Assembly (NCBI GenBank): GCA_031460175.1
Contig: JAVKGW010000001.1
Span: forward strand, 403,021 to 467,020
From: Candidatus Sysuimicrobium tengchongense
GTDB taxonomy: Bacteria; Sysuimicrobiota; Sysuimicrobiia; Sysuimicrobiales; Sysuimicrobiaceae
Length of the DNA stretch: 64,000 nt
Direction: 5' to 3'
In this document: positions 1-64,000 of the stretch, piece by piece
How the letters are laid out: each line of letters starts with the position of its first letter
Numbering within the stretch: position 1 is the first letter of the stretch
The notes under the pieces: generated by a model
What the model saw: the letters and a program-made list of their open reading frames with translations, nothing else
Databases searched by the model: none
What the model was told of the DNA's origin: nothing
Made by a program: the position numbers and the translations under genes

Positions 1-470
1 CCGTCTCGGGGACGAACCGGTGACGAGGCAGCCCGGAGAGGTCCACCTTCACCAGGGGCCGCAGGACCGCTTCCGACGCCGGCCCCTGCACCGCCAGGAG
101 GGCGAGTTCCTCCGTCGCGTCCACCACCTCCGAGGCCGCGTGGGTGCGCAGCCACGCGAGATCCGCCTCGCGTCGGGCCGCGTTCCCCACCACCAGGAAC
201 CGGTCCTCCGAAAACCGCAGCACCAGGAGATCGTCCACCATCCCCCCGGCCTCGTTGCACATGGGGGTGTAGAGGGCCTGTCCGTCCACCAACCGACGGG
301 GGTCGTTGGCGAGCAACCGGTCCAGGTCCTCCAGGGCCCTCGGTCCCCGGACCCAGAACTCGCTCAGGTGGGAGATGTCGAAGACCCCGCAGGACGTGCG
401 CACCGCCCGGTGCTCCGCCAAGATCCCCTGGTACTGCAGGGGCATCTCCCACCCCGCAAAGGCCATCATG
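1..470 (-). CDS. gcvT: Glycine cleavage system T protein (aminomethyltransferase), N-terminal 156 aa; gene runs off the window start
   Basis: Reverse-strand translation from ATGATG at ~470 gives MMAFAGWEMPLQYQGILAEHRAVRTSCGVFDISHLSEFWVRGP..., the canonical GcvT N-terminus. It is absent from the ORF track because no stop lies inside the window. Confidence 0.8.
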
Positions 471-524
471 CGGGCCTCCAGTCGGAGGTGATGCGCGTAC
501 AAGGGCGTGCGGGCGAGCCGTCCG

Positions 525-1202
525 TCACGCATGGATCTGCGGCCCTGGTCCGGCCCCGGAACGGTGCCAGGCGGCGTTCAGGATCGCGCACACCTCTTCG
601 TCGGAGACCTGTCGGAAGTCCTCGTAGAACTGCCCCACGGCCATGAAGTACGGGTCCTCGTGGACGCACACCACCTCGTCCGCCTCCTGCTGGAGGCGGC
701 GCACGCTCTCCGGAGGGGCCACGGGGACCCCCACCACCACCCGGCCCGCCTTCTTCGCACGCGCGGACCGCACCGCGGCGATCATGGTGGAGCCCGTGGC
801 GATCCCGTCGTCCACCAGGATCACGGTACGTCCCTCCACGCGGGGAGGGGGCCGATCGCCCCGGTAGGCCCGCAACCGACGCTGGATCTCCGCCATCTGA
901 AACGCCGCCTCCTGATCGATGTAGGCCTGGTCCACCCGCAGTGCCCAGAGGCTGCGCTCGTCCAGGTAGAGGCTCCCGTCCTCCGCCACCGCGCCGACGG
1001 CCAGCTCCGGGTTCTGCGGGGCGCGCAGCTTCCGGGGGACGATGATGTCGAGCTCCGCCCCCAAGGACGCCGCCACCTCGTCCGCCACCACCACACCCCC
1101 CCGCGGGATCCCCAGGACCAGCACGTCCTCCTCCGGTGCGACCCGGGGTCGGAGGGCCGCGGCCAGGACCCGGCCCGCGTGGTGGCGGTCCCGGAACACC
1201 AA
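525..1202 (-). CDS. Phosphoribosyltransferase-domain protein
   Basis: 225-aa ORF with a PRTase fold signature (VILVDDGIATGSTM, PRPP-binding loop). The overlapping antisense ORFs in this region are GC artefacts. Confidence 0.7.
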   Translation of the reverse strand: MVFRDRHHAGRVLAAALRPRVAPEEDVLVLGIPRGGVVVADEVAASLGAELDIIVPRKLRAPQNPELAVGAVAEDGSLYLDERSLWALRVDQAYIDQEAAFQMAEIQRRLRAYRGDRPPPRVEGRTVILVDDGIATGSTMIAAVRSARAKKAGRVVVGVPVAPPESVRRLQQEADEVVCVHEDPYFMAVGQFYEDFRQVSDEEVCAILNAAWHRSGAGPGPQIHA

Positions 1203-1211
1203 GGCCCCCTC

Positions 1212-1691
1212 CTACCGGACCGCTTGGGTTCGCCGGACGTCTTGGGCCATGGCGATGGCCTCCTTTTCTTCCACCGACAAGGGATGGGAGGGGGTCCCGT
1301 TGACGAGGGTCTTCGCGTACGCCCGCACCGCCTCCCGGCCATTGAGGACGCTCAGCACCACGCCATCGCCCTTCCCGTCCAGGAGGGCCAGGGCAAAGGA
1401 AACGCGGCCGCCCACGTCCTCGAAGGCATCGAACCGCACGAGTCCCACCCGCTGGACGCACCGGCTGAGCTGCTCCCCCAGCTCCGCCAGGGAGGCGCGC
1501 GTGCTCTGGAGATCGGCCCGGAGCTCCTCAAGGCCCTGGCGGTGCTCCCGGAGCTGTTCCGCTAGAGCATCCTCCGTGCTGGCCCGGGCCACCTGCACCA
1601 GCCGTCGCACCCACGCGCCCAGAATCCCCACGAACACCAGGAGGACCCCCGTGATCGCCCCCAGTACCCAGACCAACACGTGCTCCCTCAT
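1212..1691 (-). CDS. DUF4446-like small membrane protein
   Basis: 159 aa with an N-terminal TM helix (VLVWVLGAITGVLLVFVGILGAWV) followed by a coiled-coil. Confidence 0.55.
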   Translation of the reverse strand: MREHVLVWVLGAITGVLLVFVGILGAWVRRLVQVARASTEDALAEQLREHRQGLEELRADLQSTRASLAELGEQLSRCVQRVGLVRFDAFEDVGGRVSFALALLDGKGDGVVLSVLNGREAVRAYAKTLVNGTPSHPLSVEEKEAIAMAQDVRRTQAVR

Positions 1692-1730
1692 GGCGCTCCT
1701 CCGTAGAGTTCGCGGTTCAGCCCGGGCGTC

Positions 1731-3182
1731 CTACCGGTTCGTGTCCGCCTCCCGGAGGAGGTCCGCGAGCCGCTCCCGGAGAAGTTCCCAGCACCGGCGC
1801 ACGTGCCGGTGCTCCGTCCGCAGGTGTCCGATGGCCAGCCGGAGCACGAGACGTCCATCCAGCCGGGTATGCGAGAGGTACGCTTCCCCCGTGCGGTTCA
1901 CCGCCTCCAGGAGCTGCTCGTTGAGGGCGTCCAGGGCCTCCTCCGGAACCCCCCGTGGGCGCGCGCGGAAACACACGGTACTGAAGGGCACGGGGGCCAT
2001 CCGTTCGAAGTCTGGATCCTCGTCCACCCACCCCGCGAACTCCCGGGCGAGGGCGATGTGACGACGGACCATCTCCCGCAGCCCTGAAGCGCCGAACATC
2101 CGCAACACCATCCACAGCTTCAGAGCCCGGAACCGCCGACCGAGCTGGATCCCATAGTCCATGAAGTTCACCGCATCCTCCTCCGGGGTGCGGAGGTACT
2201 CGGGCACGAGGCTGAAGGCCCGCCGCAGGACTTCCGGTCGACGGGTGTAGAAGGCGGAGCAGTCAATGGGGACCGTGAGCCACTTGTGGGGGTTCACCAC
2301 GAGGGAATCCGCCCGTTCGCACCCCGCGAGCACGTGCCGCTTCTCGGGGAGGATGGCAGCGACCCCCGCGTAGGCCGCGTCCACGTGCAACCAGATCCCG
2401 TACCGCTCGCAGATCTCCGCGATCTCCGGAACCGGGTCCACGCTGGTGGTGGAGGTGGTCCCCACCGTGGCCACCACGCCCGCGGGCCGCCACCCTGCCC
2501 GCAGGTCCTCCTCGATGGCCTCCGCTAAGGCGTCGGGCCTCATGCGGAACTCCCCGTCCACGGGGATCTTCCGTACGCCTTCCTGCCCGAACCCCAGCAC
2601 GATGGCGCCCTTCTCGATGGAGGAATGGGCGTGCTCGGAGGTGTAAATGCGCAGCCGAGGGAGATCCGGCCTCCCCGCCATGCCCTGTTCCCGGATTCCG
2701 AGGCCAAGGGACTCCCGGGCCGCGGCCATGGCGCACAGGGAAGCGACGGACGCCGTGTCCATGATGATCCCGAACCGGGGCGGAAGTCCCAAGAGCTGCC
2801 GCAGCCAGTCCAGGGTAACCTCCTCCAGCTCCGTGGCCGCGGGGCAGGTGCGCCACAGCATCCCGTTCACGTTCAGGGCCGCACACAGCACCTCCCCCAG
2901 CACGCCGGGCGCGGAGCCCGTGATGGCGAAGTAGGCGAAAAAGCCCGGGTGGTTCCAGTGCGTGATCCCCGGCAGGAGGATTTCCTGGAAGTCTGTGAAG
3001 ATGCGCTCAAAGGGCTCCGGATCCTCCGGGGGGGAGGGGGGAAGCTTCTCCCGGATCTCGCCGGGCCGCACCCGCGCGAGGACCGGGTAGCGCTCGCTGT
3101 GGTCCAGGTAGTCCGCGATCCACCGTCCGAGTCGCTCAAGTCCCTGCAGGAAGAGTTCTCCCTGTGGCCGTATATTGCTCAT
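1731..3182 (-). CDS. Pyridoxal-dependent (group II) amino-acid decarboxylase
   Basis: 483 aa with aromatic-L-amino-acid/glutamate decarboxylase family motifs (HWNHPGFFAYF, the NPHKW PLP-lysine motif). Confidence 0.85.
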   Translation of the reverse strand: MSNIRPQGELFLQGLERLGRWIADYLDHSERYPVLARVRPGEIREKLPPSPPEDPEPFERIFTDFQEILLPGITHWNHPGFFAYFAITGSAPGVLGEVLCAALNVNGMLWRTCPAATELEEVTLDWLRQLLGLPPRFGIIMDTASVASLCAMAAARESLGLGIREQGMAGRPDLPRLRIYTSEHAHSSIEKGAIVLGFGQEGVRKIPVDGEFRMRPDALAEAIEEDLRAGWRPAGVVATVGTTSTTSVDPVPEIAEICERYGIWLHVDAAYAGVAAILPEKRHVLAGCERADSLVVNPHKWLTVPIDCSAFYTRRPEVLRRAFSLVPEYLRTPEEDAVNFMDYGIQLGRRFRALKLWMVLRMFGASGLREMVRRHIALAREFAGWVDEDPDFERMAPVPFSTVCFRARPRGVPEEALDALNEQLLEAVNRTGEAYLSHTRLDGRLVLRLAIGHLRTEHRHVRRCWELLRERLADLLREADTNR

Positions 3183-3232
3183 TTACAACCCTCCCGGGAA
3201 AGCGGTCGCACCCGCGGCGCTGGAAGGCGGTC

Positions 3233-4480
3233 ATGGTCCTTCTCCGGGGAACCCGACGGCGCCCGGCCCCTTCCCCGCGGTGGAAGGAGGTCGGGGAGGG
3301 AACGCAGGCAACCCATCGCCGGGGCTACCGGGCTTTCGCCGCCGGCCTGGGCCTGACCGGGCTCGTGGCCACCGGGCTCGCCGTACGCGCCCTTCCGCAT
3401 CTTCCGCGCGGCTATGTTCTCTTCCTCGTCCTCGCGCTCCTTGGAGGCTTCGTCGTCGTCCGCCTGCGTTCCGGTCTCCTCCTCTCCCTCCAGGTCCCCC
3501 TCGCACCCGTCTGGCTATACGGATGGCCCGCGGCTCCGCCCCTCTTCTTGCTTTCCCTCCCCGCCCTGGTCCTCCTCCATCGTACGACCTTCTGGCGAGG
3601 GTTGGTGTACTTCGGGGGTGGAACCGTCTGGTCCCTCCTCGCCGGACTCGCGTTCCAGCATGTGGTCCCTCGGTTCCGGCCCCCTTGGGGGGAACTCGGC
3701 GGCATGGCCCTGGGAGGCACGGTGTACGCGGTAGGCACCGTACTCACCGTCGCCGCAGGCCACTACCTCGCCACGGGCCGCCTGGACCCCCTCTCTCCGC
3801 GGGGCCTTTTGGGGACGGGTGGGGTGGTGTTTCTGGTCGCCGGTCCCCCCTCGTACCTGATGGTGCTGGCCACGCAGAACCCTTCTCAGCCCCACCTGCT
3901 CACCCTCGCCATCTGGCTCCTCACCGCGATGGCGCTGAAGGGGTTCCTGGAGACCCGGGAGGCCAATACCCGGTTGCGGGAGGCTCTCACGGAGCTCCAG
4001 CAGCTCTCCGTCACGGATCCCCTCACGGGCCTCTTCAACCGCCGCCACTTCATGGAGATCCTGGAGCGGGAGATGAGCCGGCACGGCCGATACGGGCAGC
4101 CCTTTTCCTTACTGCTCCTCGACGTCCGCAACCTCAAGCACATCAACGACACCCGGGGACATCCCGCGGGCGATGCCGTGCTCTGCTCGGTGGCGGACGC
4201 GCTCCGCGGCCGGCTGCGTAGGAGCGACCTCGCCTTCCGCATCGGCGGGGACGAGTTCGCAGTCCTCCTCCCTCACACGGACCCCCAGGGGGCGTACCGC
4301 CTCGCCCTTGGCCTCTACGACCGGCTCCGCGCTCAGGATCCCCTCGCGGACGTCACCATCGGCGTGGCCGGGTTCCCCGCGCACGCCCGGGACCCCACCT
4401 CCCTCATCGCGGCCGCGGACGCAGCCCTCTACCGGGCCCGGGCCGTCGGGGACCCCGTGGGGATCGTGCAATCGCCTTAA
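3233..4480 (+). CDS. Membrane-anchored diguanylate cyclase (7 TM + GGDEF)
   Basis: Its C-terminus matches the GGDEF domain (DPLTGLFNRRHF...RIGGDEFAVLL) and about 7 predicted TM helices precede it. The ORF-track start at 3164 would overlap the divergent decarboxylase start, so I chose the ATG at ~3233, which has a GGAAGG Shine-Dalgarno. The start is uncertain. Confidence 0.7.
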   Translation: MVLLRGTRRRPAPSPRWKEVGEGTQATHRRGYRAFAAGLGLTGLVATGLAVRALPHLPRGYVLFLVLALLGGFVVVRLRSGLLLSLQVPLAPVWLYGWPAAPPLFLLSLPALVLLHRTTFWRGLVYFGGGTVWSLLAGLAFQHVVPRFRPPWGELGGMALGGTVYAVGTVLTVAAGHYLATGRLDPLSPRGLLGTGGVVFLVAGPPSYLMVLATQNPSQPHLLTLAIWLLTAMALKGFLETREANTRLREALTELQQLSVTDPLTGLFNRRHFMEILEREMSRHGRYGQPFSLLLLDVRNLKHINDTRGHPAGDAVLCSVADALRGRLRRSDLAFRIGGDEFAVLLPHTDPQGAYRLALGLYDRLRAQDPLADVTIGVAGFPAHARDPTSLIAAADAALYRARAVGDPVGIVQSP

Positions 4481-4534
4481 GCGGACGAGGGCTTCGGCCG
4501 CCCCTCCAGCTCGCCGCCTCACGGGAAGGGATCT

Positions 4535-4623
4535 GTGGCGGAGGGGGTGGGACTCGAACCCACAAGGGCTTGCGCCCACCGGTTTTCGAGACCGGCCCCT
4601 TAGCCAGTTCGGTGCACCCCTCC
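4535..4623 (-). tRNA. tRNA-Ser(CGA)
   Basis: The reverse complement reads GGAGGGG...CCGGT-CTCGAAA-ACCGG...long variable arm...GGTTCGAGTCCCACCCCCTCCGCCA. It has a 7-bp acceptor stem, a T-loop GGTTCGAGTCC, anticodon CGA with U33/A37, and an encoded CCA. Confidence 0.85.
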
Positions 4624-4713
4624 GGCCCTATTCTACCTGGATTCCGACCTCCTGCACCGTCTCCGCCACCGCCCGGCCTTGGGGGGGAGGCTTTCGAGGG
4701 AGGCACGGGTGCC

Positions 4714-5514
4714 CTACCCTTCCAGCAAGGCCTCCACCCGGAAGGCCCGGGCGAACAGCGTGAGGCCAAGGGCCACCGCGCCCACCCCGAGGAGCAGGGC
4801 CGCGCCCCCCACCTTCGCGGGGTGCACCTCGGGCCGGAGGGTGACGAACAGGAGGGATCCCATGGCGGGCGCTATGGCCAGGAACTGCCCCAGGGTACTG
4901 GCCGTTCCCACCCGGAGGGGGCCGAGGGAGGGGAAGGCGAGCGCAACCGTGGACGCGATGAGGTCTGCCCACAGGGCCATGGGGAGCGGCACGAAGAGCG
5001 CGATGCCCAGGTAGAAAGACGGGATCCGCGGGGCGCCGAGCCGGTTGAGCCCCAGGACGGGGAGTCCGATGGCCACCGCGGTGAGCACCGCCCACGAGAG
5101 GGCCACCAGGAGAAACGAGCTGAAGAGGAACGCGGCGAAGATCTCCCGGGGCCGGTAGGGCGCGCTGAGGAGGAGTTCGAGCCCTCCCCGGGCCGCCTCG
5201 CTCGTGACCGTGGCCTGGGCCAACACCGCGCCTGCCACCGAAGCCAGGACCCCCACCAGGTACGGTCCCTGCACCACCACGAGCGCCAGGGCCACCACGA
5301 GGGGATCGTCCGGAAGAGGGCCCACCAGGATCCCGAGTCCTTCCCGCAGGCGCACCGTGACCCCTCCTCCGGGGAGGTAGACCGGTGCCAGCATGATGGC
5401 GAGGGCGAGGATGCCGTAGCCGAGGGGCGCGAGGGCGAGCTTCCCCTTTTGGTCCCGGATCACCCGCCACAGGAGGGCCCCGCACAGACGTCCGGCATCC
5501 CTGAGTTCACGCAT
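4714..5514 (-). CDS. ABC-2 family transporter permease
   Basis: 266 aa measured from the internal ATG, with six hydrophobic helices. Its start overlaps the stop of the upstream ATPase by about 8 nt. The 5' part of ORF 4714..5871 is a read-through artefact. Confidence 0.65.
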   Translation of the reverse strand: MRELRDAGRLCGALLWRVIRDQKGKLALAPLGYGILALAIMLAPVYLPGGGVTVRLREGLGILVGPLPDDPLVVALALVVVQGPYLVGVLASVAGAVLAQATVTSEAARGGLELLLSAPYRPREIFAAFLFSSFLLVALSWAVLTAVAIGLPVLGLNRLGAPRIPSFYLGIALFVPLPMALWADLIASTVALAFPSLGPLRVGTASTLGQFLAIAPAMGSLLFVTLRPEVHPAKVGGAALLLGVGAVALGLTLFARAFRVEALLEG

Positions 5515-6420
5515 CCGCCGAATCCTCCAGGAGCCCGAAGTACACCTCCTCCAGGGGACTTCCGAGGCCCGCCGCCTCCCACACCTCCAGGCCTGCCTCC
5601 ACCAGGGCCCGCACGAGTCGCCCGACCTCCTCGTCCCCACCCACCTCCACCACCCACCGGCTCCCTTCTCGGGTACCTTCGACTCCCAGCCGCGCGAGAA
5701 CCGACCGCGGATCTCCTCCCACCCGCAGCGCCACCCGCCGCCTCGGGGCAAGGCGGCCCCGCAGCTCTTCCGCGGTCCCCCGAGCCAGGATCCGGCCCGC
5801 GCCCAGCAGCACCACGTCCTCCCCCAGCTCGCCCGCCTCGTAAAGGTTGTGGGTGCTGACGAGGATGGCACATCCCGAGCGTGCCAGGTCCCGCATGAGG
5901 GCCCGCATGGCGCGAGCGGCCTCGGGATCCATCCCGGCCGTGGGTTCGTCCAGGAGCAGGACCCGGGCTCCCTGCAAGAGCGCCCGGGCCGCGGCCACCC
6001 GCTGGGCTTGGCCCCGGCTCAGGGTTCCCGCACGGCGGGAGGCGAGGTCGAGCACGCCGAGTCGCTCCAGGGCCGCCTCGATCCCGGCCTGGCGGATTCC
6101 CGAGGGCATCCCCAGGATCCGGGCCCAGAACTCCAGGTTCTCCCGGACCGTGAGGCCGGGATGCAGGGCGGGACGGTGGGGGAGGTAGGCGACGTGGCGC
6201 TTCGCGTCCGGATCCCGGTGGACGTCCTGGTCGAGGATCCGGACGCGGCCCGATCGGGGCGGGAGGACCCCGGCGCCCACCCGGAAGAGGGTGGTCTTGC
6301 CCGCGCCGTTCGGCCCCAGGACCACGTGCAGGCCCGGGCCGAACTCCGCGGTCACCTCCCGGAGGACCTCGGATCTCCCGTAGCCTGCGCAGACCCCATC
6401 GAAGGCCAGCACCGCTTGCA
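5507..6420 (-). CDS. ABC transporter ATP-binding protein
   Basis: Walker A GPNGAGKTT, the LSRGQAQRV signature, and Walker B LLLDEPTAGMD. The GTG start is preceded by GGGAGG. The remainder of the 1158-aa ORF 5507..8983 is antisense to the APC permease and is spurious. Confidence 0.8.
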
Positions 6421-6451
6421 CCTCCCCATGGCCCGGAGTATATAGGCAATT

Positions 6452-8308
6452 GTGCTGCGCACACGAGCCATCCCCGCGGCCCTGTGGCGGGCTCTTATCG
6501 GAAGCCCCCTGGAGACCCAGCGTCTCCGGCACGAGCGGCTCACGAAAGTGAAGGGGCTCGCGGTTTTCGGGGCGGATGCCCTCTCCAGCAGCGCCTACGC
6601 CACGGAGGAGATCCTCCGCGTCCTGATCCTGGCGGGGACCGCGGCGGTCGCCCTCACGGTCCCCGTCTCCCTGGCCATCGTGGGCCTGATGGCCATCGTG
6701 GCGTTCTCCTACTACCAGACGATCCACGCCTACCCGAGCGGAGGGGGAGCATACATCGTGGCCCACGAGAACCTGGGCATCCTGCCAGGCCTCGTGGCGG
6801 CCGCCGCGCTCCTGGTGGACTACATCCTCACGGTGGCCGTCAGCATCTCCGCGGGCGTGGCCGCCATCACCTCGGCCCTCCCGGAGCTCTTCCCCTACCG
6901 GGTGGAGCTCGCGCTCGGATTCATCGCCCTCATCACCCTGGCGAACTTGCGCGGCGTGCGCGAATCGGGGACCATCTTCGCCATCCCCACCTACTCCTTC
7001 ATCCTGGCCTTCGGCGGGACCATCCTGGCTGGCCTGTGGGCTTGGAGCAGCGGAACGCTTCCCCACGCGGAGTCCGGATCTCCCCCTCCCGCTACCTCCC
7101 CCCTCACCCTCTTCCTCGTGCTCCGGGCCTTTGCCTCCGGCACCGCAGCCCTCACGGGCATCGAGGCGGTGAGCAACGGCGTGCAGGCCTTCTATCCGCC
7201 CGAGGCCCACAACGCCAGCCGGGTGCTCATCCTGATGGTCAGCCTCCTGGGAAGCTTCTTCTTCGGCACGAGCTTCCTGGCTCGGGAGATGGGCATCCTT
7301 CCCCGGGAGGAGGAAACCGTGGTCTCCCAGATCGCCCGGGCCGTCTTCCAGGGAGGTTGGCCGTACTATGCCGTCCAGGCAGCCACCATGCTCATCCTCG
7401 TGCTGGCGGCCAACACGGCGTTTGCGGACTTCCCCCGCCTGAGTTCCATCCTGGCCCGGGACCGCTACCTCCCCCGACAGCTCGCCAACCTGGGGGATCG
7501 CCTCGTGTTCGCCAACGGGATCCTCCTGCTCGGCATCACCGCATCCCTCCTCATCGTGGCCTTTCGGGCCACCGTCCACAACCTCATCCCCCTCTACATG
7601 GTGGGCGTGTTCGTGGCGTTCACCCTCTCGCAGGCGGGCATGGTGCGTCACTGGCTCCTGGAGCGCACGGGCCGCTGGCGGCTGAAGCTCGGCATCAACG
7701 CGTTCGGGGCCCTGTGCACCGCGGTGGTCGGCGTCGAGGTGGCGGTGGTGAAGTTCCTGGACGGTGCATGGATCACCGTATTCGTGATCGGCGCCTTCGT
7801 CCTCCTCATGCGGGCGGTCCACCGACACTACGAGGACGTGGCCCACCAGCTCTCCCTGGAGCACGCGAAGCCTCCCCGACCCTTCAAGGCCCACAAGGTC
7901 ATCGTGCCCGTGAACGCGGTGCACCGGGGCATCCTGGAGGCCCTGCGGTACGCGAAGGCGGTGAGCGACGACGTCACCGCGGTGTACGTGGAGATCGAGC
8001 CGGGTGCCCGGGAGGAGATCGAGCGGAAGTGGGAACGCTGGGTTCCGGACATCCCCCTCGTGGTCCTCCCCTCCCCGTACCGCTCCGTGGTGGGCCCCAT
8101 CCTCCTCTACCTGGATCAGGTGCAGCGGGAGGCGGGGCCCGAGACCGCCCTCACCGTGGTGCTGCCCGAATTCGTGCCCCGGAAGTGGTGGCACCACTTC
8201 CTCCACAACCAGACCGCCCTCATGCTGAAGTTCGCCCTGCTCTTTCGCCAGCGCAGGCTCCGGCGGTACAAGGTCCTGGCGGACGTGCCGTACTACCTCA
8301 CCAAGTAG
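6452..8308 (+). CDS. APC-superfamily permease, KimA/YdaO-like (K+ or amino-acid transporter)
   Basis: 618 aa. The N-terminus is KimA-like (LIGSPLETQRLRHERLTKVKGLAVFGADALSSSAYATEEIL). It has 12 TM helices and a cytoplasmic C-terminal domain. Confidence 0.8.
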   Translation: MLRTRAIPAALWRALIGSPLETQRLRHERLTKVKGLAVFGADALSSSAYATEEILRVLILAGTAAVALTVPVSLAIVGLMAIVAFSYYQTIHAYPSGGGAYIVAHENLGILPGLVAAAALLVDYILTVAVSISAGVAAITSALPELFPYRVELALGFIALITLANLRGVRESGTIFAIPTYSFILAFGGTILAGLWAWSSGTLPHAESGSPPPATSPLTLFLVLRAFASGTAALTGIEAVSNGVQAFYPPEAHNASRVLILMVSLLGSFFFGTSFLAREMGILPREEETVVSQIARAVFQGGWPYYAVQAATMLILVLAANTAFADFPRLSSILARDRYLPRQLANLGDRLVFANGILLLGITASLLIVAFRATVHNLIPLYMVGVFVAFTLSQAGMVRHWLLERTGRWRLKLGINAFGALCTAVVGVEVAVVKFLDGAWITVFVIGAFVLLMRAVHRHYEDVAHQLSLEHAKPPRPFKAHKVIVPVNAVHRGILEALRYAKAVSDDVTAVYVEIEPGAREEIERKWERWVPDIPLVVLPSPYRSVVGPILLYLDQVQREAGPETALTVVLPEFVPRKWWHHFLHNQTALMLKFALLFRQRRLRRYKVLADVPYYLTK

Positions 8309-8344
8309 CCCCGCGCGCCCCCGGCGCGCTACACTCGGGAGGGC

Positions 8345-8872
8345 ATGGGGCGTTGGTCCTCCGTCCTGCTGGTGGCCTGCCTGGGACTCCTGGCCTGCCA
8401 GAGTCCCCGCACATCGCTCGTGGAGTACCGGAACGCGGAACTGGGCATCGCCCTCCGCCACCCCCAGGGCTGGGACGTTCTCGTCGCGCCGGAGGGGAAC
8501 TGGGTCCAGATCGTCCCGTCCGGGGCGGGACCCCACCCGGATCCGTACCGGTACGCGGAGTTCATCAGCGTGCGGGTGTTGGTTGGCCAGGTTTCTTCCT
8601 CCGAGGAGGTCCTCCGGCAGCTCGCCTTCTCCCTCCTTCCCTTCCACGGGGTGGCGAAGTTCCAGCGGGAGGAGGTTCCGGGACCCGAGCGCTACCGCTT
8701 CGAGGGGACCGGAACCGCGGCGGAGGCCCAGTGGGCGGGGATCGGACTCCTGGTGGTGGACCCCGGGCGCGTCGTGCACGTGGTGTGCGCAAAGCCCGTC
8801 GAGCGGTGGCGTCAGGGGCAGCGGGAGTGCGACGCGGTCATCGGGAGCGTGCAACTGCTCACCGGGCGGTAG
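8345..8872 (+). CDS. Putative lipoprotein
   Basis: Signal peptide with lipobox (LLVACLGLLAC|Q) and a GGGAGGG Shine-Dalgarno 6 nt upstream of the ATG. Confidence 0.55.
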   Translation: MGRWSSVLLVACLGLLACQSPRTSLVEYRNAELGIALRHPQGWDVLVAPEGNWVQIVPSGAGPHPDPYRYAEFISVRVLVGQVSSSEEVLRQLAFSLLPFHGVAKFQREEVPGPERYRFEGTGTAAEAQWAGIGLLVVDPGRVVHVVCAKPVERWRQGQRECDAVIGSVQLLTGR

Positions 8873-9647
8873 GCGGGAGGACGTGGGTCTGGACGACGCG
8901 GCCGCCCCCGTGCCGGGCGATCCGCTCGCCGAGGGTCCGCACGTGATCCGCCATCCGGTGAGCGGGATATGAGAGGGGCGCAAAGATCACCGCGAGGCAC
9001 CGGCGCGTGCCTTCCGTGATGGCGGTGCGCAAGGAGTCGTTGGTGGGTCCTCCCATGGGGCCCTCCTCGTCCGCCACCACCAGCCGCCCCTCCGCCCGGA
9101 AGGTGCCCTTTCCTAAGGACTCGTAGGCCTCGCCCGGCCCGCCGAGCCGCACGCAGACCTCTCCCCGCACCCGATCCAGGTCGTAGAGCCCGATGGGAAG
9201 GAGGAACTCCAGGGAGCAGAGGTTCACCACGTCCACCAGCAGGTTGATGCGGGGAAGGCCGTCTCCCCGTAGGACGCGACGCAGGAGGGCCTCTGAGGAG
9301 GGCCGGTTCTTCGTGGGATCCTCCCCCAGCAGCCGGTACAGCTCCCGGGCATGCCTCAGGGCCTCGATCTCGCCGGGCGGCCTGCCCGCGTACTTCCCGC
9401 GGAGGGCCTGCTGGAGCCCCATCGCCTCTGCCCAGACCTCCGGGGCCTCCCGGGTCGTCCGGAGGTCTTCCGCGTGCACCACGCCCAGACGGACCCGCTC
9501 CGCGAGCTCTGGGGCGAGCTGGACCTCCACCCTCGCACCTCCGGAACCGGGATGGTCCTCGATCCGCAGCTTGATTTTGCCCCACGTGTCTGGAATGGTG
9601 GAATGGAGCCCACGCGCGGGAGGGTATGCGCTTGACATGACCGCCAC
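8859..9647 (-). CDS. B3/B4 (tRNA-binding-like) domain protein
   Basis: 262 aa with similarity to the PheT B3/4-domain family. The start is uncertain because it overlaps the divergent MBL start by ~11 nt. Confidence 0.55.
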   Translation of the reverse strand: MAVMSSAYPPARGLHSTIPDTWGKIKLRIEDHPGSGGARVEVQLAPELAERVRLGVVHAEDLRTTREAPEVWAEAMGLQQALRGKYAGRPPGEIEALRHARELYRLLGEDPTKNRPSSEALLRRVLRGDGLPRINLLVDVVNLCSLEFLLPIGLYDLDRVRGEVCVRLGGPGEAYESLGKGTFRAEGRLVVADEEGPMGGPTNDSLRTAITEGTRRCLAVIFAPLSYPAHRMADHVRTLGERIARHGGGRVVQTHVLPPTAR

Positions 9648-10641
9648 CTTCGTGGACGAAGACCTGGTGTGGATCCGGATCCCGGTGCCGTTCCCCGTGG
9701 GTACCGTAAACAGCTACCTCGTGCGCACGGCCTCCGGAGCCCTCCTGATCGACGCGGGGATCTGCACCCCTCAGGCCCTGGAGGCGGTGGAGGAGGCTCT
9801 GGACACCGCGGGGGTCCCGCCGGAGGCCCTCCGGGCCATCGTGCTCACGCACGCGCACCCCGACCACATCGGCCTCGCGGGGCACATCCAGCAGCGGACG
9901 GGAGCCCCCATCTTCCTCTCGCGGAAGGAAGCCGAGACCGCGCGGAGGGTGTGGATGGGTCCCCTGGAGGAACGGCTCAGGACCGTGGCGGAGCTGTACG
10001 CGGCCCACGGCATGCCCGAAGCCCTCATCCAGGAAGTGGTGCAGCGATCCCGAAGGGTTGCCGCACTGGTGGCCCCCTTCCAGGAGGTGCGCGCGCTCGG
10101 CGAAGGCGAGGACTTCGCCCTGGACGGGTTCTCGGCGCGCGTGTACAGCGTCCCGGGACACAGCGACGGACACATCGTCCTCCTGGATCCCCGGGGACGG
10201 ATGTTCTGCGGGGACCATGTGCTCCCCACCATCTCCCCCAACATCGCCCTGTACCCGGGCGCGAGCGAAAACCCCCTCCGGGACTACCTGGCCTCCCTGC
10301 GTAGGGTTCGAGACCTGCCGGTTCGCCTCGCCCTGCCGGGCCACGGGGACCCCTTCGCGGACTGGACCGGCCGCGTGGACTGGCTGCTGGATCACCACGC
10401 CCACCGCCTTGAGGCTATCCTGCGCGCGCTTCCCCGGGCGGGTGCGGCTGCCTACGAAGTGGCGCAGGAGATTTTCGGACCTGATCTCCGGCAGGAGGAA
10501 GCGGCCTTCGCCCTTGCGGAAACCCTGGCACACCTGGAGTGGCTCCGGGCGGAAGGGTACGTGGCCCGCACCGCAAACCACCGGATTCGATACCGACCCT
10601 TGCGGGAATCCGTGGGAATCCGTTTCCGTCCGGAAGAATGA
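9637..10641 (+). CDS. MBL-fold metallo-hydrolase
   Basis: THAHPDHIG metal-binding motif and SVPGHSDGH. The ORF-track frame 9193..10641 carries 148 aa of implausible basic leader, so I start at ATG 9637 (MTATFVDEDLVWIRIPVPFPVGTVNSYLV). Confidence 0.75.
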   Translation: MTATFVDEDLVWIRIPVPFPVGTVNSYLVRTASGALLIDAGICTPQALEAVEEALDTAGVPPEALRAIVLTHAHPDHIGLAGHIQQRTGAPIFLSRKEAETARRVWMGPLEERLRTVAELYAAHGMPEALIQEVVQRSRRVAALVAPFQEVRALGEGEDFALDGFSARVYSVPGHSDGHIVLLDPRGRMFCGDHVLPTISPNIALYPGASENPLRDYLASLRRVRDLPVRLALPGHGDPFADWTGRVDWLLDHHAHRLEAILRALPRAGAAAYEVAQEIFGPDLRQEEAAFALAETLAHLEWLRAEGYVARTANHRIRYRPLRESVGIRFRPEE

Positions 10642-10659
10642 AGAATAAGGAGGGGATGC

Positions 10660-11589
10660 ATGCCGAGGACGCAGGTGGTGGAGAGGGGCGTCGTGCTCCT
10701 GGACCTGGAGCTGGGCGGCACGCCCCAGGTGCTCGGCGCCTATCTCCTCCTGGACGGGGAGCCCGCCCTGGTGGAGGTCGGGCCATCCTCGTGTCTAGGA
10801 GCCCTTGAGGCGGGGCTCGCGGAGCACGGGCTGGCGGTCTCCGACCTCCGGGCCGTGGTGGTCACCCACATCCATCTCGACCACGCGGGGGCCGCGGGCG
10901 TCCTCGCCCGCCGCAACCCCCATCTCCGCGTCTACGTGCACCCCGTGGGCGCTCCGCATCTCGCCCATCCCGAGCGCCTGGTGCGCAGCGCGCACCGCCT
11001 GTACGGGGACCTCCTGGAGGCGCTTTGGGGGGAGGTGGCCCCGGTGCCTCCGGACCGCATCGTGGCGGTGCAGGACGGGGAACGTATCCGGGTGGGAGGT
11101 CGCATGCTCCGGGTCCTGAACACCCCCGGCCACGCCAACCACCACCACGTGTTCCTGGACGAGCGGACCGGGCTGATGTTCACGGGGGACGCGGCGGGTG
11201 TCTGCCTGCCGGGATGCTCCGTGGTGCGGCCACCCACGCCCCCACCGGAGCTGGACCTGGAGGTCTGGGATCGCACCCTGGACCGCATGCGGGAGATCGC
11301 GCCCCGGTGCCTGGCCCTCACCCACTTCGGCGTGCGGGACGATCCGGAGACGGTGCTCGAGGAGATGCGCCGGCGGCTGCGGGAGATGGCGGAGGTGCTG
11401 CGGCCCGGATGGGAGGCGGGGGAGGATGTAGAGCGGCTCACGGAGCGGCTCCGACGCTACCTGGACCCGGAGATCGAGGCCCGGTGTGGAGCCCAGACCG
11501 CGGCCCGACAGGAGACGGCCGCGAGCTACCGGCTCAACGTCCTGGGCTTTGTCCGCTATTTCGAGAAGACCCGATCGGCTTCCGGGTAA
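10660..11589 (+). CDS. MBL-fold metallo-hydrolase (second, tandem)
   Basis: THIHLDHAG, NTPGHANHH and the C-terminal helical domain are all paralogous to the upstream gene. Confidence 0.75.
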   Translation: MPRTQVVERGVVLLDLELGGTPQVLGAYLLLDGEPALVEVGPSSCLGALEAGLAEHGLAVSDLRAVVVTHIHLDHAGAAGVLARRNPHLRVYVHPVGAPHLAHPERLVRSAHRLYGDLLEALWGEVAPVPPDRIVAVQDGERIRVGGRMLRVLNTPGHANHHHVFLDERTGLMFTGDAAGVCLPGCSVVRPPTPPPELDLEVWDRTLDRMREIAPRCLALTHFGVRDDPETVLEEMRRRLREMAEVLRPGWEAGEDVERLTERLRRYLDPEIEARCGAQTAARQETAASYRLNVLGFVRYFEKTRSASG

Positions 11590-11906
11590 TGGGCGACGGT
11601 TCCTTGCTGCGGGATGGACAGCCCTCGGCGGAGGGTGCGGGGATGCGTGGGAGACACCGTCGGGGAATTCAGGAGGCCATCGCGGAGGCGCTGCGGACCG
11701 AGATCCTTCGGCAACCCCCTGGAGCGCGTCTGGCGTCCGTGGACGTGCTGGCGGCCCGGTTCGGCGCAAGCCCCAAGACCGTGGTGGCCGCACTGCAGGC
11801 CCTCGCCCGGGAGGGGCTCGTGGTGATCCGGCCGCGGGTGGGCGTGTTCGTGGCGGGTCAGGCTGCGAATTCCGGGATCAGTTCCTCCAGCACATCCTCC
11901 AGCTGA
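11589..11906 (+). CDS. Mini GntR-family HTH protein (HTH only, ~105 aa)
   Basis: The TAATG stop/start overlap with the preceding MBL gene supports this start. The GntR HTH consensus is present (IAEALRTEILRQPPGARLASVDVLAARFGASPKTVVAALQALAREGLVVIRPRVGVFVA). There is no effector domain. The 3' end overlaps the convergent epimerase gene by ~48 nt. Confidence 0.5.
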   Translation: MGDGSLLRDGQPSAEGAGMRGRHRRGIQEAIAEALRTEILRQPPGARLASVDVLAARFGASPKTVVAALQALAREGLVVIRPRVGVFVAGQAANSGISSSSTSSS

Positions 11907-12832
11907 CGTGCGGGTTCGTACCCAAGCTCCTGCCGGGCCCGCGCGATGCAGAAGTGGTGCGGAGCGCACATGGCCTGGAAGTTCTCCGGGGTCAGCAGCT
12001 CCCGTCCCGGGACCCGGAGCAGTTCTCCGAGCGCCCGCAGGACGACCGCCCCGGGTCGGACCAGGAAGCGGGGCACGGACACCACGCGTACCCGGACGCC
12101 CAGGGCCCGGGCCCCGAGCTCCAGGAGCCCCCGGAGGGTCCTGCGCCTCCCGTCTGTGATGTTGTAGGCACGGCCTGCCGCGTGTGGGGCCGTGGCCGCC
12201 AGCAGGTGGGCTCTCGCCACATCCTCCACGTGCACGAGATCCACGGGCACGGTCCCTCCCTCCACCACGGGGAACCACCCGCCCCGCAGGACGGAGATCG
12301 CGGTGGGCAAGAAGTAGGGATCTCCAGGTCCGTACACAAAGCAGGGTCGCAGGATCACCACCGGGAGTCCGTGCTCCGCCATGTACCGCAGGCAGAGCGC
12401 TTCCGCCCGCACCTTGGATTCCCCATAGGGGCCGCTGGGGTGTGGCGGCGTGTCCTCGTCCGCCCCTTCCGGCGCGGCCTCCCCGTACACCGCCACGGAG
12501 CTCGTGAACACCACCCGCCCGATCCCCGCGGCCGCCGCGGCCCGCAGGACGTTCTCCGTCCCGTCCACGTTCACGCGGAACAGGGTCTGCGCATCCGCGT
12601 TCGGGCCTAGGGCCGCGGCCACGTGGAACACCGCATCGCACCCCTCACACGCCCGCGTGAGGGCGGGGAGGTCTTCCAGGGTCCCGAAGATCACTTCCGC
12701 TCCCACCGCGCGCAGGCGCGCGGGATCCCGACCGGGCCGTACAAGCCCCCGCACCCGCCACCCGTGGGCCCGAAGAAGTGACACGAGGTGGCTCCCGATG
12801 AACCCCGTGGATCCTGTCACGAAGGCCAGCAT
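11858..12832 (-). CDS. NAD-dependent epimerase/dehydratase (SDR family)
   Basis: Rossmann motif TGSTGFIGSHL and the YxxxK catalytic motif (PYGESK) in a 324-aa protein. Confidence 0.85.
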   Translation of the reverse strand: MLAFVTGSTGFIGSHLVSLLRAHGWRVRGLVRPGRDPARLRAVGAEVIFGTLEDLPALTRACEGCDAVFHVAAALGPNADAQTLFRVNVDGTENVLRAAAAAGIGRVVFTSSVAVYGEAAPEGADEDTPPHPSGPYGESKVRAEALCLRYMAEHGLPVVILRPCFVYGPGDPYFLPTAISVLRGGWFPVVEGGTVPVDLVHVEDVARAHLLAATAPHAAGRAYNITDGRRRTLRGLLELGARALGVRVRVVSVPRFLVRPGAVVLRALGELLRVPGRELLTPENFQAMCAPHHFCIARARQELGYEPARQLEDVLEELIPEFAA

Positions 12833-12868
12833 CCAGAGAACGATCTTACCGGACGGACCGGCCTCCCG

Positions 12869-13899
12869 TCAGTACAGTTCCCGCCGGAGGCGGTCCGCGA
12901 GGATCCATCGATCCCCGGCCCGCCGGACCATTCCCATGCGCTCGAACCTCCCCAGCCACCTGTTCACGCTCTCCCGGGTGGCCCCGATGAGGTGGGCGAG
13001 TTCCGTCTGGGAGAGCCGGGGGCAGAGCACGGTACCGTCATCTTGCCGCTCTCCCTGCTCGACCCCTAGCCGGAGCAGGATCCGCACCAGGCGCCCCCGC
13101 ACGTCGAGGAACGCGGCGTCGCGCACCTGCAGGTCGGCAGCCTGAAGCCGCTGGCCCAGCAGGTGGATCAAGCGCAGGGCGACCTCGGGTCGCTGCCGGA
13201 GCCAGCCGACCAGATCCTCGCGGGCTACGAACAGCACCACGCAGTCGTCCTGCGCCACGCCGTCCGCCGAGCGCACTCCGCCATCGAGCACGGGGACTTC
13301 TCCCACGACCTCGCCCGGGCCCAGCAAGGCCAGGGTCCGCTCCCTTCCGTCCGTGGAGGTGAAGCCCACCCTCACCCGTCCCCGCTCCACGAGGTAGACG
13401 CCGGTGGCGGGGTCGCCCTCCCGGAAGATCACCTCGCCCCGGTGGTACAGCCGCCGCCGCACCGCGCCCGCCAAGGGGGCCAGTTCCGCTGCGGTATACC
13501 CGGCGAACAGCGGCAGGCGCGCCAGCTCGGGCTCCCCGGCCGTACCGGGCGGGGCGGCCTTGACCGGTCCCGCCTCGTGCGGCTCCTGCTGGTGCGCGTT
13601 CTGCAGCCCGAAGACCGCCAGCATCCCCTCCCCCAGGAGGTTTGACACCGGGACGCCGCACCGTTCCACGACCCGACGCGCGAGGTCGTAGAACTGCCCC
13701 AGGAGCCCGCGCCCGTCTTCCGGCTCACCGGCGGCCTTGCCGGTGTTGCGGTCGGCGAGCACCACGGTGACCACGCTGTGACTGGAGGCGGACGTCCCGG
13801 CCAGCGTCCGGGCGGTCCCGCAGTAGGGACAGAACTTCGCGCCGGCGGGAACCAGCAGCCGCTGACAGGTCAGGCAGACCCTCGCCTTCCTCCTCATCC
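12869..13899 (-). CDS. CRP/FNR-family regulator with N-terminal zinc ribbon + truncated nucleotidyl-cyclase-like segment
   Basis: Start taken at the internal ATG (MRRKARVCLTCQ...). The domains are CxxC...CPYC, then VTVVLADRNTG...GEGMLAVFG (resembling class III cyclase beta1..beta3), then a cNMP-binding beta-barrel and a C-terminal CRP HTH (RLSQTELAHLIGATRESVNRWL). Confidence 0.75.
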
Positions 13900-13987
13900 C
13901 CACCCCCGGATGGTCCGCCCGCACCATCCATCTGATGCAAGCGTACCACGAAGGCGGGCCGGTGTCAGCGCGGCCCCGCCGGCTCCC

Positions 13988-14003
13988 TGTGACGCAGTTC
14001 ACC
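13988..14003. promoter_or_regulatory. CRP/FNR-type box TGTGA-N6-TCACc
   Basis: tgtgacgcagttcacc lies in the 189-bp divergent intergenic region between the CRP-family gene (minus) and the ABM gene (plus). Confidence 0.4.
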
Positions 14004-14088
14004 TCGCCGCGGTGGCCTGGCTCACTGCAGCCCGCGCGAGCACCCGCTACCGTGATCTGCGACGCTTCGTTCCAGGAGGAAGACACAC

Positions 14089-14355
14089 ATGGCCGTCATG
14101 GTGACCGCCGACGTTCCGGGTCAAACCCAGGAAGGGTACGAGGAGACCATCCGGCTCCTCGGCCGCGCCCTCCGGGAGGCTCCGGGCTTCATCATGCACT
14201 TCGGCTACCCCATCGAGGGCGGCTGGCGCGTGGTGGAGGTCTGGGAGTCGTCGAAGGACGCCGCAGAGTGGTTCGCCCGCCACGTCCGCCCCAATCTCCC
14301 TGCGGACCTCCAGCCCCAGCGTCGGGTGCAGGAGCTCCACACCCTCATCCGATGA
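14089..14355 (+). CDS. ABM/Dabb-type small monooxygenase-like protein
   Basis: 88 aa with a ferredoxin-like fold signature and an AGGAGGAAG Shine-Dalgarno. Confidence 0.6.
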   Translation: MAVMVTADVPGQTQEGYEETIRLLGRALREAPGFIMHFGYPIEGGWRVVEVWESSKDAAEWFARHVRPNLPADLQPQRRVQELHTLIR

Positions 14356-14525
14356 TGCGCCGGACGGACAAGTCTCGGTCGAGGGCCGGCAACGCCACCC
14401 GCCCCGTGGTCTGGACAACGATCATCATGATAAGCGACATGGGGTAGTCGCCTCACCGGCTGACGTGCTCCCCTGGGGGCATTCTGGGGAGGAAAGTCGA
14501 GACCTATTGTAAAGGAGAGACCTCT

Positions 14526-15245
14526 ATGCTTGAGTGGCAAACTCGACGGGATACCGTGGCACTCGCCATCGCTGGTGCCATCCTCACGCTGGTCCTCAAT
14601 GCGCTACATCCGCACCCGAGCGACCCCACGCCTGAGGCGTTCTTGCGCCTGGTGGCGGCGCACCCCTACTGGGTCACGCTCCACCTGGGGCTCAGCCTGG
14701 GGATTCTACTCATCGTGGGCGCGCTGGCGGGCCTCACGGACGCCCTGCGGGAGACGCCTGGCGCGCGCCTAGCGCGCTTCGGCCTTCTGACTGTGCTGTT
14801 GGGCGCCTCTCTGTTTCTGGTCAACTTCGCCATCGACGGGATCGCTATGCAGGGCATTGCCCGCGCGTGGACCGGGGCTGCGCCAGCCGAGCAGGTAACA
14901 GCCTTGCGGATCGCCGACGCGCTTGACCGCGCGAACTTCGGCCTCTACACGTTTGAGACCATGCTGCTGCCGGGGCTGCCTTTCGTCCTGTACGGGCTCG
15001 CGGTCGTACGCAGTGGCAGCTATCCGAGGCTGCTGGGCTGGGTCGGTGTCCTAGGCGGCAGCGTGTCCTTGGCCGCCGGACTGCTGCAGGCGTACACCGG
15101 TCGCTCACCGCTGGCCAGCGTACTCTTCGTGGGCGGCTCGATGCTGGTCACGCTGTGGATGCTGATGCTCGGAGTCGCGATGTGGCGCCTCGCGGGGCGA
15201 TCATCCACCGCAGTTGAACCGGCGGCGCTTGTTGGGCCAGGATGA
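14526..15245 (+). CDS. DUF4386-like integral membrane protein
   Basis: 239 aa with 6 TM helices, an AAAGGAGAG Shine-Dalgarno, and codon usage much less GC3-biased than its neighbours. Confidence 0.6.
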   Translation: MLEWQTRRDTVALAIAGAILTLVLNALHPHPSDPTPEAFLRLVAAHPYWVTLHLGLSLGILLIVGALAGLTDALRETPGARLARFGLLTVLLGASLFLVNFAIDGIAMQGIARAWTGAAPAEQVTALRIADALDRANFGLYTFETMLLPGLPFVLYGLAVVRSGSYPRLLGWVGVLGGSVSLAAGLLQAYTGRSPLASVLFVGGSMLVTLWMLMLGVAMWRLAGRSSTAVEPAALVGPG

Positions 15246-15323
15246 CAATGACCCCCGGCTTCTCGACCGCACCGTTAGGCCACGGGCGGATCGTAGGGTC
15301 ATCTGGTGTGAGGGAGCTGCGAC

Positions 15324-15875
15324 ATGGCACAGATCGGACAGGAGATCGTCAACCCCCGGACCGGGCAACGCGTCCGGTTCGTCGAAACGGCGGATGCGTC
15401 CGGCGGTGCGCGGCTCGTCCTCGAGTGCGTGAGCCCGCCCAGCGCGGAACGGGAGCCCGAGCATGTCCACCCCTACCAGACCAATCGGTTCGCGGTGCGT
15501 CGCGGCGCGCTCCGTTTTCGCATTGCCGGTCTGGAGCGCGTCGTGGCCGCCGGCGAGGAAGTGAGCATCCCGCCGGACACGCCGCACCATTTCTGGGTCG
15601 AGGGCAGCGAGCCCGCCGAATACCGGCAGGAATTCGAGCCGGCCCTGAACACGGAAAGCTTCTTCGAGGCCCTCTTCGGCCTCGCCCAGGCCGGGCGGTT
15701 GAGCCGCAGCGGGATGCCGCCGGTCCTGCTCCTCGGCGTGTTCGGACAGAGGTTCTGGCCGACCGTGCGCCTCACGCGGCCCCCGAGTTGGGTCCAGCGG
15801 TTCACGTTTGCCGTGCTGGGGCCGCTCGGCCGGTTGCTCGGCCAGCGCTTGCCCTCGGCTCGGGATAACGGGTGA
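15324..15875 (+). CDS. Cupin-domain protein
   Basis: Cupin motifs (HVHPYQTNRFAV...G..V.IPPDTPHHF) in a 183-aa protein. Confidence 0.65.
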   Translation: MAQIGQEIVNPRTGQRVRFVETADASGGARLVLECVSPPSAEREPEHVHPYQTNRFAVRRGALRFRIAGLERVVAAGEEVSIPPDTPHHFWVEGSEPAEYRQEFEPALNTESFFEALFGLAQAGRLSRSGMPPVLLLGVFGQRFWPTVRLTRPPSWVQRFTFAVLGPLGRLLGQRLPSARDNG

Positions 15876-15973
15876 AGTGCGGAACTGAGGCACCCGTTCG
15901 AACGGGGCGAACCGCGGCCTGAAAAGCATTAGGTGGCGCCGGACAAGGGGAACCTCGGCCAAAGGAGCCTGTC

Positions 15974-16489
15974 ATGGACCAATCGCAGACGGCAGCCACG
16001 TTCCACTGGGCAACGCCACTCGGGGTGAGTGTGATTTGCTTTCTGGTGTCGGGAGTTGTCCATCTCTTGATCGGGATCCTCACGCCGATCTTCGTCAACT
16101 CACAATTCGGACGTAGCGCCATCTTCATCTCGCAGCGAACCGACAGCCAGCTCTTCCGGGCAGCGCCATCCGACCTGCTCGACAGGAACAAGGAGCTGGC
16201 GACGTTCCGCACGCTCTTCTTGACCAACGCGGGCGGGTCCCTGGTCATCATTGGCCTCTTCATCGTGTCCCTCGCATGGTTCGGCCTTCGCCAGCACCAG
16301 GTGTGGGCGTTCGTAACCCTCGTTCTGGCGGGACTGGTCGTTCTCCCCTACTGGTTTCTCGTTTTCAAGCCCTACCTGAACGCGGGCATCTCCATTCGGT
16401 TCGCCGACCTTCCGCCGATCTTTTGGATACCAACTCTCGTCCTGCTCCCGGGGATCATCTTCGGTTGGCTCGGCCTGCGCTCCTCTTGA
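15974..16489 (+). CDS. Hypothetical 4-TM membrane protein
   Basis: 171 aa with an AAAGGAGCC Shine-Dalgarno and atypically low GC. Confidence 0.5.
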   Translation: MDQSQTAATFHWATPLGVSVICFLVSGVVHLLIGILTPIFVNSQFGRSAIFISQRTDSQLFRAAPSDLLDRNKELATFRTLFLTNAGGSLVIIGLFIVSLAWFGLRQHQVWAFVTLVLAGLVVLPYWFLVFKPYLNAGISIRFADLPPIFWIPTLVLLPGIIFGWLGLRSS

Positions 16490-16753
16490 GCCACATTGAC
16501 CGGCAAGGCGAACTGGCGGGTGAAGCGCAGTGAGTACGAGCATCACAAAACCGGGCCAGGCGGAGTGGAGCACCGTCTTCTACCAGGGCATCCACGCCCC
16601 CTACCTGCACAGCGGCGACCGGCGCAGCGAGCAGGCTACCGTCCGGCCTAGGCGGGGAAGTGCGGCCGTTCACACCGTGGCCGTGACCGGTTTTATATCC
16701 ACCGGCCGGCCCGCACAGTACCCTGAAGGAACGCCGCCGTAGAGGAGGTCACG

Positions 16754-17182
16754 GTGCCGTCTCGGGACGAACAGGCCATCTACCGGGAGGTCGAGGCGTT
16801 CTCCCGTGCGTGGAACGCCGCGGACGCCGACACCCTCGCCGCCTTCTTCACCGAGGACGCGGTTCGGGTGGGTGCGTTCGGGGACGTCCAGCACGGCCGC
16901 GGGCAAATCGCCGCGGCCTTCCGACACCTCCTGCAGGAGCGCATGGCGGGGGCCACCGTCCAGCAGGAACAGGGGACGGTACGCATGCTCTCCCCAGAGA
17001 TCGCCGTCTGGCAAGGCGGGATCCAGATCCGCCTCCCCGGGGGGACGCTGCTTCAGGGACACGCGGTCCAGGTCATGAGACGGGTGGGCGACCGCTGGCT
17101 CATCGTGGAAGCCCACCCCAAGCTCTTCCCGACAGCCCCGGAGGTGCCGGGGCCGTCTTTCACTCCGCACGAGCGGGCCTGA
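16754..17182 (+). CDS. NTF2-like / SgcJ-EcaC (DUF4440) family protein
   Basis: 142 aa with family motifs (AIYREVEAFSRAWNAADADTLAAFFTEDAV...HGRGQIAAAF...DRWLIVEAH). GTG start with a GAGGAGG Shine-Dalgarno. Confidence 0.65.
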   Translation: MPSRDEQAIYREVEAFSRAWNAADADTLAAFFTEDAVRVGAFGDVQHGRGQIAAAFRHLLQERMAGATVQQEQGTVRMLSPEIAVWQGGIQIRLPGGTLLQGHAVQVMRRVGDRWLIVEAHPKLFPTAPEVPGPSFTPHERA

Positions 17183-17204
17183 CGACAGAGAGGAGAGAAG
17201 CGCG

Positions 17205-17621
17205 ATGAGCGATGCGACGGGCACCATGCGGGAGTACCTGGAAGCCGTCTCCCGCCGGGACTTCGAGGGAATCCGCCGGCTGCTCCACCCGAAGTACTCG
17301 TACGCGGGCTCCGACGGCCAGCGCCTGGACGGGCCCGAGGCGGGCGTCGCCGTGGCCCGGATGTACACGGCCGCGTTCCCCGACCTCACCTTGGACGTCA
17401 CCCGCATGCACGCCGTGGGCGACAGCGTGGTGGTCACGGAGTTCACCGCCCGCGGCACCCACCGAGGGGAGCTCATGGGCGTCGCGCCCACGGGGCGGAG
17501 GATCGAGGTCCCGGTGTGCAACGTGGTGGACGTGCAGGACGGCAAGATCCTCGCGGAGCGCGAGTACTTCGACACGGGACTCCTGCACCAGCAGCTCGGC
17601 CTGGCCGGCCGGACCGCGTAG
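17205..17621 (+). CDS. SnoaL-like ester/polyketide cyclase family protein
   Basis: 138 aa with family motifs (REYLEAVSRRDFEGIRRLLHP...EREYFDTGLL) and a GAGGAGAGAAG Shine-Dalgarno. Confidence 0.65.
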   Translation: MSDATGTMREYLEAVSRRDFEGIRRLLHPKYSYAGSDGQRLDGPEAGVAVARMYTAAFPDLTLDVTRMHAVGDSVVVTEFTARGTHRGELMGVAPTGRRIEVPVCNVVDVQDGKILAEREYFDTGLLHQQLGLAGRTA

Positions 17622-17966
17622 GAAGAGCCACCGGGAGGGCCGCACACGGGGGTGTGGGGTGACGCACTGGTCCTTGCTCCCAGAGCTGGCGAGACAGCGC
17701 ATGAGTCAGCAGCTCGCGGACGCGGAGGCCGCCCGCAGGGCCCGGCTGGCAGAAAGGGCCAGGCAGGGGAAAGGCGGGAACGGTCCGGGCCGGAGGGTGG
17801 CCGTGGCCGCGTGGGGTGCGGTGCTGGCGTGGGCGGCGCGGTTGGGCATGTCCTGGGCACGCTCGTCCGCGCTCTTCAGGGGGACGAAACCGAACTGAAG
17901 CCGGTGGATCAATTGGCGAGGGGAAGGAACCGACAGAACGCAAGACACAACACACGGGGGTGAGCG

Positions 17967-18590
17967 ATGGGTCAAGCAGCTCGCTGGCAAATCTCCGGCG
18001 AGTACTTCGAGAACTGCTCGTGCGACGTGGTCTGCCCCTGCGAGGTCTCGCCCCTGGGCTTCATGCAGGCGCGGCCGGACCAGGGCCACTGCAACGTGTA
18101 CCTGGTCTTCCACGTGAGGGAAGGGGCCTACGGCGGGACCCGGCTGGACGGGCTGAACGCCGTGGTCGCGATCCACGCCCCCGGTCCCATGGCGCAGGGG
18201 GACTGGACCGTGGCCGCCTACCTGGACGCCCGCGCCTCCGCCGCCCAGCAGGAGGCCCTGGGCGCCATCTTCTCCGGGAGCGCGGGAGGGCCCCTGAGCG
18301 CCGTCGTGCCCCTCATCACGAAGAACCTGGGGGCCAAGGTGGTGCCCATCGAGTACCGGAACGAGGGCCGCAAGCGCAGCGCCCGCATCGGCGGGATCCT
18401 GGAGGCCGTGGTGCAGGCGGTGCCCGGCGCGAACCCGGAGGAAGAAGTGGTGAAGCGCAACGTGCACCCCATGTTCCCGGAGCTCGTACAGGCCACCGGG
18501 TTGGTGAGCCGGTACACGGACCACGGCCTGCAGTGGGACCACATGGGCAAGAACGCGGACTACGCGGCCTTCCGGTGGACCGGGCCGTGA
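17967..18590 (+). CDS. DUF1326 domain protein
   Basis: N-terminal Cys cluster typical of DUF1326 (W.ISGEYFENCSCDVVCPCE) in a 207-aa protein. Confidence 0.7.
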   Translation: MGQAARWQISGEYFENCSCDVVCPCEVSPLGFMQARPDQGHCNVYLVFHVREGAYGGTRLDGLNAVVAIHAPGPMAQGDWTVAAYLDARASAAQQEALGAIFSGSAGGPLSAVVPLITKNLGAKVVPIEYRNEGRKRSARIGGILEAVVQAVPGANPEEEVVKRNVHPMFPELVQATGLVSRYTDHGLQWDHMGKNADYAAFRWTGP

Positions 18591-19306
18591 CCGAGAGCCC
18601 CGCGCTTCCGCAGGCCCGCAGAGCGATGGTCGCGGCGGTCCTCCTGATGGCCATCGCCGCCTGGGCGGTGGTGGTCCGGCAGGCCACCGGGGACGACCAA
18701 ATGGCCATGAGCCCCGCGGTGTTCCTCGGCAGCTGGACGACCATGATGTTGGCCATGATGCTCCCGTCCGCGCTCCCGGTGCTGCTCACCTTCGACCGGA
18801 TCCAGGCGGGCAGGCGGAAGCAGGGGGGGTCCGGCGTGCCCACCTGGGTCTTCCTCGTGGGGTACCTGGTGGTGTGGACCGCGTTCGGTGGTGTGGCCCT
18901 GGGAGTCCGGGAGTTGCTCGGAGCTGTGGGGGTCTCGCTCCACGGGCAGGGTGCCGCCGGCGTGCTTCTGGTCCTGGCTGGAGTCTACCAGTTCTCGCCC
19001 CTCAAGCACGCGTGTCTGGGGAAGTGCCGGAGTCCGCTCGGCTTCGTGCTCGGCTCCTGGCGGGACGGACGGCCGGGGGCCGTCCGCATGGGCCTGGAAC
19101 ACGGGATCTCGTGCCTCGGCTGCTGCTGGGCCCTTTTCTTGGTTCTGTTCCCCCTGGGGCTCATGAACCTGGCGGCCATGGCGGCCCTGACCGCCCTCGT
19201 CTTCGCCGAGAAGGTCCTGCCTGCCGGTCCGAAGCTCGCCCGCGCCACGGGGTCCGGGCTCGTTGCCTGGGGGCTTTTCACCCTGGCACGGGCGGGCTTC
19301 GTGTGA
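18587..19306 (+). CDS. DUF2182 family membrane protein (DUF1326 partner)
   Basis: GTGA overlap with the DUF1326 stop. Five or six TM helices and conserved Cys residues (SPLKHACLGKCRSP...CLGCCW). The start could instead be the ATG at ~18626. Confidence 0.65.
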   Translation: MTESPALPQARRAMVAAVLLMAIAAWAVVVRQATGDDQMAMSPAVFLGSWTTMMLAMMLPSALPVLLTFDRIQAGRRKQGGSGVPTWVFLVGYLVVWTAFGGVALGVRELLGAVGVSLHGQGAAGVLLVLAGVYQFSPLKHACLGKCRSPLGFVLGSWRDGRPGAVRMGLEHGISCLGCCWALFLVLFPLGLMNLAAMAALTALVFAEKVLPAGPKLARATGSGLVAWGLFTLARAGFV

Positions 19307-19330
19307 AACCGGAAGTCCGTCTAGCCGTGG

Positions 19331-19762
19331 TTACGGGCCCGCCGACTCCCCCAGCCGGACCGCGTGGGACCGGAAGTGCAGCTCGAAGGAGGTCTCCCAC
19401 TCTTCCTCGGTGCGGTCCACGTCCATGGCTTCCTCCCGGGTGGCCAGAAACGGCGTCCGCAGCGCCCACGGGCCCACGAGCTCCACCTCCAGCTCCACGG
19501 CCCGCTCGTTCAACACCACCTGGGCGCCGGGGGCCACCCGGTCCGCGGCGCGCTGGGCGGCTGCGTACAGGCGCCGGATGGCCGCCCAGTTCTGCAGCAC
19601 CTCCTCCGCCCGCCACCGGGCCTCGTCCTCGGTGCGGCCCCTCACGGGCTGCGGAAAGAGGTAGGCTCCTTCCGGATCCCGCAGCCGCACCTCCCACCGG
19701 GGTGGATCTTCCACCGGTCCCCGGAACTCGAACCGGTAGGTGACCCCGAAGGCTTCGAACAT
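19331..19762 (-). CDS. Hypothetical protein
   Basis: Acidic ~143-aa protein from the internal ATG (MFEAFGVTYRFEF...) with no family recognised. Confidence 0.4.
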   Translation of the reverse strand: MFEAFGVTYRFEFRGPVEDPPRWEVRLRDPEGAYLFPQPVRGRTEDEARWRAEEVLQNWAAIRRLYAAAQRAADRVAPGAQVVLNERAVELEVELVGPWALRTPFLATREEAMDVDRTEEEWETSFELHFRSHAVRLGESAGP

Positions 19763-19857
19763 CTCCTCCCACTCGCGGTACGGCGGACGCACGGTTTGCT
19801 CCTTGTCCCCCAGGTTTGCCCTACAATGGTAGCGCAATCAAGACACGGGGGGAGACC

Positions 19858-20259
19858 ATGGTACGGTTTGCCGCAGCCCTCGCGGTCCTGCTCCTCGGTT
19901 CCGCATCCCTCGCGCAAGGATCGACGGAGGACGGGACCGTCTACATCTGCAACGAGGTGGCCTTCCGGATCCGGACGGCTGCGGCGGGCCAGAGCATCGA
20001 GCAACGGCGGGAGGCAGTGCGGCTGCGCCTCGTCCAGGCCTACGCCCGAGGACGCATCACCGCGGCCCACATCACCCTGCGCAGGGTGCCCGGTGGGTGG
20101 GCCATCTCCGTGGGCGATCAGCTCCTCGTCACCGTGACCCCGGCGGACGGCCAGGCGAACGGGACCACCGCGGCCGCCCTCGCCCGGGTGTGGCTCGGGC
20201 GGCTCCGGGATCTCCTGCCCCGGTGCCGGTTAGAGGGGCCTCCCGACGTTCGGCCGTAG
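19858..20259 (+). CDS. Secreted hypothetical protein
   Basis: Signal peptide MVRFAAALAVLLLGSASLAQG and a GGGGGGAG Shine-Dalgarno. Confidence 0.5.
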   Translation: MVRFAAALAVLLLGSASLAQGSTEDGTVYICNEVAFRIRTAAAGQSIEQRREAVRLRLVQAYARGRITAAHITLRRVPGGWAISVGDQLLVTVTPADGQANGTTAAALARVWLGRLRDLLPRCRLEGPPDVRP

Positions 20260-20327
20260 CACGAGGAGTCTGGCGGCTTTGCGAAGAACCTCACCATCAA
20301 CTCCTCGCTAAAGGGAGGGCTGCCGAG

Positions 20328-20840
20328 ATGGGGATCTACCCCGCGGACGCGTACGAGTACCTGGTGAAGGCCCGGGAGCGGCTGCTGGGCTGGGTGGGAG
20401 GACTGTCCCAGGAGCAGTACACGCAGGAGTTCCCCATCGGCCTGCGCAGCATCCGGGCCACCTTGGTGCACATGGCCAGCGCGGAGTGGGGATACGTGCG
20501 GCGCCTGCTGGGAGAACCCGTTCCGCCGCCACAGGAGCGGCCCTTCGCCCCGCACGCGCAGGGGACGTTTGCGCCCTTCGCGGAGGCGTGGGCCCGTCAG
20601 GCGGAGGAGACCCGCCGGGTCTTGCGCTCCATCGAGGACTGGAACCGGCCCGCGGAGTACGTCATCCCGCTGGGCGGGCGCCCGCGTCGCTACCGCACCA
20701 CCGCGGCTGGGATCGCCACCCAACTCCTGTTCCACGAGGTGCACCACCGGGCGCAAGTTATGGCCATGCTGCGGCAGCTGGGGATCCCCGCGGAGAACCT
20801 GGACTACTCCGTGCTCATGTTCGAGCCCGTGGAGGAATAA
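20328..20840 (+). CDS. DinB/YfiT-like (DinB_2) metal-dependent hydrolase family protein
   Basis: AAAGGGAGGG Shine-Dalgarno 8 nt before the ATG and the four-helix DinB signature (LVHMASAEWGY...HEVHHRAQV). Confidence 0.7.
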   Translation: MGIYPADAYEYLVKARERLLGWVGGLSQEQYTQEFPIGLRSIRATLVHMASAEWGYVRRLLGEPVPPPQERPFAPHAQGTFAPFAEAWARQAEETRRVLRSIEDWNRPAEYVIPLGGRPRRYRTTAAGIATQLLFHEVHHRAQVMAMLRQLGIPAENLDYSVLMFEPVEE

Positions 20841-21263
20841 GGCCCAAGGGTTTCGAGGGCCAGGCGGGCACACAGGGAGCCCTGCCGGGCGGCTTCCTCG
20901 AGGGCAGCGGCCCTCGCCCACCGCCAGTCGGTGTAGTGGGTGACCCCGGGGTCAGAGGAGGGCTGAGGGAGCCGGGGCTCGGGACCCACGAGCTCCGCCT
21001 CCCACAGGCGCATCTCCAGCCGGTATCCGGACCGCTCCTGGACACCGTGGGCCCGCACGCCCAACAGACGCACCTCGATCCCCAGCTTTTCCCGGGCCAC
21101 CCGGTGCACCGCCTCGATCTCTTCCTCTCCCAGTCGGAGAGTGGCCGCGGGCAGACCCCACACGCCCGGGAGCTCCTCCTCATGCTCCGGCCTTCGGACC
21201 ACCACGAAGCGCCCGCGTTCCCCAGGCGGATACACGAGCAGGGCCACGGATCGCTTCACCACG
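20804..21263 (-). CDS. NUDIX hydrolase
   Basis: Loose Nudix box (GEEEIEAVHRVAREKLGIEV). GTG start after GAGGGGG. The N-terminal 70 aa of the track ORF are spurious. Confidence 0.55.
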
Positions 21264-21329
21264 GCGCACCCCCTCGGACGGATTCGCGTGCTCCACACGC
21301 GGCTCCTCCTCCCACGGTACACTGAATCC

Positions 21330-23090
21330 GTGTGGACCCGGCGTACGCTGGAGGAAGTGCAGGCCCTGATGCAGGTGGCGCGGGGAGAGCGGCCCGCGGA
21401 CCTTGCCCTGGTGGGCGGGCGGGTGCTGCTCGTGCAGTCGGGGGAGGTGTTGCCCGCGCACGTGGCGGTGGCCGGACGGCGCATCGCCTACGTGGGTCCC
21501 TCCACGGACTTCATCGGACCGAAGACGAAGGTGGTGGACTGCGCGGGGAAGGTGATCGTGCCGGGGTATGTGGAGCCCCACACGCACCCCACCCACATGA
21601 TCACCCCGGGGGAGTTCGCCCGCATGGTGTTGCGCACGGGCACCACCACCCTGGTGGCGGACACCCTGGCGGTCCTCGCCCTCGCGGATCCGGGCCTGTG
21701 GGGGGAGCTGCTGGAGACCCTGCATCGGCTGCCCGTCCAGTACCTGTGGTTCCTGCGGTTCCAGCGGCCCACCCGATCCGCGGGATCCGAACGGTTCGAG
21801 CTGGACCTGCTGGAGACCGTGCTCCACCTGCCCTCCGTGGTGGCGGTGGGGGAGTTCACCCGGTGGACCGAGCTCTATCGGGGAGAGGAGGGTCTCCTGC
21901 GCAAGCTCGTGCGGGTCCGGCGGATGGGCAAACGGGCGGAGGGACACCTGCCCGGAGTCCCCTACGACCGGGTGCAGGTCCTCGTGGCCGCGGGGCTCAG
22001 CAGCGACCACGAACCCATCACCCCGGAGGAGGCGTGGGACCGGCTGCGCAGCGGCCTGTATGTCATGCTGCGCCACTCCTCCCTCCGCCGCGACCTCCCC
22101 GCCCTCGCGGAGGTCGCGAGGCGGGCAGGTCCGGCCTTCGGACGGTTGATGCTGACCGCGGACGGCTCGGACGTGGCCTACGTCGTGCGCCACGGATACT
22201 TGGATCACCTCCTCCGGGTGGCCATGGAAAGCGGCGTTCCGCCCCCCGCGGCCTATGCCCTAGCCACCCTCAACCCCGCCACCTACTACGGGCTCGACGA
22301 GGAGTTCGGCATGGTGGCTCCAGGACGGCTCGCGGACCTGTTGGTGCTCCCTTCTCTGGAGAACCCCACGCCGGAGCGGGTCATCGTCCGGGGCCAGGTG
22401 GCGGTGGAGGAGGGAGAGGTCCGCGTGGTGTTCCCCCCGCTCGACTGGGCCCGGTACTTCCCGCCTCGGTTTCGGGCGGAGTGGATCCCGCAGCCGGAGT
22501 GGTTCACGTTCCCCGCACCGGGCCCGGAGGTTTCCCTGGTGGGCATGGAGCTGGACAACGCGGTGATCACCCGCCGCCGGGAATGGAACCTGCCCGTGCG
22601 GGGAGGGCGCGCGGTGTTCCCGGAGGGCGTGGTCCTGGCCGTTCTGCTGGACCACGGGGGACGGTGGATGGTCCGGGCACCCCTCGGAAACTTCGCCCGC
22701 CGGCTCGGGGGACTCGCCTGCACCTTCAATGTCGCGCATGAGGTCCTGGTGTGCGGCCAGCAGCCGGAGGACATGGCCCTGGCGGTTCGGCGCGTCCAGG
22801 CCATGGGCGGTGGGGTCGCCCTCGTGGAAGGAGGAGCGGTGCGGCTCGAACTGCCCCTCCCCTTCGGTGGCTTGATGAGCTCGCTCCCCTACGAGGAGGT
22901 GGCCGCGCGGATCGAGCGGCTCACGGAGCTCCTCCGGGCCCGCGGATACCCGCACGACGACCTCTTCTACACCCTTTTGTTCCTGCCCTCCGACGGACTC
23001 CCCCGGGTCCGGCTCATGGCGGAGGGCCTGTGGGACGTGCGGGCCAATCGCCTGTTGCGCCCGCCCGAGTTCCTCGGTTTCGGAGGTTAA
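21330..23090 (+). CDS. Adenine deaminase-like amidohydrolase
   Basis: 587 aa with a metal-binding HTHPTH motif, the Ade family length, and the conserved C-terminal domain. Confidence 0.7.
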   Translation: MWTRRTLEEVQALMQVARGERPADLALVGGRVLLVQSGEVLPAHVAVAGRRIAYVGPSTDFIGPKTKVVDCAGKVIVPGYVEPHTHPTHMITPGEFARMVLRTGTTTLVADTLAVLALADPGLWGELLETLHRLPVQYLWFLRFQRPTRSAGSERFELDLLETVLHLPSVVAVGEFTRWTELYRGEEGLLRKLVRVRRMGKRAEGHLPGVPYDRVQVLVAAGLSSDHEPITPEEAWDRLRSGLYVMLRHSSLRRDLPALAEVARRAGPAFGRLMLTADGSDVAYVVRHGYLDHLLRVAMESGVPPPAAYALATLNPATYYGLDEEFGMVAPGRLADLLVLPSLENPTPERVIVRGQVAVEEGEVRVVFPPLDWARYFPPRFRAEWIPQPEWFTFPAPGPEVSLVGMELDNAVITRRREWNLPVRGGRAVFPEGVVLAVLLDHGGRWMVRAPLGNFARRLGGLACTFNVAHEVLVCGQQPEDMALAVRRVQAMGGGVALVEGGAVRLELPLPFGGLMSSLPYEEVAARIERLTELLRARGYPHDDLFYTLLFLPSDGLPRVRLMAEGLWDVRANRLLRPPEFLGFGG

Positions 23091-23944
23091 CCCAGGGGCG
23101 CGGGGATCCGGACGCGCTCGGCTCCGCTGTAGACGTTGAAGCGATCCTCCCGCAGGAACCCCACCAGGGTCACCCCGAAGGCCCTGGCCACCTCCGCCGC
23201 GAGGCTGCTGGGGGCGGAGACCGCGCAGAAGATGGGGATTCCGGCCACCACTGCCTTCTGCACCAGTTCGAAGCTGGCCCGTCCGCTCACCAGCACGATG
23301 TGCTCCCCAAGCGGCAGCTTCCCCTCCAGGAACGCCCACCCCAGGAGCTTGTCCATGGCGTTGTGCCGTCCCACATCCTCCCGGAGGGCCAGAAGCCTCC
23401 CTCCTCCTTCGAAGAGGGCCGCGGCGTGTAACCCCCCGGTGAGGGCAAAGAGGCTCTGGGCCGCCCGCAGCTGCTCGGGCAGCCCACGCAGCACCGCGGC
23501 CTCCACCGCGGGACCCGGACCGACCTGGCACCCCCGGAGCCGCAGGGCCTCCAGGCTCGCCTTCCCGCACACCCCGCAGGCGCTCGTGGTGTAGAAGTGA
23601 CGCTCCAGGGACGGCAACTCCGGGAGGGCATCCGTGCGGAGCTCCACGTTCACCACGTTGTACCGCTGTTCGGGATCCAGGTCCGGGTCCACGCAGTAGG
23701 AGATGCGGGCGATCTCCTCCCGGTGCGTCACGATCCCTTCCGTGAAGAGGAACCCCGCGGCCAGCTCGAAGTCGTGGCCGGGGGTGCGCATGGTCACCGC
23801 CACGGTTTTCCGGTGCGACCCCGCGACCAGGCGGATCTCCATGGGCTCCTCGGTGGCCAGGAGATCCCCGCGCACCTCCACCCGGTCCCCCCGTACCACC
23901 CGCACCTGCGTGCGGACCTTTGAAGCAGGCCGCCCCCCACCCAT
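23087..23944 (-). CDS. fdhD: Formate dehydrogenase accessory sulfurtransferase FdhD
   Basis: Active-site loop SACGVCGK, NAMDKL and the family length. Confidence 0.8.
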   Translation of the reverse strand: MGGGRPASKVRTQVRVVRGDRVEVRGDLLATEEPMEIRLVAGSHRKTVAVTMRTPGHDFELAAGFLFTEGIVTHREEIARISYCVDPDLDPEQRYNVVNVELRTDALPELPSLERHFYTTSACGVCGKASLEALRLRGCQVGPGPAVEAAVLRGLPEQLRAAQSLFALTGGLHAAALFEGGGRLLALREDVGRHNAMDKLLGWAFLEGKLPLGEHIVLVSGRASFELVQKAVVAGIPIFCAVSAPSSLAAEVARAFGVTLVGFLREDRFNVYSGAERVRIPAPLG

Positions 23945-24099
23945 GACGCCACCTCCTCGGCCTCCCCGGATCCACGCATCCCCCTGCAGCATGCCCTTCC
24001 GCGGGCGGCCGCGCAAGACTTCCCCCTCGACGCCGCGGCCCGGGTGCCCTAGCATCCGCATGAGGGCGGGACGCGCCGAGACCGAGACGGAGGAGCGGC

Positions 24100-24504
24100 A
24101 TGGTGACCTTTCTCTTCCACGCGCCGGTCACGGACTTCCCCGTGGCCCTGTGGCTCACGAGCCTGCTGTTCGACGCGCTGGGGTGGTGGCGGCCCCGGGA
24201 GGTGTACCGGACCATGGCCCTGTGGCTCGTGGGGTTGGGACTCCTGTCCGCGGCGGTGGCCATCGGCACCGCGTTTTACGACTACGCGCGCCTGGTGCGG
24301 GAAGGGGTGGGCACGGCCTTTCTGCAGCGCCACGCCACGCACAGCCTCCTCGCCTACGCGGCCACCGCCACCTACCTCGTGAGTTTCCTGCTCCGCTGGA
24401 GAGCCCCGCAGGCCCGGGCCGCCATCGGCGGGCTCGCGGTCGTAGGCGCGCTCCTCGTCGGCCTTGCCGGGTACCTCGGCGGCGAGCTCCGGAAGGTGAT
24501 GTGA
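24100..24504 (+). CDS. DUF2231-like small membrane protein
   Basis: 134 aa with 4 TM helices. Confidence 0.5.
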   Translation: MVTFLFHAPVTDFPVALWLTSLLFDALGWWRPREVYRTMALWLVGLGLLSAAVAIGTAFYDYARLVREGVGTAFLQRHATHSLLAYAATATYLVSFLLRWRAPQARAAIGGLAVVGALLVGLAGYLGGELRKVM

Positions 24505-24508
24505 GGAA

Positions 24509-25966
24509 ATGCACCGCCTGATCCGGATCCCCGCCCCGTATCCGCCCAGCCCCGCGGCGGTGCTGGAAGCCTTCCCGAGGGAGCCAGGCCGGGTCCTGCT
24601 CGAGAGCGCAGGAGGCCCGGAGGACCTGAGCGTCCGCTCCTTCGTCACCGCCCGGCCTTTTGCGCTCCTCACGGGCCGCGGGGGCCGCTACCTCCTCCGC
24701 ACCGACCGGGCGAGGTCCACCCTCACGGGTTGCCCGTTCACCGCGCTCCAGCGGACGCTCTGGTCCTTCGGCGCGGATCTCCCGCGCGGACCCCTGGGGC
24801 TTATGGAGCCGCTCGCGGACTGGCCCACCTTCGCGGGTGGCGGGATCGGCTACCTCAGCTACGACCTCGGCCGCCAGGTGGAGCGCCTCCCCGCCCTCGC
24901 CCTCGATGACCTCGGCCTTCCGGAGCTGTGGATCGCGTGGTACGACGCCGCGGTGGTCCTCGATCACCGTCGGCGGGAGGCCGCGGTGGTGGGGCGGGTG
25001 CTGCCGGGTCGGGAACAGGCGGTGGCGGACCACGTGCGGTTTCTCCTGCGGGCCCTGGAGGTCGCGGCGGAACGCCCGGATCAGAATTCCGGGCTCCTCC
25101 CGGAGCGCTTCGCCCTGCGGTCCACCTTCACCCGGGAGGGATACGAGGCCGCGGTGCGGCGGGCCATCGCGTACATCCGGGCGGGCGACATCTTCCAGGT
25201 GAACCTCAGCCAGCGGTTCTGCGCCCCCTGGCCCGGGGATCCGTGGCTTCTGTACCGCCGGCTCCGTCGCACCAACCCCGCGCCCTTCGCCGCCTTTCTC
25301 GACGGCGGCACGTGGGCCGTGGTGAGCGCTTCGCCGGAGCGCTTCCTGCAGGTGGACCCCCGTACCCGGCGGGTGGAGACCCGGCCCATCAAGGGCACGC
25401 GGCCCCGCGGCCGGACTCCGGAGGAGGACGCCCGGTATGCCGAGAGGCTCCTCCAGAGCGAGAAGGATCTCGCGGAACTGGTGATGATCGTGGACCTGGA
25501 GCGCAACGATCTGGGTCGGGTCTGCACGTACGGGACCGTTCGGGTGCCGGAGCTGCGGCGCCTGGAGGCCTATCCCACGGTTTGGCACACGGTGGCGGTG
25601 GTGGAGGGGAGGCTCCGGCCCGGCGTAGGGCCGGCGGAGCTCCTGCGGGCCACGTTCCCGGGCGGGTCCATCACGGGAGCTCCCAAGGTCCGGGCCATGG
25701 AGATCATCGAGGAGCTGGAGCCCGTACGCCGCGGGGTGTACACGGGCGCCATCGGGTGGTTCGGATGGGACGGTGCCCTGGACCTGAGCATCGCCATCCG
25801 CACCTTCGTGGTGACCGGCGGGGAGGCGTACTTCCACGCGGGCGGGGGGATCGTGGCGGACTCCGATCCCGCCGCGGAGTACGAGGAGACCCTCGCCAAG
25901 GCCCTGGGGCTTGTGCGGGCTCTGCGGGAGGGGGTCGAAGTCCCTGCGGTTCGTGTGGCTCAGTAG
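24509..25966 (+). CDS. pabB: Aminodeoxychorismate synthase component I (chorismate-binding enzyme)
   Basis: Chorismate-binding domain motifs (PIKGTRPRG, FPGGSITGAPK, GGGIVADSDP). Adjacent to a class IV aminotransferase. Confidence 0.85.
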   Translation: MHRLIRIPAPYPPSPAAVLEAFPREPGRVLLESAGGPEDLSVRSFVTARPFALLTGRGGRYLLRTDRARSTLTGCPFTALQRTLWSFGADLPRGPLGLMEPLADWPTFAGGGIGYLSYDLGRQVERLPALALDDLGLPELWIAWYDAAVVLDHRRREAAVVGRVLPGREQAVADHVRFLLRALEVAAERPDQNSGLLPERFALRSTFTREGYEAAVRRAIAYIRAGDIFQVNLSQRFCAPWPGDPWLLYRRLRRTNPAPFAAFLDGGTWAVVSASPERFLQVDPRTRRVETRPIKGTRPRGRTPEEDARYAERLLQSEKDLAELVMIVDLERNDLGRVCTYGTVRVPELRRLEAYPTVWHTVAVVEGRLRPGVGPAELLRATFPGGSITGAPKVRAMEIIEELEPVRRGVYTGAIGWFGWDGALDLSIAIRTFVVTGGEAYFHAGGGIVADSDPAAEYEETLAKALGLVRALREGVEVPAVRVAQ

Positions 25967-26786
25967 CGCGGGCGGGTTGGTGGAGGCCAGGCGGGCCTGG
26001 ATCCCGGCCACCGACCGGGGGTTCCTGCTGGGAGATGGCCTCTTCGAGACCACCCGGGTGTACCGGGGACGTGCGCCCCTGCTCGCGTACCACCTCCGGA
26101 GGCTGCATGCAGGCGCGGAGCGACTCGGGATCCCCATCCCGTGGGACCTCGGGTCCGCGGCCGCGGAACTTCTGCGGCACGTTCCCGCGGAGCACGGGGT
26201 GCTGCGGATCACCCTCACCCGGGGCCCGGGGCCCCGGGGCTACGATCCGCCCGCCACGGCGCACCCCACGGCCCTCCTCCAGGTGGATCCCCTGGAAGCC
26301 GCGGCAGAGCCCGTGGACGCGTGGCTCTCCTCCCTCCGCCGCGATCCCCGCGCTCCCACCGCCGGGCTCAAGACCACGAGCGCCCTCCCGCTCGTTCTGG
26401 CCCGCCAGGAAGCCCGGGCCGCGGGGTGCGGGGAGGCACTGCTGTTGGATACGGAGGGGAACCTCGCGGAGGGGACCGCCACCAACCTCTTCTGGGTGCG
26501 GGAAGGAATCCTCTACACGCCCGCCCTCGCCACCGGGTGCCTCCCCGGCATTGCCCGGGCCCTGGTCCTGGAACTGTCCCGGGTTCACGGAATCCCCGTG
26601 CGGGAGGTCACCGCTCCCGTGGAGGCCCTCGAGGGGGCCTCCGAGGCCTTCCTCACCAACGCGGTGCGCCTCCTCCTCCCCCTCCGGTCCGTGCGCCTTC
26701 CCGGCGGTGCCCGCATCTCGCTCCCCGCTGGCCCCCTCACCGAGACCTTCCGGGCCGCGCTGTGGAACCGGTTTGTTGAGGGCTGA
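25954..26786 (+). CDS. pabC: Aminodeoxychorismate lyase / class IV aminotransferase
   Basis: Fold-type IV PLP enzyme motifs (GLFETTRV, TNLFWV). The GTG start overlaps the pabB stop by 13 nt. Confidence 0.7.
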
Positions 26787-26788
26787 GG

Positions 26789-27676
26789 CTACGGGGTCTT
26801 CATCTCCGGCTTCGGATCCACCCCCGCGTGCACGTAGGTCCAGCCGAAGCGGCCCTTGATGCACAGGAACCCGCGGGTGATGGGATCGTCGGGCGGTGCC
26901 GTCACCTTCACGATGCGGTCGTCCTGCACGTGGAGCTCCAGGTTGCAGCCCACCCCGCAGTAGGGGCACACGGTGGTCACCACCCGCTGCCGCGTCTCGT
27001 CCCAGGTGCCCGCCCGCCGCATCTCGAACTGGGTCTTCGGGACCAGGGCTTCCGTGGGGCAGACCGCCACACAGTTCCCGCAGAACACGCAGGCGCTCTC
27101 GGGAAGCGGCAGGTCAAACCCGGGGTCGATGCGGGCCTCGAGCCCCCTTCCGGCCACCGCGATGGCGAAGCTGTTCTGCACTTCCTCCCCGCACACCCGC
27201 ACGCACCGGTAGCAGAGGATGCACCGATCCAGGTCCCGCACGTACAGCTCGTTGTCCACCTTGGGAGCCCGCGGGCGCGGAGGGCCCTCCGGTCGGAAGC
27301 GCGCCCACCGCTCAGGCCGGGCTCCGTACTCCTCCGCGTAGCGCTGCACGTCCGGGGCAAGGCTCGTGTCCACGGAGCTCTGCAGGAGTTCTGCCACCAT
27401 GCGGCGGCTGAGCCGCACGCGCGGGGTGTCCGTGCGCACCCGCATCCCGGGCTCGACCTTCCGGATGCAGGCCGGCACCAGGGTGCGGGAGCCCTCGACC
27501 TCCACCACGCAGATCCGGCAGACCCCGATGGGCTCCAGGACGGGGTGGTAGCAGAGGGTGGGGACGTCCTTGCCCAAGGCCCGGATGGCCTCTAGAAGCG
27601 TGGACCCTTCGGGGACCGCGACGGTCTGCCCGTCCACCTCGAGCTGCACGAGCGCAGCCTGCACCTCGGTGGTCAT
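26789..27676 (-). CDS. Formate dehydrogenase alpha subunit, N-terminal Fe-S fragment
   Basis: Contains a 2Fe-2S ferredoxin domain, two 4Fe-4S sites (CILCYRCVRVC, CVFCGNCVAVCP), and the Mo-bisPGD 4Fe-4S motif CPYCGVGC. It ends at ...CIKGRFGWTYVH, where the catalytic fragment's sequence (RLTYPLVR...) picks up, by alignment to E. coli FdhF. Its ATG overlaps the upstream stop as ATGA. Confidence 0.8.
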   Translation of the reverse strand: MTTEVQAALVQLEVDGQTVAVPEGSTLLEAIRALGKDVPTLCYHPVLEPIGVCRICVVEVEGSRTLVPACIRKVEPGMRVRTDTPRVRLSRRMVAELLQSSVDTSLAPDVQRYAEEYGARPERWARFRPEGPPRPRAPKVDNELYVRDLDRCILCYRCVRVCGEEVQNSFAIAVAGRGLEARIDPGFDLPLPESACVFCGNCVAVCPTEALVPKTQFEMRRAGTWDETRQRVVTTVCPYCGVGCNLELHVQDDRIVKVTAPPDDPITRGFLCIKGRFGWTYVHAGVDPKPEMKTP

Positions 27677-29571
27677 GGTGTCCCGACTCCTCCGGCCCGG
27701 TCTTGGAACCGCAGACTGCTCAGGACCGCGTTCGGCGCGAGCTGCCCCAGCCCGCAGATGGAGGCGTCCCGCATCACCTGGGCGAGGTCCTCCAACAGGG
27801 CCCGCAGCTCCGGGTCCGCCCGGCCGCCCCTGCGCCGCATCTCGGCCACCAGCTCCAGCTGCCGCTGGGTCCCCACCCGGCAGGGGACGCACTGGCCACA
27901 GGACTCCTCCCGGAAGAACCGTGCGATGCGCTCCACCACCGCCCACAGGTCCGCCCGCTCGTCGAAGACCACGAGGGCCCCCGAGCCCAAGGTGGCTCCG
28001 ATGGCCTGGAGGGTCTCCACCGCCAGCGGGGTGTCGAGTTCCTCGGGCCGGAGGAAGGTCCCCGCCGCGCCGCCGCAGAGCACCGCCCGGATCCGCCGGC
28101 CCCCGGGCACACCTCCCGCGAGCTCCTCCAGGACCGTGCGGATGGGGGTGCCGAAGGTGACCTCATAGACCCCGGGACGGGCCACGTGCCCGCTCACGCA
28201 GACCAGCTTGGTGCCCTTGGAGCGCTCGGTCCCCAACCCCGCGTACCACGCACCGCCCCGCACGAGGATGGAAGGGACCGAGGCCAGGGTCTCCACGTTG
28301 TTGATGACCGTGGGACGTCGGAACAACCCCACCTGGGTGGGAAACGGCGGCCGGTTCCTGGGCTCGCCCCGGAACCCCTCGATGGAATTGAAGAGGGCCG
28401 TCTCCTCCCCGCAGACGTAGGCCCCGGCCCCACGGCGGACCTCGATGTCGAAGGAGAACTCCGTCCCCAGGATCCGCTCCCCCAGATATCCCGCGGCCCG
28501 GGCCTCCTCCAGGGCCTGCATGAGGGTCCGGAACGCTTCCGGATACTCCCCCCGGACGTAGATGTACCCCCGCTCGGCCCCGACCGCGTATCCCGCGATG
28601 GTGAGCCCCTCGATCACCGCGAAGGGGTCCTTCTCGAGGAGGACCCGGTCCTTGAAGGTCCCGGGCTCGCTCTCGTCCGCGTTGCAGACCACGTACCGGG
28701 GAGGTGCTTCCCGGGCCGCCAGGGCCCACTTCCGGCCCGTGGGGAAGGCGGCCCCGCCCCGCCCGATGAGCCCCGAGCGCTCCACCTCCTGGATGGTGGC
28801 CTCCGGCCCGATCTCGAGGGCCCGTTCCAGCCCCCGATATCCGCCGGCCGCCCGGTAGTCCTCCAGGGACGTGGGCACCACCCGGTCGCACCGGGCCAGG
28901 AGCAGGGGCGTCCCTTCTCCTCTCCATCCCAGGTAAGTGGGAGGGGACGCGGGTCCGGCCGGACCTTCCTCTCCCCGCAACCACGCCCGCACCCGCTCCT
29001 CCAGCGCCTCCGGGGTGAGCCCCAGGAGCACGCCCTCTCCCACCAGGGCCGCCGCGCCCCGGTCGCACTGGCCGAGGCAGGGCGAGCGGCTCCAGCCCAG
29101 GGGCGGGACGGAACCCACGGGCGATGCCGGCCCGTGGGGAAGGGGGCTTTGGGCGTACGTCTCTCCGTGGGCGGGCTCGTGGACGGGGCTCCCAAGGTGC
29201 CGGTAGAGGGTCTGTGCGAGCGCTTCCGCGCCGCGGAGCATGCAGGCGATGTCGTCGCAGAGGTGGATCACCCGGGGTGGCCGGGGCTCGGTGGCGAGGA
29301 GCGCGTAGAAGCTCGCCACCCCGTACACCTCCGCCACCGGCAGCCCCAGCTCCCGGCAGATGGCTGCAGCCGCCGGGTAGGAGATCCAGCCCCGTGCCTC
29401 CTGCACGGCCCACAGGGCCGGAAGCAGCAGGTCCCGGCGGCCCACGCGCTCCTCCGGCCGCAGGTGCCCCCAGACCCGCTCCAGGGCCTGCTGCTCTTCA
29501 GGGGTAGGCGGAGGTACGTGCTCCAGCCGCTGGAGCTCCACGCCCCATCCGCGGAGCGGGGCCGCGCTCAT
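27673..29571 (-). CDS. NAD(H)-binding formate dehydrogenase subunit, NuoE-like + NuoF-like fusion
   Basis: N-terminal half is a NuoE/thioredoxin-like 2Fe-2S domain (CDDIACMLRGA...C..C). C-terminal half is NuoF (GRGGAAFPTGRKW, ESCGQCVPCR). ATGA overlap at both ends. The first ~530 aa of the 1161-aa track ORF are spurious. Confidence 0.85.
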   Translation of the reverse strand: MSAAPLRGWGVELQRLEHVPPPTPEEQQALERVWGHLRPEERVGRRDLLLPALWAVQEARGWISYPAAAAICRELGLPVAEVYGVASFYALLATEPRPPRVIHLCDDIACMLRGAEALAQTLYRHLGSPVHEPAHGETYAQSPLPHGPASPVGSVPPLGWSRSPCLGQCDRGAAALVGEGVLLGLTPEALEERVRAWLRGEEGPAGPASPPTYLGWRGEGTPLLLARCDRVVPTSLEDYRAAGGYRGLERALEIGPEATIQEVERSGLIGRGGAAFPTGRKWALAAREAPPRYVVCNADESEPGTFKDRVLLEKDPFAVIEGLTIAGYAVGAERGYIYVRGEYPEAFRTLMQALEEARAAGYLGERILGTEFSFDIEVRRGAGAYVCGEETALFNSIEGFRGEPRNRPPFPTQVGLFRRPTVINNVETLASVPSILVRGGAWYAGLGTERSKGTKLVCVSGHVARPGVYEVTFGTPIRTVLEELAGGVPGGRRIRAVLCGGAAGTFLRPEELDTPLAVETLQAIGATLGSGALVVFDERADLWAVVERIARFFREESCGQCVPCRVGTQRQLELVAEMRRRGGRADPELRALLEDLAQVMRDASICGLGQLAPNAVLSSLRFQDRAGGVGTP

Positions 29572-31553
29572 CGGGCGATCTCCCTCCCGACCCCCACCGC
29601 GACCCGCTGCGTTCGGAGGGGCTCCACCCGGACCGCGGTGGCCTTGAACTCCGCGGTCCCGGACTTGGGATCCGCGGCGTCCACGGTCAGGAAGTTGGTC
29701 GGGGTCTTCTCGGGGAAGTGCAGGGTCATGAAGCACATCCCGGGCGGGACCGTGGACTCCACCCAGGCGGTCGCCTCCACGGACCCTCTCCGGGAAAAGA
29801 CCCGCACGCGGTCCCCGGAGGAGATGCCGTAACGCCTGGCGTCCGCGGGGTTGAGCACCAGGTACTCTTCCTGGGGGACGGGCGTTCTGTACAGGGCCGT
29901 CTGCACGCCCGTGTTGAAGAAGTAGAGCCTGCGCCCGGTGGTGAGCAAGAGCGGGTAGTCCTCGTTCACCTCGTCCACGGGCGGTTCGTAGTGGGTGGGC
30001 ATGAAGGGCGCCCGGGGGCCTTCCACCGGACGCTTCCACAGCCGGCTGTGCAGGAACTGCTCCCCGGGGTGGTCCTCGCTCGGGCAGGGCCACTGGATCC
30101 CGCCGAGCTCCTCCAGGCGGCGGTAACTCATGCCCCGGTGCAGCGGCGAGAGCGCCCGCACCTCGTTCCACACCGCCTCCGCATCGGGGTAGTTCCAGTC
30201 CCGTCCGAGCCGCCGGGCGAGCTGCTGGAGGATCCAGAGGTCGTCCTTCGCTTCCCCGGGAGGCTCGAGGGCCTTGCGGACGCGCTGCACCCGCCGCTCG
30301 CTGTTGGTAACGGTCCCCTCGGACTCGCACCAGGCCGCGGCCGCGGGAAAGACCACGTCCGCGAGCTCGCCCGTGGCGGTGAGAAAGATGTCCTGCACCA
30401 CCAGGAACTCGAGCTCTTGGAACAGCCGGAGGATGCGGGTGGCGTTGGCGTCCGAGCGCACGGGGTTCTCGCCGATGACGTACAGGCCCCGGAGGAGGCC
30501 CTTCTCCATCGCGTCGTACATGGCCGTCAGGTGCCAGCCCGCCTTGGGCGGGATGGAGCAGTCCCAGGCCCGCTCGAACCGGGCCCGCACCTCCGGGTCC
30601 TCCACGTTCTGGAACCCCACGAGCCGGTTGGGGAGGGCCCCCATGTCGCCTCCCCCCTGGACGTTGTTCTGGCCCCGCAGGGGGTTGAGGCCGGACCCGT
30701 AGCGGCCCACGTGGCCCGTGAGCAGCGCGAGGTTGATCAAACTGAAGACGGTGTCCACCGCGTTGTGGTGCTCCGTGATCCCCAGGGTCCAGCAGATCAT
30801 GGCGCGGGGGGCAGTGGCGTACTCCCGGGCCGTGGCCGCGATGAGCTCCCGGGGGACTCCCGTGACGGCCTCCGCGTATTCCAGGGTGTAGGGTTCCACC
30901 GCCTCCCGGTACCGCTCGAATCCCTCCGTGGCCTCCCGGACGAACTCCTCGTTGACGAGCCCCTCCTCGATGATCAGCCGGCCCATGGCGTTCGCGAGGG
31001 CGATGTCCGTGCCCACCCGCACGGGGAGCCACCGGTGGGCGAAGGCCACGCTCGAGGTTCGCCGGGGATCGATGACCACAAGGCGCGCGCCGTTCCGCAC
31101 GCCCTTGAGCATGTGCAAGAACATCACCGGGTGGGTCTCCCGGGCATTGGACCCCCACAGGAGGATGAGGTCCGTCTCCTCCATCTCCCGGTAGGAGTTG
31201 GTCCCTCCGCCCGCGCCGAACACCGCCGCCAGACCGGCGACGCTGGGGGCGTGTCAGGTGCGGTTGCAGCTATCGACGTTGTTCGAGCCCATCACCTGGC
31301 GCGCGAACTTCCCGGCCAGGTAGTTGAGCTCGTTGGTGGACTTGGAGCAGCTGAACAGCCCGAAGCCCTGGCCTCCGTACCGCTCCCGGATGCGCCGCAG
31401 CCCTTCGGCGGCCCGGTCCAGGGCCTCCTCCCAACTGGCCCGGACCAGCCGTCCGTCCTTGCGCACCAGGGGGTAGGTGAGGCGCACGTCCGGGCCCGGG
31501 AGATCTCCCCGATCGTTCCCCAGGGGGACCCTCGGAGTTGCCACCGCGCTCAC
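29568..31553 (-). CDS. Formate dehydrogenase alpha subunit, Mo-bisPGD catalytic fragment, selenocysteine-containing (in-frame TGA at 31254-31256)
   Basis: Reading through the TGA gives ...GSNNVDSCNRT-U-HAPSVAGL..., which matches E. coli FdhF around U140 (NNVDCCARV-U-HGPSVAGL). The rest is collinear with FdhF through the C-terminal cap domain. GTG start ~31544-31553 after GGAGAGGGGG. Confidence 0.8.
31224..31253 (-). promoter_or_regulatory. Bacterial SECIS hairpin immediately 3' of the Sec UGA
   Basis: UGA-CACGCCCCCAG-CGUCGCC-GGUCU-GGCGGCG forms a 7-bp stem with a GGUCU apical loop. Spacing and loop resemble the fdhF SECIS (UGACACGGCCCAUCGGUUGCAGGUCUGCAC). Confidence 0.6.
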
Positions 31554-31621
31554 CCCCTCTCCGCCGATTCGTGGGGCTGGAGCAAGCGTACCACCGCCGG
31601 CGCGGTTCGGAAAAGGGCCCC

Positions 31622-32974
31622 TTATAGACCGCCGAAAGCCAGGCCCGCGAGGATCCCTGCCAGGAACACCGTCCCCGCAAGGAACGCACAGGGCCGGTAG
31701 TCCCCGAGGGCCATCCCCACCACCGCGAGGCTCGGCAGGCTCACCGCGGGCAGGGTGAGCAGCAGCGCGGCCGCAGGCCCCGTGATTCCTTGCTGGATGA
31801 GCGGCCTCGCCACCGCGAGCTCGGTCCAGGTGGGGATCATGAGCAGGGTTCCCGCCGCCGCGGCTTTGAGGGTGCTCGGGAGGTCGTTGCGGCCCGCGAA
31901 GGAGACGATCACGGGGGCGAGCGCCCCCGTGAGGACCGCGGCCAGGAAGAGCACGGGGATCGCGACCCGGGCCAGCCGCCACGAGGTCCGGAGCCAGGCC
32001 GTCACCAGGGTGGCGGGGGTGCGGGCATCGCCCTCCGCGAGCCCCTGCTCCAGCGCGAAAAGGCGCGCGAGACGGTCCATCCAGGGACTTGGACGGTAAG
32101 CGACCACGCGCCCGGAAGTCCGAAGGACCCGCAAGACGAGGTGCGTCCCGAACACCGCGAGCACCACCCCGCCGAGGATGCGCAGCAGCGCGTACGGCGC
32201 GGGCAGTAGGGCGGTGGCGAGCACGAGGGTGGTGAGGTTCAGCATGGGGGAAGCCACGAGGAAGGAGAGCAGGGCGTCCAGACTTGTGCCCGCCCGGGAA
32301 AGGCTCGCGCCCACCGGGCCCGCGCAGCAGGAGCAAAAAGGATACGGGAGGGCGAGGAGGGAGCCGGCCACGTGGGCCCGCAATCCCCCGGCGCGCAGCA
32401 TCCCCTCCAGCCACTCGAATGCTCCGGCGCGCAGCAGCACGAGCAGCAGCCCCCCGATCAGGATCCCCAGGGTGGTGGCGTGCCATGTCACCAGCAGGTA
32501 GTTCACCGCCTCCGCCACCGGCCGCGCCCAGCCCGGGAAGGACGGGACCGGGAACGCGAAACTCACCCCCAGATGCCCCGCGTGGGCGATGCGCGCCGCC
32601 TGCACGCCCCGGTACACGAAGAGATCCACCACCAGCGCCACGAGCAGCACCCCCGCGGTGACGTTCCGGGCCCGCGGGAGATCCACGCCCGCGGCCAGGG
32701 CCCTGCGCTCTCCACGGGCGAGGGCCCGATGCAACCCCACGCTCCCGAGGAGTGCCGCAGAAAGCAGCAGGAGGTGGATGGGGTGGAAGTAGAGGATCGC
32801 GGAGGGGGAACCCACCTTGGTGTAAAGGCTTGGGGGAAGGAGAAACCCCCGCCGCAGATCCACCACGGTGAACAGCAAAAGTCCCACGAACCCCAGGAAC
32901 ACCCCGAGAATCAGGGAGTACCGGGATGCGACGGGCCGCCCCTTCGCGTAGGAACCGGCCTCCACGGACGCCAT
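31622..32974 (-). CDS. DUF318/UPF0718-type permease with CxxCC motif
   Basis: 450 aa with ~10 TM helices and a PFCSCCAGP motif. Co-directional, 68 bp upstream of the FDH catalytic gene. Confidence 0.6.
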   Translation of the reverse strand: MASVEAGSYAKGRPVASRYSLILGVFLGFVGLLLFTVVDLRRGFLLPPSLYTKVGSPSAILYFHPIHLLLLSAALLGSVGLHRALARGERRALAAGVDLPRARNVTAGVLLVALVVDLFVYRGVQAARIAHAGHLGVSFAFPVPSFPGWARPVAEAVNYLLVTWHATTLGILIGGLLLVLLRAGAFEWLEGMLRAGGLRAHVAGSLLALPYPFCSCCAGPVGASLSRAGTSLDALLSFLVASPMLNLTTLVLATALLPAPYALLRILGGVVLAVFGTHLVLRVLRTSGRVVAYRPSPWMDRLARLFALEQGLAEGDARTPATLVTAWLRTSWRLARVAIPVLFLAAVLTGALAPVIVSFAGRNDLPSTLKAAAAGTLLMIPTWTELAVARPLIQQGITGPAAALLLTLPAVSLPSLAVVGMALGDYRPCAFLAGTVFLAGILAGLAFGGL

Positions 32975-33079
32975 CGAGCCACCTCCTCAGGAAATCTCGG
33001 GAATCCTCCTAAGCCTCTTCTGCGGGCATAAGTAAAATTCCTTGACAACTTTAGTTTCGAATTTTTACCTATATTCGAG

Positions 33080-33961
33080 ATGCTGGACTCCCTGCGGATC
33101 TTTCGGCTGGTGGCCACCTCCCGGAGCTTCACGGAGGCGGCCCGCCAGGCAGCCCTCACCCGCCCCGCGGTGAGCCAGCACATCCGGCGGCTGGAGCGCC
33201 TGTTCGGCACCCGGCTGCTGGTGCGCACCACCCGCCGGGTAGAGCTCACGGAGGCCGGCCGGGTGCTGCTGGAGCATGCGGAGAGGGTTCTGGAGGAGGT
33301 GGCTCGGCTGGAGAGCGCCATGAGGGATCTGAGCCCCCGGCGCACGGCCCCGCTCCTCGTAGGCGCGAGCACCCTTCCCGGCGAGTACCTGCTTCCGGGG
33401 GCCCTTCTGGCGTTCCGGGACCGGTTCCCCGAGACCGAGGTGCGGGTGTGGATCGGGGACACGGAGGCGGTGGTGGGGTGGGTCCGGACCGGGCAGGTGG
33501 AGCTGGGGTTCGTGGGCCAGCCCCCGGCAGGACCTGAGCTCGTGGTAGAGCCGGTGGTGGAGGACGAGATCGTGCTGCTGCTCCCTCCGGGCTACACCGC
33601 GCCGGATCCGCTCGACGTGGAGGCCCTTACCCGGATCCCCCTCGTGCTCCGGGAGCCGGGCTCCGCGACCCGGGCAACCCTGCTGGCCGCGCTCGAGCGG
33701 GCGGGCGTAAGGCCCGACCGGCTCCGGGTGGTGGGGCAGCTGGGGAGCCCGGAGGCGGTGAAGGCCGCGGTGCGGGCCGGGGTGGGTGCCGCGTTCCTCT
33801 CCCGGTTCTGTCTCCGTCCGGGGGAGGGGCCCGCGGTGCGGGTACAGGGGCTTTCCCTGCGGCGGTGGGTGTGCGCGTGCTGGCACAGGGCCCGTCCCCC
33901 GGATCGCTTTGCCCAAGCGCTCATCGATTTCCTACGGGCGTCCGCGGTTCCGGAGGGCTGA
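33080..33961 (+). CDS. LysR-family transcriptional regulator
   Basis: N-terminal LysR HTH (FTEAARQAALTRPAVSQHIRRLE) plus a substrate-binding domain. Divergent from the permease/FDH genes across an AT-rich 105-bp region. Confidence 0.85.
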   Translation: MLDSLRIFRLVATSRSFTEAARQAALTRPAVSQHIRRLERLFGTRLLVRTTRRVELTEAGRVLLEHAERVLEEVARLESAMRDLSPRRTAPLLVGASTLPGEYLLPGALLAFRDRFPETEVRVWIGDTEAVVGWVRTGQVELGFVGQPPAGPELVVEPVVEDEIVLLLPPGYTAPDPLDVEALTRIPLVLREPGSATRATLLAALERAGVRPDRLRVVGQLGSPEAVKAAVRAGVGAAFLSRFCLRPGEGPAVRVQGLSLRRWVCACWHRARPPDRFAQALIDFLRASAVPEG

Positions 33962-33998
33962 GCCGGCTATAATGGGGCAGACGGACTCAGGGGGTGAT

Positions 33999-35552
33999 GG
34001 TGTGGCCCTCCCGGAATTCCGGAACGAGCCCTTGATTGACTTCACCCAGGAGCCGAACCGGCAGCGCATGCGCGAGGCCCTGGCCGGGGTGGAGGCAAGG
34101 CTCGGTCTGGAGCTTCCGATCGTGGTCGGCGGGGAGCGCATCCGGGTGTCGGAGAAGTTCGAGTCCCGGAATCCTTCCGAGAAGACCGAGGTGGTGGCCC
34201 TGGCCCAGAGGGCCACCCCGGAGCACGTGGACCGGGCCGTGGAGGCCGCCTGGCGGGCCTTCCCGGCCTGGAGGCGGGTCCCGCCCGAAGAGAAGGCGGC
34301 CCTGTTTTTGCGGGCCGCGGAGCTGCTGCGCCGCCGCAGGTTCGAGGCCGCGGCCTGGATGGTCTACGAGGTCGGGAAGAACTGGGTTGAGGCGGACGCG
34401 GACGTGGCGGAAGCGATTGACCACCTGGAGTACGACGCCCGGGAGATCCTCCGCTACGCGGAAGGGAAGCCCACCACCCCGCATCCGCAGGAGGTCTCGT
34501 ACTACACGTACGAGCCGCTGGGCGTGGTGGCGGTGATCCCGCCGTGGAACTTCCCCCTCGCGATCCCCATGGGCATGGCACTCGGAGCCCTCGCTGCGGG
34601 GAACACCGTGGTCCTCAAGCCCAGCAGCGACGCACCCGCCACCGTCTACACCTTCCTGGAGGTCATGGAGGAGGCGGGGTTACCGCCCGGGGTGCTGAAC
34701 ATCGTCACGGGCTCAGGATCCACGGTGGGAGACGCCCTCGTCACGCATCCCCGGGTGCGGATGGTGGCGTTCACCGGCTCGCGCGAGGTGGGCTGCGCGA
34801 TCTACGAGCAGGCGGCGAAGGTACGGCCGGGGCAAGCGTGGCTCAAGCGGGTGATCGCAGAGATGGGCGGGAAGAACGCGGTGGTGGTGGACGAGGCGGC
34901 GGATTTGGAGGAGGCCGTGGCCGCCGCGGTGGTCTCGGGCTACGGGTATCAGGGGCAGAAGTGCTCCGCGGGCTCGCGCCTGGTGGTCACGCATTCGGTC
35001 TACGACCGGGTCCTGGAGGCCTTCGTGGAGCGGGTGCGGGCTTTGGAGGTGGGTCCCGCGAAGGACAATTATCCCGTGGGGCCCGTGATCAACGAGCGGG
35101 CCTACCAGACCATCCTGGACTACATCGGGATCGGCAAGCGCGAAGGCCGCTTGATGTGCGGCGGAGAACCCGCAGGCGGTGAAGGGTACTACATCCAGCC
35201 CACGGTGTTCGCGGACGTGGATCCCCACGCCCGCATCGCCCAGGAGGAGATCTTCGGCCCCGTGGTGGCCGTGATCCGGGCCCGGGACTTCGACCACGCC
35301 TTGGAGATCGCGAACAGCACCCAATACGGGCTCACGGGCGCGGTGTTCACCCGCGATCCCGACCGCATCGCCCGGGCCCGGGCGGAGTTCCACTGCGGGA
35401 ACCTCTACATCAACCGGAAGTGTACGGGCGCCCTCGTGGGCGTGCATCCCTTCGGCGGGTTCAACATGAGCGGCACGGACGCGAAGGTCGGCGGCCCCGA
35501 CTACCTCCTGCACTTCCTGCAGCCCAAGGTGACCAGCATCAAGTTCCGGTAG
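33999..35552 (+). CDS. pruA: 1-pyrroline-5-carboxylate (L-glutamate gamma-semialdehyde) dehydrogenase
   Basis: ALDH superfamily with catalytic EMGGKN...CSAG and an N-terminus like Thermus P5CDH (EFRNEPLIDF). A TATAAT box at 33967-33972 precedes a GTG start with a GGGGGT Shine-Dalgarno. The ORF-track start at 33786 is upstream read-through. Confidence 0.8.
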   Translation, partial: GVALPEFRNEPLIDFTQEPNRQRMREALAGVEARLGLELPIVVGGERIRVSEKFESRNPSEKTEVVALAQRATPEHVDRAVEAAWRAFPAWRRVPPEEKAALFLRAAELLRRRRFEAAAWMVYEVGKNWVEADADVAEAIDHLEYDAREILRYAEGKPTTPHPQEVSYYTYEPLGVVAVIPPWNFPLAIPMGMALGALAAGNTVVLKPSSDAPATVYTFLEVMEEAGLPPGVLNIVTGSGSTVGDALVTHPRVRMVAFTGSREVGCAIYEQAAKVRPGQAWLKRVIAEMGGKNAVVVDEAADLEEAVAAAVVSGYGYQGQKCSAGSRLVVTHSVYDRVLEAFVERVRALEVGPAKDNYPVGPVINERAYQTILDYIGIGKREGRLMCGGEPAGGEGYYIQPTVFADVDPHARIAQEEIFGPVVAVIRARDFDHALEIANSTQYGLTGAVFTRDPDRIARARAEFHCGNLYINRKCTGALVGVHPFGGFNMSGTDAKVGGPDYLLHFLQPKVTSIKFR

Positions 35553-35568
35553 TATCGTAGAGGACGGT

Positions 35569-35643
35569 GGGGACGTAGCTCAGCGGGAGAGCACCTGGTT
35601 TGCAACCAGGGGGTCGCCGGTTCGAATCCGGTCGTCTCCACCA
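35569..35643 (+). tRNA. tRNA-Ala(UGC)
   Basis: GGGGACGTAGCTCAGCGGGAGAGCACCTGGTTTGCAACCAGGGGGTCGCCGGTTCGAATCCGGTCGTCTCCACCA, with the G3:U70 Ala identity pair, anticodon TGC and an encoded CCA. It lies 17 nt downstream of the pruA stop. Confidence 0.9.
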
Positions 35644-35674
35644 GCCGAAACCCGCACGCGACCGGAGGGTTCCC

Positions 35675-36055
35675 GTGATCCGAGGCCTGGACAACATCGG
35701 GGTGGCTGTCTCCGAGGTGCGCCGGGCGGTCTCCTTCTACCAGCTGCTGGGGTTCCAGCCCGACTACGTCACGGAGGACTCCGCCTTCCTCCGGGCAGAG
35801 GGCGTGGCGCTGTACCTGTTCCGCACGGAGGCTCCTCCTCCGCCCTCCCGCTCCTTTGACCTCACGGGAAATCCCCTGGGGCTGGACCACCTGAGCTTCC
35901 GGGTGGACGACGTGGACGCCGCCTGCGCCGCTCTCCGGGATCTCGGGGTCACCATCGAGCGGCCGCCCCGGGACTACGAGTGGGGTGCCCGGGCCGCCTG
36001 CCTGCGGGATCCGGACGGGAACTGCATCTGGCTGCTGCAGCGCCGGTCCCCGTAG
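35675..36055 (+). CDS. VOC/glyoxalase-family protein
   Basis: 126 aa from the GTG after a GGAGGG Shine-Dalgarno. Glyoxalase fold motifs (GLDNIGVAV, DHLSFRVDD). The ORF-track start at 35600 lies inside the tRNA and is spurious. Confidence 0.65.
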   Translation: MIRGLDNIGVAVSEVRRAVSFYQLLGFQPDYVTEDSAFLRAEGVALYLFRTEAPPPPSRSFDLTGNPLGLDHLSFRVDDVDAACAALRDLGVTIERPPRDYEWGARAACLRDPDGNCIWLLQRRSP

Positions 36056-36059
36056 CGGC

Positions 36060-36749
36060 TCACGGCCCGGATTCCACAGGGTGTGCCACCACCTTATTGC
36101 GCCCAGCTTCCTTGGCCCGGTACAGGGCCGCATCCGCCCGGCGCACGAGGGTCCCCAGGTTGTCGGTGGGACGGAACGCCGCGACCCCGAAGCTGGCGCT
36201 CACCGGGCCGAACTCCGTCACCAGAGAGGCGATCTCCCGCCGGAGCCGCTCCGCCAGCTCGAGAGCACCCCGCAGCGGGGTCTCCGGGAGCAGGAGCAGG
36301 AACTCCTCCCCGCCCCACCGGGCCAGGGAATCCGAGGGGCGGATCGCGCCCTGCACGGTCCGGGCCACGCTCACCAGCACCCGGTCTCCCGCACCGTGCC
36401 CGTAGCGGTCGTTGATCCGCTTGAAGTGGTCCACGTCGAAGAGCACCACGCTCAGGGGGTGCCCGTAGCGCCGGTGCCGCTCCGCCTCCACATCGAAGGC
36501 GATAAAGATCCCCCGCCGGTTCAATAGACCCGTGAGAGGATCCGTGTTCGCCCGGACCCTCTCGGCCACCAGCTGCCCTTTCACGAGGGAGAGGATCTGA
36601 AGCCATGCGATGAGGGCGACGGCAAACGCCTCCATTCGGAGGAAGGCCACCACGAGGGGCCAGTAGATGGTCGGCCGCACCAGGAAGGGGAGGGAGACGA
36701 GGTAGACCACCAGGTACGCCCTGCGCTTGATGTGCTCCAGCGCCTCCAT
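36060..36749 (-). CDS. Diguanylate cyclase (2 TM + GGDEF)
   Basis: GGDEF domain with an intact GGEEF active site (RWGGEEFLLLL). Confidence 0.75.
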   Translation of the reverse strand: MEALEHIKRRAYLVVYLVSLPFLVRPTIYWPLVVAFLRMEAFAVALIAWLQILSLVKGQLVAERVRANTDPLTGLLNRRGIFIAFDVEAERHRRYGHPLSVVLFDVDHFKRINDRYGHGAGDRVLVSVARTVQGAIRPSDSLARWGGEEFLLLLPETPLRGALELAERLRREIASLVTEFGPVSASFGVAAFRPTDNLGTLVRRADAALYRAKEAGRNKVVAHPVESGP

Positions 36750-36790
36750 GGCTGGCGGGCCCTAGGGGCAGCTGGAGGACCACGCGCCCC

Positions 36791-37549
36791 TCACAGCCAC
36801 TCCCCCATGGGCAGCAACGTGATGTGGGCCTCCTCCAGGGCCGCCCGCACCGCCCGGGCCCGTTGGCCGGCTCCGGGCGTATCCCCGTGGATGCACAGGG
36901 TGTCCGCCTCCACCACGAGCTGATCCCCCTCCACGGTCTCGATGGGCTCCCCGTACGCGATGCGCACCGCCCGGCTGGCTGCCTCAAACGGCTCTAGGAG
37001 CAACGCGCCTGGTTCTTCCCGGGGCACGAGGGTCCCGTCCCGGCGGTAGGCCCGATCGCAGAAGGCCTCCCGGGCGACCCGAAGCCCCGCGGAGCGGGCC
37101 ACGTGCTCAAGGACGGACCCCGCGAGCACCACCAGGATCCTGTCCGGATACGCCCGCTGCACGGCCTCCACCACGGCCCGGGCCACGGCCTCGTCCTGGG
37201 CGGCCACGTTGTAGAGGGCGCCGTGGGGCTTGATGTGCTGGAGCGCGACCCCCTCTGCCCGCGCGATGGCCTCCAGGGCCCCGATCTGGTATAGGCAGTA
37301 GGCGGTGACCTCCTCGGGCCGCATGGGGATCCTCCGGCGGCCGAATCCCACGAGATCCGGATATCCCGGATGGGCCCCCACGGCCACCCCGTGCGCCCGA
37401 CACCGCCGCACCGCCCGCGTCATCTCCACGGGGTCCCCCGCGTGCATCCCGCAGGCGAGGTTCGCGGAGGTGATCGCGGGGAGGATCTCCTCGTCCTCCC
37501 CCAGTCGCCATATCCCCAACGACTCCCCGAGGTCGCAGTTGAGGTCCAT
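36791..37549 (-). CDS. pxpA: 5-oxoprolinase subunit A / LamB-YcsF family lactam hydrolase
   Basis: Family N-terminus MDLNCDLGE, then [15 protein letters not shown], then HGALYN. Confidence 0.8.
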
Positions 37550-37668
37550 GGGACGTCCCATATTCCCCTCCCGGAGAGCCTTGTTCCACGTCCGCCGGGC
37601 CTTCCCTGCGCCTTCCTTGCCAGCATGCGCGGTTTCCCGGAAGATGGAGGGAGCGAGGGCGTGGGGGT

Positions 37669-39624
37669 ATGCGGGCCGGCATCGGCTGGAAGATCCTCGC
37701 GGGGTACCTGGCGGTTTCCTTCCTGGTCGGGCTCGCCTTCGGCCTCTCCGCGCTCGGCACGGAGTGGATCGCGGGCACCGCCCGGCGCCTCAATCAGGGT
37801 GCCCAGCTCATGACCGCAACCCTCGCCGCGCAAGTGCTCGCGGAGCGTGCGCTGTTCCTCGCGCTCCAGGAGCGCGTCCTCCGGCCGCCGGAAGCCGGGG
37901 TCCAGCTGGAGCTCACCCGCCGCCTTCTCGAGCGCGCCCTGGATGCTCTCTCGTTCCAGACGGAGGTCCGGCCGCTCCTTGTCCGCATCCGGTCCGCCCA
38001 GGCCTCCTTCGCCTCCGCGGTCCGCGCCTTGCGGGAAAGCGCACCGTCCCGGGAGCGGGAAGCGGTTCAGGAGGTCCTGAACCGGTCCGCGGAGCTCCGA
38101 AGACTCCTGCGGGATCTGGCGGCCCGCACCCCGGACCCGCTGGAGGGAGCCGCGGCGGGGTGGCCCGCCCGCGGGTGGCTACCGGATTTCTTCCGACAGC
38201 AGGTGGAGCACACCCGTCGCATGGCGGACCATATCCGGGCCCTGCGGGACTCCTACCGGTGGGAGCAGGCCTTCTGGGCCCGGTGCAGCGCCCTCCTCGC
38301 CCTGGTTCTGGACCCCGCACCCCAGCACCTCTCCACCCTCACGGCGGCCCTGCCGCCTGCCCCGTGGCCGCGCATCCCGGAGGCGGAGCCCCTCCTGGCG
38401 GAGCAGGCGGCCGCCATGGACCGGTTTGAGGAATTCGTACAGGAGGCCCTCACGCGCTACCGGCCCGCGGATCCGGAGGCCTATGCGACCTTCGTCCGGA
38501 AGGGGTTCCCCCGGGCCCTCGAGGACGTCCTGACCCCCGCCACCTCCCTGCGGGCCGCGCTGGAGGTGGAGCGCACCCGGTTCCAGTCCGAGCTGGAGCG
38601 GGTGAACGCCTCGGTCCTCGCGTTCACCCGGAGCCTCACCCATGCCGCCGTCCTCGCCCTGCTCGTGGGCCTTCTGGTGGCCGCGGTCCTCACCCGGAGC
38701 ATCACCCGTCCCCTCGATGCGCTCGCCGTGGCCATGGACCGCGTGCGTCACAACGACCTGGAAGTCCGCCTGGACGCAGGACGCCGCGGTGACGAGGTGG
38801 GACGCATGGTGGAGGTGTTTAACGCCATGGTCCAGGAGCTCCGGGAGTCCCGGGAGCGGTTGCGGGCGTACCAGGAGGATCTGGAGCGCATGGTGGCCGA
38901 GCGCACGCAGCAGCTGGAGCGGGCGCAGGCCCGGCTGGTGCAGTCCGAGAAACTGGCGGCTCTCGGGGAGCTCGTGGCGGGGGTGGCTCACGAGCTCAAC
39001 AACCCGCTCACCTCCGTGCTGGGCTACGCGCAACTGCTGGAGGCCGGGGAGCTGAACGGGGAGGACGCCCGCCGGGCCATGGGGGTCATCCTGCAGGAGG
39101 CGGAGCGGGCCCGCCGCATCGTGCAGAACCTCCTGACCTTCGCCCGGCAGCGGGCCCACGAGCGCGGCCCCGTGGACGTCAATGCGGCCCTGGAGCAGAC
39201 CTTGGCCTTGCGGCGGTACGAGCTGGAGCGGGCCGGGGTGGAGTTCGCGCTGGATCTGGCCCGCGACCTCCCTTTCATCGAGGGCGACCTGTTCCAGCTG
39301 CAGCAGGTCTTCTTAAACCTCATCAACAACGCGGCCCAGGCTTTGGCCGGGGCCCGCGGCCGCATCGAGATCCGCACCACCCACCGGGAAGGCCGGGTGG
39401 TCGTGGAGGTGGCGGACACGGGTCCCGGAATCCCCCCCGAGCACCTGCATCGCATCTTCGATCCCTTTTTCACCACCAAGGACGTCGGGCAGGGGACAGG
39501 GCTGGGGCTCTCGATCTCCTACGGGATCGTGCGGGACCACGGGGGCGAGATCTACGCGGAGAACCGCCCGGAGGGCGGCGCCCGGTTCGTCATCGAGCTC
39601 CCGGCGGCTGCGCCGTCAGCCTGA
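37669..39624 (+). CDS. Sensor histidine kinase (orphan; no response regulator adjacent)
   Basis: Two TM helices flank a periplasmic region, followed by HAMP, HisKA (H-box AHELNNPL) and HATPase_c (N, G1, G2 boxes). Confidence 0.8.
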
Positions 39625-40447
39625 CCTCCACGCGGATGGGATCTTGGAGCACCAGGGCTCCCTCCCGCACTCCGTACGGCACCTCCCGGGCCCGCAACCA
39701 GGCCTCCAGGACCGTGAGGGCCTCCGGGGGAATCCCCCACGTGTAGGACACGAGCCCCGTGGCGCCCTCCGGCGGCCAACGCGGGGCTCCCCAGACGTTG
39801 AGTCCCACGTGGTGGTGGTATTCCCCGGCCGCGAGGAAAAGGGCCCCGGGATAGCCCCGCTGGGTGACCCGAAGTCCCAGGATCTCCGCGTAGAACGCCT
39901 CCCCCCGGGAGAGGTCGTCCACGCGGAGGTGGACGTGCCCGAGCCGGGTTCCGGGGTCGAGGGGCCCGGCTTCCCTGGCTTCCTGCAGGAGACTTGGGAC
40001 ATCGAGGGGGCGGGTAGCCATGGCGATCTCCCCGTCCCGGCGGGGCCAGGAAGTGGGCGGGCGGTCCCGGTAGAGCTCCAGACCGTTTCCCTCAGGGTCT
40101 GCCAGATAAAACGCCTCGGAAACCCCGTGGTCGCTTGCGCCCTCCAGGGGCCAGTTCGCGAGCAGCAGCCGGCGCACCACGCGGGCGAGGGAAGCACGGT
40201 CCGGGAGCAGGAGGGCAAAGTGGTACAGCCCCACCGCCCCCAGCGGATGGAGCGGGGAGGCGGGACTGTGGAGCAGGGTCAGGGAAAACCGCCGACCTTC
40301 CGGCGCAAACCACACTTCTTCCCCCGCGCGTCCCACCTCCTGCAGGCCCAGGAGTCCCCCGTAGAAGGCCCGCATCCGGTCCAGGTTCTGGACCCGGAGG
40401 GTGAGGGCCACGAGGGAGGCTTCCGGCGGCATCCGGAAGCGCATCAT
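39590..40447 (-). CDS. Two-domain VOC-family protein (extradiol dioxygenase/glyoxalase-like)
   Basis: 285 aa with two tandem glyoxalase-fold modules. Confidence 0.7.
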
Positions 40448-40449
40448 GC

Positions 40450-41091
40450 TCAGTCCCGCGTCCGTACGAGACCCACGAGGAAAGGGTTGCTCAGCCGCTC
40501 CCGGCGGACGGTGGTGGGCGGACCGTGCCCGGGGTAGAGCACGGTGTCGTCGGGAAGGGTGAGGACCTTGGTGCGGATGCTCTCCATCAGGGTATCCCAG
40601 TCCCCCCCCGGAAAGTCCGTGCGCCCCACGCTCCCTGCGAAGACCACGTCCCCCACAAACGCAAAGCCCGGGCCCACCAGGATCACGTGACCCGGCGTGT
40701 GCCCAGGAGCGGAGAGCACCCGGAGCTCGAGCTCGCCCACCCGGAGGACGTCTCCCTCCTCCAGGAACCCGTCCGGATCCGGCGGCGGATCCACCACCAC
40801 GCCCATCAGGAGGGCGGAGGCGCTCGCGTTCCGGATGAGCTCTACGTCCCCCGCGGGCGCCAGGAACCGGGCCCCCGTGGCCTGTTTGAGGGGCCGCACC
40901 GCGCCCACGTGGTCCCAGTGGCCGTGGGTGGCCACGATGGTCTCCACCTCGAGGCCGTGGTGGTGCACGAGTTCCAAGATCACGGGGGCGTCGCTCCCGG
41001 GGTCCACCACCACCGCCCGCCTGGTCTTCTCGTCTCCCAGGAGATAGCAGTTGGTCCCGATGGGGCCCGTGGGGATCTGCTCCAGGATCAT
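40450..41091 (-). CDS. MBL-fold hydrolase (glyoxalase II-like)
   Basis: THGHWDHVG and APGHTPGH motifs in a 213-aa protein. Confidence 0.8.
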   Translation of the reverse strand: MILEQIPTGPIGTNCYLLGDEKTRRAVVVDPGSDAPVILELVHHHGLEVETIVATHGHWDHVGAVRPLKQATGARFLAPAGDVELIRNASASALLMGVVVDPPPDPDGFLEEGDVLRVGELELRVLSAPGHTPGHVILVGPGFAFVGDVVFAGSVGRTDFPGGDWDTLMESIRTKVLTLPDDTVLYPGHGPPTTVRRERLSNPFLVGLVRTRD

Positions 41092-41435
41092 GGCTTGAGC
41101 ACCTGTTGGAATCTGGGGATGCCCCGGGCGGCCTGGTCCACCCGCTCCTGGATCTCCACGAATCGTTCCAGGTACCGCCGGGCCCGGCGCATGTACTCGT
41201 ACGTCTTTTCCTGCCACCCTTCCGGCTCCACCACCTCCGCGGGCATGCACAGGACGCTGTGGGCCTGCCCCAGCCGCAGGACGTACTCGTAACACGGGTA
41301 AGGCTTCTCCTGGAACTGGACGGTGCGCGGGTCCAGCTGCAGCCCCGCGGCCCGGGCGGCCTCCACGAGCCGCCGGACGGCTTCCCGCATGGGCACGGGA
41401 CGAACCCTCATGCCCCCCGCTCGTACGCCCTCCAT
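41088..41435 (-). CDS. Hypothetical protein translationally coupled (ATGA) to the downstream MBL hydrolase
   Basis: 115 aa, with GGCGGAGGG directly upstream of the ATG and a TTATACT -10-like box. Confidence 0.45.
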   Translation of the reverse strand: MEGVRAGGMRVRPVPMREAVRRLVEAARAAGLQLDPRTVQFQEKPYPCYEYVLRLGQAHSVLCMPAEVVEPEGWQEKTYEYMRRARRYLERFVEIQERVDQAARGIPRFQQVLKP

Positions 41436-41523
41436 CCCATCCCTCCGCCTGGAGCCACTCCCTAAGAGTATAACGCCCCCTGGACACGAGGAGTTTCCGG
41501 GCCGGGGCGCGAACCCGCCCTCC

Positions 41524-42435
41524 GTGTGCCCCTCAAACCGGACCGGGGACCTTCTCGTGCTCGCGGCCGCGGCGCTGTGGGGCACGATGGGGATCGCCGT
41601 GCGCCGGGCGGACGCCGCGGGGATTGGCGTTTTCGAGGCCTCCGCGTGGCGGGCGGGCATCGCGTTTGTGGGGATGCTGGGGATCACGCTCCTCACCGGT
41701 CCCCACCGCCTCCGGGTGCCCGGGCGGGATCTCGTCTTCTTTGCGGCTTACGGGTTCGTGAGCATCGCCCTCTTCTTCCTCGCGTACTTCACCGCGATCC
41801 GCATGAGCTCCGTGGCGACCGCGGCCATCCTCCTCTACACCGCGCCCGCGTGGGTGGCGGTCATCGCGAGGCTGGTGCTCGGGGAAAGCCTCGGCGTGCG
41901 GAAGGGGATCGCGTTGGGGTTGGCCTTCTGCGGATGTCTGCTGGTGGTGCGGGCGTACGATCCCGCCGCCCTCCGGCTGAACCTCCCCGGGGTCCTGGCG
42001 GGGCTCGCCTCCGGGCTCACCTACGGCCTGTACAGCATCTTCGGGAAACTGGGCCTGCGGCGGCACGACCCTCAGGTGGTGCTTACCTATGCCTTGGGCT
42101 TCGGCGCCGCCTTCCTGGTGCTCCTGGGGATCGCCGCGGGGGTTCCCCTGGGACGTTTCTCCCCCTCCCACGTGATGCGGGCGGCCGGCCCTGTCCTCTA
42201 CCTGGGGGTGGTCATCACCCTCCTCCCGCAGTGGCTGTACGTCACGGGGCTCCGGTACGTGCCCGCGGGCCGTGCCAGCCTCATGGCGACCGTGGAGCCC
42301 GTGGTGGCCGCCCTGAGCGGGTACGTGGTGCTGGGGGAGGGCATGCACCTTCCCCAGATCGTGGGCGGAGCCCTGGTCCTCGCCGCGGTCCTGCTGGTCC
42401 AAGGGGAGCAGGCCCCGGGCCCTAGCGGTTCCTGA
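41524..42435 (+). CDS. EamA/DMT-family transporter
   Basis: 10 TM helices, duplicated EamA domains, and a GTG start. Confidence 0.7.
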   Translation: MCPSNRTGDLLVLAAAALWGTMGIAVRRADAAGIGVFEASAWRAGIAFVGMLGITLLTGPHRLRVPGRDLVFFAAYGFVSIALFFLAYFTAIRMSSVATAAILLYTAPAWVAVIARLVLGESLGVRKGIALGLAFCGCLLVVRAYDPAALRLNLPGVLAGLASGLTYGLYSIFGKLGLRRHDPQVVLTYALGFGAAFLVLLGIAAGVPLGRFSPSHVMRAAGPVLYLGVVITLLPQWLYVTGLRYVPAGRASLMATVEPVVAALSGYVVLGEGMHLPQIVGGALVLAAVLLVQGEQAPGPSGS

Positions 42436-43165
42436 TCCGCGCCCGGATCAAGGCCGTCCGATGAGCCGCCTCCTCGAAGCGGTCGTCGAGGGGCGCCAGG
42501 GCCACCTCGCCGTAGCGGCGGCGCAGGCTCAACCGGATCAGGTGGTCCGCAAACCGGGGGTTCTTTGGGAGCACGGGACCGTGCAGGTACGTGCCGAAAA
42601 CCGTCCCGCAAAGGGCCCCCTCCGTGCGGTCCCGCCCGTTGTTCCCGAACCCCACCACCACCCGGGCGAGGGGCTCAGACCCGGGACCCAGCCGCGTCCG
42701 GCCTCCGTGGTTCTCGTATCCCACTAAGGTGCCGACCCCCGGGATCGCGCACTCCGCCACCACGTCGCCCACAAGCCGCCGCTCCCGGGGGCCGGGGTGC
42801 TCCGTCACCACGTCCAGCACCCCGATCCCCGGGAGCGGCTCCCCCTCCGCGGGCCGATACCTGTGCCCCAGGAGCTGGTAACCTCCGCACACCCCCAGGA
42901 TTACCACGCCCCGGGCGGCCGCCGCCCGGAGGGCTTCGGCCTTCCCCTGGAGGTCTCGGGCCACGAGGACCTGCTGGCGGTCCTCCCCGCCTCCCAGAAA
43001 GATGAGGTCGTACGCCTCCGGGTCCAGGGTCTCTTCCAGCCGCACGGGGGTGATGCGCACCGCGATCCCGCGCTGCTCCGCCCGCCACCGCAGGCAGAGG
43101 AGGTTGCCCCGGTCGCCGTAGAGGTTCAGCAGATCCGGATAGAGGTGCGCGATCCGCAGCTCCAC
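42422..43165 (-). CDS. gatD: Lipid II isoglutaminyl synthase glutaminase subunit GatD (CobQ-like class I GATase)
   Basis: Active-site GVCGGYQLLG, then H..E. Lies immediately downstream of murT on the same strand. Confidence 0.8.
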   Translation of the reverse strand: MELRIAHLYPDLLNLYGDRGNLLCLRWRAEQRGIAVRITPVRLEETLDPEAYDLIFLGGGEDRQQVLVARDLQGKAEALRAAAARGVVILGVCGGYQLLGHRYRPAEGEPLPGIGVLDVVTEHPGPRERRLVGDVVAECAIPGVGTLVGYENHGGRTRLGPGSEPLARVVVGFGNNGRDRTEGALCGTVFGTYLHGPVLPKNPRFADHLIRLSLRRRYGEVALAPLDDRFEEAAHRTALIRARIRNR

Positions 43166-44548
43166 TCAGTCCTCCCAGAAGCCCGGGACAACGCCCTCCC
43201 GCTGCAGGATCCGCCGCAGTTCCAACAGGGCGGTGTAGGTGGGGAGTACGAGAAGGGTCCCCCCTTCGGGAACGCCCTGGGCCGCCTCCCGCAGGGCCCG
43301 GGCAAGATCCGGTTCCACCCGTAGCCGGTCTTCAGGGATCCCCGCATACCGGAGGCGCAGGGCCAGATCCGCGGCCCGGAGGCCGCTCGCGACGACGGGG
43401 AGTGGGAGTTCCCGCAGTTCCTCGAAGTCCACGTCCCACAGCCACGAGACGTCCCGCCCGTCCGCGGTCCGGTCGTGGATCGCCACCAGGAGGGCCTCAG
43501 GAGGACGCTGGACCACCATCCGCAGGAGGGCGTTGAACCCCGCGGGGTTCTTCGCCAGGAGGATCTCCAGCGCCACGCCGCGCCACCGCAGCCGCTCCGC
43601 CCGGCCGAAGGCGGGCCGGAACCCCTGCAGGCTCCGCTCCACGGCCCCGCCGGGGACCCCCAGACAGAGCGCGGCTGCGGTGGCCGCGAGGGCGTTGTAC
43701 ACGTTGTACAGGCCCGGAAGGGGAATCCGAACCCGCAGGCGTCCTCCGGGCCAGACCAGGCTCGCTTCCGTCCCCCGCGTGCCGTCCGTTCGGATCGCCT
43801 CCGCGTAAACCGTGGGATCCGGCCGCCGCACCCCACACCGCTCGCACGCGTACCGACCCACGTGGGAGAGGTACACCACCTCGTAGGTGTACGGGGTCCC
43901 GCACCGGTAACAGTAGCGGACGTCCGCGGCGTCCTCCATGGCTCTCAGCCCGCAGCCTTCGTCCTCCACCCCGAAGGGCACCGTGGCCAGCTGCAGGTCC
44001 CGGACCACCGCCGCCACCTGTGGATCGTCCGCGTTGAAGCACACCGTGGCCTCCGGGAGTCCTCGGAGGGCGGCCCGCCACCGGTGCGCCACCGCCTCCA
44101 CCTCACCGTAGCGATCCAGCTGGTCGCGGAACAGGTTCAGGAGGACCACCACCCGGGGCCGCAGGATCGGGATGAGGAGCGGAAAGGCCGCCTCATCCAC
44201 CTCGAACACCCCCACCTCCCCCCGCACCTGGCCCCGTAAGTTCGCGGCCTCCACCAGGGCGGAGGCGATGCCCGAGGGGAGGTTCGCCCCCGCCCGGTTG
44301 TGCACCGAACGCAGACCCGCCTCCCGGAGCATCTCCGCCACCAGGCGGGCCGTGGTGGTCTTCCCGTTGGTGCCGCTCACCACCACCGCACCCCGCGGGA
44401 GCTGGGAGGCGAGGGTCTCGAGGATCCCCGGATAAACCCGCCGGGCGAGCCGTCCAGGGAGCGTGGTCCCCCCGCCCGCCCGCAGGCCACGACTCAGGCG
44501 GGCCGTGGATTTGGCCAGGAGGAGGGCAAGGCGCAGGCGTACGGTCAC
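43166..44548 (-). CDS. murT: Lipid II isoglutaminyl synthase Mur-ligase subunit MurT
   Basis: Mur ligase P-loop (VSGTNGKTTT), the MurT-specific Cys4 ribbon (CYRCGTPY...CERCG) and the DUF1727 C-terminus. Confidence 0.85.
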   Translation of the reverse strand: MTVRLRLALLLAKSTARLSRGLRAGGGTTLPGRLARRVYPGILETLASQLPRGAVVVSGTNGKTTTARLVAEMLREAGLRSVHNRAGANLPSGIASALVEAANLRGQVRGEVGVFEVDEAAFPLLIPILRPRVVVLLNLFRDQLDRYGEVEAVAHRWRAALRGLPEATVCFNADDPQVAAVVRDLQLATVPFGVEDEGCGLRAMEDAADVRYCYRCGTPYTYEVVYLSHVGRYACERCGVRRPDPTVYAEAIRTDGTRGTEASLVWPGGRLRVRIPLPGLYNVYNALAATAAALCLGVPGGAVERSLQGFRPAFGRAERLRWRGVALEILLAKNPAGFNALLRMVVQRPPEALLVAIHDRTADGRDVSWLWDVDFEELRELPLPVVASGLRAADLALRLRYAGIPEDRLRVEPDLARALREAAQGVPEGGTLLVLPTYTALLELRRILQREGVVPGFWED

Positions 44549-44586
44549 CCAAGCCCCATCCTACCAGAGGACGGAGCCCCGCGACC

Positions 44587-45393
44587 TCAGTAGGGACGGC
44601 GGGCGCCTACGAAACGCGCCCGGTAGTAGCCATCCTGCAGGGAGTCAACCCGAACCCGCCCTCCCGCGGAGGAGGCGTGGATGAAGGAGCCCCCGCCCAG
44701 GTAGATCCCCACGTGGGAGGGTCCGGGGCGGTACGTGGTGAAGAAAACGAGATCCCCCGGCTCCAGCTCGGAGAGCGAGACGGGGCGCCCTACCCCGAAC
44801 ATCTCGAAGGAGGTGCGGGGAAGTGGGATTCCGAACCGCTGGAACATGGCGTAGACGAATCCGGAGCAATCGAACCCCCCGGCACCCGTGCCGCCCCATC
44901 GGTAAGGCACCCCCAGGAACCGTCGGGCGAAGACCGCCAGCACCGTTCCCCGCGAAGAGGTGACCTGCCGGACCCGGGGACCGGCAGTGGAAGAGGCGGG
45001 CACCCTTAACCGCTGCCCCACCCGCAGGACTCCCTCCACCGGGATCCCGTTCAGGGCCGCGAGCTGCTGGGGGCTTGTTCTGTACCGGCGGGCAAGACGC
45101 CAGAGGGTGTCCCCAGGCTGGACCTCGTACACCTCCTCCCGCTGGACCGCTTCCTCATCGGCCCGCCCGGGGATCCGCAGCACCTGCCCGGGCCGGAGGA
45201 CGTCTGGATCTTCCAGCCCGTTTGCCTCCACCAGGTCCCGCACGCTGACTCCGTAGCGGGCCGCGATCCGGGTGAGGGTGTCTCCCGGCTGCACGGTGTA
45301 CGAGGAACCTTGCGCGAAGACCCGGGATGGACCCAGGAGAACCAAGCACAGGAAGGCCATCGCGGCCACGGCCTTCGGCCAGCCCATCCTCAT
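44587..45393 (-). CDS. Peptidoglycan DL-endopeptidase (signal peptide + 2x LysM + NlpC/P60)
   Basis: Two LysM repeats (YTVQPGDTLTRIAARYGVSV..., YEVQPGDTLWRLARRY...) and NlpC/P60 catalytic Cys in DCSGFV, with His downstream. Confidence 0.8.
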   Translation of the reverse strand: MRMGWPKAVAAMAFLCLVLLGPSRVFAQGSSYTVQPGDTLTRIAARYGVSVRDLVEANGLEDPDVLRPGQVLRIPGRADEEAVQREEVYEVQPGDTLWRLARRYRTSPQQLAALNGIPVEGVLRVGQRLRVPASSTAGPRVRQVTSSRGTVLAVFARRFLGVPYRWGGTGAGGFDCSGFVYAMFQRFGIPLPRTSFEMFGVGRPVSLSELEPGDLVFFTTYRPGPSHVGIYLGGGSFIHASSAGGRVRVDSLQDGYYRARFVGARRPY

Positions 45394-45586
45394 CCCTCCC
45401 CCGGGGATCGAAGACCCCGCCCACGCGGGCCCATAGACGTTTATCAGGGTTCGCCCTGAGGAGGAGGGATCCTCCGTCAATGGGCAAGGCAATCCATAAA
45501 ATTTTCGGAAGACCAGAGGATAACACGAGGGGCGGGGAAAACCAATTTTATGGAAGATTCAGGGAGCCGGTGGTTTCGGAGATGAA

Positions 45587-45617
45587 CACAGGCCGGGAGG
45601 CCCTCTCCCGGCCTGTG
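45587..45617 (-). terminator. Stem-loop (13-bp stem) downstream of the BFN nuclease gene
   Basis: cacaggccgggag-gccct-ctcccggcctgtg. The flank on the gene's sense (minus) strand is only moderately T-rich. Confidence 0.35.
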
Positions 45618-45639
45618 TTCGCGAATCAAGTGGGCCCAG

Positions 45640-46113
45640 CTAGTGGAGGGAGCGCTTGAAGTCGCTGGGCTTAACGTTCTCGATGAACCGCCGCCACTCC
45701 TCCATCTCCTGGTCCTGATCCTCCTCCTTCTTGAGGGGGATGGCGTGGGCGGCGACCTTCTCGTCCACGAAGATGGGGGCGTTCATCCGCAGGGCGAGGG
45801 CGATGGCATCGCTGGGCCGGGAGTCGATGGCGTTCTCCCTCCCGTCCCGCACGAGGTGGATCTCCGCGTAGTAGGTCTGATCCCGGACGTCCGTGACCAC
45901 CACCCGCTTCACGGAGACGTCCATGCTCTGGAGGATGTTGCGCAAGAGGTCGTGGGTCATGGGGCGAGGTGGGGTGATCCCCTGCAGCTGCAGGGCGATG
46001 GCCTGGGCTTCCGCGGGACCCACCCAGATGGGGAGGGCCAGCCGCTCCTCCGCGTCCGTGAGCAGGACCACGGGGTTCATCTGGTGATCCATGGCGACGC
46101 CCTTCACCTTCAT
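45640..46113 (-). CDS. Bifunctional nuclease (BFN/DUF151) domain protein
   Basis: Family motifs (PVVLLTDAEERLALPIWVGPAEAQAIALQL) plus an acidic C-terminal tail. Confidence 0.7.
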   Translation of the reverse strand: MKVKGVAMDHQMNPVVLLTDAEERLALPIWVGPAEAQAIALQLQGITPPRPMTHDLLRNILQSMDVSVKRVVVTDVRDQTYYAEIHLVRDGRENAIDSRPSDAIALALRMNAPIFVDEKVAAHAIPLKKEEDQDQEMEEWRRFIENVKPSDFKRSLH

Positions 46114-46161
46114 CCAGATCACGGTTCCCCCCTCCTCCGCTCTTAAGCCGATTATACCACC

Positions 46162-47316
46162 CTACGATGTCGAGAGCCCCCTCCGGTCATAGGTGTACAC
46201 CTTGCCGTTGGCCCGCAGCCGGACGGGGTTCCGCCAGAGGGTGTACACGGACCGGAGGTACAGGGCGATGCGCTTGGGGTCCAGTTTCTTCCCCTCCTCC
46301 GCGTGCACCAGGGTGAGATCCCGGGGACCCGTGGGGTCCTCCACCTCGATGGGGGGGTCCCCTTTGTAGAGTTTCTGCTGGATGAGCATCTCCTTGACGG
46401 CCCCCACCTCCGTGTTCTTCGTGCGGTCCCGGGGGTCGTACACGAACAGGTCCAGCCGGTGCACGAGCTCCTGGGTGAGCATCTCGTCGATCAGACGCAC
46501 GTCCTCGTAGAATCGGCGGACCTCCAGGGCCTTCTGCCATCCCCAGGTCCGACGGATGTGCTGGAAGAGGGTATAGCCAATCATGTAGGTGGCGGGCCGG
46601 CTGCAGATGGAGATGCTGACCTCCGCCCACTGCCGGGCGCTCACCAGCTCCCTCAGCAGCTCCAGTTCCACGAAAGTGGCCCACCCCTCGTTGATGATGT
46701 GGGTGCGCTGGATGAGATCGAAGTACTCCGCCTCCTGCCGGACCGCCTCCAGGATGTACCGCTCGTAGTCCTGGAGGGGCGCCCGGGCCTCCAGGTAGTA
46801 GATGACCCGGCGGGTGCGCCGGGCGGGGTCCCGCTCGAAGGCGTTCACGCTGGTGGCCACGGTGAGGCAGGCGTCCAGCAACCGCTCCACCGTCTCCCGT
46901 CCGTACTTCTCCTCGAAGGACCGGAAGGTCCGGGCGTGCTGCTCCGCGAGGTTGAGGATGTCCTTGTTGGACTTGCGGAACCAGTGGTTGTTCGCGAAGA
47001 AGTCCGCGTGTCCGTACACGTGTGCGATGACGCAGAGGTTCTGCAGGTGGGTGTTGGTCCGGCGCAGGAAGGCATAGGAGGGACGGGTGTTCAGCACCAG
47101 CTCCAGGATGCTGAACACCGCCTTTGCTTGCTGGGCGTGGATCTCCTTGTAGGCTCCGCCCCAGTACCAGTGCACGAACCGGTTCGGAAGCCCCATGCTG
47201 GCCACTTCCGCGATCTCCTCGCTGTCCGTGAAGCGGAAGACCACGGGATCGAAGCTCAGGCCCAGGTCCCGGGCGAGCGCCTCCACCCGCGTGATGACCG
47301 TCTCGTACTCCCGCAT
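46162..47316 (-). CDS. SpoVR/YcgB-family protein
   Basis: Full-length family match (HWYWGGAYKE, HVYGHADFFANN). Confidence 0.85.
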   Translation of the reverse strand: MREYETVITRVEALARDLGLSFDPVVFRFTDSEEIAEVASMGLPNRFVHWYWGGAYKEIHAQQAKAVFSILELVLNTRPSYAFLRRTNTHLQNLCVIAHVYGHADFFANNHWFRKSNKDILNLAEQHARTFRSFEEKYGRETVERLLDACLTVATSVNAFERDPARRTRRVIYYLEARAPLQDYERYILEAVRQEAEYFDLIQRTHIINEGWATFVELELLRELVSARQWAEVSISICSRPATYMIGYTLFQHIRRTWGWQKALEVRRFYEDVRLIDEMLTQELVHRLDLFVYDPRDRTKNTEVGAVKEMLIQQKLYKGDPPIEVEDPTGPRDLTLVHAEEGKKLDPKRIALYLRSVYTLWRNPVRLRANGKVYTYDRRGLSTS

Positions 47317-48434
47317 CTCGCGGTTCCCCCTTCCCCATTGAGGTAGGGGATGAACTCCCGCAGGGCCTGCCGGATGGAATCCAGGTCCACCAGGTTCACG
47401 AAGGAAAGGTTGGGTCGCCGCCGGCTCAACTCCTGGACATGCTCGCTGAACCCCCCGATCCCCCGACCCCCGGGATTCACGTGCCCGTAGCTGACCACAT
47501 CGAACCGCTCCAGGGCCTCCTCGAACCGCCGCTTGGCCAGCTCAAAGTCCCCGCTGCTCGTTTCTCCGTCCGTGAACAGGAACAGGTACTTGTCGTACTC
47601 GCTCACCCCCTCCAGGAGCTCCATGGCCTTCTCCAGCCCCGCGCTGATGTGGGTCCCACCACTGCTTTCGACGGAAAAGAACTCGTCCCGGGTCTTCTCC
47701 TCCGCCACGTCCTGGAACACCACGTACCGGCGCAGGTTGGTGGGATAGCGGCGCTCCAGGGCGTACCAGAGGAGGAAGATCATCTTCCGGACCAGGGCCA
47801 GGTAATCTCCCCGCATGGAGCCGGAGATGTCCAGCACGTAGATCTCCAGGGAGCGATGGTTCCGATCCGCGGCCGGGTCCTCCACGAAGTACCAGCCGTC
47901 CAGCCGTAGGTCCACGTCGTACTCTGCCACTCCCCGCTCCCGGATGTTCCGGAGGAGGCTCGTGACCATGGTCTCCTCCAGGTTGAGGTCCGCGGCCAGC
48001 CCCCACCGGTCCAGGTCGTCCAGCTCGAGCAGGTCCTCCGTCTCCACTTCCCCGCCCCGGCTCACGTGGTGCAGGGCCGGCAGCTGCAGCTCCTCCAGGA
48101 GCACTTCCTGGGCCAGGCGCACGAACTCCTCGAAGTCCAGCTCGACCCGTAGCTCCTTGCCGTGGTGGTCTCCCCCCAATAGCCCCCCGACCGCGTACAC
48201 CTCCTCCCCCCCTTGCCCTCCCGCGCCCTGTCCTTGTCCCGCGCCCTGGGCCAGAAACCGCTCCTCTTCCCCGTACCGGAGGGTGGGGAGGTCCAGGGTG
48301 GTGATCTGGGTCTTCACCTTCCCGTCGATCACCAGTTCCTTCTGCTGGATGAGCTCGTGGAGGTTCTGCTTCAGGTACTCCCGCAGGAGCTGGTCGTGCT
48401 TGTGCTCCGCGATCCGGGCCCGGTGGACGCGCAT
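47256..48434 (-). CDS. YeaH/YhbH (DUF444, vWA-like) protein
   Basis: Family N-terminus MRVHRARIAEHKHDQLL. The start overlaps the prkA stop. Confidence 0.85.
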   Translation of the reverse strand: MRVHRARIAEHKHDQLLREYLKQNLHELIQQKELVIDGKVKTQITTLDLPTLRYGEEERFLAQGAGQGQGAGGQGGEEVYAVGGLLGGDHHGKELRVELDFEEFVRLAQEVLLEELQLPALHHVSRGGEVETEDLLELDDLDRWGLAADLNLEETMVTSLLRNIRERGVAEYDVDLRLDGWYFVEDPAADRNHRSLEIYVLDISGSMRGDYLALVRKMIFLLWYALERRYPTNLRRYVVFQDVAEEKTRDEFFSVESSGGTHISAGLEKAMELLEGVSEYDKYLFLFTDGETSSGDFELAKRRFEEALERFDVVSYGHVNPGGRGIGGFSEHVQELSRRRPNLSFVNLVDLDSIRQALREFIPYLNGEGGTARCGSTRRSSRGWRRSPGTWA

Positions 48435-48436
48435 GT

Positions 48437-50098
48437 CTACACGCTCCGCCCGATGATCTTGAGCAGACTCCGGGCGCACACCTCGCAGTACCCGTATTCC
48501 TCGATGGCGGTGCGGTACAGGGTCTGCAGCAGGGCCCGGCTCTGCGGGTCCATCTCCTCCGTCTTGTCGTACAGGCGCAGGCAGTTCTTGATCTTGTTGA
48601 ACACCACCTCGTTGATGGCCCCCCGCAGGTGTTCGTTTTCCGTGTAGGGCAGGCTCACGAGCTCTTCCTTGCGCTCCACGAGCACGTTCTCGAAGGCCAG
48701 GCGTCCCTGTCGGCTGATCTGACGCTTCGCGATGAGGATCCCCTCCACCTCGTCCAGCAGCTCCTTCTCCCGCTCCGCCAGCGGTTCCCCCAACACGTGC
48801 CGGCTCACCGCGTCCAGGTAGTTCCGGTAGAGGTTCTGGCCGTACTCGAAGAACTGGGTGGGCACGATGCGCTCCACGATGAGGGCGATCTTGCCCTGAA
48901 TGAACTCCATCTTGGTCTCCTCGAACTGGCGCAGGAGCTCCTTCAGGTTCAGGTCCTTCATGGACTGATGCTCGAAGGTGCGCTCGATGGCCTCGGAGAT
49001 GAGTTCGAGATCCAGGCAGGTGTCCGCCTTCGCATAGGCGTAGGAGAAGGCGTCCTCGAAGAACCGGGGGCTCAGACCCCGCATCCCCCCGGATTCTTCC
49101 CGGGTCTTCAGGGCGTAGCGAGCGGCCAGCTCGTACACGTCCTGAGGCGCGTGCTTGCGCTCCCCGCGCCGTCGGTTGGCCCGCTCCACGAGCGTCCGGT
49201 AGATCTGCATCTCCCCCGCGAGGTCCATGTTGTACGGAAAGTCGATCTTGTGGATGCGACCCCGCAGGGGCTCCATGATGTCTTCCTGGAGGAAGACGTT
49301 GTACTCGGGGTAGTTCGTGTGCCCGATGACCACCAGATCCACGTGTACCGTGGGGAAGTTGGCGAGATCCACCCGCTTGGACTGGATGAGCTCCAAGAGC
49401 AAGGACAGCAGCTGCCGACGGCTCTTGAAGACCTCCGTCCAGTCCAGGATCCCCCGGTTCGCCCAGATGATCTTGCCCTCGAAGTCGTAGGCATCCGGAT
49501 CGTAGGTGGAGCCACGCTCCTTGAGCATGGCGAAGTTGATGTTGCCCACGAAGTTGGTGATGTCCTCCCGGCGCAGGTCCGTGGGAGTGTGCTTGGCGAT
49601 CCCCACCTTGTGGCGGGCGGAGATGTAGATCCTCTTCACGGGCACCGGCTCCCACCCTCCGCACCGACGGATGAGCCGCTCGCACACGGGGCAGGGCACG
49701 GCCTCCTCATGCCAGTACAGTCCGTACTGATCCAGCACCTCATGGGGGACGAGGTCGAAGGGGTGCTGGTGGAAGGGGCAACCCTCCACCGCGTACAGGA
49801 TTCCTGCCTCCGTCCGGGAGTACTCCTCCAGTTTCCGCTTCAGCTTGTCCACGGTCATGCTCTTGCCGGACCCCTGTGGACCCACCAGCAGGAGCAACCG
49901 CCGCTCCATGGACATGGCGTATCCCCGGAAGTACGAGACGATGTCCTGGAGCTGCTTGCCCATCCCGTAGATGCCTTCGAAGACATTCTCCGGCCCAAAG
50001 TACTCGATCATGTCCGCGATGTAATGATGCGTGGTGCGGGTGAGCCGCTCGTCGGCCCGTGCCGCCTGCAGGTAATCCCCCACCGTCCGGATCTCCAT
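48437..50098 (-). CDS. prkA: PrkA/YeaG-family AAA+ serine protein kinase
   Basis: Walker A GPQGSGKS, a PrkA C-terminal domain, and a GGGGAAG Shine-Dalgarno. Confidence 0.9.
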   Translation of the reverse strand: MEIRTVGDYLQAARADERLTRTTHHYIADMIEYFGPENVFEGIYGMGKQLQDIVSYFRGYAMSMERRLLLLVGPQGSGKSMTVDKLKRKLEEYSRTEAGILYAVEGCPFHQHPFDLVPHEVLDQYGLYWHEEAVPCPVCERLIRRCGGWEPVPVKRIYISARHKVGIAKHTPTDLRREDITNFVGNINFAMLKERGSTYDPDAYDFEGKIIWANRGILDWTEVFKSRRQLLSLLLELIQSKRVDLANFPTVHVDLVVIGHTNYPEYNVFLQEDIMEPLRGRIHKIDFPYNMDLAGEMQIYRTLVERANRRRGERKHAPQDVYELAARYALKTREESGGMRGLSPRFFEDAFSYAYAKADTCLDLELISEAIERTFEHQSMKDLNLKELLRQFEETKMEFIQGKIALIVERIVPTQFFEYGQNLYRNYLDAVSRHVLGEPLAEREKELLDEVEGILIAKRQISRQGRLAFENVLVERKEELVSLPYTENEHLRGAINEVVFNKIKNCLRLYDKTEEMDPQSRALLQTLYRTAIEEYGYCEVCARSLLKIIGRSV

Positions 50099-50277
50099 GG
50101 CTTCCCCTAACAGAAAGCTTCGGCTTTCCGTCCCCCTTCTTGAATGTCCCCAAAACACGCGGGCCCAGACGGAGGGGAAGGACTCCGCTGGGCCCGTTGG
50201 GTTTCTCCGACCACCGCGCGCCCGCGGTGGTCCCTCCCACGCCGCCCGGCCGGCGGCTTGCCGCAAGTATACGCAGC

Positions 50278-50313
50278 CCCCCTTCCCCCTGTCAAAAGGG
50301 GGAAGGGGGCGGA
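50278..50313. repeat. 12-bp perfect inverted repeat with 8-nt spacer
   Basis: cccccttccccc-tgtcaaaa-gggggaaggggg lies in the 400-bp divergent region between prkA and the HTH gene. Confidence 0.5.
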
Positions 50314-50506
50314 ATTCCCCTGTTCGCGCCGTGCGCGGGAGCCCGGAAGCGTCCGCGGGACGAGACCCACGGCCACGGGCATCGCCTCACCTCAGGGACC
50401 CCCTGCATCCGCAGGCGAGCCGTACGTATAACACAATTGTGAATTCGATTCCGAGAATGATACGATGGAGTCACACGGGAAACGGTTCTCCTTTTGGAGG
50501 TGCGCC

Positions 50507-50974
50507 TTGTCCGACATCCTCCACATGGCGGTAGAGATCGTGAAAACCCAGGCCGCCCAGCGGGAGATGAGCGCGGCGGAGATCGCGGAGTACCTCCAAC
50601 GGACGGTGCATGCCCTGCAGACCGCCCTCCACGGCATCGGGGCGCCGGAGAAAGCCGCCCCGGCCGGGGAGGCGGCACCCCAAGAGGGCTTGGAGACGGC
50701 TCCGGCCGCGCCCCGGACCCTCCGGGTCGAGGAGGCCGCGAAGTACCTGGGCCGAACCCCCATGACGGTGTACAAATACATCCACCAGGGGAAGCTCCCC
50801 GCCCAGCGGGTCGGGCGTTCGTTTTTGATCCGCCTGGAGGATGCCCAGGCCCTCAAGCAGGAGCTGGGGCGTACCGGCCGCCGGAGCCCCCGTCGGGCTG
50901 CCGGGGCCCGGCCGAGGAGGCGGGTGGCTTCCAGGGCGGCGGCGGGCCGTCGCCGGGGGACCCGGAAGGCCTAG
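50507..50974 (+). CDS. Helix-turn-helix (MerR/excisionase-type) DNA-binding protein with Arg-rich tail
   Basis: The HTH is LRVEEAAKYLGRTPMTVYKYIHQGKLPAQRVGRSFLIRLEDAQAL. The start is uncertain (TTG ~50507 or ATG 50525). The upstream region has atypically low GC. Confidence 0.45.
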   Translation: MSDILHMAVEIVKTQAAQREMSAAEIAEYLQRTVHALQTALHGIGAPEKAAPAGEAAPQEGLETAPAAPRTLRVEEAAKYLGRTPMTVYKYIHQGKLPAQRVGRSFLIRLEDAQALKQELGRTGRRSPRRAAGARPRRRVASRAAAGRRRGTRKA

Positions 50975-51035
50975 CGCTCCGGAGACCCCGGGACGACGTG
51001 TCCGGGACAAACGGGCGTCCTTTTGGGAGGGAGAG

Positions 51036-51689
51036 ATGGAGCTGGCGAGGGTCCACGGATTTCTGTTCTTTCAGGTTCCGACCGGGGACCGAGCGCGACA
51101 CGGAGGCGGGCGGATACGGGAGGCCTTCCACATGGCCGCGGGGCGGGACGGCGTGGTGGCGGTTTACGCCTACAGCCTCTTGGGATTCCGGGCGGACGCG
51201 TCCCTCGGAGTGTGGATCGCGGCTTCGCAGGTGGAGGCGTATCGAGCCGCCGCCCGATGCCTCCTGCAGGCGGATCTCCCCTTACGGGATGCCCTGTGGG
51301 GCTTCGTCCGTCCCTCCCCGTACACGGGCCGCAGCGGCACCACCATGCGGGTTCCGGGGCCGCGCAAGCAATACCTCGTGGTCTATCCTTTCACGAAGAC
51401 CCACGGGTGGTACCAGCTGCCCGTGGAGGTCCGGCGCGCCATGATGACGGAACACGCCCGGGTGGGACACGCGTACGAGGACATCGACCAGCTGTTGCTG
51501 TACGCTACCGGGCTTGCGGACTGGGAGTTCGTGGTGGCCTACGAGACGGACGACCTGGAACGGTTCAGCGATCTCGTGGTGGCCATGCGCGGCACCGCGG
51601 CTCGGCCGTACACCCTGAGGGACACTCCCATCTACACCGCCCGGTACGGCGGCGTGGACGAGGTGCTGGAAGAGGTGTTCGGCCCGTGA
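51036..51689 (+). CDS. hemQ: Chlorite-dismutase-family coproheme decarboxylase (HemQ/ChdC-like)
   Basis: Family motifs (YLVVYPFTKTHGWYQLP...EHARVGHAY), a GGGAGGGAGAG Shine-Dalgarno, and a heme-gene neighbourhood. Confidence 0.7.
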   Translation: MELARVHGFLFFQVPTGDRARHGGGRIREAFHMAAGRDGVVAVYAYSLLGFRADASLGVWIAASQVEAYRAAARCLLQADLPLRDALWGFVRPSPYTGRSGTTMRVPGPRKQYLVVYPFTKTHGWYQLPVEVRRAMMTEHARVGHAYEDIDQLLLYATGLADWEFVVAYETDDLERFSDLVVAMRGTAARPYTLRDTPIYTARYGGVDEVLEEVFGP

Positions 51690-52177
51690 CGGATCCCCTC
51701 CGGGTGCTCCTGGACCTGCTGGAGGAAAACCGGGTCATGACCCTGGCGACCGCGGGGCCCGAGGGGCCTTGGGCTGCCCCCGTCCTGTACGCCTGGGAGG
51801 GGACGGCCCGCCCCCTCCTCTATTTCATGTCACGGCTGCAGACCCGCCATGCCCGGGACATCCTCCGCACCCCACAGGTGGCCGCGGCCATCCACCCGCC
51901 GTACACCCGACCCCTGCGGGGCGTGCAGTTGAGCGGAACAGCGGAGCCGCTGCGGGGAGTCGCCGCCGCGCATGCCCTCGAGCTCTACCTCGCCCGGTTC
52001 CCCTCCGCCCGCGGGCGGTTTCCCGCGGAAGCGGTCCTCGCGGAGCGGTCCGAGGTCCGGTTCTTCCGGCTTACCCCTCAACGGATCTTCGTCCTGTCCG
52101 AAGCGCACTTCGGCTGGGGCGTGCGGCGGGAAGTCCTCCTCGAACCGGAACGCGTCGGGGAGCGGGCATCCGGGTAG
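51686..52177 (+). CDS. Pyridoxamine 5'-phosphate oxidase-fold (FMN-binding split barrel) protein
   Basis: GTGA overlap with the hemQ stop. PNPOx-like N-terminus (LLDLLEENRVMTLATAGPEGPWAAPVLYA). Confidence 0.6.
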   Translation: MTDPLRVLLDLLEENRVMTLATAGPEGPWAAPVLYAWEGTARPLLYFMSRLQTRHARDILRTPQVAAAIHPPYTRPLRGVQLSGTAEPLRGVAAAHALELYLARFPSARGRFPAEAVLAERSEVRFFRLTPQRIFVLSEAHFGWGVRREVLLEPERVGERASG

Positions 52178-52189
52178 GCCCGCAGGTCG

Positions 52190-52591
52190 GTGAAGGTCGC
52201 CGTTTTCCTGCACGTCCTGGCCGCGGCCACCTGGGTCGGTGGGAACGTGCTCTTCTTCCTGGCCGCTCCCCTCCTGCGTCGGGAGGACCCCGGAGGCTTT
52301 CGGGCGCTCGGGCGGGTCTTCCGAACGGTTTCGTGGGCGGCGGTGGCGGTGCTGGTGCTCACGGGCCTGTGGTTCCTCGCCACGGGATGGGACCCCCGCG
52401 GTGGCGTCCTGGCGGTGAAACTCCTCCTGGTGACCGCGGCCCTCGTCCTCAAGGTCGCCCACGACTTCTGGATCGCGCCCCGGGCCGTGCACCGGCGCGG
52501 TCGGTTCGTCTCCCTCGCCACCGGGATTGGCCGCACGAACCTCGCCCTGCAGCTCTTCATCCTGTACCTCTCGACCCGCCTGGTCCGATGA
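52190..52591 (+). CDS. Small 4-TM membrane protein, HemJ/CopD-like
   Basis: 133 aa. N-terminus (VFLHVLAAATWVGGNVLF) resembles HemJ-type proteins. ATGA overlap with hemE. The assignment is tentative. Confidence 0.45.
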   Translation: MKVAVFLHVLAAATWVGGNVLFFLAAPLLRREDPGGFRALGRVFRTVSWAAVAVLVLTGLWFLATGWDPRGGVLAVKLLLVTAALVLKVAHDFWIAPRAVHRRGRFVSLATGIGRTNLALQLFILYLSTRLVR

Positions 52592-53613
52592 GGGACCGGA
52601 TTCTCCGCGCCGCCCGAGCCGAGCCCGTGGACACCACGCCCGTGTGGTTCATGCGGCAGGCGGGCCGCTACCTCCCGGAGTACCGGGCCCTGCGGCGTCG
52701 GTACCCCATGCGGGAGCTCCTCCGAACCCCCGAGCTCGCCGCGGAGATCACCCTGATGCCCCTGCGTCGCCTGGACGTGGATGCCGCCATCCTCTACAGC
52801 GATCTCCTCGTGCCCCTGTGGGGCATGGGGCTGGACTTCCACCTCGCGGAGGGAAGGGGGCCCGTGGTGCGGGTGGAGGTGGAACGCCTGGCGCACCTCC
52901 CGGAGCTCGATCCGGACCGGGTCCGGTTTACCTTCGAAGCCATCCGCCTTCTGCGGAGCGCCCTGGACCGGCCCCTCATCGGATTCGCCGGGGCTCCCTT
53001 CACCGTGGCCGCCTACCTTTTAGAGGGACAGACGAGCCGTGACTGGCCCCGCACCCGCGCCTTCCTCCACCGGCATCCGGACGTGTGGCACCGGCTCCTG
53101 GACATCCTGGCCCGAAACCTCGGCCTGTACCTCCGGGCCCAGGTGGAGGCCGGAGCGCAGCTCGTGCAGATCTTCGACTCGTGGGTGGGGGTGCTCTCCG
53201 GGGAGGACTTCGTGGCTTTCGTCCGGCCGTATCTCGTGGCCATGCTGGAGACGGTGGGCGCCGCCGTTCCCCGCATCTACTTCTCCACGGGGAGTTCTCA
53301 CCTCCTCGGGCACCTCGCGGATCTCCCCGCGGAGGTGATCGGGGTGGACTGGCGGGTGCGCCTTCAGGACGCCGCGGTCCGGTCCGGGAAGTCCGTGGTG
53401 CAGGGAAACCTCGACCCCGCCCTCCTCCTGGGAGAGGAGGCGCGCCTCCTGTCCCGCACAGATGCCATTCTTGAAGAGGGAAGGCGCCTCGCGGGGCACA
53501 TCTTTAACCTGGGACACGGGGTCCCGCCGGAGGCGGATCCCGGTCGGCTCGCGATGCTGGTGCACTTCGTGCACGAACGCGGTAGGAGGGAGGGAAGGCA
53601 TGCGGCCCACTGA
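52588..53613 (+). CDS. hemE: Uroporphyrinogen decarboxylase
   Basis: PVWFMRQAGRYLPEYR motif and full-length collinearity with the family. Confidence 0.9.
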   Translation: MRDRILRAARAEPVDTTPVWFMRQAGRYLPEYRALRRRYPMRELLRTPELAAEITLMPLRRLDVDAAILYSDLLVPLWGMGLDFHLAEGRGPVVRVEVERLAHLPELDPDRVRFTFEAIRLLRSALDRPLIGFAGAPFTVAAYLLEGQTSRDWPRTRAFLHRHPDVWHRLLDILARNLGLYLRAQVEAGAQLVQIFDSWVGVLSGEDFVAFVRPYLVAMLETVGAAVPRIYFSTGSSHLLGHLADLPAEVIGVDWRVRLQDAAVRSGKSVVQGNLDPALLLGEEARLLSRTDAILEEGRRLAGHIFNLGHGVPPEADPGRLAMLVHFVHERGRREGRHAAH

Positions 53614-54523
53614 ACCCGTGGGAGTGCTGCTCATGGCGTACGGGACGCCGCGCAGCCTGGAGGAGGTGGAGGCGTACTTCACGCACATCCGCAGGGGAAG
53701 ACGGCCCTCGGACGAGGAGCTGGAGGACCTCCGGGAGCGGTACCGCAGGATCGGTGGCACCTCGCCCCTGCGGGCCGTCACGGAGGCCCAGGCCGCCTCC
53801 TTACAGGCCGTCCTGGACCGCCGGGCGGCCGGGAGGTTCCGGGTGTACCTGGCCATGAAACACGCCGACCCCTTTATCCCGGACGTGACGCGCCGCATGC
53901 TCCGGGACGGCGTGCGGGAGATGGTGGCGCTCGTGCTGGCGCCGCATGAGTCCCGCATGATCCTCGACGAGTACCTGGAGTATGCGGCCCCCGTCCTCGC
54001 GGAGTTCCCGCAGGTCCGCCTGCACCCCGTGCGCACCTGGCATCTCAACCCCGGCTACCTCGCGGCCCTGGAGGGGCGCATCCGGAAGGCCCTCGGGGAA
54101 CTCGCGGACCCTGTCGCGGTGGTCTTCACCGCCCACAGCCTGCCCGAGCGCATCCTGGAGTGGGGTGACCCATACCCGCACCGGCTGCGGGAGACCTGTG
54201 AGGCTCTGGCCGTCCGCCTGGGGCTCCCGCGGTGGCGGTTCGCGTACCAGAGCGCGGGTCACGGACCGATCCCGTGGCTGGGCCCGGACATCCTGGAGGT
54301 CCTGCCGGAGGTCCGGGCGGAGGGGGCCAGCGCGGTGCTGGTGGTCCCCATCGGGTTCGTGGCGGACAACCTGGAGATCCTGTATGATCTGGACATCGAG
54401 GCCGCGGAGCACGCCCGAGAGTTGGGCCTTACCTTCCGACGCACGGAGTCCCTCAACGCGGACGGAACCCTCATCGAGGGACTCGCGGACGAGGTGGAAC
54501 GGGCCGTGGGGATGCGCGCGTAG
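53600..54523 (+). CDS. hemH: Ferrochelatase (likely coproporphyrin ferrochelatase)
   Basis: VLLMAYGTP, HSLP and other family motifs. Overlaps hemE by 14 nt. Confidence 0.85.
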   Translation: MRPTEPVGVLLMAYGTPRSLEEVEAYFTHIRRGRRPSDEELEDLRERYRRIGGTSPLRAVTEAQAASLQAVLDRRAAGRFRVYLAMKHADPFIPDVTRRMLRDGVREMVALVLAPHESRMILDEYLEYAAPVLAEFPQVRLHPVRTWHLNPGYLAALEGRIRKALGELADPVAVVFTAHSLPERILEWGDPYPHRLRETCEALAVRLGLPRWRFAYQSAGHGPIPWLGPDILEVLPEVRAEGASAVLVVPIGFVADNLEILYDLDIEAAEHARELGLTFRRTESLNADGTLIEGLADEVERAVGMRA

Positions 54524-54555
54524 CGGGTGTTTTGGGGGCATCCGGGAGGTGGGCC

Positions 54556-55518
54556 ATGCGACCGGTGTTGGGCCTGCACCACATCACCTGCATTTCCGGC
54601 CCCGCGCAGGAGAACGTGGACTTCTACGCGGGGGTGCTGGGGATGCGGCTCGTGAAGCGCAGCGTGAACCAGGACGATCCTGGGACCTACCACCTCTTCT
54701 ACGCGGACGCGGAGGGCCGCCCGGGGACGGACCTCACCTTCTTCCCGTGGGCCCACATGCCACCGGGAAGGCTCGGAACCGGGCTTGCGGTGGAGGTGGC
54801 CCTCGCGGTCCCCCAGGGGAGCCTCCGGTACTGGGAGGAACGGCTGGATCGGTACGGGGTCAGAGTCGAACCCCGCGAGGTCCGGTTCGGGGAGGCGGTG
54901 CTGCCCTTTGCGGACCCGCACGGGCTGCGGCTCGCGCTCGTGGAGGTGGAGGAGCGTCCTTTCACGCCCTGGGGGAGAAGCCCGGTGCCGCCCGAGCACC
55001 AGATCCGGGGATTGCACGCGGCCCGGGTGTGGGTTCAGCGGCTCCGGCCGACCGTCCAGTTCCTCACGGACGTCCTGGGCTTTGTGCCCCTCGGGGAGGA
55101 GGGGGGCTGGCACCGGTACGGGGTGGCGGGCGGCGGCTCCGGTGCCTTCCTGGAGATCCAGGAACGGCCTTGGGAGGGTCGCGGGCGGTGGGGCGTGGGC
55201 ACGGTGCACCACCTCGCCTGGCGGGTGGAGGACGAGGACCATCAGCAGGAGGTGCGTCGGAGGGTGCTCCTGGTGGGACTCCGGCCCACCCCCGTGATTG
55301 ACCGGTTCTGGTTCCGATCCGTGTACTTCTCCGAGCCCGGAGGGGTGCTGTTCGAGCTCGCCACGGACGGCCCCGGGTTCGCGGTGGACGAGGATCCGGA
55401 CCATCTGGGCGAGCGGCTCGTCCTCCCGCCCTGGCTCGAGCCTCACCGGGCGGAGATCGAAGCGGTGCTGCCGAGACTGGCCTACCCGCCCGTGTCGGAG
55501 CCCGCAAAGGCGCCGTGA
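54556..55518 (+). CDS. Two-domain VOC-family ring-cleaving dioxygenase-like protein
   Basis: LHHITCISGP...DFY and a second module with HHLAWRV. GGGAGGTGG Shine-Dalgarno. Confidence 0.7.
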   Translation: MRPVLGLHHITCISGPAQENVDFYAGVLGMRLVKRSVNQDDPGTYHLFYADAEGRPGTDLTFFPWAHMPPGRLGTGLAVEVALAVPQGSLRYWEERLDRYGVRVEPREVRFGEAVLPFADPHGLRLALVEVEERPFTPWGRSPVPPEHQIRGLHAARVWVQRLRPTVQFLTDVLGFVPLGEEGGWHRYGVAGGGSGAFLEIQERPWEGRGRWGVGTVHHLAWRVEDEDHQQEVRRRVLLVGLRPTPVIDRFWFRSVYFSEPGGVLFELATDGPGFAVDEDPDHLGERLVLPPWLEPHRAEIEAVLPRLAYPPVSEPAKAP

Positions 55519-55880
55519 CCCGGAAGCGCTTCGAGCGCCTGGTGGAGGAAGCCCTGCGTACCCTCCCGCCCGAGTTCCGGGGGGCCCTGGAGAACGTGCA
55601 CGTGGTGGTGGAGGACGAACCCACGCCCGATCAGCTAACCTCCGTGGGACTCCGGCCCGGGGATTGGCTGTTCGGTCTGTACGAGGGGACCCCGCTCCCC
55701 GAGCGGGGGCTGGAGCCGCCGTTGCTGCCGGACCGCATCACGGTGTTCATGCGGCCGCTGTTGGAGGCCTGCGCGTCTGAGGAGGAGCTGCGGGAGGAGA
55801 TTCGGCGCACGGTGCTCCACGAGCTCGCCCACTACTTCGGGCTCGACGAGGACCGGCTGGAGGAGCTGGGGTACGGGTAG
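55515..55880 (+). CDS. DUF1025 zincin-like metallopeptidase-family protein
   Basis: HELAHYFG zinc motif. GTGA overlap with the upstream stop. Confidence 0.65.
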   Translation: MTRKRFERLVEEALRTLPPEFRGALENVHVVVEDEPTPDQLTSVGLRPGDWLFGLYEGTPLPERGLEPPLLPDRITVFMRPLLEACASEEELREEIRRTVLHELAHYFGLDEDRLEELGYG

Positions 55881-55882
55881 GG

Positions 55883-56794
55883 ATGAGGTTCCTCGAGCGC
55901 CTCAAGCAAGGACCGCCCATCCTCGCGGACGGGGCCATGGGGACCATGCTTCTCGCCGCGGGCCTCCCGGCCGGGAGGCCCGGAGAGGCCTGGGTCCTGG
56001 AACGACCGCAGGCCATCGCCGCGGTGCACCGGGCCTACTTGGACGCGGGCGCGGAACTGATCCTCACGTGCACCTTTGGGGGAAACCGGGCCCGGCTGCA
56101 CCGTCTGGGCCTGCAAGACCGGGTGGAGGAGGTCAACCGGAGGGCCGTGGAGATCGTCCGGGCCGTCACGGGAGGACGGGATGTGTGGGTGGCCGGGGAC
56201 ATGGGCCCCTTGGGAGAGCTCCTGGCCCCCTTCGGGAAGCGCACGTACGCGGAGGCCGTGGACCTGTTTGCGGAGCAGGCCGGGGCCCTCGCGTCGGCGG
56301 GGGTGGATCTCCTCTACGTGGAGACCCTCTCGGACCTGCGGGAGGCTCAAGCGGCGGTAGAGGGCGCGCGGCGGGCCGCCCCGCACCTCCCCCTGGTGGT
56401 GACGTTCTCCTTCGACACGCACGGCCGGACGAACATGGGCGTCCGGCCCGAGGCGGTGGCCCAGGCCGCCCGGCAGTGGCAGCTGGCCGCGGTGGGTGCC
56501 AACTGCGGGGCCACCCTGGAGATGACGGAGGAAGCCCTCCGGCGGATGCGGGAGACGGATCCGGATCTGGCCCTCGTGGCCAAGCCCAACGCGGGGCTGC
56601 CCCGGTTCACGGAGACCGGCCCCGTCTACGACGCCGGCCCTCTGCAGCTCGCGGAGTTCGGCCGCCGGGCCATCGGCCTCGGGGTGCGGGTCCTCGGCGG
56701 CTGCTGCGGCACCACGCCCGACCACATCCGGGCCCTGGCCCGAGCGGTACGCGGGGGCGTTAAGCCCGCTGGGCCACCACCTCCCGCACGGTGA
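55883..56794 (+). CDS. Homocysteine S-methyltransferase
   Basis: Hcy-binding domain with zinc ligands (C in ANCG, the GGCCGTTPDHI motif). Confidence 0.8.
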   Translation: MRFLERLKQGPPILADGAMGTMLLAAGLPAGRPGEAWVLERPQAIAAVHRAYLDAGAELILTCTFGGNRARLHRLGLQDRVEEVNRRAVEIVRAVTGGRDVWVAGDMGPLGELLAPFGKRTYAEAVDLFAEQAGALASAGVDLLYVETLSDLREAQAAVEGARRAAPHLPLVVTFSFDTHGRTNMGVRPEAVAQAARQWQLAAVGANCGATLEMTEEALRRMRETDPDLALVAKPNAGLPRFTETGPVYDAGPLQLAEFGRRAIGLGVRVLGGCCGTTPDHIRALARAVRGGVKPAGPPPPAR

Positions 56795-59045
56795 CGGGCC
56801 GGCGCGGGGTCTGGGCATCCAGCACCGCGATGGCCGCCATGTTCACCACCTCCGAGATCTCCGCACCCCGGCTCAGCACGTGCACGGGTTTGGCCATGCC
56901 CATGAGGATGGGGCCCACCGCCACCGCGCCCCCGAGCCGTTGCACGAGCTTGTAGGCCACGTTGGCGGCTTCCAGACTCGGGAACACCAGCACGTTCGCC
57001 TCCCCCACCAGGGTGGAGAAGGGATAGTCTTCTGCCCGCAGCTCGGGGGAGAGGGCCACGTCCACCATCATCTCGCCGTCCACCATGAGGTCCGGCCGGC
57101 ACCGTTTCACCAGGTCCGCGGCCTGCGCCACCTTCTCGGACCTGGGGTGGCGGGTGGAGCCGAAGTTGGAGAAGGAAATCATGGCCACCCGGGGTTCCAG
57201 ATCGAACTCCCGGGCCTTGTCCGCGGCCATGATGGCGATCTCCGCCAGCTCCTCCGCGGTGGGATCGATGTTTACCGTGGGATCCGCGAACAGGTACGCC
57301 CGGCCCTCCAGGATCATGAGGTACAGGCCCGCCACCCGACTCACGCCCGGCGCGGGACCGATGACCTGCAGGGCGGGCCGGATCACGTCCGGGTAGTGGT
57401 AGGTGAGGCCGGCCACGAACCCGTCCGCGTCGCCCCTGTGCACCATCATGGCCCCGAAGTAGTTGGGCTGCCGCATGAGGGCCCGGGCCTCCCGGAGGGT
57501 CACCCCCTTGCGCTGTCGCAGGCGGTAGAGGGTCTGCGCGTACTCCTCAAACCGAGGAAAGCGCTCGGGGTTTACCACCTCGAGCGAGGTGGTGATCCGC
57601 AGCTCTTCCATCCGGGCCCGCACCACCTCCTCCCGGCCCAGGAGCACGGGGTGCGCCATCCCTTCCTGGACCAGGATGGCGGCCGCGCGAAGGATCTTGG
57701 GTTCCTCGCCCTCGCTGAACACGATGCGCTTGGGTTGTTGGCGGGCCTTGTGGTACACGATCCCCAGCACCTCCCGGCCCCGCAAAAGACGCCGGGCCAG
57801 TTCCTCCCGGTACGCCTCCAGGTCCACGTGCCGTCTGGCCACGCCCGTGCGCATGGCCGCCTCCGCCACCGCAGGCGCCACCCACAGGGCCACCCGGGGA
57901 TCCAGGGGCTTGGGGATGAGGTAGTCGGGCCCGAACTCCAGATGCGCTAAACCGTAGGCCCGCAGGACGGAGTCCGGCACATCCTGCTTGGCGAGCGCCG
58001 CGAGGGCATGGCATGCGGCCAGCTTCATCTCCTCGTTGATGGCCCGGGCCCGCACGTCCAAGGCTCCCCGGAAGATGAAGGGGAACCCCAGGACGTTGTT
58101 CACCTGATTGGGGTAGTCCGAACGGCCCGTGGCCACGATGGCGTCCGGCCGTGCGGCCCGGGCTTCCTCGTAGGGGATCTCGGGATCCGGATTCGCCAGG
58201 GCGAACACGATGGGGCGGGACGCCATGGACCGCACCATCTCCCGCGTCACGATCCCCGGTGCCGAGAGTCCCACGAACACGTCCGCGCCGACCATGGCCT
58301 CCGCCAGGGTCCGGGCCGGGGTGTCCGCGGCGAACCGCTCCTTGTAGGGATTCATGCCCTCCGCTCGCCCCCGGTACACGACCCCCTTGGTGTCCACCAG
58401 CACCACCTGCTCCCGCCGCATCCCGAGCAGCAGGAAGAACTCCGCGCACGCGATGGCGGAGGCTCCGGCCCCGCTGATGACCACCCGGACCTCGGTGATC
58501 CGCTTCCCCACCAGCTCCAGGGCGTTCAGCAGGGCGGCCCCCACGATGATGGCGGTCCCGTGCTGGTCGTCGTGGAACACGGGGATGTCCAGCTCCTCCC
58601 GCAGCCGCCGCTCGATCCAGAAGCAGTCCGGGGCCCGGATGTCCTCCAGGTTGACCCCTCCGAAGGTGGGGGCGATGGCCCGGACGATCCGGACGAACTC
58701 CTCCGGATCCGTGGCCTCCACCTCGATGTCGAAGACGTCCACGTCCGCGAACCGCTTGAAGAGCATCGCCTTCCCTTCCATCACGGGCTTGCTGGCCAGA
58801 GCCCCCACGTTGCCCAGGCCCAGCACCGCGGTCCCGTTGGAGACCACCGCCACCAGGTTGCCCTTGGCCGTGTACCGGTAAGCATCCAGAGGATTCCTGT
58901 GGATCTCCCGTACGGGCTCCGCCACCCCGGGCGTGTAGGCGAGGGAGAGGTCCCGCTGGGTGACGAAGGGCTTTGTGATCTGGATGGCCAGCTTGCCGGG
59001 CCGGCCCCGCTCGTGGTATTCGAGGGCTTCCTCCCGCAGGGCCAT
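56760..59045 (-). CDS. maeB: NADP-dependent malic enzyme (ME domain + phosphotransacetylase-like domain)
   Basis: Malic enzyme motifs ([15 protein letters not shown]) and a PTA-like C-terminus. The ATG start lies ~147 nt inside the track ORF. Confidence 0.85.
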
Positions 59046-59219
59046 GATCCCACCTCGCGTCTTTGCGTTCTCCCCTCGTCCCATCTGCCCTGCTCGCAAG
59101 GAGTTCGCTTCGCCGGAGCAAAACCCTCCTCGAGGCTTCCTTCGGAAAGCCCATCCGAAGATGGGCGCCCCGGATCGTGCTCGCCGCCCCAAGGAGGACT
59201 CCGAAGGGAGCGGTTGCCC

Positions 59220-59645
59220 TTACGGGAGCGTGACCTCGATCCCGCCCGCCCGGCTCACCTGCACGATCCCCGTGCCCGCGCGGTTCTGGAGCCGGATGGT
59301 GTACGTCTCATCCGGCTTCCCGAAGGCGTCGAAGGTGACGGTGACGTCCGCGGTAGGAGCAAGTCCCCGGGGGAGTTCGCCCCTGTGGTCGAACCCCCCG
59401 CCGCTCCGCCGCACCCAGTACGTGGAGCTCCCCGCGGTGAGGGCCACGGTGTAGGGTTTGCGATCGGCCTTGGCCCGCTCCTGGGCCTCCCGGAGGTCGG
59501 TGGCCAGTTGCTCCGTGCCGTAGCGCAGGTCCTGCATGGCAATGCTGCGCCGCCAGCTGGGGAGGGCGAGTCCGAGCAGGAGGGCCACGAGGGCCAGGGC
59601 GGCCACGAGTTCCAGGAGGCTCAGACCCCGTTCCCGGGATCTCAT
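59220..59645 (-). CDS. Type IV pilus minor pilin / pseudopilin (GspH-FimT family)
   Basis: Prepilin leader and N-methylation motif (RG|LSLLELVAALALVALL). ATGA overlap with the upstream gene. Confidence 0.65.
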   Translation of the reverse strand: MRSRERGLSLLELVAALALVALLLGLALPSWRRSIAMQDLRYGTEQLATDLREAQERAKADRKPYTVALTAGSSTYWVRRSGGGFDHRGELPRGLAPTADVTVTFDAFGKPDETYTIRLQNRAGTGIVQVSRAGGIEVTLP

Positions 59646-61873
59646 GGCGGGGAGAGCTCCTGCCAGCGGGGCTTCTGCCCCGCGAGGCCCTGGGCCTGGA
59701 TCTGGGGGAGGGTGGTGGTGGGGAAGTAGGGGGGCGCAAACCCGCGGCTGAGCCTCCGGTCGTAGCGGTAGTTGTCCGCATACCCGCTGACGAGCCGCCC
59801 GCCGGAGTCCGCGCACCCGGAGACGCCCGCGTACTCCGAGATGAGCCCTCCCAGGAGGTTCAGCTTGCCCTGGGCAGGCCTCCCGCACAGACCTTCCACC
59901 ACCTGCTCGCTACGGACCCCGTCGTCTACTCCCGGCTGGCCCGCCATGAACACCCCCTGGAGCACGAGGTCGTTGGGGGTACCGGTGGGAATCCGGATCC
60001 TCCCGCGCGGGGTGTACAGGCCCAAGATGTTGGTGGGGTTGTCCGTGGGGTCGTAGATGTTCGGCGGCCGTTCGTACCGGAGGTGGTTCGTGATGTACAC
60101 GTCCCCGCGGGCGGCGATCATCACCTGCTCCCGTTCCTCCACCTGGCCCCAAAGACCGTTCCCCGATCCTGTACCGATCCTCCCGTGCACGTAGATGACG
60201 GTGGCGTTCGGGAAGATGTCACTTCCTTGAAAGCCCTTGGGGACGCCCTGGAAGGTGCGGGTCTGGGGATCCGGCCAAGAAGGGTTTGTGACGGTCGTCC
60301 GGTTCGTTACCCGGTCGATCTCCACGGTCACCACCTGACCGTTGGCGTGCTCGAACCGGTAGTAAGCCCGGTCCGTACCGGATGCCGGGCAGTACGGATA
60401 CCCGGGCGTTCCCGGTGGGCAGTTGCTGATGGTGAGACTTCGAAGATCTCCCTGCACGTAGATCCCGCCGAGGAGAGGTTCTCCCGGATCAGAGGTGCCG
60501 TTGTTGTTTCGGTCGTCCACCGGCAAATAGACCCCGTCGGGCACCGAGCTCGCGTTGTCGGGGAGCTCCGGAATCCGCTCCCGGACCGCCCGGTTCCACT
60601 GCGCATCGGTCCAGGAATTCGGGCCCGTATCCTGCGGGTCCAGCCCCAGGCTCACCGCCCGCTGGGCGATGGCGTCCCGGTCGGTGACCCGTCCCGGGGG
60701 GTTGAGGGGCACCACGATGGGATCGATGGTGGGTGTGGTGGGATCCGCGTCGAACCCCCGGGTGAAGTTGGCGGCCGGGTTGTCGGCGTCGTCACCGTAG
60801 TTCGTCGGAGTGCAGTCCGGGAGGACGGGCGCTGCCCTCCGCTGACCCCCGACCACCCACTCGTTGGCCTCCAGCTCTGTCTCCACCGGGCCGGATCCCG
60901 AGATCCGGCGGAACCCCGCGCGGGTGCTGGTGCTGGTGAGCCGCGTGGCCTGGATGCGGCCGGGGTCGCAGGGGGTGGAGGCATCGGGGGTCCCGAACTT
61001 GGGGAACCCCCAGAACCAGAACTGCCCGTTGGTGTGCACCGGTCCGTCGTAGCTCTCCTCGTGGCCGAAGTAGACCCGACTGCCACTGCTTAAGCTAAAG
61101 ATATGCGTGAAGACCAGCCATTGGGCAAAACTCTGACTCCCCAGGACCGCCCGAAGCTGGCCCTCCAGCGTCACCCGCCTCCGAAATTGAGGATCCACGT
61201 ATCCCTCCGCCACCACGCGGTACTCCAGGGGGATCAGGTAGGTGGTGGGCGCCGCTCGGTCCCGGTGCACCGGACATTCGTTGGTCTCGCTGGGCGGTTC
61301 CTCCCGATCCCGACAAACCCGCAGCCCTGCCTTCGCGGGACTCCATACCACCACCACGGCCCGGTACCGGCCGTTCCCCAGTGCGTTCGGAGGCACGGAG
61401 TCCGTGGAACTTCCGGGAGGGGGGAGCAGGGCCTCATGCGGGGGCGGGGCACCGGACCCGCTTGAGAGGAACTCCAGCTTGCGGTACGGGGAGCTGAGGG
61501 ACCAGTTGACCCGGAACGCCACCCAGCTGGTGGAAGGGCCGGCGGTCACCCCCAGCAAAGATCCATCGATCCACAGCCTCGTGAAAAACTCCATGGGGCT
61601 TTGGGTGGTAAACCACGTGTACATCTCAGTTGGACTCGTACGGAGCGTGGCCTTGTCCGCCGGGTTCGCGTTCACCAGGGCCATGAGGGCCGCCCGGGCG
61701 GCCCAGGCCCCGCCCTCCGCGATGGCCAGGCTCTGAGTTCCCCGGTACCGCACCCGGCTGATCCCCCCTTCCTGCCCGCTGAGGTAGAGCACCAACCCTC
61801 CGAGCAGGGTCAGGATCAGGATCACCACCAGGACCGAGATCAGGGCCACGCCCCGCTCGTCCTTCCGCTTCAT
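59642..61873 (-). CDS. Large PilX_N-domain minor pilin-like protein (743 aa), possible PilX-PilY1-type tip protein
   Basis: The PilX N-terminal signature MKRKDERGVALISVLVVILILTLLGG is followed by a ~700-aa extracellular region rich in D/N/G/T/P (DDRNNNGTSDPGE, calcium-site-like). Confidence 0.6.
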   Translation of the reverse strand: MKRKDERGVALISVLVVILILTLLGGLVLYLSGQEGGISRVRYRGTQSLAIAEGGAWAARAALMALVNANPADKATLRTSPTEMYTWFTTQSPMEFFTRLWIDGSLLGVTAGPSTSWVAFRVNWSLSSPYRKLEFLSSGSGAPPPHEALLPPPGSSTDSVPPNALGNGRYRAVVVVWSPAKAGLRVCRDREEPPSETNECPVHRDRAAPTTYLIPLEYRVVAEGYVDPQFRRRVTLEGQLRAVLGSQSFAQWLVFTHIFSLSSGSRVYFGHEESYDGPVHTNGQFWFWGFPKFGTPDASTPCDPGRIQATRLTSTSTRAGFRRISGSGPVETELEANEWVVGGQRRAAPVLPDCTPTNYGDDADNPAANFTRGFDADPTTPTIDPIVVPLNPPGRVTDRDAIAQRAVSLGLDPQDTGPNSWTDAQWNRAVRERIPELPDNASSVPDGVYLPVDDRNNNGTSDPGEPLLGGIYVQGDLRSLTISNCPPGTPGYPYCPASGTDRAYYRFEHANGQVVTVEIDRVTNRTTVTNPSWPDPQTRTFQGVPKGFQGSDIFPNATVIYVHGRIGTGSGNGLWGQVEEREQVMIAARGDVYITNHLRYERPPNIYDPTDNPTNILGLYTPRGRIRIPTGTPNDLVLQGVFMAGQPGVDDGVRSEQVVEGLCGRPAQGKLNLLGGLISEYAGVSGCADSGGRLVSGYADNYRYDRRLSRGFAPPYFPTTTLPQIQAQGLAGQKPRWQELSPP

Positions 61874-61886
61874 CTTCTCCCCTCCC

Positions 61887-62492
61887 TCACGGGCACGTGG
61901 TCCCGTACTGCCGCAACGCCACATCGCCGATCATCTCCCGCTCCACCGCAGGCGTCCCCATCCGGGTCTCCACCTCCATCCGGATCCGGACGCGGATCTG
62001 GGCCACGCTCCCCGGATCCGCGGCCACCTCCCCCAGGGAGGTGTAGTACTCCAGGGCGAAGGAGGGCGCCGCGCCGCCCGCCGGCAACTTCGCCAGGACC
62101 TCCGGCGGCCCGAAGGGTTCCGAACCGGCGCCGTCCGGGTCCTCTGCCCGGGTGATGGCCCGGTCTGCAGGATCATAGGCGAACCGCACATAGTAGGGCG
62201 TGCTCGTGCGGGGGCTACTTGGAACGCACAAGGCCACGGAGGTGGCGCTCGGAGCCGGGGAAGGGAGGACCCTCGCCGCCCACCTCGCCTCGTCCACGAT
62301 CCCGTCGAGGGCGGCCCGTACCTGCGTCTGCGTGCGCAGCACCGCCCCCGTATCCCGGGCCGCGGTGACGCCTGTATCCACCAGGGCGTAGATCCCCACG
62401 GTCACGAGGGCGAGCAGGGTCAGGGCCAGCAGGAGCTCCAGCAGGGTGAGCCCGGCCAGACCTAGGAGGAAACCGAAGCGCCTACTGGTCAT
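61887..62492 (-). CDS. Type IV pilus minor pilin (PilW-like)
   Basis: Prepilin motif G|LTLLELLLALTLLALV. Confidence 0.6.
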   Translation of the reverse strand: MTSRRFGFLLGLAGLTLLELLLALTLLALVTVGIYALVDTGVTAARDTGAVLRTQTQVRAALDGIVDEARWAARVLPSPAPSATSVALCVPSSPRTSTPYYVRFAYDPADRAITRAEDPDGAGSEPFGPPEVLAKLPAGGAAPSFALEYYTSLGEVAADPGSVAQIRVRIRMEVETRMGTPAVEREMIGDVALRQYGTTCP

Positions 62493-62904
62493 CGCACGCG
62501 CTCACGAACTCCACGAGGGGCTCGGTGTCCGGAGCTCCGGTCCGCCACACCCGTACCCGGGGGAAGACGATGGAGAGTGCAGAGCCCGGGTCCAGCCGGT
62601 CTACCGCCACGTCGAACCGGTACGGCCCGATGTTGGCGATGCGGTGGTAGGGGGTGGGAAGGGGGATCGGGGTCCGCGGGAGGTCCGTCCAGTTCACCCC
62701 CCACACGCAGTTGGGACTCGCCCGGATCTGCTCCAGCACCTGAGTTGCGATGGTGGTGGCGGCCGCGGTCTCGTTGGCTCGGGCCGTGAACCGCATGCCG
62801 GCCAGGAAGGTGTACATCAAAAAGACCGCCACCAGGCCAAACAGCACGATGGCCACGAGGATCTCCACCAGGGTGAGCCCAGCTTCCCGCCTCCCGCCGC
62901 GCAT
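62482..62904 (-). CDS. Type IV pilus minor pilin (PilV-like)
   Basis: Prepilin motif AG|LTLVEILVAIVLFGLV. Internal ATG start. Overlaps the next gene by 11 nt. Confidence 0.6.
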   Translation of the reverse strand: MRGGRREAGLTLVEILVAIVLFGLVAVFLMYTFLAGMRFTARANETAAATTIATQVLEQIRASPNCVWGVNWTDLPRTPIPLPTPYHRIANIGPYRFDVAVDRLDPGSALSIVFPRVRVWRTGAPDTEPLVEFVSACDDQ

Positions 62905-63238
62905 CACCGCCCCTCGAAGACACAAAACCCGGCCCACTGGTCTGGCCGGGTTCGCCACTGGCTCCGGACGGCACCAGGCGACCACGTCCGCACCGCCCTT
63001 CCTCGCCTCCAGACCTACCCTGATCCCCCAGGCGTCAGAGCAACTCCTGTGCCACCTTTGACCCCGGTCCCGCGGGGGCCTGCTCCCCGAACCTCCCCTT
63101 GCCCTTTATATGCCCCAAACCTCCGAATTCCCGCTCGCGAATCCCCCATTGGTTATGAAAATTCCTTCGATCGGAGGATGGGCAGCCCGGCGGGAGGGCT
63201 GGTTTAGTCAGGTTAATTCCGGGCCGGAGGTGCGATCC

Positions 63239-64000
63239 GTGGTCAGATGGCTTTTCCTCGGCTTCGGGCTTGGGGTAGTCCTCGTCTTCTCCGCCGGTGA
63301 GGCTTCCGCCGCCCTCCTGGCCCGGGGGGTGCCGGTGGTGGCCCTGGGGTCCAGTACCCCGGCAGTCCCTAACTGTCCCACCCTGGAGGGAGAGGTGTGC
63401 TACGACCCTACCACCGGGCGGATCGGATTCTACATCCCCCTCAGTCCGGCCTACAGCGGGATCTACGGGGTGACCCCGGTACCGTTCTCGTGGTCTACGA
63501 GGACCGCCGGCACGACCCCCGACTCCCGCTGGGGTCCCTTCACCAACCGGAACGCCCTCCGGATGTTCCTCCGGTTCTCGCCCGTGGCCCTCCCGGTAGG
63601 CTCTGCAACCCTCACCTTCCGGTTCGAGGATCTGGACCTCGGTGGGGCCAACGATCCCGGGAAGTTCTTTGAGGCCATCGCCTTCTACGATGCCTCCGGG
63701 AACCCCGTCTCCGGCCCCATCACGCTCATGAGCGGGAGCTGCGCGCCGATCCCCTGCACCCTCACCGGAGACTCCCGCTACCAGACCATCGTCTTCTCCG
63801 ACTCCCCCCGGCTCCGCGCCCTGCTCACGGGGGACCCGTTTTTCGTGGAGCTCCGGTTCGGGAGCCGTGCGGGTGGGGACCACAAGAAGAAGTTCGTCAA
63901 TACCAAGGAGTTCCTTGAGGCCACGCTGGAGACCGACCCCCTTCCTCCGCCTCGCGTCCCGGAACCGCCGAGCGTGCTCCTCTGGGGCGCAGCCCTGGCC
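63239..64000 (+). CDS. Secreted protein with C-terminal PEP-CTERM-like sorting motif (partial, runs to window end)
   Basis: Not in the ORF track because no stop lies inside the window. GTG start after a GGAGG Shine-Dalgarno. Signal peptide WLFLGFGLGVVLVFSAGEASA. The last visible residues are ...RVPEPPSVLLWGAALA (PEP followed by a hydrophobic stretch). Confidence 0.45.
   Translation, partial: MVRWLFLGFGLGVVLVFSAGEASAALLARGVPVVALGSSTPAVPNCPTLEGEVCYDPTTGRIGFYIPLSPAYSGIYGVTPVPFSWSTRTAGTTPDSRWGPFTNRNALRMFLRFSPVALPVGSATLTFRFEDLDLGGANDPGKFFEAIAFYDASGNPVSGPITLMSGSCAPIPCTLTGDSRYQTIVFSDSPRLRALLTGDPFFVELRFGSRAGGDHKKKFVNTKEFLEATLETDPLPPPRVPEPPSVLLWGAALA

Follow-up and report, generated by a model that had tools for sequence, protein, structure and literature searches.

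A CRP-family transcription factor that probably arose by fusion to the stump of a former upstream cyclase gene

In the stretch of 64,000 nucleotides analysed here (the window), one gene encodes a CRP-family transcription factor that is probably fused, through a deletion, to the stump of the cyclase gene that formerly lay upstream of it. As the whole explanation of the gene, this reading is given a probability of about 0.8. The ancestor would have been a two-gene unit, in which a ~654-aa protein made of a zinc ribbon, a class III cyclase-homology domain and an AAA_16 STAND ATPase was encoded ahead of a 226-aa crp. An in-frame deletion of ~1.6 kb would have joined cyclase codon ~112-117 to crp codon ~4-6, removing the larger part of the cyclase domain and the entire ATPase, together with the stop codon of the cyclase gene and the start codon of crp. 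The CRP would now be made from the promoter region, leader and start codon of the cyclase gene, and would bear an N-terminal extension of 124 residues. The states before and after this event, both present in related genomes, would show an operon-internal deletion making a new multi-domain regulator, in which the truncated domain escapes standard domain databases.

Reading frame and parts of the fused gene

The fused gene occupies positions 12869..13897 on the minus strand and encodes 342 aa plus a stop codon (12869..12871 in the ORF list), with the zinc ribbon, the cyclase stump, a linker and the CRP part following one another. The maximal ORF reaches a GTG at 14086 and comprises 405 aa, and the start supported by the orthologues is the ATG at 13897..13895, a position common to the window protein, P0002, P0003 and the re-extended L005 protein. 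The earlier note had given a length of 343 aa, which this ATG corrects to 342, and coordinates up to 14088, which describe the maximal ORF and are larger than the gene. The protein is 100% identical to P0001 (MDR7414889.1 at NCBI), which is annotated as ‘cyclic nucleotide-binding domain-containing protein [Armatimonadota bacterium]’.

The N-terminal C4 zinc ribbon (aa 4-30, 13808..13888, minus strand) that had been read from the sequence is borne out. The knuckles are arranged as CxxC-(N11)-CxxC, and the four cysteines (C8, C11, C23 and C26) vary neither among the four fusion orthologues nor across the alignment of the Zn-ribbon cyclase family. Pfam zinc-ribbon models (DZR/Zn_Ribbon_1; PF13240 / PF12773) match at 19.7-22.4 bits, below their cut-offs of 25-27.3, and the homologous ribbons of the donor family do exceed the gathering threshold. 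When the N-terminus is folded alone, AF2 gives the ribbon a pLDDT of 79-90.

The remainder of the protein had been described as a complete cNMP-binding domain followed by a CRP HTH, and both Pfam and superposition on known structures agree. The cNMP-binding β-barrel (aa 150-235, 13193..13450, minus strand) matches PF00027 with 86 bits against a cut-off of 27.5 (E 1.7e-24), and the CRP-type winged HTH (aa 269-337, 12887..13093, minus strand) matches PF13545 (HTH_Crp_2) with 51.9 bits against 27 (E 7e-14) and PF00325 with 34.4 bits against 21 (E 1.8e-8). The AF2 model has a pLDDT >90 over aa ~130-340, which comprise the barrel, the long C-helix and the HTH. Foldseek superposes the model on M. 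tuberculosis CRP, including its complex with DNA (3MZH), and on C. glutamicum GlxR, with a TM-score on the target of 0.90-0.92 and an rmsd of 1.8 Å. Read from the sequence, the recognition helix TRESVNR places R308, E309 and R313 in the R-E-x-x-x-R pattern of R180/E181/R185 in E. coli CRP.

With regard to the ligand, the residues expected to contact the nucleotide give a divided answer. The phosphate-binding cassette, G199-E200 ... R209-S210-A211 in GEVPVLDGGVRSA as aligned to M. tuberculosis CRP, is intact and matches G71, E72, R82 and S83 of E. coli, with His replacing the cassette Arg in the L005 fusion orthologue. The adenine contacts of E. coli are not kept: in the shared F-L-D-V register of the sequences, Ala254 and Asp255 stand at the positions of the C-helix residues T127 and S128, hence the ligand need not be cAMP. 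The protein would be expected to work as a CRP dimer with a cyclic nucleotide bound through its Gly-Glu ... Arg-Ser-Ala cassette. NF008732, the NCBIfam equivalog model for E. coli-type CRP, scores 81.5 bits against a cut-off of 266, which places the protein in the CRP family but not among the orthologues of E. coli CRP.

Origin of the cyclase-like segment

The class III cyclase catalytic-domain stump (aa ~41-112, 13562..13777, minus strand), as delimited by phmmer, collinear alignment and tblastn, comprises β1, α1, the β2/β3 hairpin and the initial turn of the helix that follows, and covers positions ~4-80 of the 183 in the Pfam Guanylate_cyc profile. Using hmmscan with Pfam and NCBIfam, no match to Guanylate_cyc (PF00211) was obtained with the full protein or with aa 1-110, even at E<=10. 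A word-indexed homologue search with aa 1-125 returned zero matches and missed even an identical database protein, so that its empty result reflects the limited sensitivity of the tool and is not a true negative. An exhaustive phmmer search of aa 1-125 against 1.84 billion representative proteins gave 1535 matches at E<=1e-3, the best E outside the protein's own cluster being 8e-15, with query residues 8-110 aligned to residues ~3-107 of the matches. All 20 matches scanned for domains carry Zn_ribbon and Guanylate_cyc (profile positions ~4-175 of 183), with AAA_16 present in most of them as well. Taken alone, without the zinc ribbon, aa 38-112 still reach E-values between 2e-9 and 1e-5 on the scale of the whole library.

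The alignment between this N-terminus and the Zn-ribbon cyclases is collinear, with 32-44% identity. A mixed MAFFT alignment of full-length CRPs and cyclase N-terminal fragments misaligned the fragments, and separate alignments were used. When the orthologues alone were made into a profile, with the zinc ribbon removed, its best PDB match was the cyclase 2W01, collinear and at E 0.019, a value that is corroborative only. On these sequence comparisons, aa 7-~115 share ancestry with the zinc ribbon and the opening strands of class III cyclases, and more precisely stem from a donor in the Zn-ribbon/STAND-ATPase cyclase family. The cyclase-like N-terminus proposed in the earlier note is therefore upheld by the phmmer search, the scores of the stump alone, the architectures of the matches and the collinear alignment; a Pfam profile search of residues 45-105 would have given a false negative and led to its wrong rejection.

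The donor gene itself is present in two related syntenic metagenome loci, L010 and L016, which are unfused and have the cyclase gene directly 5′ of crp. Their Zn-ribbon–cyclase–AAA_16 gene encodes 653/654 aa and stops 3 nt before a 226-aa crp. The cyclase domain of these two loci has Thr and His at the positions of the catalytic Asn and Arg of Cya2 (2W01). The synteny block is flanked by a 90-aa divergent gene and by BBE, SnoaL, DUF6036, two MBL, B3_4 and AA_permease genes. By tblastn, aa 7-117 of the window protein align with L010 positions 3033-3383 (E 1e-23, 41% identity) and aa 120-342 with positions 5016-5678 (E 5e-81, ~59% identity for the CRP part). The Pro/Gly/Ala-rich junction linker (aa ~113-124, 13526..13561, minus strand), which spans the deletion joint, falls between the two segments; it is poorly conserved and has an AF2 pLDDT <50. 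This collinearity with ~117 cyclase codons and then with crp points to an origin by an in-frame deletion of ~1.6 kb. The cyclase-to-receptor domain recombination that had been suggested is thereby borne out, and the two-gene state of L010/L016 and the collinear breakpoints specify its course.

The same fusion, sought among relatives, is common to four lineages in independent assemblies (the window, L001, L002-4 and L005-7). Within the fused group, the CRP parts are 69-72% identical to one another, and they share 53-61% with the CRPs of the unfused L010/L016 type. In the sister lineage L008/L009, the module is deleted and only the leader and first codons are left, and in L011 and L017 no cyclase gene remains. 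A search of the GTDB representative genomes yielded unrelated zinc ribbons but no close relative, and no cyclase or CRP paralogue was found within the 64-kb window. In this uncultured Armatimonadota group, the cyclase-family gene and the putative receptor gene formed an operon that is being dismantled stepwise; the states seen are the intact unit, the fusion, a small relic and the lack of any cyclase gene.

Constraint on the extension and competing readings

The stump cannot be a cyclase, since only positions ~4-80 of the 183 in the profile are left. The C-terminal half of the domain is missing, and with it the transition-state Asn/Arg and the substrate-specifying residues. The metal site drifts among the orthologues (AD to VG; GEG, G--, GKG): the first metal-binding Asp (β1) is Asp in three of the four and Gly in L005, and the second (β2-β3 turn) is Glu in the window and L001, deleted in L002 and Lys in L005. 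Both the truncation and the unconserved Asp positions agree with the inactive cyclase remnant that had been presumed. The AF2 model of the N-terminus alone is confident only at the zinc knuckles and helix 61-79, whereas aa 31-60 have a pLDDT of 46-58 and aa 91-110 one of 46-52; in the full-length model the stump has 37-70, and a defined fold is unsupported at such low values.

Selection on the extension was assessed by comparing fusion orthologues. In aa 1-98, pN/pS is 0.49-0.62 and below 1 in all four comparisons (one-sided Fisher p 0.001-0.014), in the linker it is 0.63-1.39 and not significantly below 1, and in the CRP part it is 0.37-0.54. All indels among the fusion orthologues are in frame. 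These patterns show that the extension is translated and that purifying selection acts on it. The zinc ribbon and the β-α-β-β stump may have been kept as a non-catalytic accessory, for example a contact or stabilising element, and such an accessory module would be dispensable because the sister lineage lost it.

It is possible, although rather doubtful, that the N-terminal 124 residues are instead a functionless relic that is slowly being lost, and that the protein works like a plain 226-aa CRP. Such a relic would account for the lack of a confident stump fold in AF2, for the unconserved metal-binding Asp positions, for a stump that is 41% identical to the N-terminus of the L010 cyclase when the CRP parts share ~59%, and for a stump pN/pS above that of the CRP part. 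The relatives point the same way, as L008/L009 retain the leader and first codons only and L011 and L017 nothing. However, a slowly decaying relic is difficult to reconcile with a pN/pS significantly below 1 over aa 1-98 in each comparison when the adjacent linker shows none, the more so as the ratio stays below 1 despite a GC3 of ~0.9, which depresses pS. Conservation moreover extends to the four Cys and to the core FYxLxRxVVERCGV...LLxxGxLAVF, across lineages with a pS of ~0.35-0.46, and neither frameshifts nor stops occur in the four lineages. A quite improbable reading is that the stump is no relic but a re-used half-domain, two copies of which pair in the CRP dimer under the clamp of the zinc ribbons, or which pairs with a full-length Zn-ribbon cyclase/STAND paralogue encoded at another place in the genome. 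The β-α-β-β unit makes up the N-terminal half of the cyclase fold, which is ferredoxin-like, and CRP being dimeric, two stumps could pair into a pseudo-complete domain. If true, either pairing would give the CRP a second input or would connect a STAND cyclase physically and directly with its receptor. The gene would be an example of half-domain re-use if the stump has gained a role, and is a dated example of the persistence of an in-frame relic under constraint if it has none.

The two other readings concern the reality of the extension. Translation could start downstream, for example at Met92 or at a linker codon, which would turn the zinc ribbon and stump into an untranslated leader formed by the pseudogenised 5′ end of the cyclase gene. 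The Shine-Dalgarno-like sequence GGGGGAGGGG directly 5′ of the Met92 ATG and the later starts picked by gene callers in P0004 and in members of the P0005 cluster would suit such a start, but this sequence ends just 2 nt from the ATG and is missing in L002. A downstream start is made very unlikely by a frame that is open and collinear in four lineages with all indels multiples of three, by the pN/pS below 1 over aa 1-98, and by the conservation of codon 1 (ATG/GTG) and of the G-rich stretch 5′ of it. That the cyclase resemblance is due to chance or composition, or that the ORF is an assembly chimera, has next to no probability. The lack of a cyclase domain in Pfam and NCBIfam and the empty word-indexed search of the N-terminus would have been compatible with it, and the E-values reached in the 1.84-billion-protein library (8e-15 with the complete N-terminus as query, 2e-9 with the stump by itself), the donor gene present in synteny and the tblastn breakpoints refute it. 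The alignment is also collinear with the zinc ribbon included, and the fusion recurs in >30 contigs from NCBI, ENA, JGI and Logan assemblies. Fusion of a CRP gene to the stump of its former upstream neighbour is hence the preferred reading, and it carries a lesson for annotation: N-terminal extensions without Pfam matches can be fusion scars, whose recognition needs exhaustive sequence search and synteny.

Candidate regulatory sites and related systems

The near-consensus CRP site that had been noticed in the divergent intergenic region is confirmed and is conserved in related loci. This box, TGTGACGCAGTTCACC (13988..14003), matches TGTGA-N6-TCACA at 9 of 10 positions and is the sole match in the window with at most one mismatch; ~0.57 matches are expected per 64 kb and ~0.002 in the 191-bp intergenic region. 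It lies at the same place in L001, L002, L005, L008, L011 and L012, and variants with a degenerate left half are found in L010 (TATGA), L016 (TATGG) and L017. A putative second, weaker CRP-like site, GGTGGCCTGGCTCACT (14011..14026, core GTGG-N6-TCAC), is situated 23 bp from the first, centre to centre. Its equivalent has a perfect core, GTGA-N6-TCAC, in L002-L004 (4843-4856) and a poor one in L005.

A promoter-like element (CTGACA, 17 nt, TGgTACGCT; 13940..13968, minus strand), recognised by its conservation 5′ of the fused gene, is present in all fusion orthologues, and its -10-like part GTGGTA(C/G)GCTTGC also occurs in L008, L010 and L016. The element did not pass a scan for the sigma-70 consensus. 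In the four fusion orthologues, the box is separated from the ‘-35’ of this element by 19, 33, 45 and 40 nt, distances that do not keep helical phase, and this variable spacing makes direct autoregulation from a fixed position doubtful. Class I self-activation, with the box centred near -61.5 from a predicted transcription start in the window, was considered and rejected as a conserved feature, since the spacing varies and the element failed the promoter scan. For the conserved leader, RNAalifold predicted a hairpin structure essentially without covariation. Autoregulation by the window protein is plausible: the R-E-x-x-x-R recognition helix would bind the conserved TGTGA-N6-TCAC candidate box, from which the CRP would regulate its own gene and/or the divergent cluster.

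Among known regulators, M. tuberculosis CRP (Rv3676; 3I54, 3MZH, 4A2U) and C. glutamicum GlxR (3R6S) align end to end with aa 125-338 of the window protein (E 1e-34). The G-E ... R-S-A cassette, the long dimerisation helix and the R-E-x-x-x-R helix are shared. The targets of these two regulators are TGTGA-N6-TCAC palindromes, similar to the candidate target in the window. Unlike them, the window protein has the 124-residue N-terminal extension, and identity is ~31%. In the literature, a search for CRPs extended by a zinc ribbon or a cyclase returned nothing relevant.

The first ~115 residues of the window protein are homologous to, and collinear with, the family that combines a Zn-ribbon, a class III cyclase and AAA_16 (STAND), with or without TPR, of which the L010 and L016 donor genes are members. 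This family covers the cyclase/ATPase portion of TIGR03903, the ‘TOMM system kinase/cyclase fusion protein’, and the M. tuberculosis cyclase-ATPase-HTH proteins Rv0386, Rv1358 and Rv2488c have a related build. Compared with this family, the window protein lacks AAA_16 and the C-terminal repeats and has a 3-residue deletion in the β1-α1 loop. The closest counterpart of the locus as a whole is the unfused operon of L010 (JGI 3300043543) and L016 (Logan SRR11728137), which has the same neighbourhood, the -10-like element upstream and a related box, but which differs in its two separate genes, its complete cyclase domain and ATPase and the degenerate left half of its box. Set beside these relatives, the window gene is a tidy gene fusion by deletion and not a new kind of system.

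The N-terminal extension of a CRP-family protein

The minus-strand open reading frame of the fused gene (12869..13897) ends at position 12869. The longest possible frame, opening with a GTG at 14086 (405 aa), was rejected, as the database protein and its orthologues begin at ATG 13897 instead. This ATG is the supported start because P0001, a 342-aa database protein 100% identical to that of the window (NCBI MDR7414889.1 and three others), begins there and the orthologues P0002 (72% identity) and P0003 (62%) start at the same aligned position; the length of 343 aa in the earlier note is corrected to 342 aa. Pfam recognizes cNMP_binding (aa 150-235, E 1.7e-24), HTH_Crp_2 (aa 269-337, E 7e-14) and Crp (E 1.8e-8), in agreement with the complete cNMP-binding domain and CRP HTH described earlier, while a zinc ribbon (aa 4-30) gives sub-threshold matches only. 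Public annotation ('cyclic nucleotide-binding domain-containing protein [Armatimonadota bacterium]') leaves the extension unrecognized, and a literature search yielded no report of a CRP extended in this way.

Pfam reports no Guanylate_cyc at a threshold as loose as E<=10, and NCBIfam likewise has no cyclase match. When aa 1-125 were searched exhaustively by phmmer against 1.84 billion cluster representatives, 1535 proteins matched at E<=1e-3; the best E outside the protein's own cluster was 8e-15, and query residues ~8-110 pair with residues ~3-107 of nearly all of them. A zinc ribbon (residues ~3-26) is followed directly by a complete Guanylate_cyc (profile positions ~4-175 of 183) in all 20 matches scanned with Pfam, then by AAA_16 in most and by TPR repeats in some. 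Without the zinc ribbon, aa 38-112 still match at E 2e-9 to 1e-5, scaled to the whole library, and a multiple alignment with the cyclase family shows collinearity between the first CxxC and 'AVFG(L/V)xxAHxx(E/D)Pxxx' at 32-44% identity. The cyclase resemblance reported previously is hence real. A profile of the four fusion orthologues only, again leaving out the zinc ribbon, ranks the cyclase 2W01 first among PDB entries, aligned end to end at an E of only 0.019. The stump (aa ~41-112) comprises beta1, alpha1, the beta2/beta3 hairpin and the first turn of the next helix, or ~42% of the cyclase domain.

The cyclase-crp operon of relatives and the proposed deletion

The contigs of the closest CRPs without the extension were looked up, and an intact two-gene unit is found in L010 (JGI 3300043543) and L016 (Logan SRR11728137). 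In L010, a Guanylate_cyc and AAA_16 gene lies upstream of the 226-aa CRP P0006 in the same orientation, its stop 3 nt before the crp start. This gene is called from a TTG at 3177, which is too late; the in-frame GTG at L010:3033 brings back the conserved zinc ribbon and gives a 654-aa protein in which Zn_Ribbon_1 (aa 2-22) is followed by a complete Guanylate_cyc (aa 40-208, profile 7-173) and then by AAA_16 (aa 233-421). L016 is organized in the same way, its 653-aa protein being 80% identical to that of L010, and both neighbourhoods are that of the window, including small divergent genes, BBE/SnoaL genes and two MBL-fold genes. The L010 protein is a partial match to TIGR03903 ('TOMM system kinase/cyclase fusion protein'), covering its cyclase/ATPase part, and the donor of the stump is a member of this Zn-ribbon–cyclase–AAA_16/STAND family.

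When the window protein is compared with L010 by tblastn, two collinear segments are obtained, aa 7-117 with 3033-3383 (E 1e-23) and aa 120-342 with 5016-5678 (E 5e-81); the window gene therefore corresponds to the first ~117 cyclase/ATPase codons continued by crp from its codon ~5 onwards. It arose through an in-frame deletion of ~1.6 kb within a cyclase-crp operon, in which the ATPase and the stop codon were lost together with the remainder of the cyclase domain and the start of crp. A -10-like upstream block, GTGGTA(C/G)GCTTGC, is common to fused and unfused loci, indicating that the fused gene inherited the upstream region of the cyclase gene. Judged from sequence and synteny, the gene is a fusion by deletion, which supports and sharpens the cyclase-to-receptor recombination suggested by the earlier note.

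The intact upstream cyclase domain (L010:3033-4997; L016:2036-3997) may itself be a pseudo-cyclase. Against Cya2 (2W01), the L010 protein places 'SEGVTTAAHLQ' opposite 'GAQVNLTYRIE', with Thr and His for the transition-state Asn and Arg, and it reads 'VANFLGD' where most family members read 'VEKFIGD'.

Relatives with the same fusion could be mapped: besides the window, it is carried by L001, L002-4 and L005-7. In L005-7, the start called for P0004 (L005:5001) is too late, and an in-frame GTG at L005:4875 brings back the zinc ribbon. No cyclase gene occurs in L011/L012 (P0009) or L017/L018 (P0008). CRP-part identity is 69-72% inside the fusion group, falling to 63-66% with P0005 and 53-61% with the unfused P0006/P0007, consistent with one fusion event in the ancestor of the group. 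The P0005 loci L008/L009 retain the leader and first codons only (…GGGGTCTGC…, encoding G-V-C; L008:4990-5215), followed by a short unrelated-looking stretch before crp. In L008, ~290 nt corresponding to the remaining ribbon and the stump are absent, and annotated lengths in the P0005 cluster vary from 205 to 288 aa. This state would reflect either secondary loss or an independent, larger deletion.

Candidate CRP operators and neighbouring genes

The CRP box TGTGACGCAGTTCACC (13988..14003) is the sole match to TGTGA-N6-TCACA with at most one mismatch in the 64-kb window, where 0.57 are expected by chance, and the core GTGA-N6-TCAC likewise occurs only once. Upstream of crp, this core recurs in L001, L002-4, L005-7, L008/9 and L011/12, while L010, L016 and L017 have versions with a degenerate left half. 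The near-consensus site noticed earlier is thereby upheld as a well-supported candidate operator for crp, the divergent genes or both. In the window, L001 and L002 it lies at a constant distance from a conserved block towards the divergent genes, and its distance to the crp-side promoter-like element varies among fusion orthologues (19, 33, 45 and 40 nt). A sigma-70 consensus scan of the intergenic region found no promoter. There is also a weaker second site, GTGG-N6-TCAC (14011..14026), 23 bp away from that box, and its L002-4 counterpart (L002:4843-4856) has a perfect GTGA-N6-TCAC core. Speculatively, its centre would fall near -41.5 of a divergent promoter if TACCGT (14048..14053) were the -10. 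Extra cores inside the divergent cluster (L005:3245-3258; L008:2411-2424), of which the one in L005 is ~84 nt upstream of a SnoaL-like gene, may serve this regulator as additional operators. Between the -10-like element and the start codon, the leader (13898..13945, minus strand) is highly conserved among fusion orthologues and could fold into a hairpin with a G-rich stretch after it; RNAalifold detected essentially no covariation, leaving a structural role unsupported.

A divergent gene of 86-91 aa ('M(G/A)RYLIETxHTPEQCLADLD…', no Pfam family) adjoins crp in most related loci. Compared with L001, L008, L010, L011, L016 and L017, window 14004..14088 lacks it, and the ABM-like 88-aa gene, second in L001 and L011, now adjoins crp, so the divergent side was also remodelled by deletion. 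Two tandem MBL-fold hydrolase genes (9589..11589, plus strand) lie near crp in nearly all related loci (also L001, L005, L008, L010, L011 and L012). NCBIfam gives generic MBL matches only, and one gene has a weak match to the cyclic-nucleotide phosphodiesterase Apyc1, far below threshold (17.9 against a 50-bit cut-off); a cNMP-degrading role would be a guess. In the P0003 contigs, the product of the neighbouring uvrB (L002:10026-11038; also L003 and L004) is 1248 aa long and includes intein-splicing and LAGLIDADG domains, and this UvrB is therefore intein-bearing. The 95-aa product called beside crp at L002:4355-4642 shares 92.5% identity with the C-terminal portion of a 171-aa membrane protein of the window (15974..16489, plus strand), and the L002 gene is probably truncated or mis-called.

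Constraint on the extension and comparison with known proteins

Across the first 124 codons of the four fusion orthologues, every indel spans a multiple of three nucleotides and no stop codon occurs. By Nei-Gojobori counts with a one-sided Fisher test, pN/pS is 0.49-0.62 for aa 1-98 (p 0.001-0.014 in all four comparisons), 0.63-1.39 and not significant for the junction linker, and 0.37-0.54 for the CRP part; GC3 of 0.84-0.90 depresses pS, so that the ratios err on the conservative side. The extension keeps its four Cys and the core L(L/V)xxFYxLxRxVVERCGVxxSxLL..G(M/V)LAVF. Together, these features argue that the extension is translated and under moderate constraint, and that this CRP bears a fusion scar still under selection. 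Structure prediction lends little support to a folded stump. AF2 gives the N-terminus alone a mean pLDDT of 66, high only at the zinc knuckles and helix 61-79, and in the full-length model aa 1-120 score 35-70 and the CRP part above 90, no autonomous fold being confidently predicted for the extension. The evolutionary reconstruction is clean and the lesson for annotation useful; nothing points to a new mechanism unless the half-domain turns out to have a role.

The protein has the descent of the first ~40% of the domain in common with class III cyclases, and differs from them on every catalytic criterion. Metal-binding position 1 (AD in three of four fusion orthologues, VG in L005) and position 2 (GEG, G-- or GKG) are not conserved. 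The extension cannot be catalytic, as the earlier note presumed, and the protein is not a class III cyclase. In domains, fold and key residues it agrees with the CRP family, with a CRP-like phosphate-binding cassette (G199-E200 ... R209-S210-A211) and recognition helix (R308-E309-x-x-x-R313), while its 81.5 bits fall below the NCBIfam CRP equivalog cut-off of 266. At the sites equivalent to T127/S128 of E. coli CRP it has Ala254 and Asp255, and its ligand may be other than cAMP. Over residues 125-338 the alignment with M. tuberculosis CRP runs end to end (E 1e-34), and the predicted model superposes on MtbCRP and GlxR with TM-scores of 0.90-0.92 on the target, which places the protein, as far as sequence and model can tell, among the actinobacterial CRP/GlxR-type regulators of the CRP family.

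Follow-up and report, generated by a model that had tools for sequence, protein, structure and literature searches.

A formate dehydrogenase with its catalytic subunit divided between two genes on either side of a fused NuoE-NuoF gene

Organization of the locus

The window, by which we mean the whole 64-kb stretch of Candidatus Sysuimicrobium tengchongense DNA analysed here, encodes an intact formate dehydrogenase (FDH). Its catalytic subunit is the product of two genes, alpha-C and alpha-N, with a fused NuoE-NuoF gene (NuoEF) between them (Table 1). Translations and direct reading of the junctions place all three on the minus strand in the order alpha-C, NuoEF, alpha-N, with ATGA at both junctions (29571-29568 and 27676-27673). 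An earlier reading of this DNA made from sequence only (the sequence-only reading) had proposed that the alpha subunit occupies two genes in swapped order with NuoEF between them and that ATGA overlaps link the three genes; both proposals are borne out. Two long open reading frames in the same region, 27673..31158 (1161 aa) and 26789..27946 (385 aa), were dismissed as read-through artefacts in a genome of 70% G+C.

Table 1. Genes and sequence elements of the split FDH locus, with positions in the window
Feature	Position	Strand	Details
alpha-C	31553..29568	minus	GTG start 5 nt after GGAG; 661 codons including UGA
In-frame UGA read as Sec	31254..31256	minus	context CNRT-U-HAPSVAGL; aligns with U140 of E. 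coli FdhF
SECIS mini-hairpin	31224..31242	minus	helix +15..+21 / +27..+33; apical loop GGUCU at 31235..31231; numbered from the U of UGA
NuoE-NuoF fusion	29571..27673	minus	632 aa
alpha-N	27676..26789	minus	295 aa
FdhD, FDH accessory sulfurtransferase	23087..24061	minus	Pfam FdhD-NarQ 2.8e-67; NCBIfam NF001943 316 bits

The gene for FdhD, which scores above the NF001943 cut-off of 269 bits, lies 2.7 kb downstream of the operon on the same strand, with three plus-strand genes between. Of 83 related loci, 35 have FdhD beside the three genes, in many cases immediately behind alpha-N. The upstream permease and LysR genes were rejected as parts of the system, there being no sign of a conserved partnership: the permease has no match in any related locus, and LysR matches occur only in seven Streptomyces loci, at ~33% identity and 2-7 kb downstream of alpha-N.

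The catalytic half and its selenocysteine codon

Alpha-C carries the Pfam domains Molybdopterin (PF00384, 8.9e-74) and Molydop_binding (PF01568, 4.3e-28), and the Fe4S4 domain (PF04879) is absent from its Pfam matches. Against the NCBIfam profile TIGR01591 (Fdh-alpha) it scores 695 bits over positions 53-672, above the curated equivalog cut-off of 666.25 bits. The catalytic residues Sec100, His101 and Arg293, the last within LRGQNNVQG, are all in place, and alignment to PDB sequences equates U100/H101 with U140/H141 of E. coli FdhF. The best PDB matches are the FdhF of the T. kivui HDCR (1.6e-167) and E. coli FdhF, to whose residues 61-694 alpha-C aligns over 24-652.

The Sec column reads TGA in 52 family loci and TGC or TGT in 14; most members carry Sec, and the actinomycetes carry Cys. 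The loop GGTCT and the adjoining helix base G27 are identical in all 51 TGA sequences compared and have drifted in the Cys-codon loci. In the same 51 sequences the helix of 6-7 bp is paired in 94% of cells, the changes at 18-30, 19-29 and 15-33 are compensatory, and the observed score was reached by none of 500 shuffles. The minimum-free-energy fold has a hairpin at this site, with an energy no better than that of shuffles (z 0.36) in a sequence of 70% G+C. The Rfam search gave no SECIS match at gathering thresholds; a sub-threshold SECIS_3 match spans 31201-31259 (20.5 bits against 63, E 0.016). On the comparative data, the element directly 3' of the UGA is a predicted bacterial SECIS hairpin, with G23 and U24 in its loop, a spacing that is presumably the same in the SECIS of E. 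coli fdhF. No selA, selB, selD or tRNA-Sec gene was found within the 64-kb window.

The iron-sulfur half and the fit of the two halves

Alpha-N combines Fer2_4, a ferredoxin-type 4Fe-4S dicluster region and Molybdop_Fe4S4 (residues 231-283), and thereby holds one [2Fe-2S] cluster, two ferredoxin-type [4Fe-4S] clusters and a molybdopterin-type FS0 [4Fe-4S] cluster whose ligands C237/C240/C244/C272 are accompanied by Lys274. It has exactly 16 Cys, all intact. The extra NuoG-type cluster was looked for in alpha-N without a PF10588 match, and there is no Cys in that stretch.

The two halves fit together end to end. Residues 235-284 of alpha-N match TIGR01591 positions 1-50, leaving alpha-C to supply 53-672; and on R. 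capsulatus FdsA alpha-N 6-282 aligns to 21-303 and alpha-C 38-644 to 324-932. The claim of the sequence-only reading that the N-fragment ends where the C-fragment starts is thus shown against TIGR01591, FdsA and E. coli FdhF. Alpha-C has no FS0 [4Fe-4S] domain in cis, in contrast to every FDH chain that it matched in the PDB. Nor is the break point peculiar to this genome: of the 120 best alpha-N homologues, 118 are 274-324 aa long with the same domain set and without a Molybdopterin domain, every member of a 12-sequence alpha-N alignment ends just past KGRFGW-FV, and throughout the family the Fe4S4 domain is followed by 0-21 aa before the break.

The N-terminal iron-sulfur modules of HoxU and NuoG, which comprise a [2Fe-2S] and two ferredoxin-type [4Fe-4S] clusters, match alpha-N over approximately residues 10-216, and sub-threshold matches to HoxU (146.6 bits), NuoG and [FeFe]-hydrogenase N-termini would be expected if alpha-N were an independent carrier of the HoxU/NuoG-N type serving another enzyme, with alpha-C either having no FS0 of its own or using another partner. 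We regard this as very improbable, since the HoxU score is far under the NF005745 cut-off of 333, the alignments end before the Fe4S4 domain (NF005745 covers alpha-N 10-216, and 5xf9_B, of 242 aa, covers 13-212), the molybdopterin-type Fe4S4 with its conserved Lys is the very piece missing from alpha-C, and alpha-N adjoins alpha-C and NuoEF at nearly every locus and co-diverges with both. The earlier view that the N-fragment is not merely an extra ferredoxin therefore holds, given its Molybdop_Fe4S4 domain, and the HoxU/NuoG-N paralogy that had been raised as a counter-explanation is rejected on the score and on that domain.

The NuoE-NuoF fusion

NuoEF contains the Pfam domains 2Fe-2S_thioredx, Complex1_51K, SLBB and NADH_4Fe-4S, and matches NCBIfam nuoF_fam (469 bits) as well as NuoE/FdsG-type models. 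The [2Fe-2S] ligands of the NuoE part (C105/C110/C165/C169) and the [4Fe-4S] ligands of the NuoF part (C558/C561/C564/C606) give eight intact cluster Cys of eight, and the motifs GRGGAAFPTG and ADESEPGTFKD mark the FMN and NAD(H) sites. NuoE and NuoF are fused at every family locus in which both parts were found. Such a fusion is itself already known from characterised enzymes, namely Fdh1B of M. extorquens and HydB of S. aciditrophicus (PMC7311640). The core of the sequence-only reading, a split and order-permuted, Sec-containing, NAD-linked FDH, withstood every test applied.

PDB matches of NuoEF include the beta subunits of FDHs, 6vw7_B, 6tg9_B and 7e5z_B, the last of them fused. For its NuoF part the best matches come from bifurcating hydrogenases (beta subunits 7t2r_B, 7q4v_B and 8a6t_B), and alpha-C is closest to HDCR FdhF. 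Both would suit a bifurcating or confurcating complex of the Bfu/HylABC type, a ferredoxin-dependent FDH or a CO2 reductase. Most hosts (Streptomyces, Acidobacteriota, Limnochordia), however, are aerobes or facultative aerobes, which we count against bifurcation. NuoEF moreover ends at residue 632, only 11 residues past the NADH_4Fe-4S domain, and has just two cluster motifs, with no further CxxCxxCxxxC and no additional C-terminal ferredoxin-like clusters. Cluster number is one criterion for telling non-bifurcating from bifurcating beta subunits (PMC7311640), and two canonical clusters fit the non-bifurcating type of that scheme. We accordingly give the bifurcating, ferredoxin-dependent and CO2-reducing readings little credence; to judge from its cluster content, the enzyme would most likely be a non-bifurcating formate:NAD(P)+ oxidoreductase.

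Distribution, conservation and origin of the split

In a scan of species-representative genomes, the order alpha-C / fused NuoEF / alpha-N was found in 58 of the 59 loci with all three genes scorable, and in ~70 of 80 when partial loci are included. The family spans at least eight phyla, among them Actinomycetota, Acidobacteriota, Chloroflexota, Planctomycetota, Verrucomicrobiota, Gemmatimonadota, Pseudomonadota and candidate phyla, and the same three-gene order is present in a JGI/ENA metagenome lineage. The ATGA overlaps are not a conserved trait of the family: intergenic gaps grow to ~240 nt, and at two loci (L043 and L056) the unit is interrupted by unrelated genes. The 1:1:1 coupled translation that the sequence-only reading had taken the overlaps to imply is at most a possibility.

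Metagenome-derived sequences can carry indels, and two distant stand-alone alpha-N-like genes, first candidates for a split but unpermuted form, are interrupted fused genes, one by a frameshift (P0313/L085) and the other by an in-frame TAA (P0374/L086), both ~20 aa past the Fe4S4 domain. These are the points in favour of an assembly or sequencing artefact, or of decaying pieces of a once-fused alpha gene, as the source of the split and permutation here. Against this stand an identical alpha-N product on four contigs, the longest of 535 kb; the recurrence of this order both in complete chromosomes, those of Limnochorda pilosa (AP014924), Bryobacterales (OZ records) and Streptomyces, and at ~70 loci of many phyla; and a break that always falls at the same domain boundary, with a 1.9-kb NuoEF gene between the halves. 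The layout is not an assembly artefact because the same order is found in those chromosomes and loci, and the misassembly that the sequence-only reading had wished to see checked is excluded. Decay, which it had named as a possible refutation, is very unlikely, the 16 Cys of alpha-N, the eight of NuoEF and the Sec/His/Arg triad being intact and the codon-position G+C strongly coding-like (GC3 of 0.94 in alpha-C). Conservation across the sequences compared leaves this explanation next to no probability and effectively refutes it.

The split layout is thus real and common to many soil and sediment bacteria, an uncharacterised form of a known enzyme and no one-off. In this respect the sequence-only reading, which had called the architecture unusual, does not stand: the layout defines a widespread conserved family whose three products are already named by annotation pipelines. 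Alpha-C, NuoEF and alpha-N diverge at an equal rate (mean pairwise identity 0.65-0.66), and the distance matrices of the three proteins correlate (r 0.83-0.87, Mantel p 0.001). In a simple neighbour-joining tree without bootstrap, the split alpha-N sequences form a single clade that leaves out 26 fused representatives as well as L082, which is also fused. On clustering at 50% approximately two full-length representatives remain of the family; the sequences of the tier below, with identities of 45% or less, are fused.

Rotating the canonical order (E)-(F)-(N-C) cyclically gives C-(E-F)-N. As a model, the simplest origin would be a single tandem duplication in the distant past from which the ends were later deleted, or a rearrangement of equal effect, with the breakpoint at the Fe4S4/Mo-domain boundary, after which the split unit may have spread both vertically and horizontally. 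No intermediate architecture, split and in canonical order, was found among related loci.

Comparison with characterised formate dehydrogenases

The FdsGBA(CD) enzymes of R. capsulatus and Cupriavidus necator (PDB 6tg9/6tga, 6vw7) have the same type of cofactor chain, Mo-bisPGD, FS0, ferredoxin-type clusters, the NuoF [4Fe-4S], FMN and NAD+; FdsB is matched by the NuoF part and FdhD is the FdsC equivalent. They differ in that FdsA is a single 958-aa chain rather than the product of two genes, FdsG and FdsB are encoded separately rather than fused, and the gene order is gamma-beta-alpha rather than alphaC-(gamma-beta)-alphaN. FdsA also has an extra His/Cys-ligated [4Fe-4S] cluster (HPLDCLTCAANGDC) that is without counterpart in alpha-N, and Fds enzymes have Cys in the place of Sec. 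Fdh1AB, the tungsten enzyme of Methylobacterium extorquens (PDB 7e5z/7vw6), also has NuoE and NuoF fused in its beta subunit (Fdh1B, 7e5z_B, 572 aa, match 9e-100), and the Fdh1A N-terminus, like alpha-N, lacks Cys where the extra NuoG-type cluster would be. Fdh1A, however, is one 989-aa chain, to which alpha-N aligns over 65-340 and alpha-C over 374-983.

E. coli FdhH (PDB 1aa6) and the T. kivui HDCR FdhF (PDB 7qv7_S) are the nearest sequences to alpha-C (562 and 483 bits), and FdhF-type enzymes share its Sec-His and RGQNNVQG active-site motifs. Unlike alpha-C, FdhF has FS0 in cis (residues 1-60), and it passes electrons to hydrogenase modules where the split FDH has a NuoEF diaphorase. A precedent for a Mo/W-bisPGD catalytic unit that extends over two polypeptides is FwdB/FwdD of formylmethanofuran dehydrogenase, in which the division lies at the C-terminal Molydop_binding domain (domain IV) and not at the N-terminal FS0, and which is a different enzyme with different partners.

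Predicted function and mechanism

Taken together, these data indicate that the locus very probably encodes a functional, soluble, three-protein, metal-dependent FDH in which NAD(P)+ is reduced with electrons from formate, and its enzyme chemistry is expected to be conventional. In the mechanism that homology suggests at every step, the UGA would be decoded as Sec via the SelB-type SECIS hairpin directly downstream, and alpha-C would oxidise formate at a Mo- or W-bisPGD centre with Sec as ligand. Electrons would then cross to FS0 on the separate polypeptide alpha-N via the conserved Lys274, run along that protein's two ferredoxin-type [4Fe-4S] clusters, and reach the NuoF-type [4Fe-4S] and FMN of NuoEF, the site of NAD(P)+ reduction. 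The two [2Fe-2S] clusters would stand aside from this route, as they do in FdsABG and complex I.

With FS0 on alpha-N and separate from alpha-C, the contact between domain I and domains II-III, intramolecular in every solved FDH, would here be an inter-subunit interface. One might go further and regard the family as a third type of NAD-linked FDH architecture with a mechanism of its own, in which alpha-C would be matured alone by Sec decoding, Mo/W-bisPGD insertion and sulfuration by FdhD, would dock through the FS0 interface on a pre-assembled Fe-S/flavin diaphorase of alpha-N and NuoEF, and in which the Sec-first gene order would act as a coupling device, the diaphorase subunits being translated only after UGA read-through. 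We consider this a speculative and rather unlikely extension of the conventional three-protein FDH.

Significance and annotation

NAD-dependent metal FDHs are intensively studied as reversible catalysts of CO2 reduction, and in the solved FDHs matched here FS0 and the Mo/W site always share one chain; by placing FS0 on a separate Fe-S subunit, the split family, common in aerobic soil bacteria including Streptomyces, would offer a natural system for the study of docking, maturation and electron exchange of the catalytic module. The Cys-type actinomycete versions should express easily.

A full-text literature search found no paper on a split alpha subunit, an absence from the material searched that is not proof, and no solved structure describing the split was found; the Limnochordia paper lists only 'formate dehydrogenase' (PMC11456536). 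A JGI-style annotation of one ortholog set names the products NAD-dependent formate dehydrogenase catalytic, flavoprotein and iron-sulfur, and NCBI-derived records often name alpha-N only '2Fe-2S iron-sulfur cluster-binding protein'. Gene callers, moreover, cut alpha-C at the UGA, and with this truncation and the vague label of alpha-N the formate-oxidation potential of metagenomes can be missed or miscounted.

Operon Structure and Possible Translational Coupling

Translations and Pfam domain assignments confirm what the sequence-only reading had proposed, that the catalytic (alpha) subunit of this formate dehydrogenase (FDH) is encoded by two genes in swapped order around a NuoE-NuoF fusion (NuoEF). 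The gene for the Mo/W-bisPGD half (alpha-C) carries only the Molybdopterin and Molydop_binding domains and a single in-frame TGA (31256..31254, context CNRT-U-HAPSVAGL), NuoEF carries 2Fe-2S_thioredx, Complex1_51K, SLBB and NADH_4Fe-4S, and the gene for the Fe-S half (alpha-N) carries Fer2_4, a ferredoxin-type dicluster region and Molybdop_Fe4S4 (residues 231-283), the domain of the [4Fe-4S] cluster next to the Mo/W site (FS0). The window has a G+C content of ~70%, and two further ORFs (27673..31158 and 26789..27946) were rejected as genes because they represent read-through in high-G+C DNA.

Coordinates of features in the window
Feature	Coordinates	Strand	Remarks
alpha-C	31553..29568	-	GTG start, GGAG 5 nt before
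NuoE-NuoF fusion	29571..27673	-	632 aa
alpha-N	27676..26789	-	295 aa
DUF2231 membrane protein, PabB-like chorismate-binding enzyme, class IV aminotransferase (PabC-like)	24064-26786	+	
FdhD	24061..23087		2.7 kb downstream of operon
ArsP_1-family permease	32974..31622	-	directly upstream of alpha-C, same strand
LysR regulator	33080..33961	+	beyond permease, divergent
tRNA-Ala(TGC)	35569-35643	+	overlaps 5' end of listed glyoxalase ORF (35579-36055)
SpoVR-like and PrkA genes	46165-50386	-	
cyclic di-GMP-II riboswitch aptamer	62935-63019	-	Rfam 54.5 bits vs gathering score 53.5

The ATGA overlaps said to join all three genes are real in the window, at both the alpha-C/NuoEF and NuoEF/alpha-N junctions (translations and junction reads), and the junctions of Limnochorda pilosa overlap as well. 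Coupling is not a defining feature of the family, since intergenic gaps reach ~240 nt and unrelated genes break up the cluster, between alpha-C and NuoEF in one related locus (L043, 3507-4800) and between NuoEF and alpha-N in another (L056, a 449-aa minus-strand ORF, 5431-6780). The L043 insert comprises a minus-strand ORF pair that by eye resembles a toxin-antitoxin system and one further ORF.

Complementarity of the Two Halves

The two halves are complementary to within two profile positions of the Fdh-alpha model TIGR01591 (NCBIfam; 672 positions, curated cut-off 666.25 bits): alpha-C matches positions 53-672 with 695 bits and alpha-N residues 235-284 supply positions 1-50. Alignments to solved structures agree, with alpha-N 6-282 corresponding to Rhodobacter capsulatus FdsA 21-303 and alpha-C 38-644 to FdsA 324-932 (and alpha-C 24-652 to Escherichia coli FdhF 61-694), so that the N-fragment does end where the C-fragment starts.

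The ligands are intact. Alpha-N has exactly 16 cysteines, four for a [2Fe-2S] cluster, eight for two ferredoxin-type [4Fe-4S] clusters and four for FS0 (C237/C240/C244/C272), and K274 provides the Lys of the C-x-K-G motif. Alpha-C retains Sec100, His101 and Arg293, and NuoEF retains the NuoE (105/110/165/169) and NuoF (558/561/564/606) Cys sets together with the FMN and NAD(H) motifs. FdsA has an extra His/Cys-ligated NuoG-type cluster, whereas alpha-N has no PF10588 match and no Cys in the aligned stretch.

Predicted Function

The sequences are best read as encoding a soluble, non-bifurcating formate:NAD(P)+ oxidoreductase of the FdsABG/Fdh1AB type. Electrons from the alpha-C Mo/W-bisPGD site would be handed to alpha-N, through FS0 and then its two ferredoxin-type clusters, and reach NAD(P)+ via the NuoF cluster and FMN. 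Bifurcating beta subunits are set apart by additional clusters (PMC7311640); NuoEF has the two canonical clusters only and ends 11 residues past NADH_4Fe-4S, and thus has no additional clusters of the bifurcating type. The fusion itself is not new, as a NuoE-NuoF fusion was already known (PMC7311640) and Methylobacterium extorquens Fdh1B (PDB 7e5z_B, 572 aa) is one too. The split family differs from the solved FDH chains matched in how the FS0 domain meets the Mo domains: judged from sequence, this contact must be an inter-subunit interface; FS0 in trans was not found in any solved structure matched.

Distribution and Origin

A misassembly, which could have produced the apparent permutation, is ruled out by the same gene order in the complete genome of L. 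pilosa and in about 70 of 80 related loci. Limnochordia are the closest named relatives of the window's FDH proteins (73-78% identity), an identical alpha-N product occurs on a 535-kb contig of an NCBI MAG (labeled 'Armatimonadota bacterium'), and the order recurs in a distant metagenome lineage. Among the best 120 alpha-N homologues, 118 are 274-324 aa long, share the alpha-N domain set and lack a Molybdopterin domain, and all 12 aligned sequences stop just past KGRFGW-FV; the Fe4S4 domain is absent from all of the best 120 alpha-C homologues. The 80 loci came from a scan with the alpha-N alignment (one genome per species, gene order by tblastn), and 58 of the 59 with all three genes scorable share the order, the fused E-F and an alpha-N ending 0-21 aa past Fe4S4, the figure of about 70 including loci cut by contig ends. 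Only L082 (Anaerolineales) clearly departs from this pattern, with E, F and a fused alpha in canonical order. Hosts include Actinomycetota (Streptomyces including S. scabiei, Amycolatopsis, Nonomuraea, Herbidospora), Acidobacteriota, Chloroflexota, Planctomycetota, Verrucomicrobiota, Gemmatimonadota, Hyphomicrobiales and several candidate phyla, and the three-protein set occurs in hundreds of sequenced actinomycetes. The supposed rarity of the architecture is therefore not supported, and the window copy is an ordinary member of a split-alpha family.

The three proteins have diverged together: across 59 sequences (the window and 58 loci) mean pairwise identity is equal (0.65-0.66), and their distance matrices correlate with one another (r 0.83-0.87; Mantel p 0.001). 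In an exhaustive search of 50%-identity representatives, about two full-length sequences (321 and 287 aa) stand for the whole split alpha-N family, with fused or Sec-truncated alphas as the next tier (<=45% identity), and in a neighbor-joining tree without bootstrap the 58 split alpha-N form one clade, with 26 fused representatives and L082 outside. These sequence relationships fit a single origin and a broad later dispersal. Cyclic rotation of (E)(F)(N-C) yields the order C-(EF)-N, and tandem duplication with subsequent deletion of the outermost segments may have brought this about. No split-but-unpermuted intermediate was found; the only candidates, L085 and L086 (metagenome contigs), are fused canonical-order alpha genes with a frameshift (2017-2140) and an in-frame TAA (1390-1412), respectively, each ~20 aa past the Fe4S4 domain, so gene callers report a false 'stand-alone' alpha-N. 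Of two other proteins found by search, P0245 (511 aa) has the NuoF C-terminal portion fused straight to an alpha-N module, which suggests a further NuoEF-alphaN fusion variant, and P0243 (1405 aa) contains a tandem pair of NuoG/alpha-like modules.

Annotation vocabularies already cover the three-protein set, since the orthologous alpha-C, NuoEF and alpha-N of Marinactinospora thermotolerans (accompanied by FdhD) are named 'NAD-dependent formate dehydrogenase catalytic subunit', '... flavoprotein subunit' and '... iron-sulfur protein'. A full-text literature search found no paper describing the split alpha or the permuted order. The observation is confirmed, its interpretation as a split, permuted NAD-linked Sec FDH is supported, and the family is therefore an uncharacterized variant of a well-known enzyme, moderately interesting, mainly for researchers on Mo/W enzymes and CO2 reduction and for annotation.

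Predicted Selenocysteine Insertion

The minimum-free-energy fold places a hairpin 3' of the UGA, with a stability not above that of shuffles in this G+C-rich sequence, and the SECIS was therefore assessed by comparison. At the active-site codon, 52 related loci have TGA and 14 have TGC/TGT, the latter all actinomycetes. Across 51 distinct TGA sequences (window included) the GGTCT loop (+22..+26) and adjoining G27 are invariant, and 94% of cells in helix 15-21/27-33 are base-paired, with compensatory changes at pairs 18-30, 19-29 and 15-33; shifted registers pair far worse, and 500 column shuffles never matched the real alignment in pairing or covariation score. The loop codons of genes with a Cys codon have drifted (GGC/GGG, TCG), as expected if the SECIS rather than the protein sets the constraint. 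Rfam SECIS_3 matches across the UGA below threshold (20.5 bits, E 0.016), and no tRNA-Sec or sel genes lie within the 64-kb window.

Genomic Neighborhood

FdhD adjoins the three genes in 35 of 83 related loci, often right after alpha-N. Actinomycete loci have fdhD immediately after alpha-N, unlike the window, where a plus-strand trio converging on alpha-N separates the two. The permease is absent from the related FDH loci examined, and LysR-like matches there are weak and distal.

Elsewhere in the window, the overlap with tRNA-Ala(TGC) means that the true glyoxalase start must be further downstream. In Bacillota, SpoVR-like and PrkA genes are linked to sporulation; with Limnochordia as the closest named relatives of the FDH proteins, the organism therefore resembles a Limnochordia-type Bacillota, despite the 'Armatimonadota bacterium' label on the identical NCBI protein. 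G+C in the SpoVR/PrkA region (44001-50000) is 0.64-0.68 vs ~0.70-0.72 elsewhere. The minus-strand genes downstream of the cyclic di-GMP-II aptamer include one for a DUF4900 protein (59645-61930).

Follow-up and report, generated by a model that had tools for sequence, protein, structure and literature searches.

Background

Among the prepilin-type proteins of the compact Verru_Chthon cassette (TIGR02596-02600), one is very large. In Thermus thermophilus, the PilA1-3/ComZ/PilA4 locus encodes ComZ, a pilin whose fold takes up a solenoid between its final two strands (PMC6561018). Bulky beta-solenoid tip pilins of the PilX/ComZ kind have been proposed to substitute for PilY1 (PMC6561018; bioRxiv 10.64898/2026.02.12.705559). 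The C. difficile gene pilA1 is switched on by Cdi-2-4, a class II riboswitch (PMC6366702). Bulky tip pilins in the PilX position and control of pili by c-di-GMP riboswitches are both, as kinds, already known. Here we describe a 64,000-nt stretch of DNA (the window) in which positions 63054-59220 of the minus strand probably form one regulated unit, with a predicted c-di-GMP ON riboswitch and four minor pilins with a DUF4900 tip subunit.

Results

The minor-pilin operon

The minus-strand block 59220-62904 holds four head-to-tail genes with overlapping or tightly coupled junctions (Table 1). The pilW-like and pilV-like genes overlap by 11 nt, and the start of the GspH-like gene shares ATGA with the stop of the gene for the 743-aa protein, hereafter the giant. 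Leaders, overlaps and gene order bear out the preliminary description, which had placed four prepilin-leader genes in a row with PilV-like, PilW-like and GspH/FimT-like proteins flanking the giant. The Pfam N_methyl model exceeded its cut-off for the PilV-like (26.3 bits) and GspH-like (23.4 bits) proteins and was sub-threshold for the PilW-like protein and the giant. The PilV, GspJ and GspH classes were assigned only from size, gene order and weak N-terminal HMM matches below curated cut-offs, namely PilV (TIGR02523, 32 bits), GspJ (TIGR01711, 15 bits) for the PilW-like protein, and TIGR01708 (28 bits) and PF12019 (16.6 bits) for the GspH-like protein. The latter also had a ComGD match below cut-off, and its family profile matched PDB pilins within the N-terminal helix alone. 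Taken as a whole, 59220-62904 is supported as a minor-pilin operon, probably for a type IV pilus tip complex.

Table 1 Positions of the features discussed, in window coordinates (a slash in a leader marks the cleavage site)
Feature	Position	Strand	Details
FimU/GspH-like minor pilin	59220..59645	-	141 aa; leader MRSRERG/LSLLE
DUF4900 giant, PilX/GspK position	59642..61873	-	743 aa; leader MKRKDERG/VALIS; preceded by GGGAGGGGAG
PilW/GspJ-like minor pilin	61887..62492	-	201 aa; leader ...GLAG/LTLLE
PilV/GspI-like minor pilin	62482..62904	-	140 aa; leader MRGGRREAG/LTLVE
Terminator-like hairpin	62917..62953	-	GAACCCGGCC / 9-nt loop / GGCCGGGUUU, then UGUGUCUU; MFE and centroid folds
c-di-GMP-II riboswitch aptamer (Rfam RF01786)	62935..63019	-	full model 1-84
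Putative sigma-54-type promoter	63039..63054	-	TGGCACAGGAGTTGCT; -24 GG / -12 GC
Secreted 277-aa protein, PEP-CTERM-like C-terminus	63239..64000	+	cut by window end

A six-frame motif scan of the whole 64-kb window revealed no prepilin genes beyond these four. The precomputed Pfam annotation, covering 7,967-64,000 of the window and ~8 kb beyond, contained no pilus motor, platform, secretin, prepilin peptidase, major pilin, PilY1 or exosortase. The earlier remark that the window has neither a major pilin nor PilY1 agrees with both searches.

The DUF4900 giant

Residues 216-295 of the giant match Pfam DUF4900 (PF16241; E = 1.2e-16). DUF4900 is an uncharacterised family. The giant has 104 close homologues, and the family extends to 1,985 clusters (at 50% identity) at E <= 1e-3; DUF4900 was present in 41/41 diverse members examined. 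The PilX N-terminal helix claimed previously is supported as a PilX-type N-terminus by a leader with Gly at -1 and no Glu at +5, and by PilX_N matches in 11 of these 41 relatives, while the giant itself scores 14.5 bits against a PilX_N cut-off of 25.5. A confident AF2 model (pLDDT 88.4, pTM 0.83) comprises a 63-residue N-terminal helix (4-66) and an almost all-beta body, predicted to consist of a small beta domain followed by a ~540-residue beta-rich head. The eight cysteines likely form four disulfides. Of the calcium-site-like motifs described before, one EF-hand-like loop was found (D454-R-N-N-N-G-T-S-D-P-G-E465), which is kept in 37/40 family members and is reminiscent of the calcium site of PilY1.

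Structure modelling had been proposed as a check on whether the giant is a PilX-PilY1 fusion. A Foldseek search of the PDB with the model gave no significant match (best E = 2.7) and listed no PilY1, ComZ or GspK chain. Profiles of 40 and of 41 DUF4900 members matched no PDB sequence, and the giant matched no NCBIfam model. The fusion reading fails because no PilY1-like fold was found. A role as tip adhesin is plausible.

The intergenic spacer

The spacer between the operon and the divergent gene had been described as a 330-bp AT-rich region from which both might be co-regulated. It is 334 bp long, and its AT enrichment is only mild (64.8% GC vs 69.8% for the window). Shared control is not supported, in that promoter, riboswitch and terminator all point to the pilin operon only. 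No riboswitch facing the PEP-CTERM-like gene was found.

The sigma-54 consensus TGGCAC-N5-TTGCW is matched exactly once in the 64-kb window, where chance alone would give 0.01 matches, and this site is a candidate sigma-54-type promoter. The homologous loci L012 and L014 keep both its GG and its GC element at the same distance, but cannot be aligned further upstream. Downstream lies a match to the RF01786 aptamer (54.5 bits vs a gathering score of 53.5, E = 3.6e-10), full-length and with E = 3e-9 over the whole window; orthologous matches in L012 and L014 also pass the gathering score. The riboswitch did not figure in the preliminary description. Being nearly identical, these three orthologous copies offer no covariation of their own. 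An RNA model built from them found 28 relatives, among which stems P1 and P3 covary strongly (88% of cells paired vs 62% in shuffles; covariation score 0.551 vs 0.154, with 0/500 shuffles as high). By inspection, the aptamer loop GGUCGCC is complementary to the tail GGCGA-A-CC, presumably at the position of the pseudoknot in the c-di-GMP-II class.

The 5' arm of a terminator-like hairpin overlaps the aptamer tail and the P1 3' strand. Hairpin and U-tract are kept in L012 and L014, and aptamer together with terminator also in L135, between flanks that have diverged. Simple scans picked up neither a promoter nor a terminator, the hairpin having been missed because its loop is 9 nt. Short repeats occur in the spacer's upstream half. 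Folded aptamer and hairpin are predicted from these elements to be mutually exclusive, which would make an ON switch, and the second messenger c-di-GMP seems to turn on the operon directly. The window also contains a GGDEF gene, in line with c-di-GMP signalling in the organism.

Conservation of the cassette

The arrangement PilV(~130 aa)-PilW(~181)-DUF4900(-GspH ~135) recurs in Sysuimicrobiota, Armatimonadota and ANGP1 loci, and Thermus carries a DUF4900 cassette as well (in T. thermophilus HB27 on pTT27, TT_RS10510-10525). In many loci a PilV-like orthologue is found upstream of the DUF4900 gene, and a partner with ~181 residues past the cleavage-site Gly lies directly upstream in at least 20. 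In Omnitrophota the cassette sits between PilC and PilM-PilN-PilO-secretin.

In 25/45 homologous loci from several phyla, the cassette is preceded by a riboswitch for c-di-GMP, of class I, I-GGC or II; riboswitches were counted when on the same strand and no more than 2.7 kb ahead of the DUF4900 gene. Nineteen of these 25 riboswitches immediately precede either the first pilin gene or the DUF4900 gene; in 6/25 loci genes for a sigma factor and a Roadblock protein intervene between riboswitch and pilins. These 25 are among 36 riboswitch matches in all and fall within 10.6% of the searched sequence, where 3.8 would be expected. The other 20 of the 45 loci gave no riboswitch, nor did the seven of them rechecked at E <= 0.01.

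The divergent neighbour

The full neighbour sequence was taken from L001 and L002. In the source contig the gene ends 72 nt past the window (...VPEPPSVLLWGAALALVGLRRGRNSATPPRAAPRPRPR*), with a PEP-CTERM-like signal. The PEP-CTERM-type end claimed for this secreted protein is borne out by a three-part architecture, in which [VI]P[EL]P is followed by a hydrophobic stretch and then by basic residues (RRR), in 7/7 homologues down to 34% identity, two of which pass PF07589 in the precomputed annotation. It is nevertheless possible, though less likely than not, that this end is a mere C-terminal membrane anchor or a decayed signal that undergoes no exosortase processing. Against a TIGR02595 cut-off of 16, the whole protein reaches 13.8 bits and its C-terminal fragment 18.7 bits. 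The basic cluster is followed by a 15-residue Pro/Arg tail, which a 73%-identical orthologue lacks and at which there is a 176-nt overlap with a convergent permease gene; PGAP left the neighbour gene unannotated, and no other PEP-CTERM-like ORF was seen in ~1.4 Mb of locus sequence. An AF2 model was poor (pLDDT 55.7), and from it came a weak fold match to beta-sandwich adhesin and carbohydrate-binding domains.

A conserved pairing of neighbour and operon is not supported. They are adjacent only in the closest relative, L012, and not in L014, L135 or a distant homologue, and the PEP-CTERM-like gene next to the operon is a local accident of synteny.

Discussion

We propose that a sigma-54-type promoter would start an mRNA whose 5' end folds as a c-di-GMP-II aptamer. 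The aptamer tail and P1 3' strand would double as the 5' arm of the downstream terminator; therefore the ligand-bound fold should prevent termination. Ligand binding, ON polarity and sigma-54 dependence are predictions from the sequence elements. The operon would then supply a type IVa pilus with its four core minor pilins, for priming and capping. The giant, serving as plug or adhesin, would sit at the distal tip in a lineage showing no PilY1. At high c-di-GMP the tip complex would be produced, and therefore pili carrying a DUF4900 tip. The divergent gene would be transcribed on its own and encode an unrelated secreted protein anchored by a PEP-CTERM-like end.

Two other functions for the operon are unlikely. 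The four genes could encode the pseudopilus tip (GspH-I-J-K) of a type II secretion system, with the giant as a GspK analogue that contacts secretin or substrates, as the weak GspI, GspJ and GspH matches, the lack of Glu5 in GspK likewise, and the lack of deciding pilus genes in 7,967-64,000 and ~8 kb beyond would allow. The top match of the PilV-like protein is, however, PilV, the PilM_2, PilN, PilO and secretin around the Omnitrophota cassette are a type IVa pilus set, and c-di-GMP riboswitch control has precedent in pili. Comparably doubtful is a ComZ-type DNA receptor on a competence pilus tip, the operon serving natural transformation. Operon position and design resemble those of ComZ, the lineage comes from hot springs, and Thermus shares the cassette; but neither the giant nor even the DUF4900 protein from Thermus itself showed sequence similarity to ComZ, Foldseek did not return ComZ, and c-di-GMP ON control would point to adhesion or biofilm and not to DNA uptake.

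It is very improbable that the riboswitch and sigma-54 matches arose by chance or are relics of decay, with the operon and the PEP-CTERM gene sharing one bidirectional control region. A margin of one bit over the gathering score, the empty simple scans and the short repeats speak for it; against it stand the full-length match at its whole-window E value, an aptamer and terminator kept between diverged flanks, a covarying RNA class, other c-di-GMP riboswitch classes at the same position in other phyla, and a gene pair that is neither conserved nor served by a riboswitch on the other side. Least credible of all is a PilY1-type beta-propeller with calcium site grafted onto PilX, which the slot just before the pilY1 position of Pseudomonas operons, the lack of a separate PilY1 in the annotated sequence and the EF-hand-like loop might suggest, but which is rejected for this DUF4900 protein by the profile and Foldseek results and by the lack of any PilY1 Pfam or NCBIfam match at E <= 0.1.

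The neighbour shares with the PEP-CTERM/exosortase system (TIGR02595, PF07589) a signal peptide, a C-terminal VPEP, a hydrophobic helix and RRGR, and differs in its borderline score and extra tail. The operon, read as a riboswitch-controlled type IVa tip module, is like the Verru_Chthon cassette a compact prepilin-type set with one very large protein, but its matches to proteins C and D of that cassette are only weak and N-terminal (13 and 21 bits), and the giant has none. It fills the same four structural roles as FimU-PilV-PilW-PilX-PilY1 of Pseudomonas and GspH-I-J-K of type II secretion, including a capping subunit that lacks Glu5. It differs in its V-W-X-H order, the lack of PilY1, classes below HMM cut-offs, and an X subunit three to four times larger.

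As in Cdi-2-4 of C. difficile, a class II aptamer lies in a pilus-gene leader and is predicted to turn it ON by preventing termination. Cdi-2-4 controls the major pilin, whereas this riboswitch precedes minor pilins and a tip module, follows a predicted sigma-54-type promoter, and belongs to an uncultured lineage labelled Armatimonadota or CSP1-3. The cyanobacterial PilX 'tip plug' (bioRxiv 10.64898/2026.02.12.705559) is likewise bulky, lacks Glu5, occurs where PilY1/PilC is lacking and co-occurs with a dedicated PilV, and there too second messengers choose the minor-pilin set expressed. Its control is transcriptional, by CRP-type regulators with cAMP and c-di-GMP, and Foldseek gave no ice-binding-protein-like match for the giant model. 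Like ComZ, the giant sets a large beta-rich domain on a GspK/PilX-like pilin lacking canonical motifs, is encoded among minor pilins and is argued to sit at the tip; it shows no sequence or Foldseek similarity to ComZ, and whereas ComZ is tied to DNA uptake, the DUF4900 cassette is tied to c-di-GMP.

Organization of the minor-pilin operon

The description that fits the locus best is that of a core minor-pilin operon, predicted to be gated by a c-di-GMP riboswitch and probably sigma-54 dependent, with a 743-aa DUF4900 protein (the giant) in the PilX position. The preliminary description was right about the operon itself, in that the row of four genes and their prepilin leaders were recovered. 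The four minus-strand genes are translationally coupled through overlapping or tight junctions. The three small products carry the canonical prepilin motif G↓(L)(T/S)L(V/L)E and display the type IV prepilin features of a short basic leader, Gly at -1, a hydrophobic alpha1 helix and Glu at +5, and a six-frame scan of the window found no further prepilin motifs. HMM support was modest, with proteins 1 and 4 above the N_methyl cut-off, and every match to the PilV, GspJ and GspH equivalog HMMs fell below the model's own cut-off. As to structural class, family profiles of the three small pilins aligned with PDB pilins over the N-terminal helix only.

No pilus machinery, prepilin peptidase, major pilin, PilY1 or exosortase was found in the precomputed annotation, which covers window positions 7,967-64,000 and about 8 kb beyond. 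The annotated surroundings consist of housekeeping genes only (maeB, heme synthesis, prkA-yeaH-spoVR, murT/gatD and a molybdate-type ABC transporter). Among these, the stress-kinase cluster and the heme block, which encodes a chlorite-dismutase-like HemQ, URO-D and ferrochelatase, form an ordinary housekeeping context. The window also encodes a GGDEF-domain protein, a putative diguanylate cyclase, and c-di-GMP signalling therefore exists in this organism.

Coordinates of the operon, its upstream elements and neighboring features in the window
Feature	Position	Strand or location	Remarks
pilV-like gene	62904-62482	-	3' end overlaps pilW-like start by 11 nt
pilW-like gene	62492-61887	-	followed by GGGAGGGGAG and the giant's ATG
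Giant (DUF4900) gene	61873-59642	-	TGA stop overlaps gspH-like ATG
gspH-like gene	59645-59220	-	last gene of four
c-di-GMP-II aptamer (RF01786), predicted	63019-62935	operon strand	Rfam; 31 nt before pilV ATG
Sigma-54-type promoter, putative, TGGCACAGGAGTTGCT	63039-63054	~20 nt upstream of aptamer	exact TGGCAC-N5-TTGCW
Imperfect 17-nt direct repeat	63149-63165 / 63204-63220		TTGGTTATGAAAATTCC / TTAGTCAGGTTAATTCC; 55-nt spacing
PEP-CTERM-type neighbor gene	63239 to 72 nt past window	+	signal peptide ends ...GEASA↓A
ModB-like ABC permease gene	63897-64000 and beyond	-	L001 (source-contig stretch) 7207-7977
GGDEF-domain protein gene	36060-36749	-	229 aa
prkA-yeaH(DUF444)-spoVR cluster and coproporphyrin-type heme block	46162-50098, 51036-54523	-, +

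The DUF4900 giant and its family

The giant is identical to a protein of the MAG GCA_031458615.1 (contig JAVKKC010000001.1, labelled Armatimonadota at NCBI; window position = record position - 37,728). Among species representatives with its gene, the nearest are hot-spring MAGs from the CSP1-3 and Armatimonadota lineages, Candidatus Sysuimicrobium included. It matched Pfam DUF4900 (PF16241) over residues 216-295 at 61.3 bits (E = 1.2e-16; gathering score 29.4 bits), and this domain was present in all 41 diverse relatives (41/41). A word-indexed search returned 104 relatives, nearly all labelled DUF4900 or unnamed. The exhaustive profile search returned 1,985 clusters (50% identity) at E <= 1e-3 and 263 at E <= 1e-30, mostly of 550-700 aa. 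The literature on DUF4900 amounted to one paper on an unrelated topic. One of the 41 family members carries a CBM_5_12 chitin/carbohydrate-binding module (alignment A6; E = 2e-8), which is consistent with the family acting as a modular adhesive tip.

PilX_N (PF14341) scored 14.5 bits on the giant, below the 25.5-bit cut-off. Since 11 of the 41 family members match PilX_N at E <= 0.01 (best E = 2e-8), the giant's N-terminus is PilX-like at the level of the family. Its leader, MKRKDERG↓VALIS, has Gly at -1, retains the N-terminal helix and places Ser at +5, and the absence of Glu5 holds throughout the DUF4900 family alignment. Lack of Glu5 is a hallmark of the capping GspK/PilX class (bioRxiv 10.64898/2026.02.12.705559), and Ser at +5 is thus as expected for a member of that class.

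An AlphaFold2 model of the giant, built from a 40-sequence alignment (pLDDT 88.4, pTM 0.83), opens with a helix (residues 4-66) and a small beta region that reaches about residue 180; a linker of low confidence (181-205) then leads into an almost all-beta remainder that extends to the C-terminus. There are eight cysteines (187/200, 302/354, 485/495 and 663/687, the pairing being guessed) and a single EF-hand-like loop, D454-x-N-x-N-G-x-x-D-x-x-E465, that is kept in 37 of 40 members; both features fit an extracytoplasmic, possibly calcium-binding module. GPVHTNG (277-283) and, close to the C-terminus, YDRR...PPYFPTT are among the other motifs with strong conservation.

The giant had previously been likened to a PilX-PilY1 fusion. 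This reading was rejected, as Pfam and NCBIfam HMMs and Foldseek all came back without PilY1, and the C-terminal beta-propeller of PilY1 was recovered neither by HMM nor by fold. Homology to ComZ was rejected at the sequence level, where phmmer and two family profiles searched against PDB sequences gave no matches; Foldseek with the giant's model did not list ComZ, and a Thermus DUF4900 protein did not match it either.

Predicted riboswitch, terminator and promoter upstream of the operon

The predicted c-di-GMP-II aptamer scored 54.5 bits (gathering threshold 53.5) over model positions 1-84 of 84, with E = 3e-9 over the whole window, and Rfam identified no other riboswitch in the window. Orthologous RF01786 matches were found in the closest relative, L012 (53.6 bits), and in a further relative, L014 (54.4 bits); the aptamer, the hairpin downstream of it and the motif upstream of it are conserved in both, and the surrounding spacer has diverged. 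A model built from the three orthologous sequences recovered 28 metagenome relatives, with strong covariation in stems P1 and P3. Among 23 distinct relatives, paired cells made up 88% versus 62% in shuffles, and 127 versus 46 cells were changed on both sides, with all slid controls at <= 43% of cells paired; fitting of the alignment to the model makes these figures lean toward the structure. Inspection shows GGUCGCC, in the P3 loop, to be complementary to GGCGA-A-CC in the tail, at the place where this class forms its pseudoknot.

Aptamer residues 67-76, comprising the tail and the first 3' bases of P1, also make up the 5' side of a 10-bp terminator-like hairpin, which is followed by UUUUGUGU. 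Because the hairpin arm overlaps the aptamer, the two structures would be mutually exclusive, from which we predict that the riboswitch is turned ON by c-di-GMP. Such ON logic has been demonstrated experimentally for Cdi-2-4 upstream of pilA1 in C. difficile (PMC6366702).

The sigma-54 consensus has a single match in the window, versus 0.01 expected by chance, and the two orthologous loci (L012/L014) carry TGGCAT-N5-TTGCT and TGGTAC-N5-TTGCT. The motif was absent upstream of the riboswitches of other lineages and is therefore specific to the class II clade. Scans of positions 59100-63400 for sigma-70 promoters and simple terminators returned nothing. Repeats in the spacer are short only and of doubtful meaning. 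Among them, the imperfect direct repeat occupies the part of the spacer richest in AT, ~100-170 bp ahead of the sigma-54-type promoter, and one could speculate that it binds an activator.

Recurrence of the cassette and its riboswitches

A unit of PilV (~130 aa), PilW (~181 aa) and DUF4900, often followed by GspH (~135 aa), is found repeatedly in loci of Sysuimicrobiota, Armatimonadota and ANGP1, and Omnitrophota loci have an extra pilin ahead of the cassette. In one Omnitrophota genome, the cassette is placed between PilC and PilM-PilN-PilO-secretin, and this is the best evidence that it serves a type IVa pilus.

In a survey of 45 homologous loci at Rfam gathering thresholds, 25 had a same-strand c-di-GMP riboswitch at most 2.7 kb ahead of the DUF4900 gene. 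Its class is II in the window's clade; the other lineages, ANGP1 and Omnitrophota among them, have class I or I-GGC. In 19 loci the gene that immediately follows the riboswitch is the first pilin gene or that for DUF4900, and in six the pilins are separated from it by genes for a sigma factor and a Roadblock protein. Altogether, 25 of 36 riboswitch matches fell within 10.6% of the searched sequence versus 3.8 expected (nominal P ~7e-17, for loci that are not phylogenetically independent). Loci L015, L016, L017, L020, L021, L029 and L030 had no riboswitch even at E <= 0.01. The metagenome search for class II riboswitches before pilin cassettes added one locus only, L135.

Several of these loci have arrangements of their own. 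In Fervidifonticultor-type Armatimonadota (L025 3484-5385; also L018, L024, L028, L031 and L032), a c-di-GMP-I-GGC aptamer precedes genes for a sigma-70-family sigma factor and a Roadblock/LC7 protein, which lie directly upstream of PilV-PilW-DUF4900; in such loci, a span of 14 kb holds two or three aptamers of the c-di-GMP-I type. A single contig (L005) bears two DUF4900 cassettes within 8 kb, at 1-1719 (-) and 6790-9986 (+), with a c-di-GMP-I aptamer at the plus-strand cassette only, a pattern suggestive of paralogous tip sets that are controlled differently. Thermus thermophilus HB27, a cultured and transformable model organism, carries on its megaplasmid pTT27 three prepilin genes and, behind them, a DUF4900 gene for a protein of 633 aa (L059 3623-7386; NC_005838.1 68624-72387), a cassette separate from the chromosomal pilA1-3/comZ/pilA4 locus. 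Just 75 nt separate this cassette from the divergent upstream gene, leaving no room for a riboswitch.

Metagenomic c-di-GMP-II aptamers with the window's core (L096, L101, L063; L064, L065, L073, L083, L090, L100, L106, L112; L127) precede genes of three kinds. The first kind encodes proteins whose ends run from LPKTG/LPTTG through a hydrophobic stretch to basic residues, i.e. sortase-type (LPXTG) signals. The second encodes a family of ~200-aa proteins that have signal-peptide-like N-termini and end ...LLLTSP. In the third, tandem aptamer copies stand before a protein with an EAL-like C-terminal motif. In the metagenome search as a whole, the genes behind aptamers other than that of L135 were for LPXTG proteins, an EAL-type protein, or proteins of about 110-230 aa, several of which start with a signal-peptide-like sequence.

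The divergent PEP-CTERM-type gene

The PEP-CTERM signature claimed for the divergently transcribed neighbor stood as an architecture, since the protein and all seven homologues have an N-terminal signal peptide and, at the C-terminus, a PEP motif with a hydrophobic helix and a cluster of basic residues, and it fell short as a whole-protein TIGR02595 match (13.8 bits; cut-off 16). The C-terminal 44 residues alone scored 18.7 bits with the same model, and PF07589 scored 18.5 bits (cut-off 20.7). At the C-terminus, VPEPPSVLLWGAALALVGLRRGR precedes a Pro/Arg tail of 15 residues, and a 73%-identical homologue ends in RRRGML. The AF2 model is of low confidence (pLDDT 55.7) with several beta strands, and its Foldseek matches to collagen-adhesin and carbohydrate-binding beta-sandwich domains, all at E > 1e-3, are a hint only. 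A literature search on the exosortase found nothing relevant.

The ModB-like permease gene converges on the neighbor and overlaps its tail by 176 nt, and the permease ends in ~50 residues of low complexity. The transporter block (HTH/PBP regulator, binding protein and permease) is missing from the syntenic L012, and so has the look of an insertion by which the ends of both genes were changed.

Apart from the window, L012 is the only locus in which a homologue of the neighbor adjoins the pilin operon, and homologues are absent from L014 and L135; a distant homologue adjoins rhamnose-synthesis genes. No riboswitch in the spacer faces the neighbor. The proposal that both systems are co-regulated from their shared region was thus not supported, and with the gene pair kept only in L012 we see no evidence of functional coupling. 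As the pairing is not conserved, the neighbor adds little to an account of the operon.

Discussion

Minor pilins decide pilus assembly and tip binding. How pili are capped and functionalised in bacteria without PilY1 has been addressed only recently, via ComZ and cyanobacterial PilX, and DUF4900 would be a third family in the tip role, one that is large (~2,000 clusters at 50% identity), unstudied and without a solved relative. It is tied to c-di-GMP by riboswitches of different classes in several phyla, which offers a simple, testable route from a sessile-state signal to pilus-tip identity. We tentatively propose, at somewhat less than an even chance, that DUF4900 proteins form a widespread class of tip module for type IV pili, new in structure and standing in for PilY1 in several phyla that are mostly uncultured, that the non-homologous c-di-GMP riboswitch classes I, I-GGC and II were recruited independently to the same cassette, and that c-di-GMP sets the tip directly at the RNA level. 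If this proposal is true, c-di-GMP would choose the tip, and hence the kind of pilus built by a shared machine, rather than the amount of major pilin. The presence of the cassette on the HB27 megaplasmid makes the family genetically testable, and the gene context of DUF4900 might help to find what c-di-GMP-I-GGC variant aptamers sense.

The sortase-type proteins behind metagenomic class II aptamers echo the class II regulon of C. difficile. Although not a detectable member of either family, the giant may be likened in its action to ComZ, the Thermus tip pilin, and to the cyanobacterial PilX tip plugs, and by analogy with these it would sit at the pilus tip.
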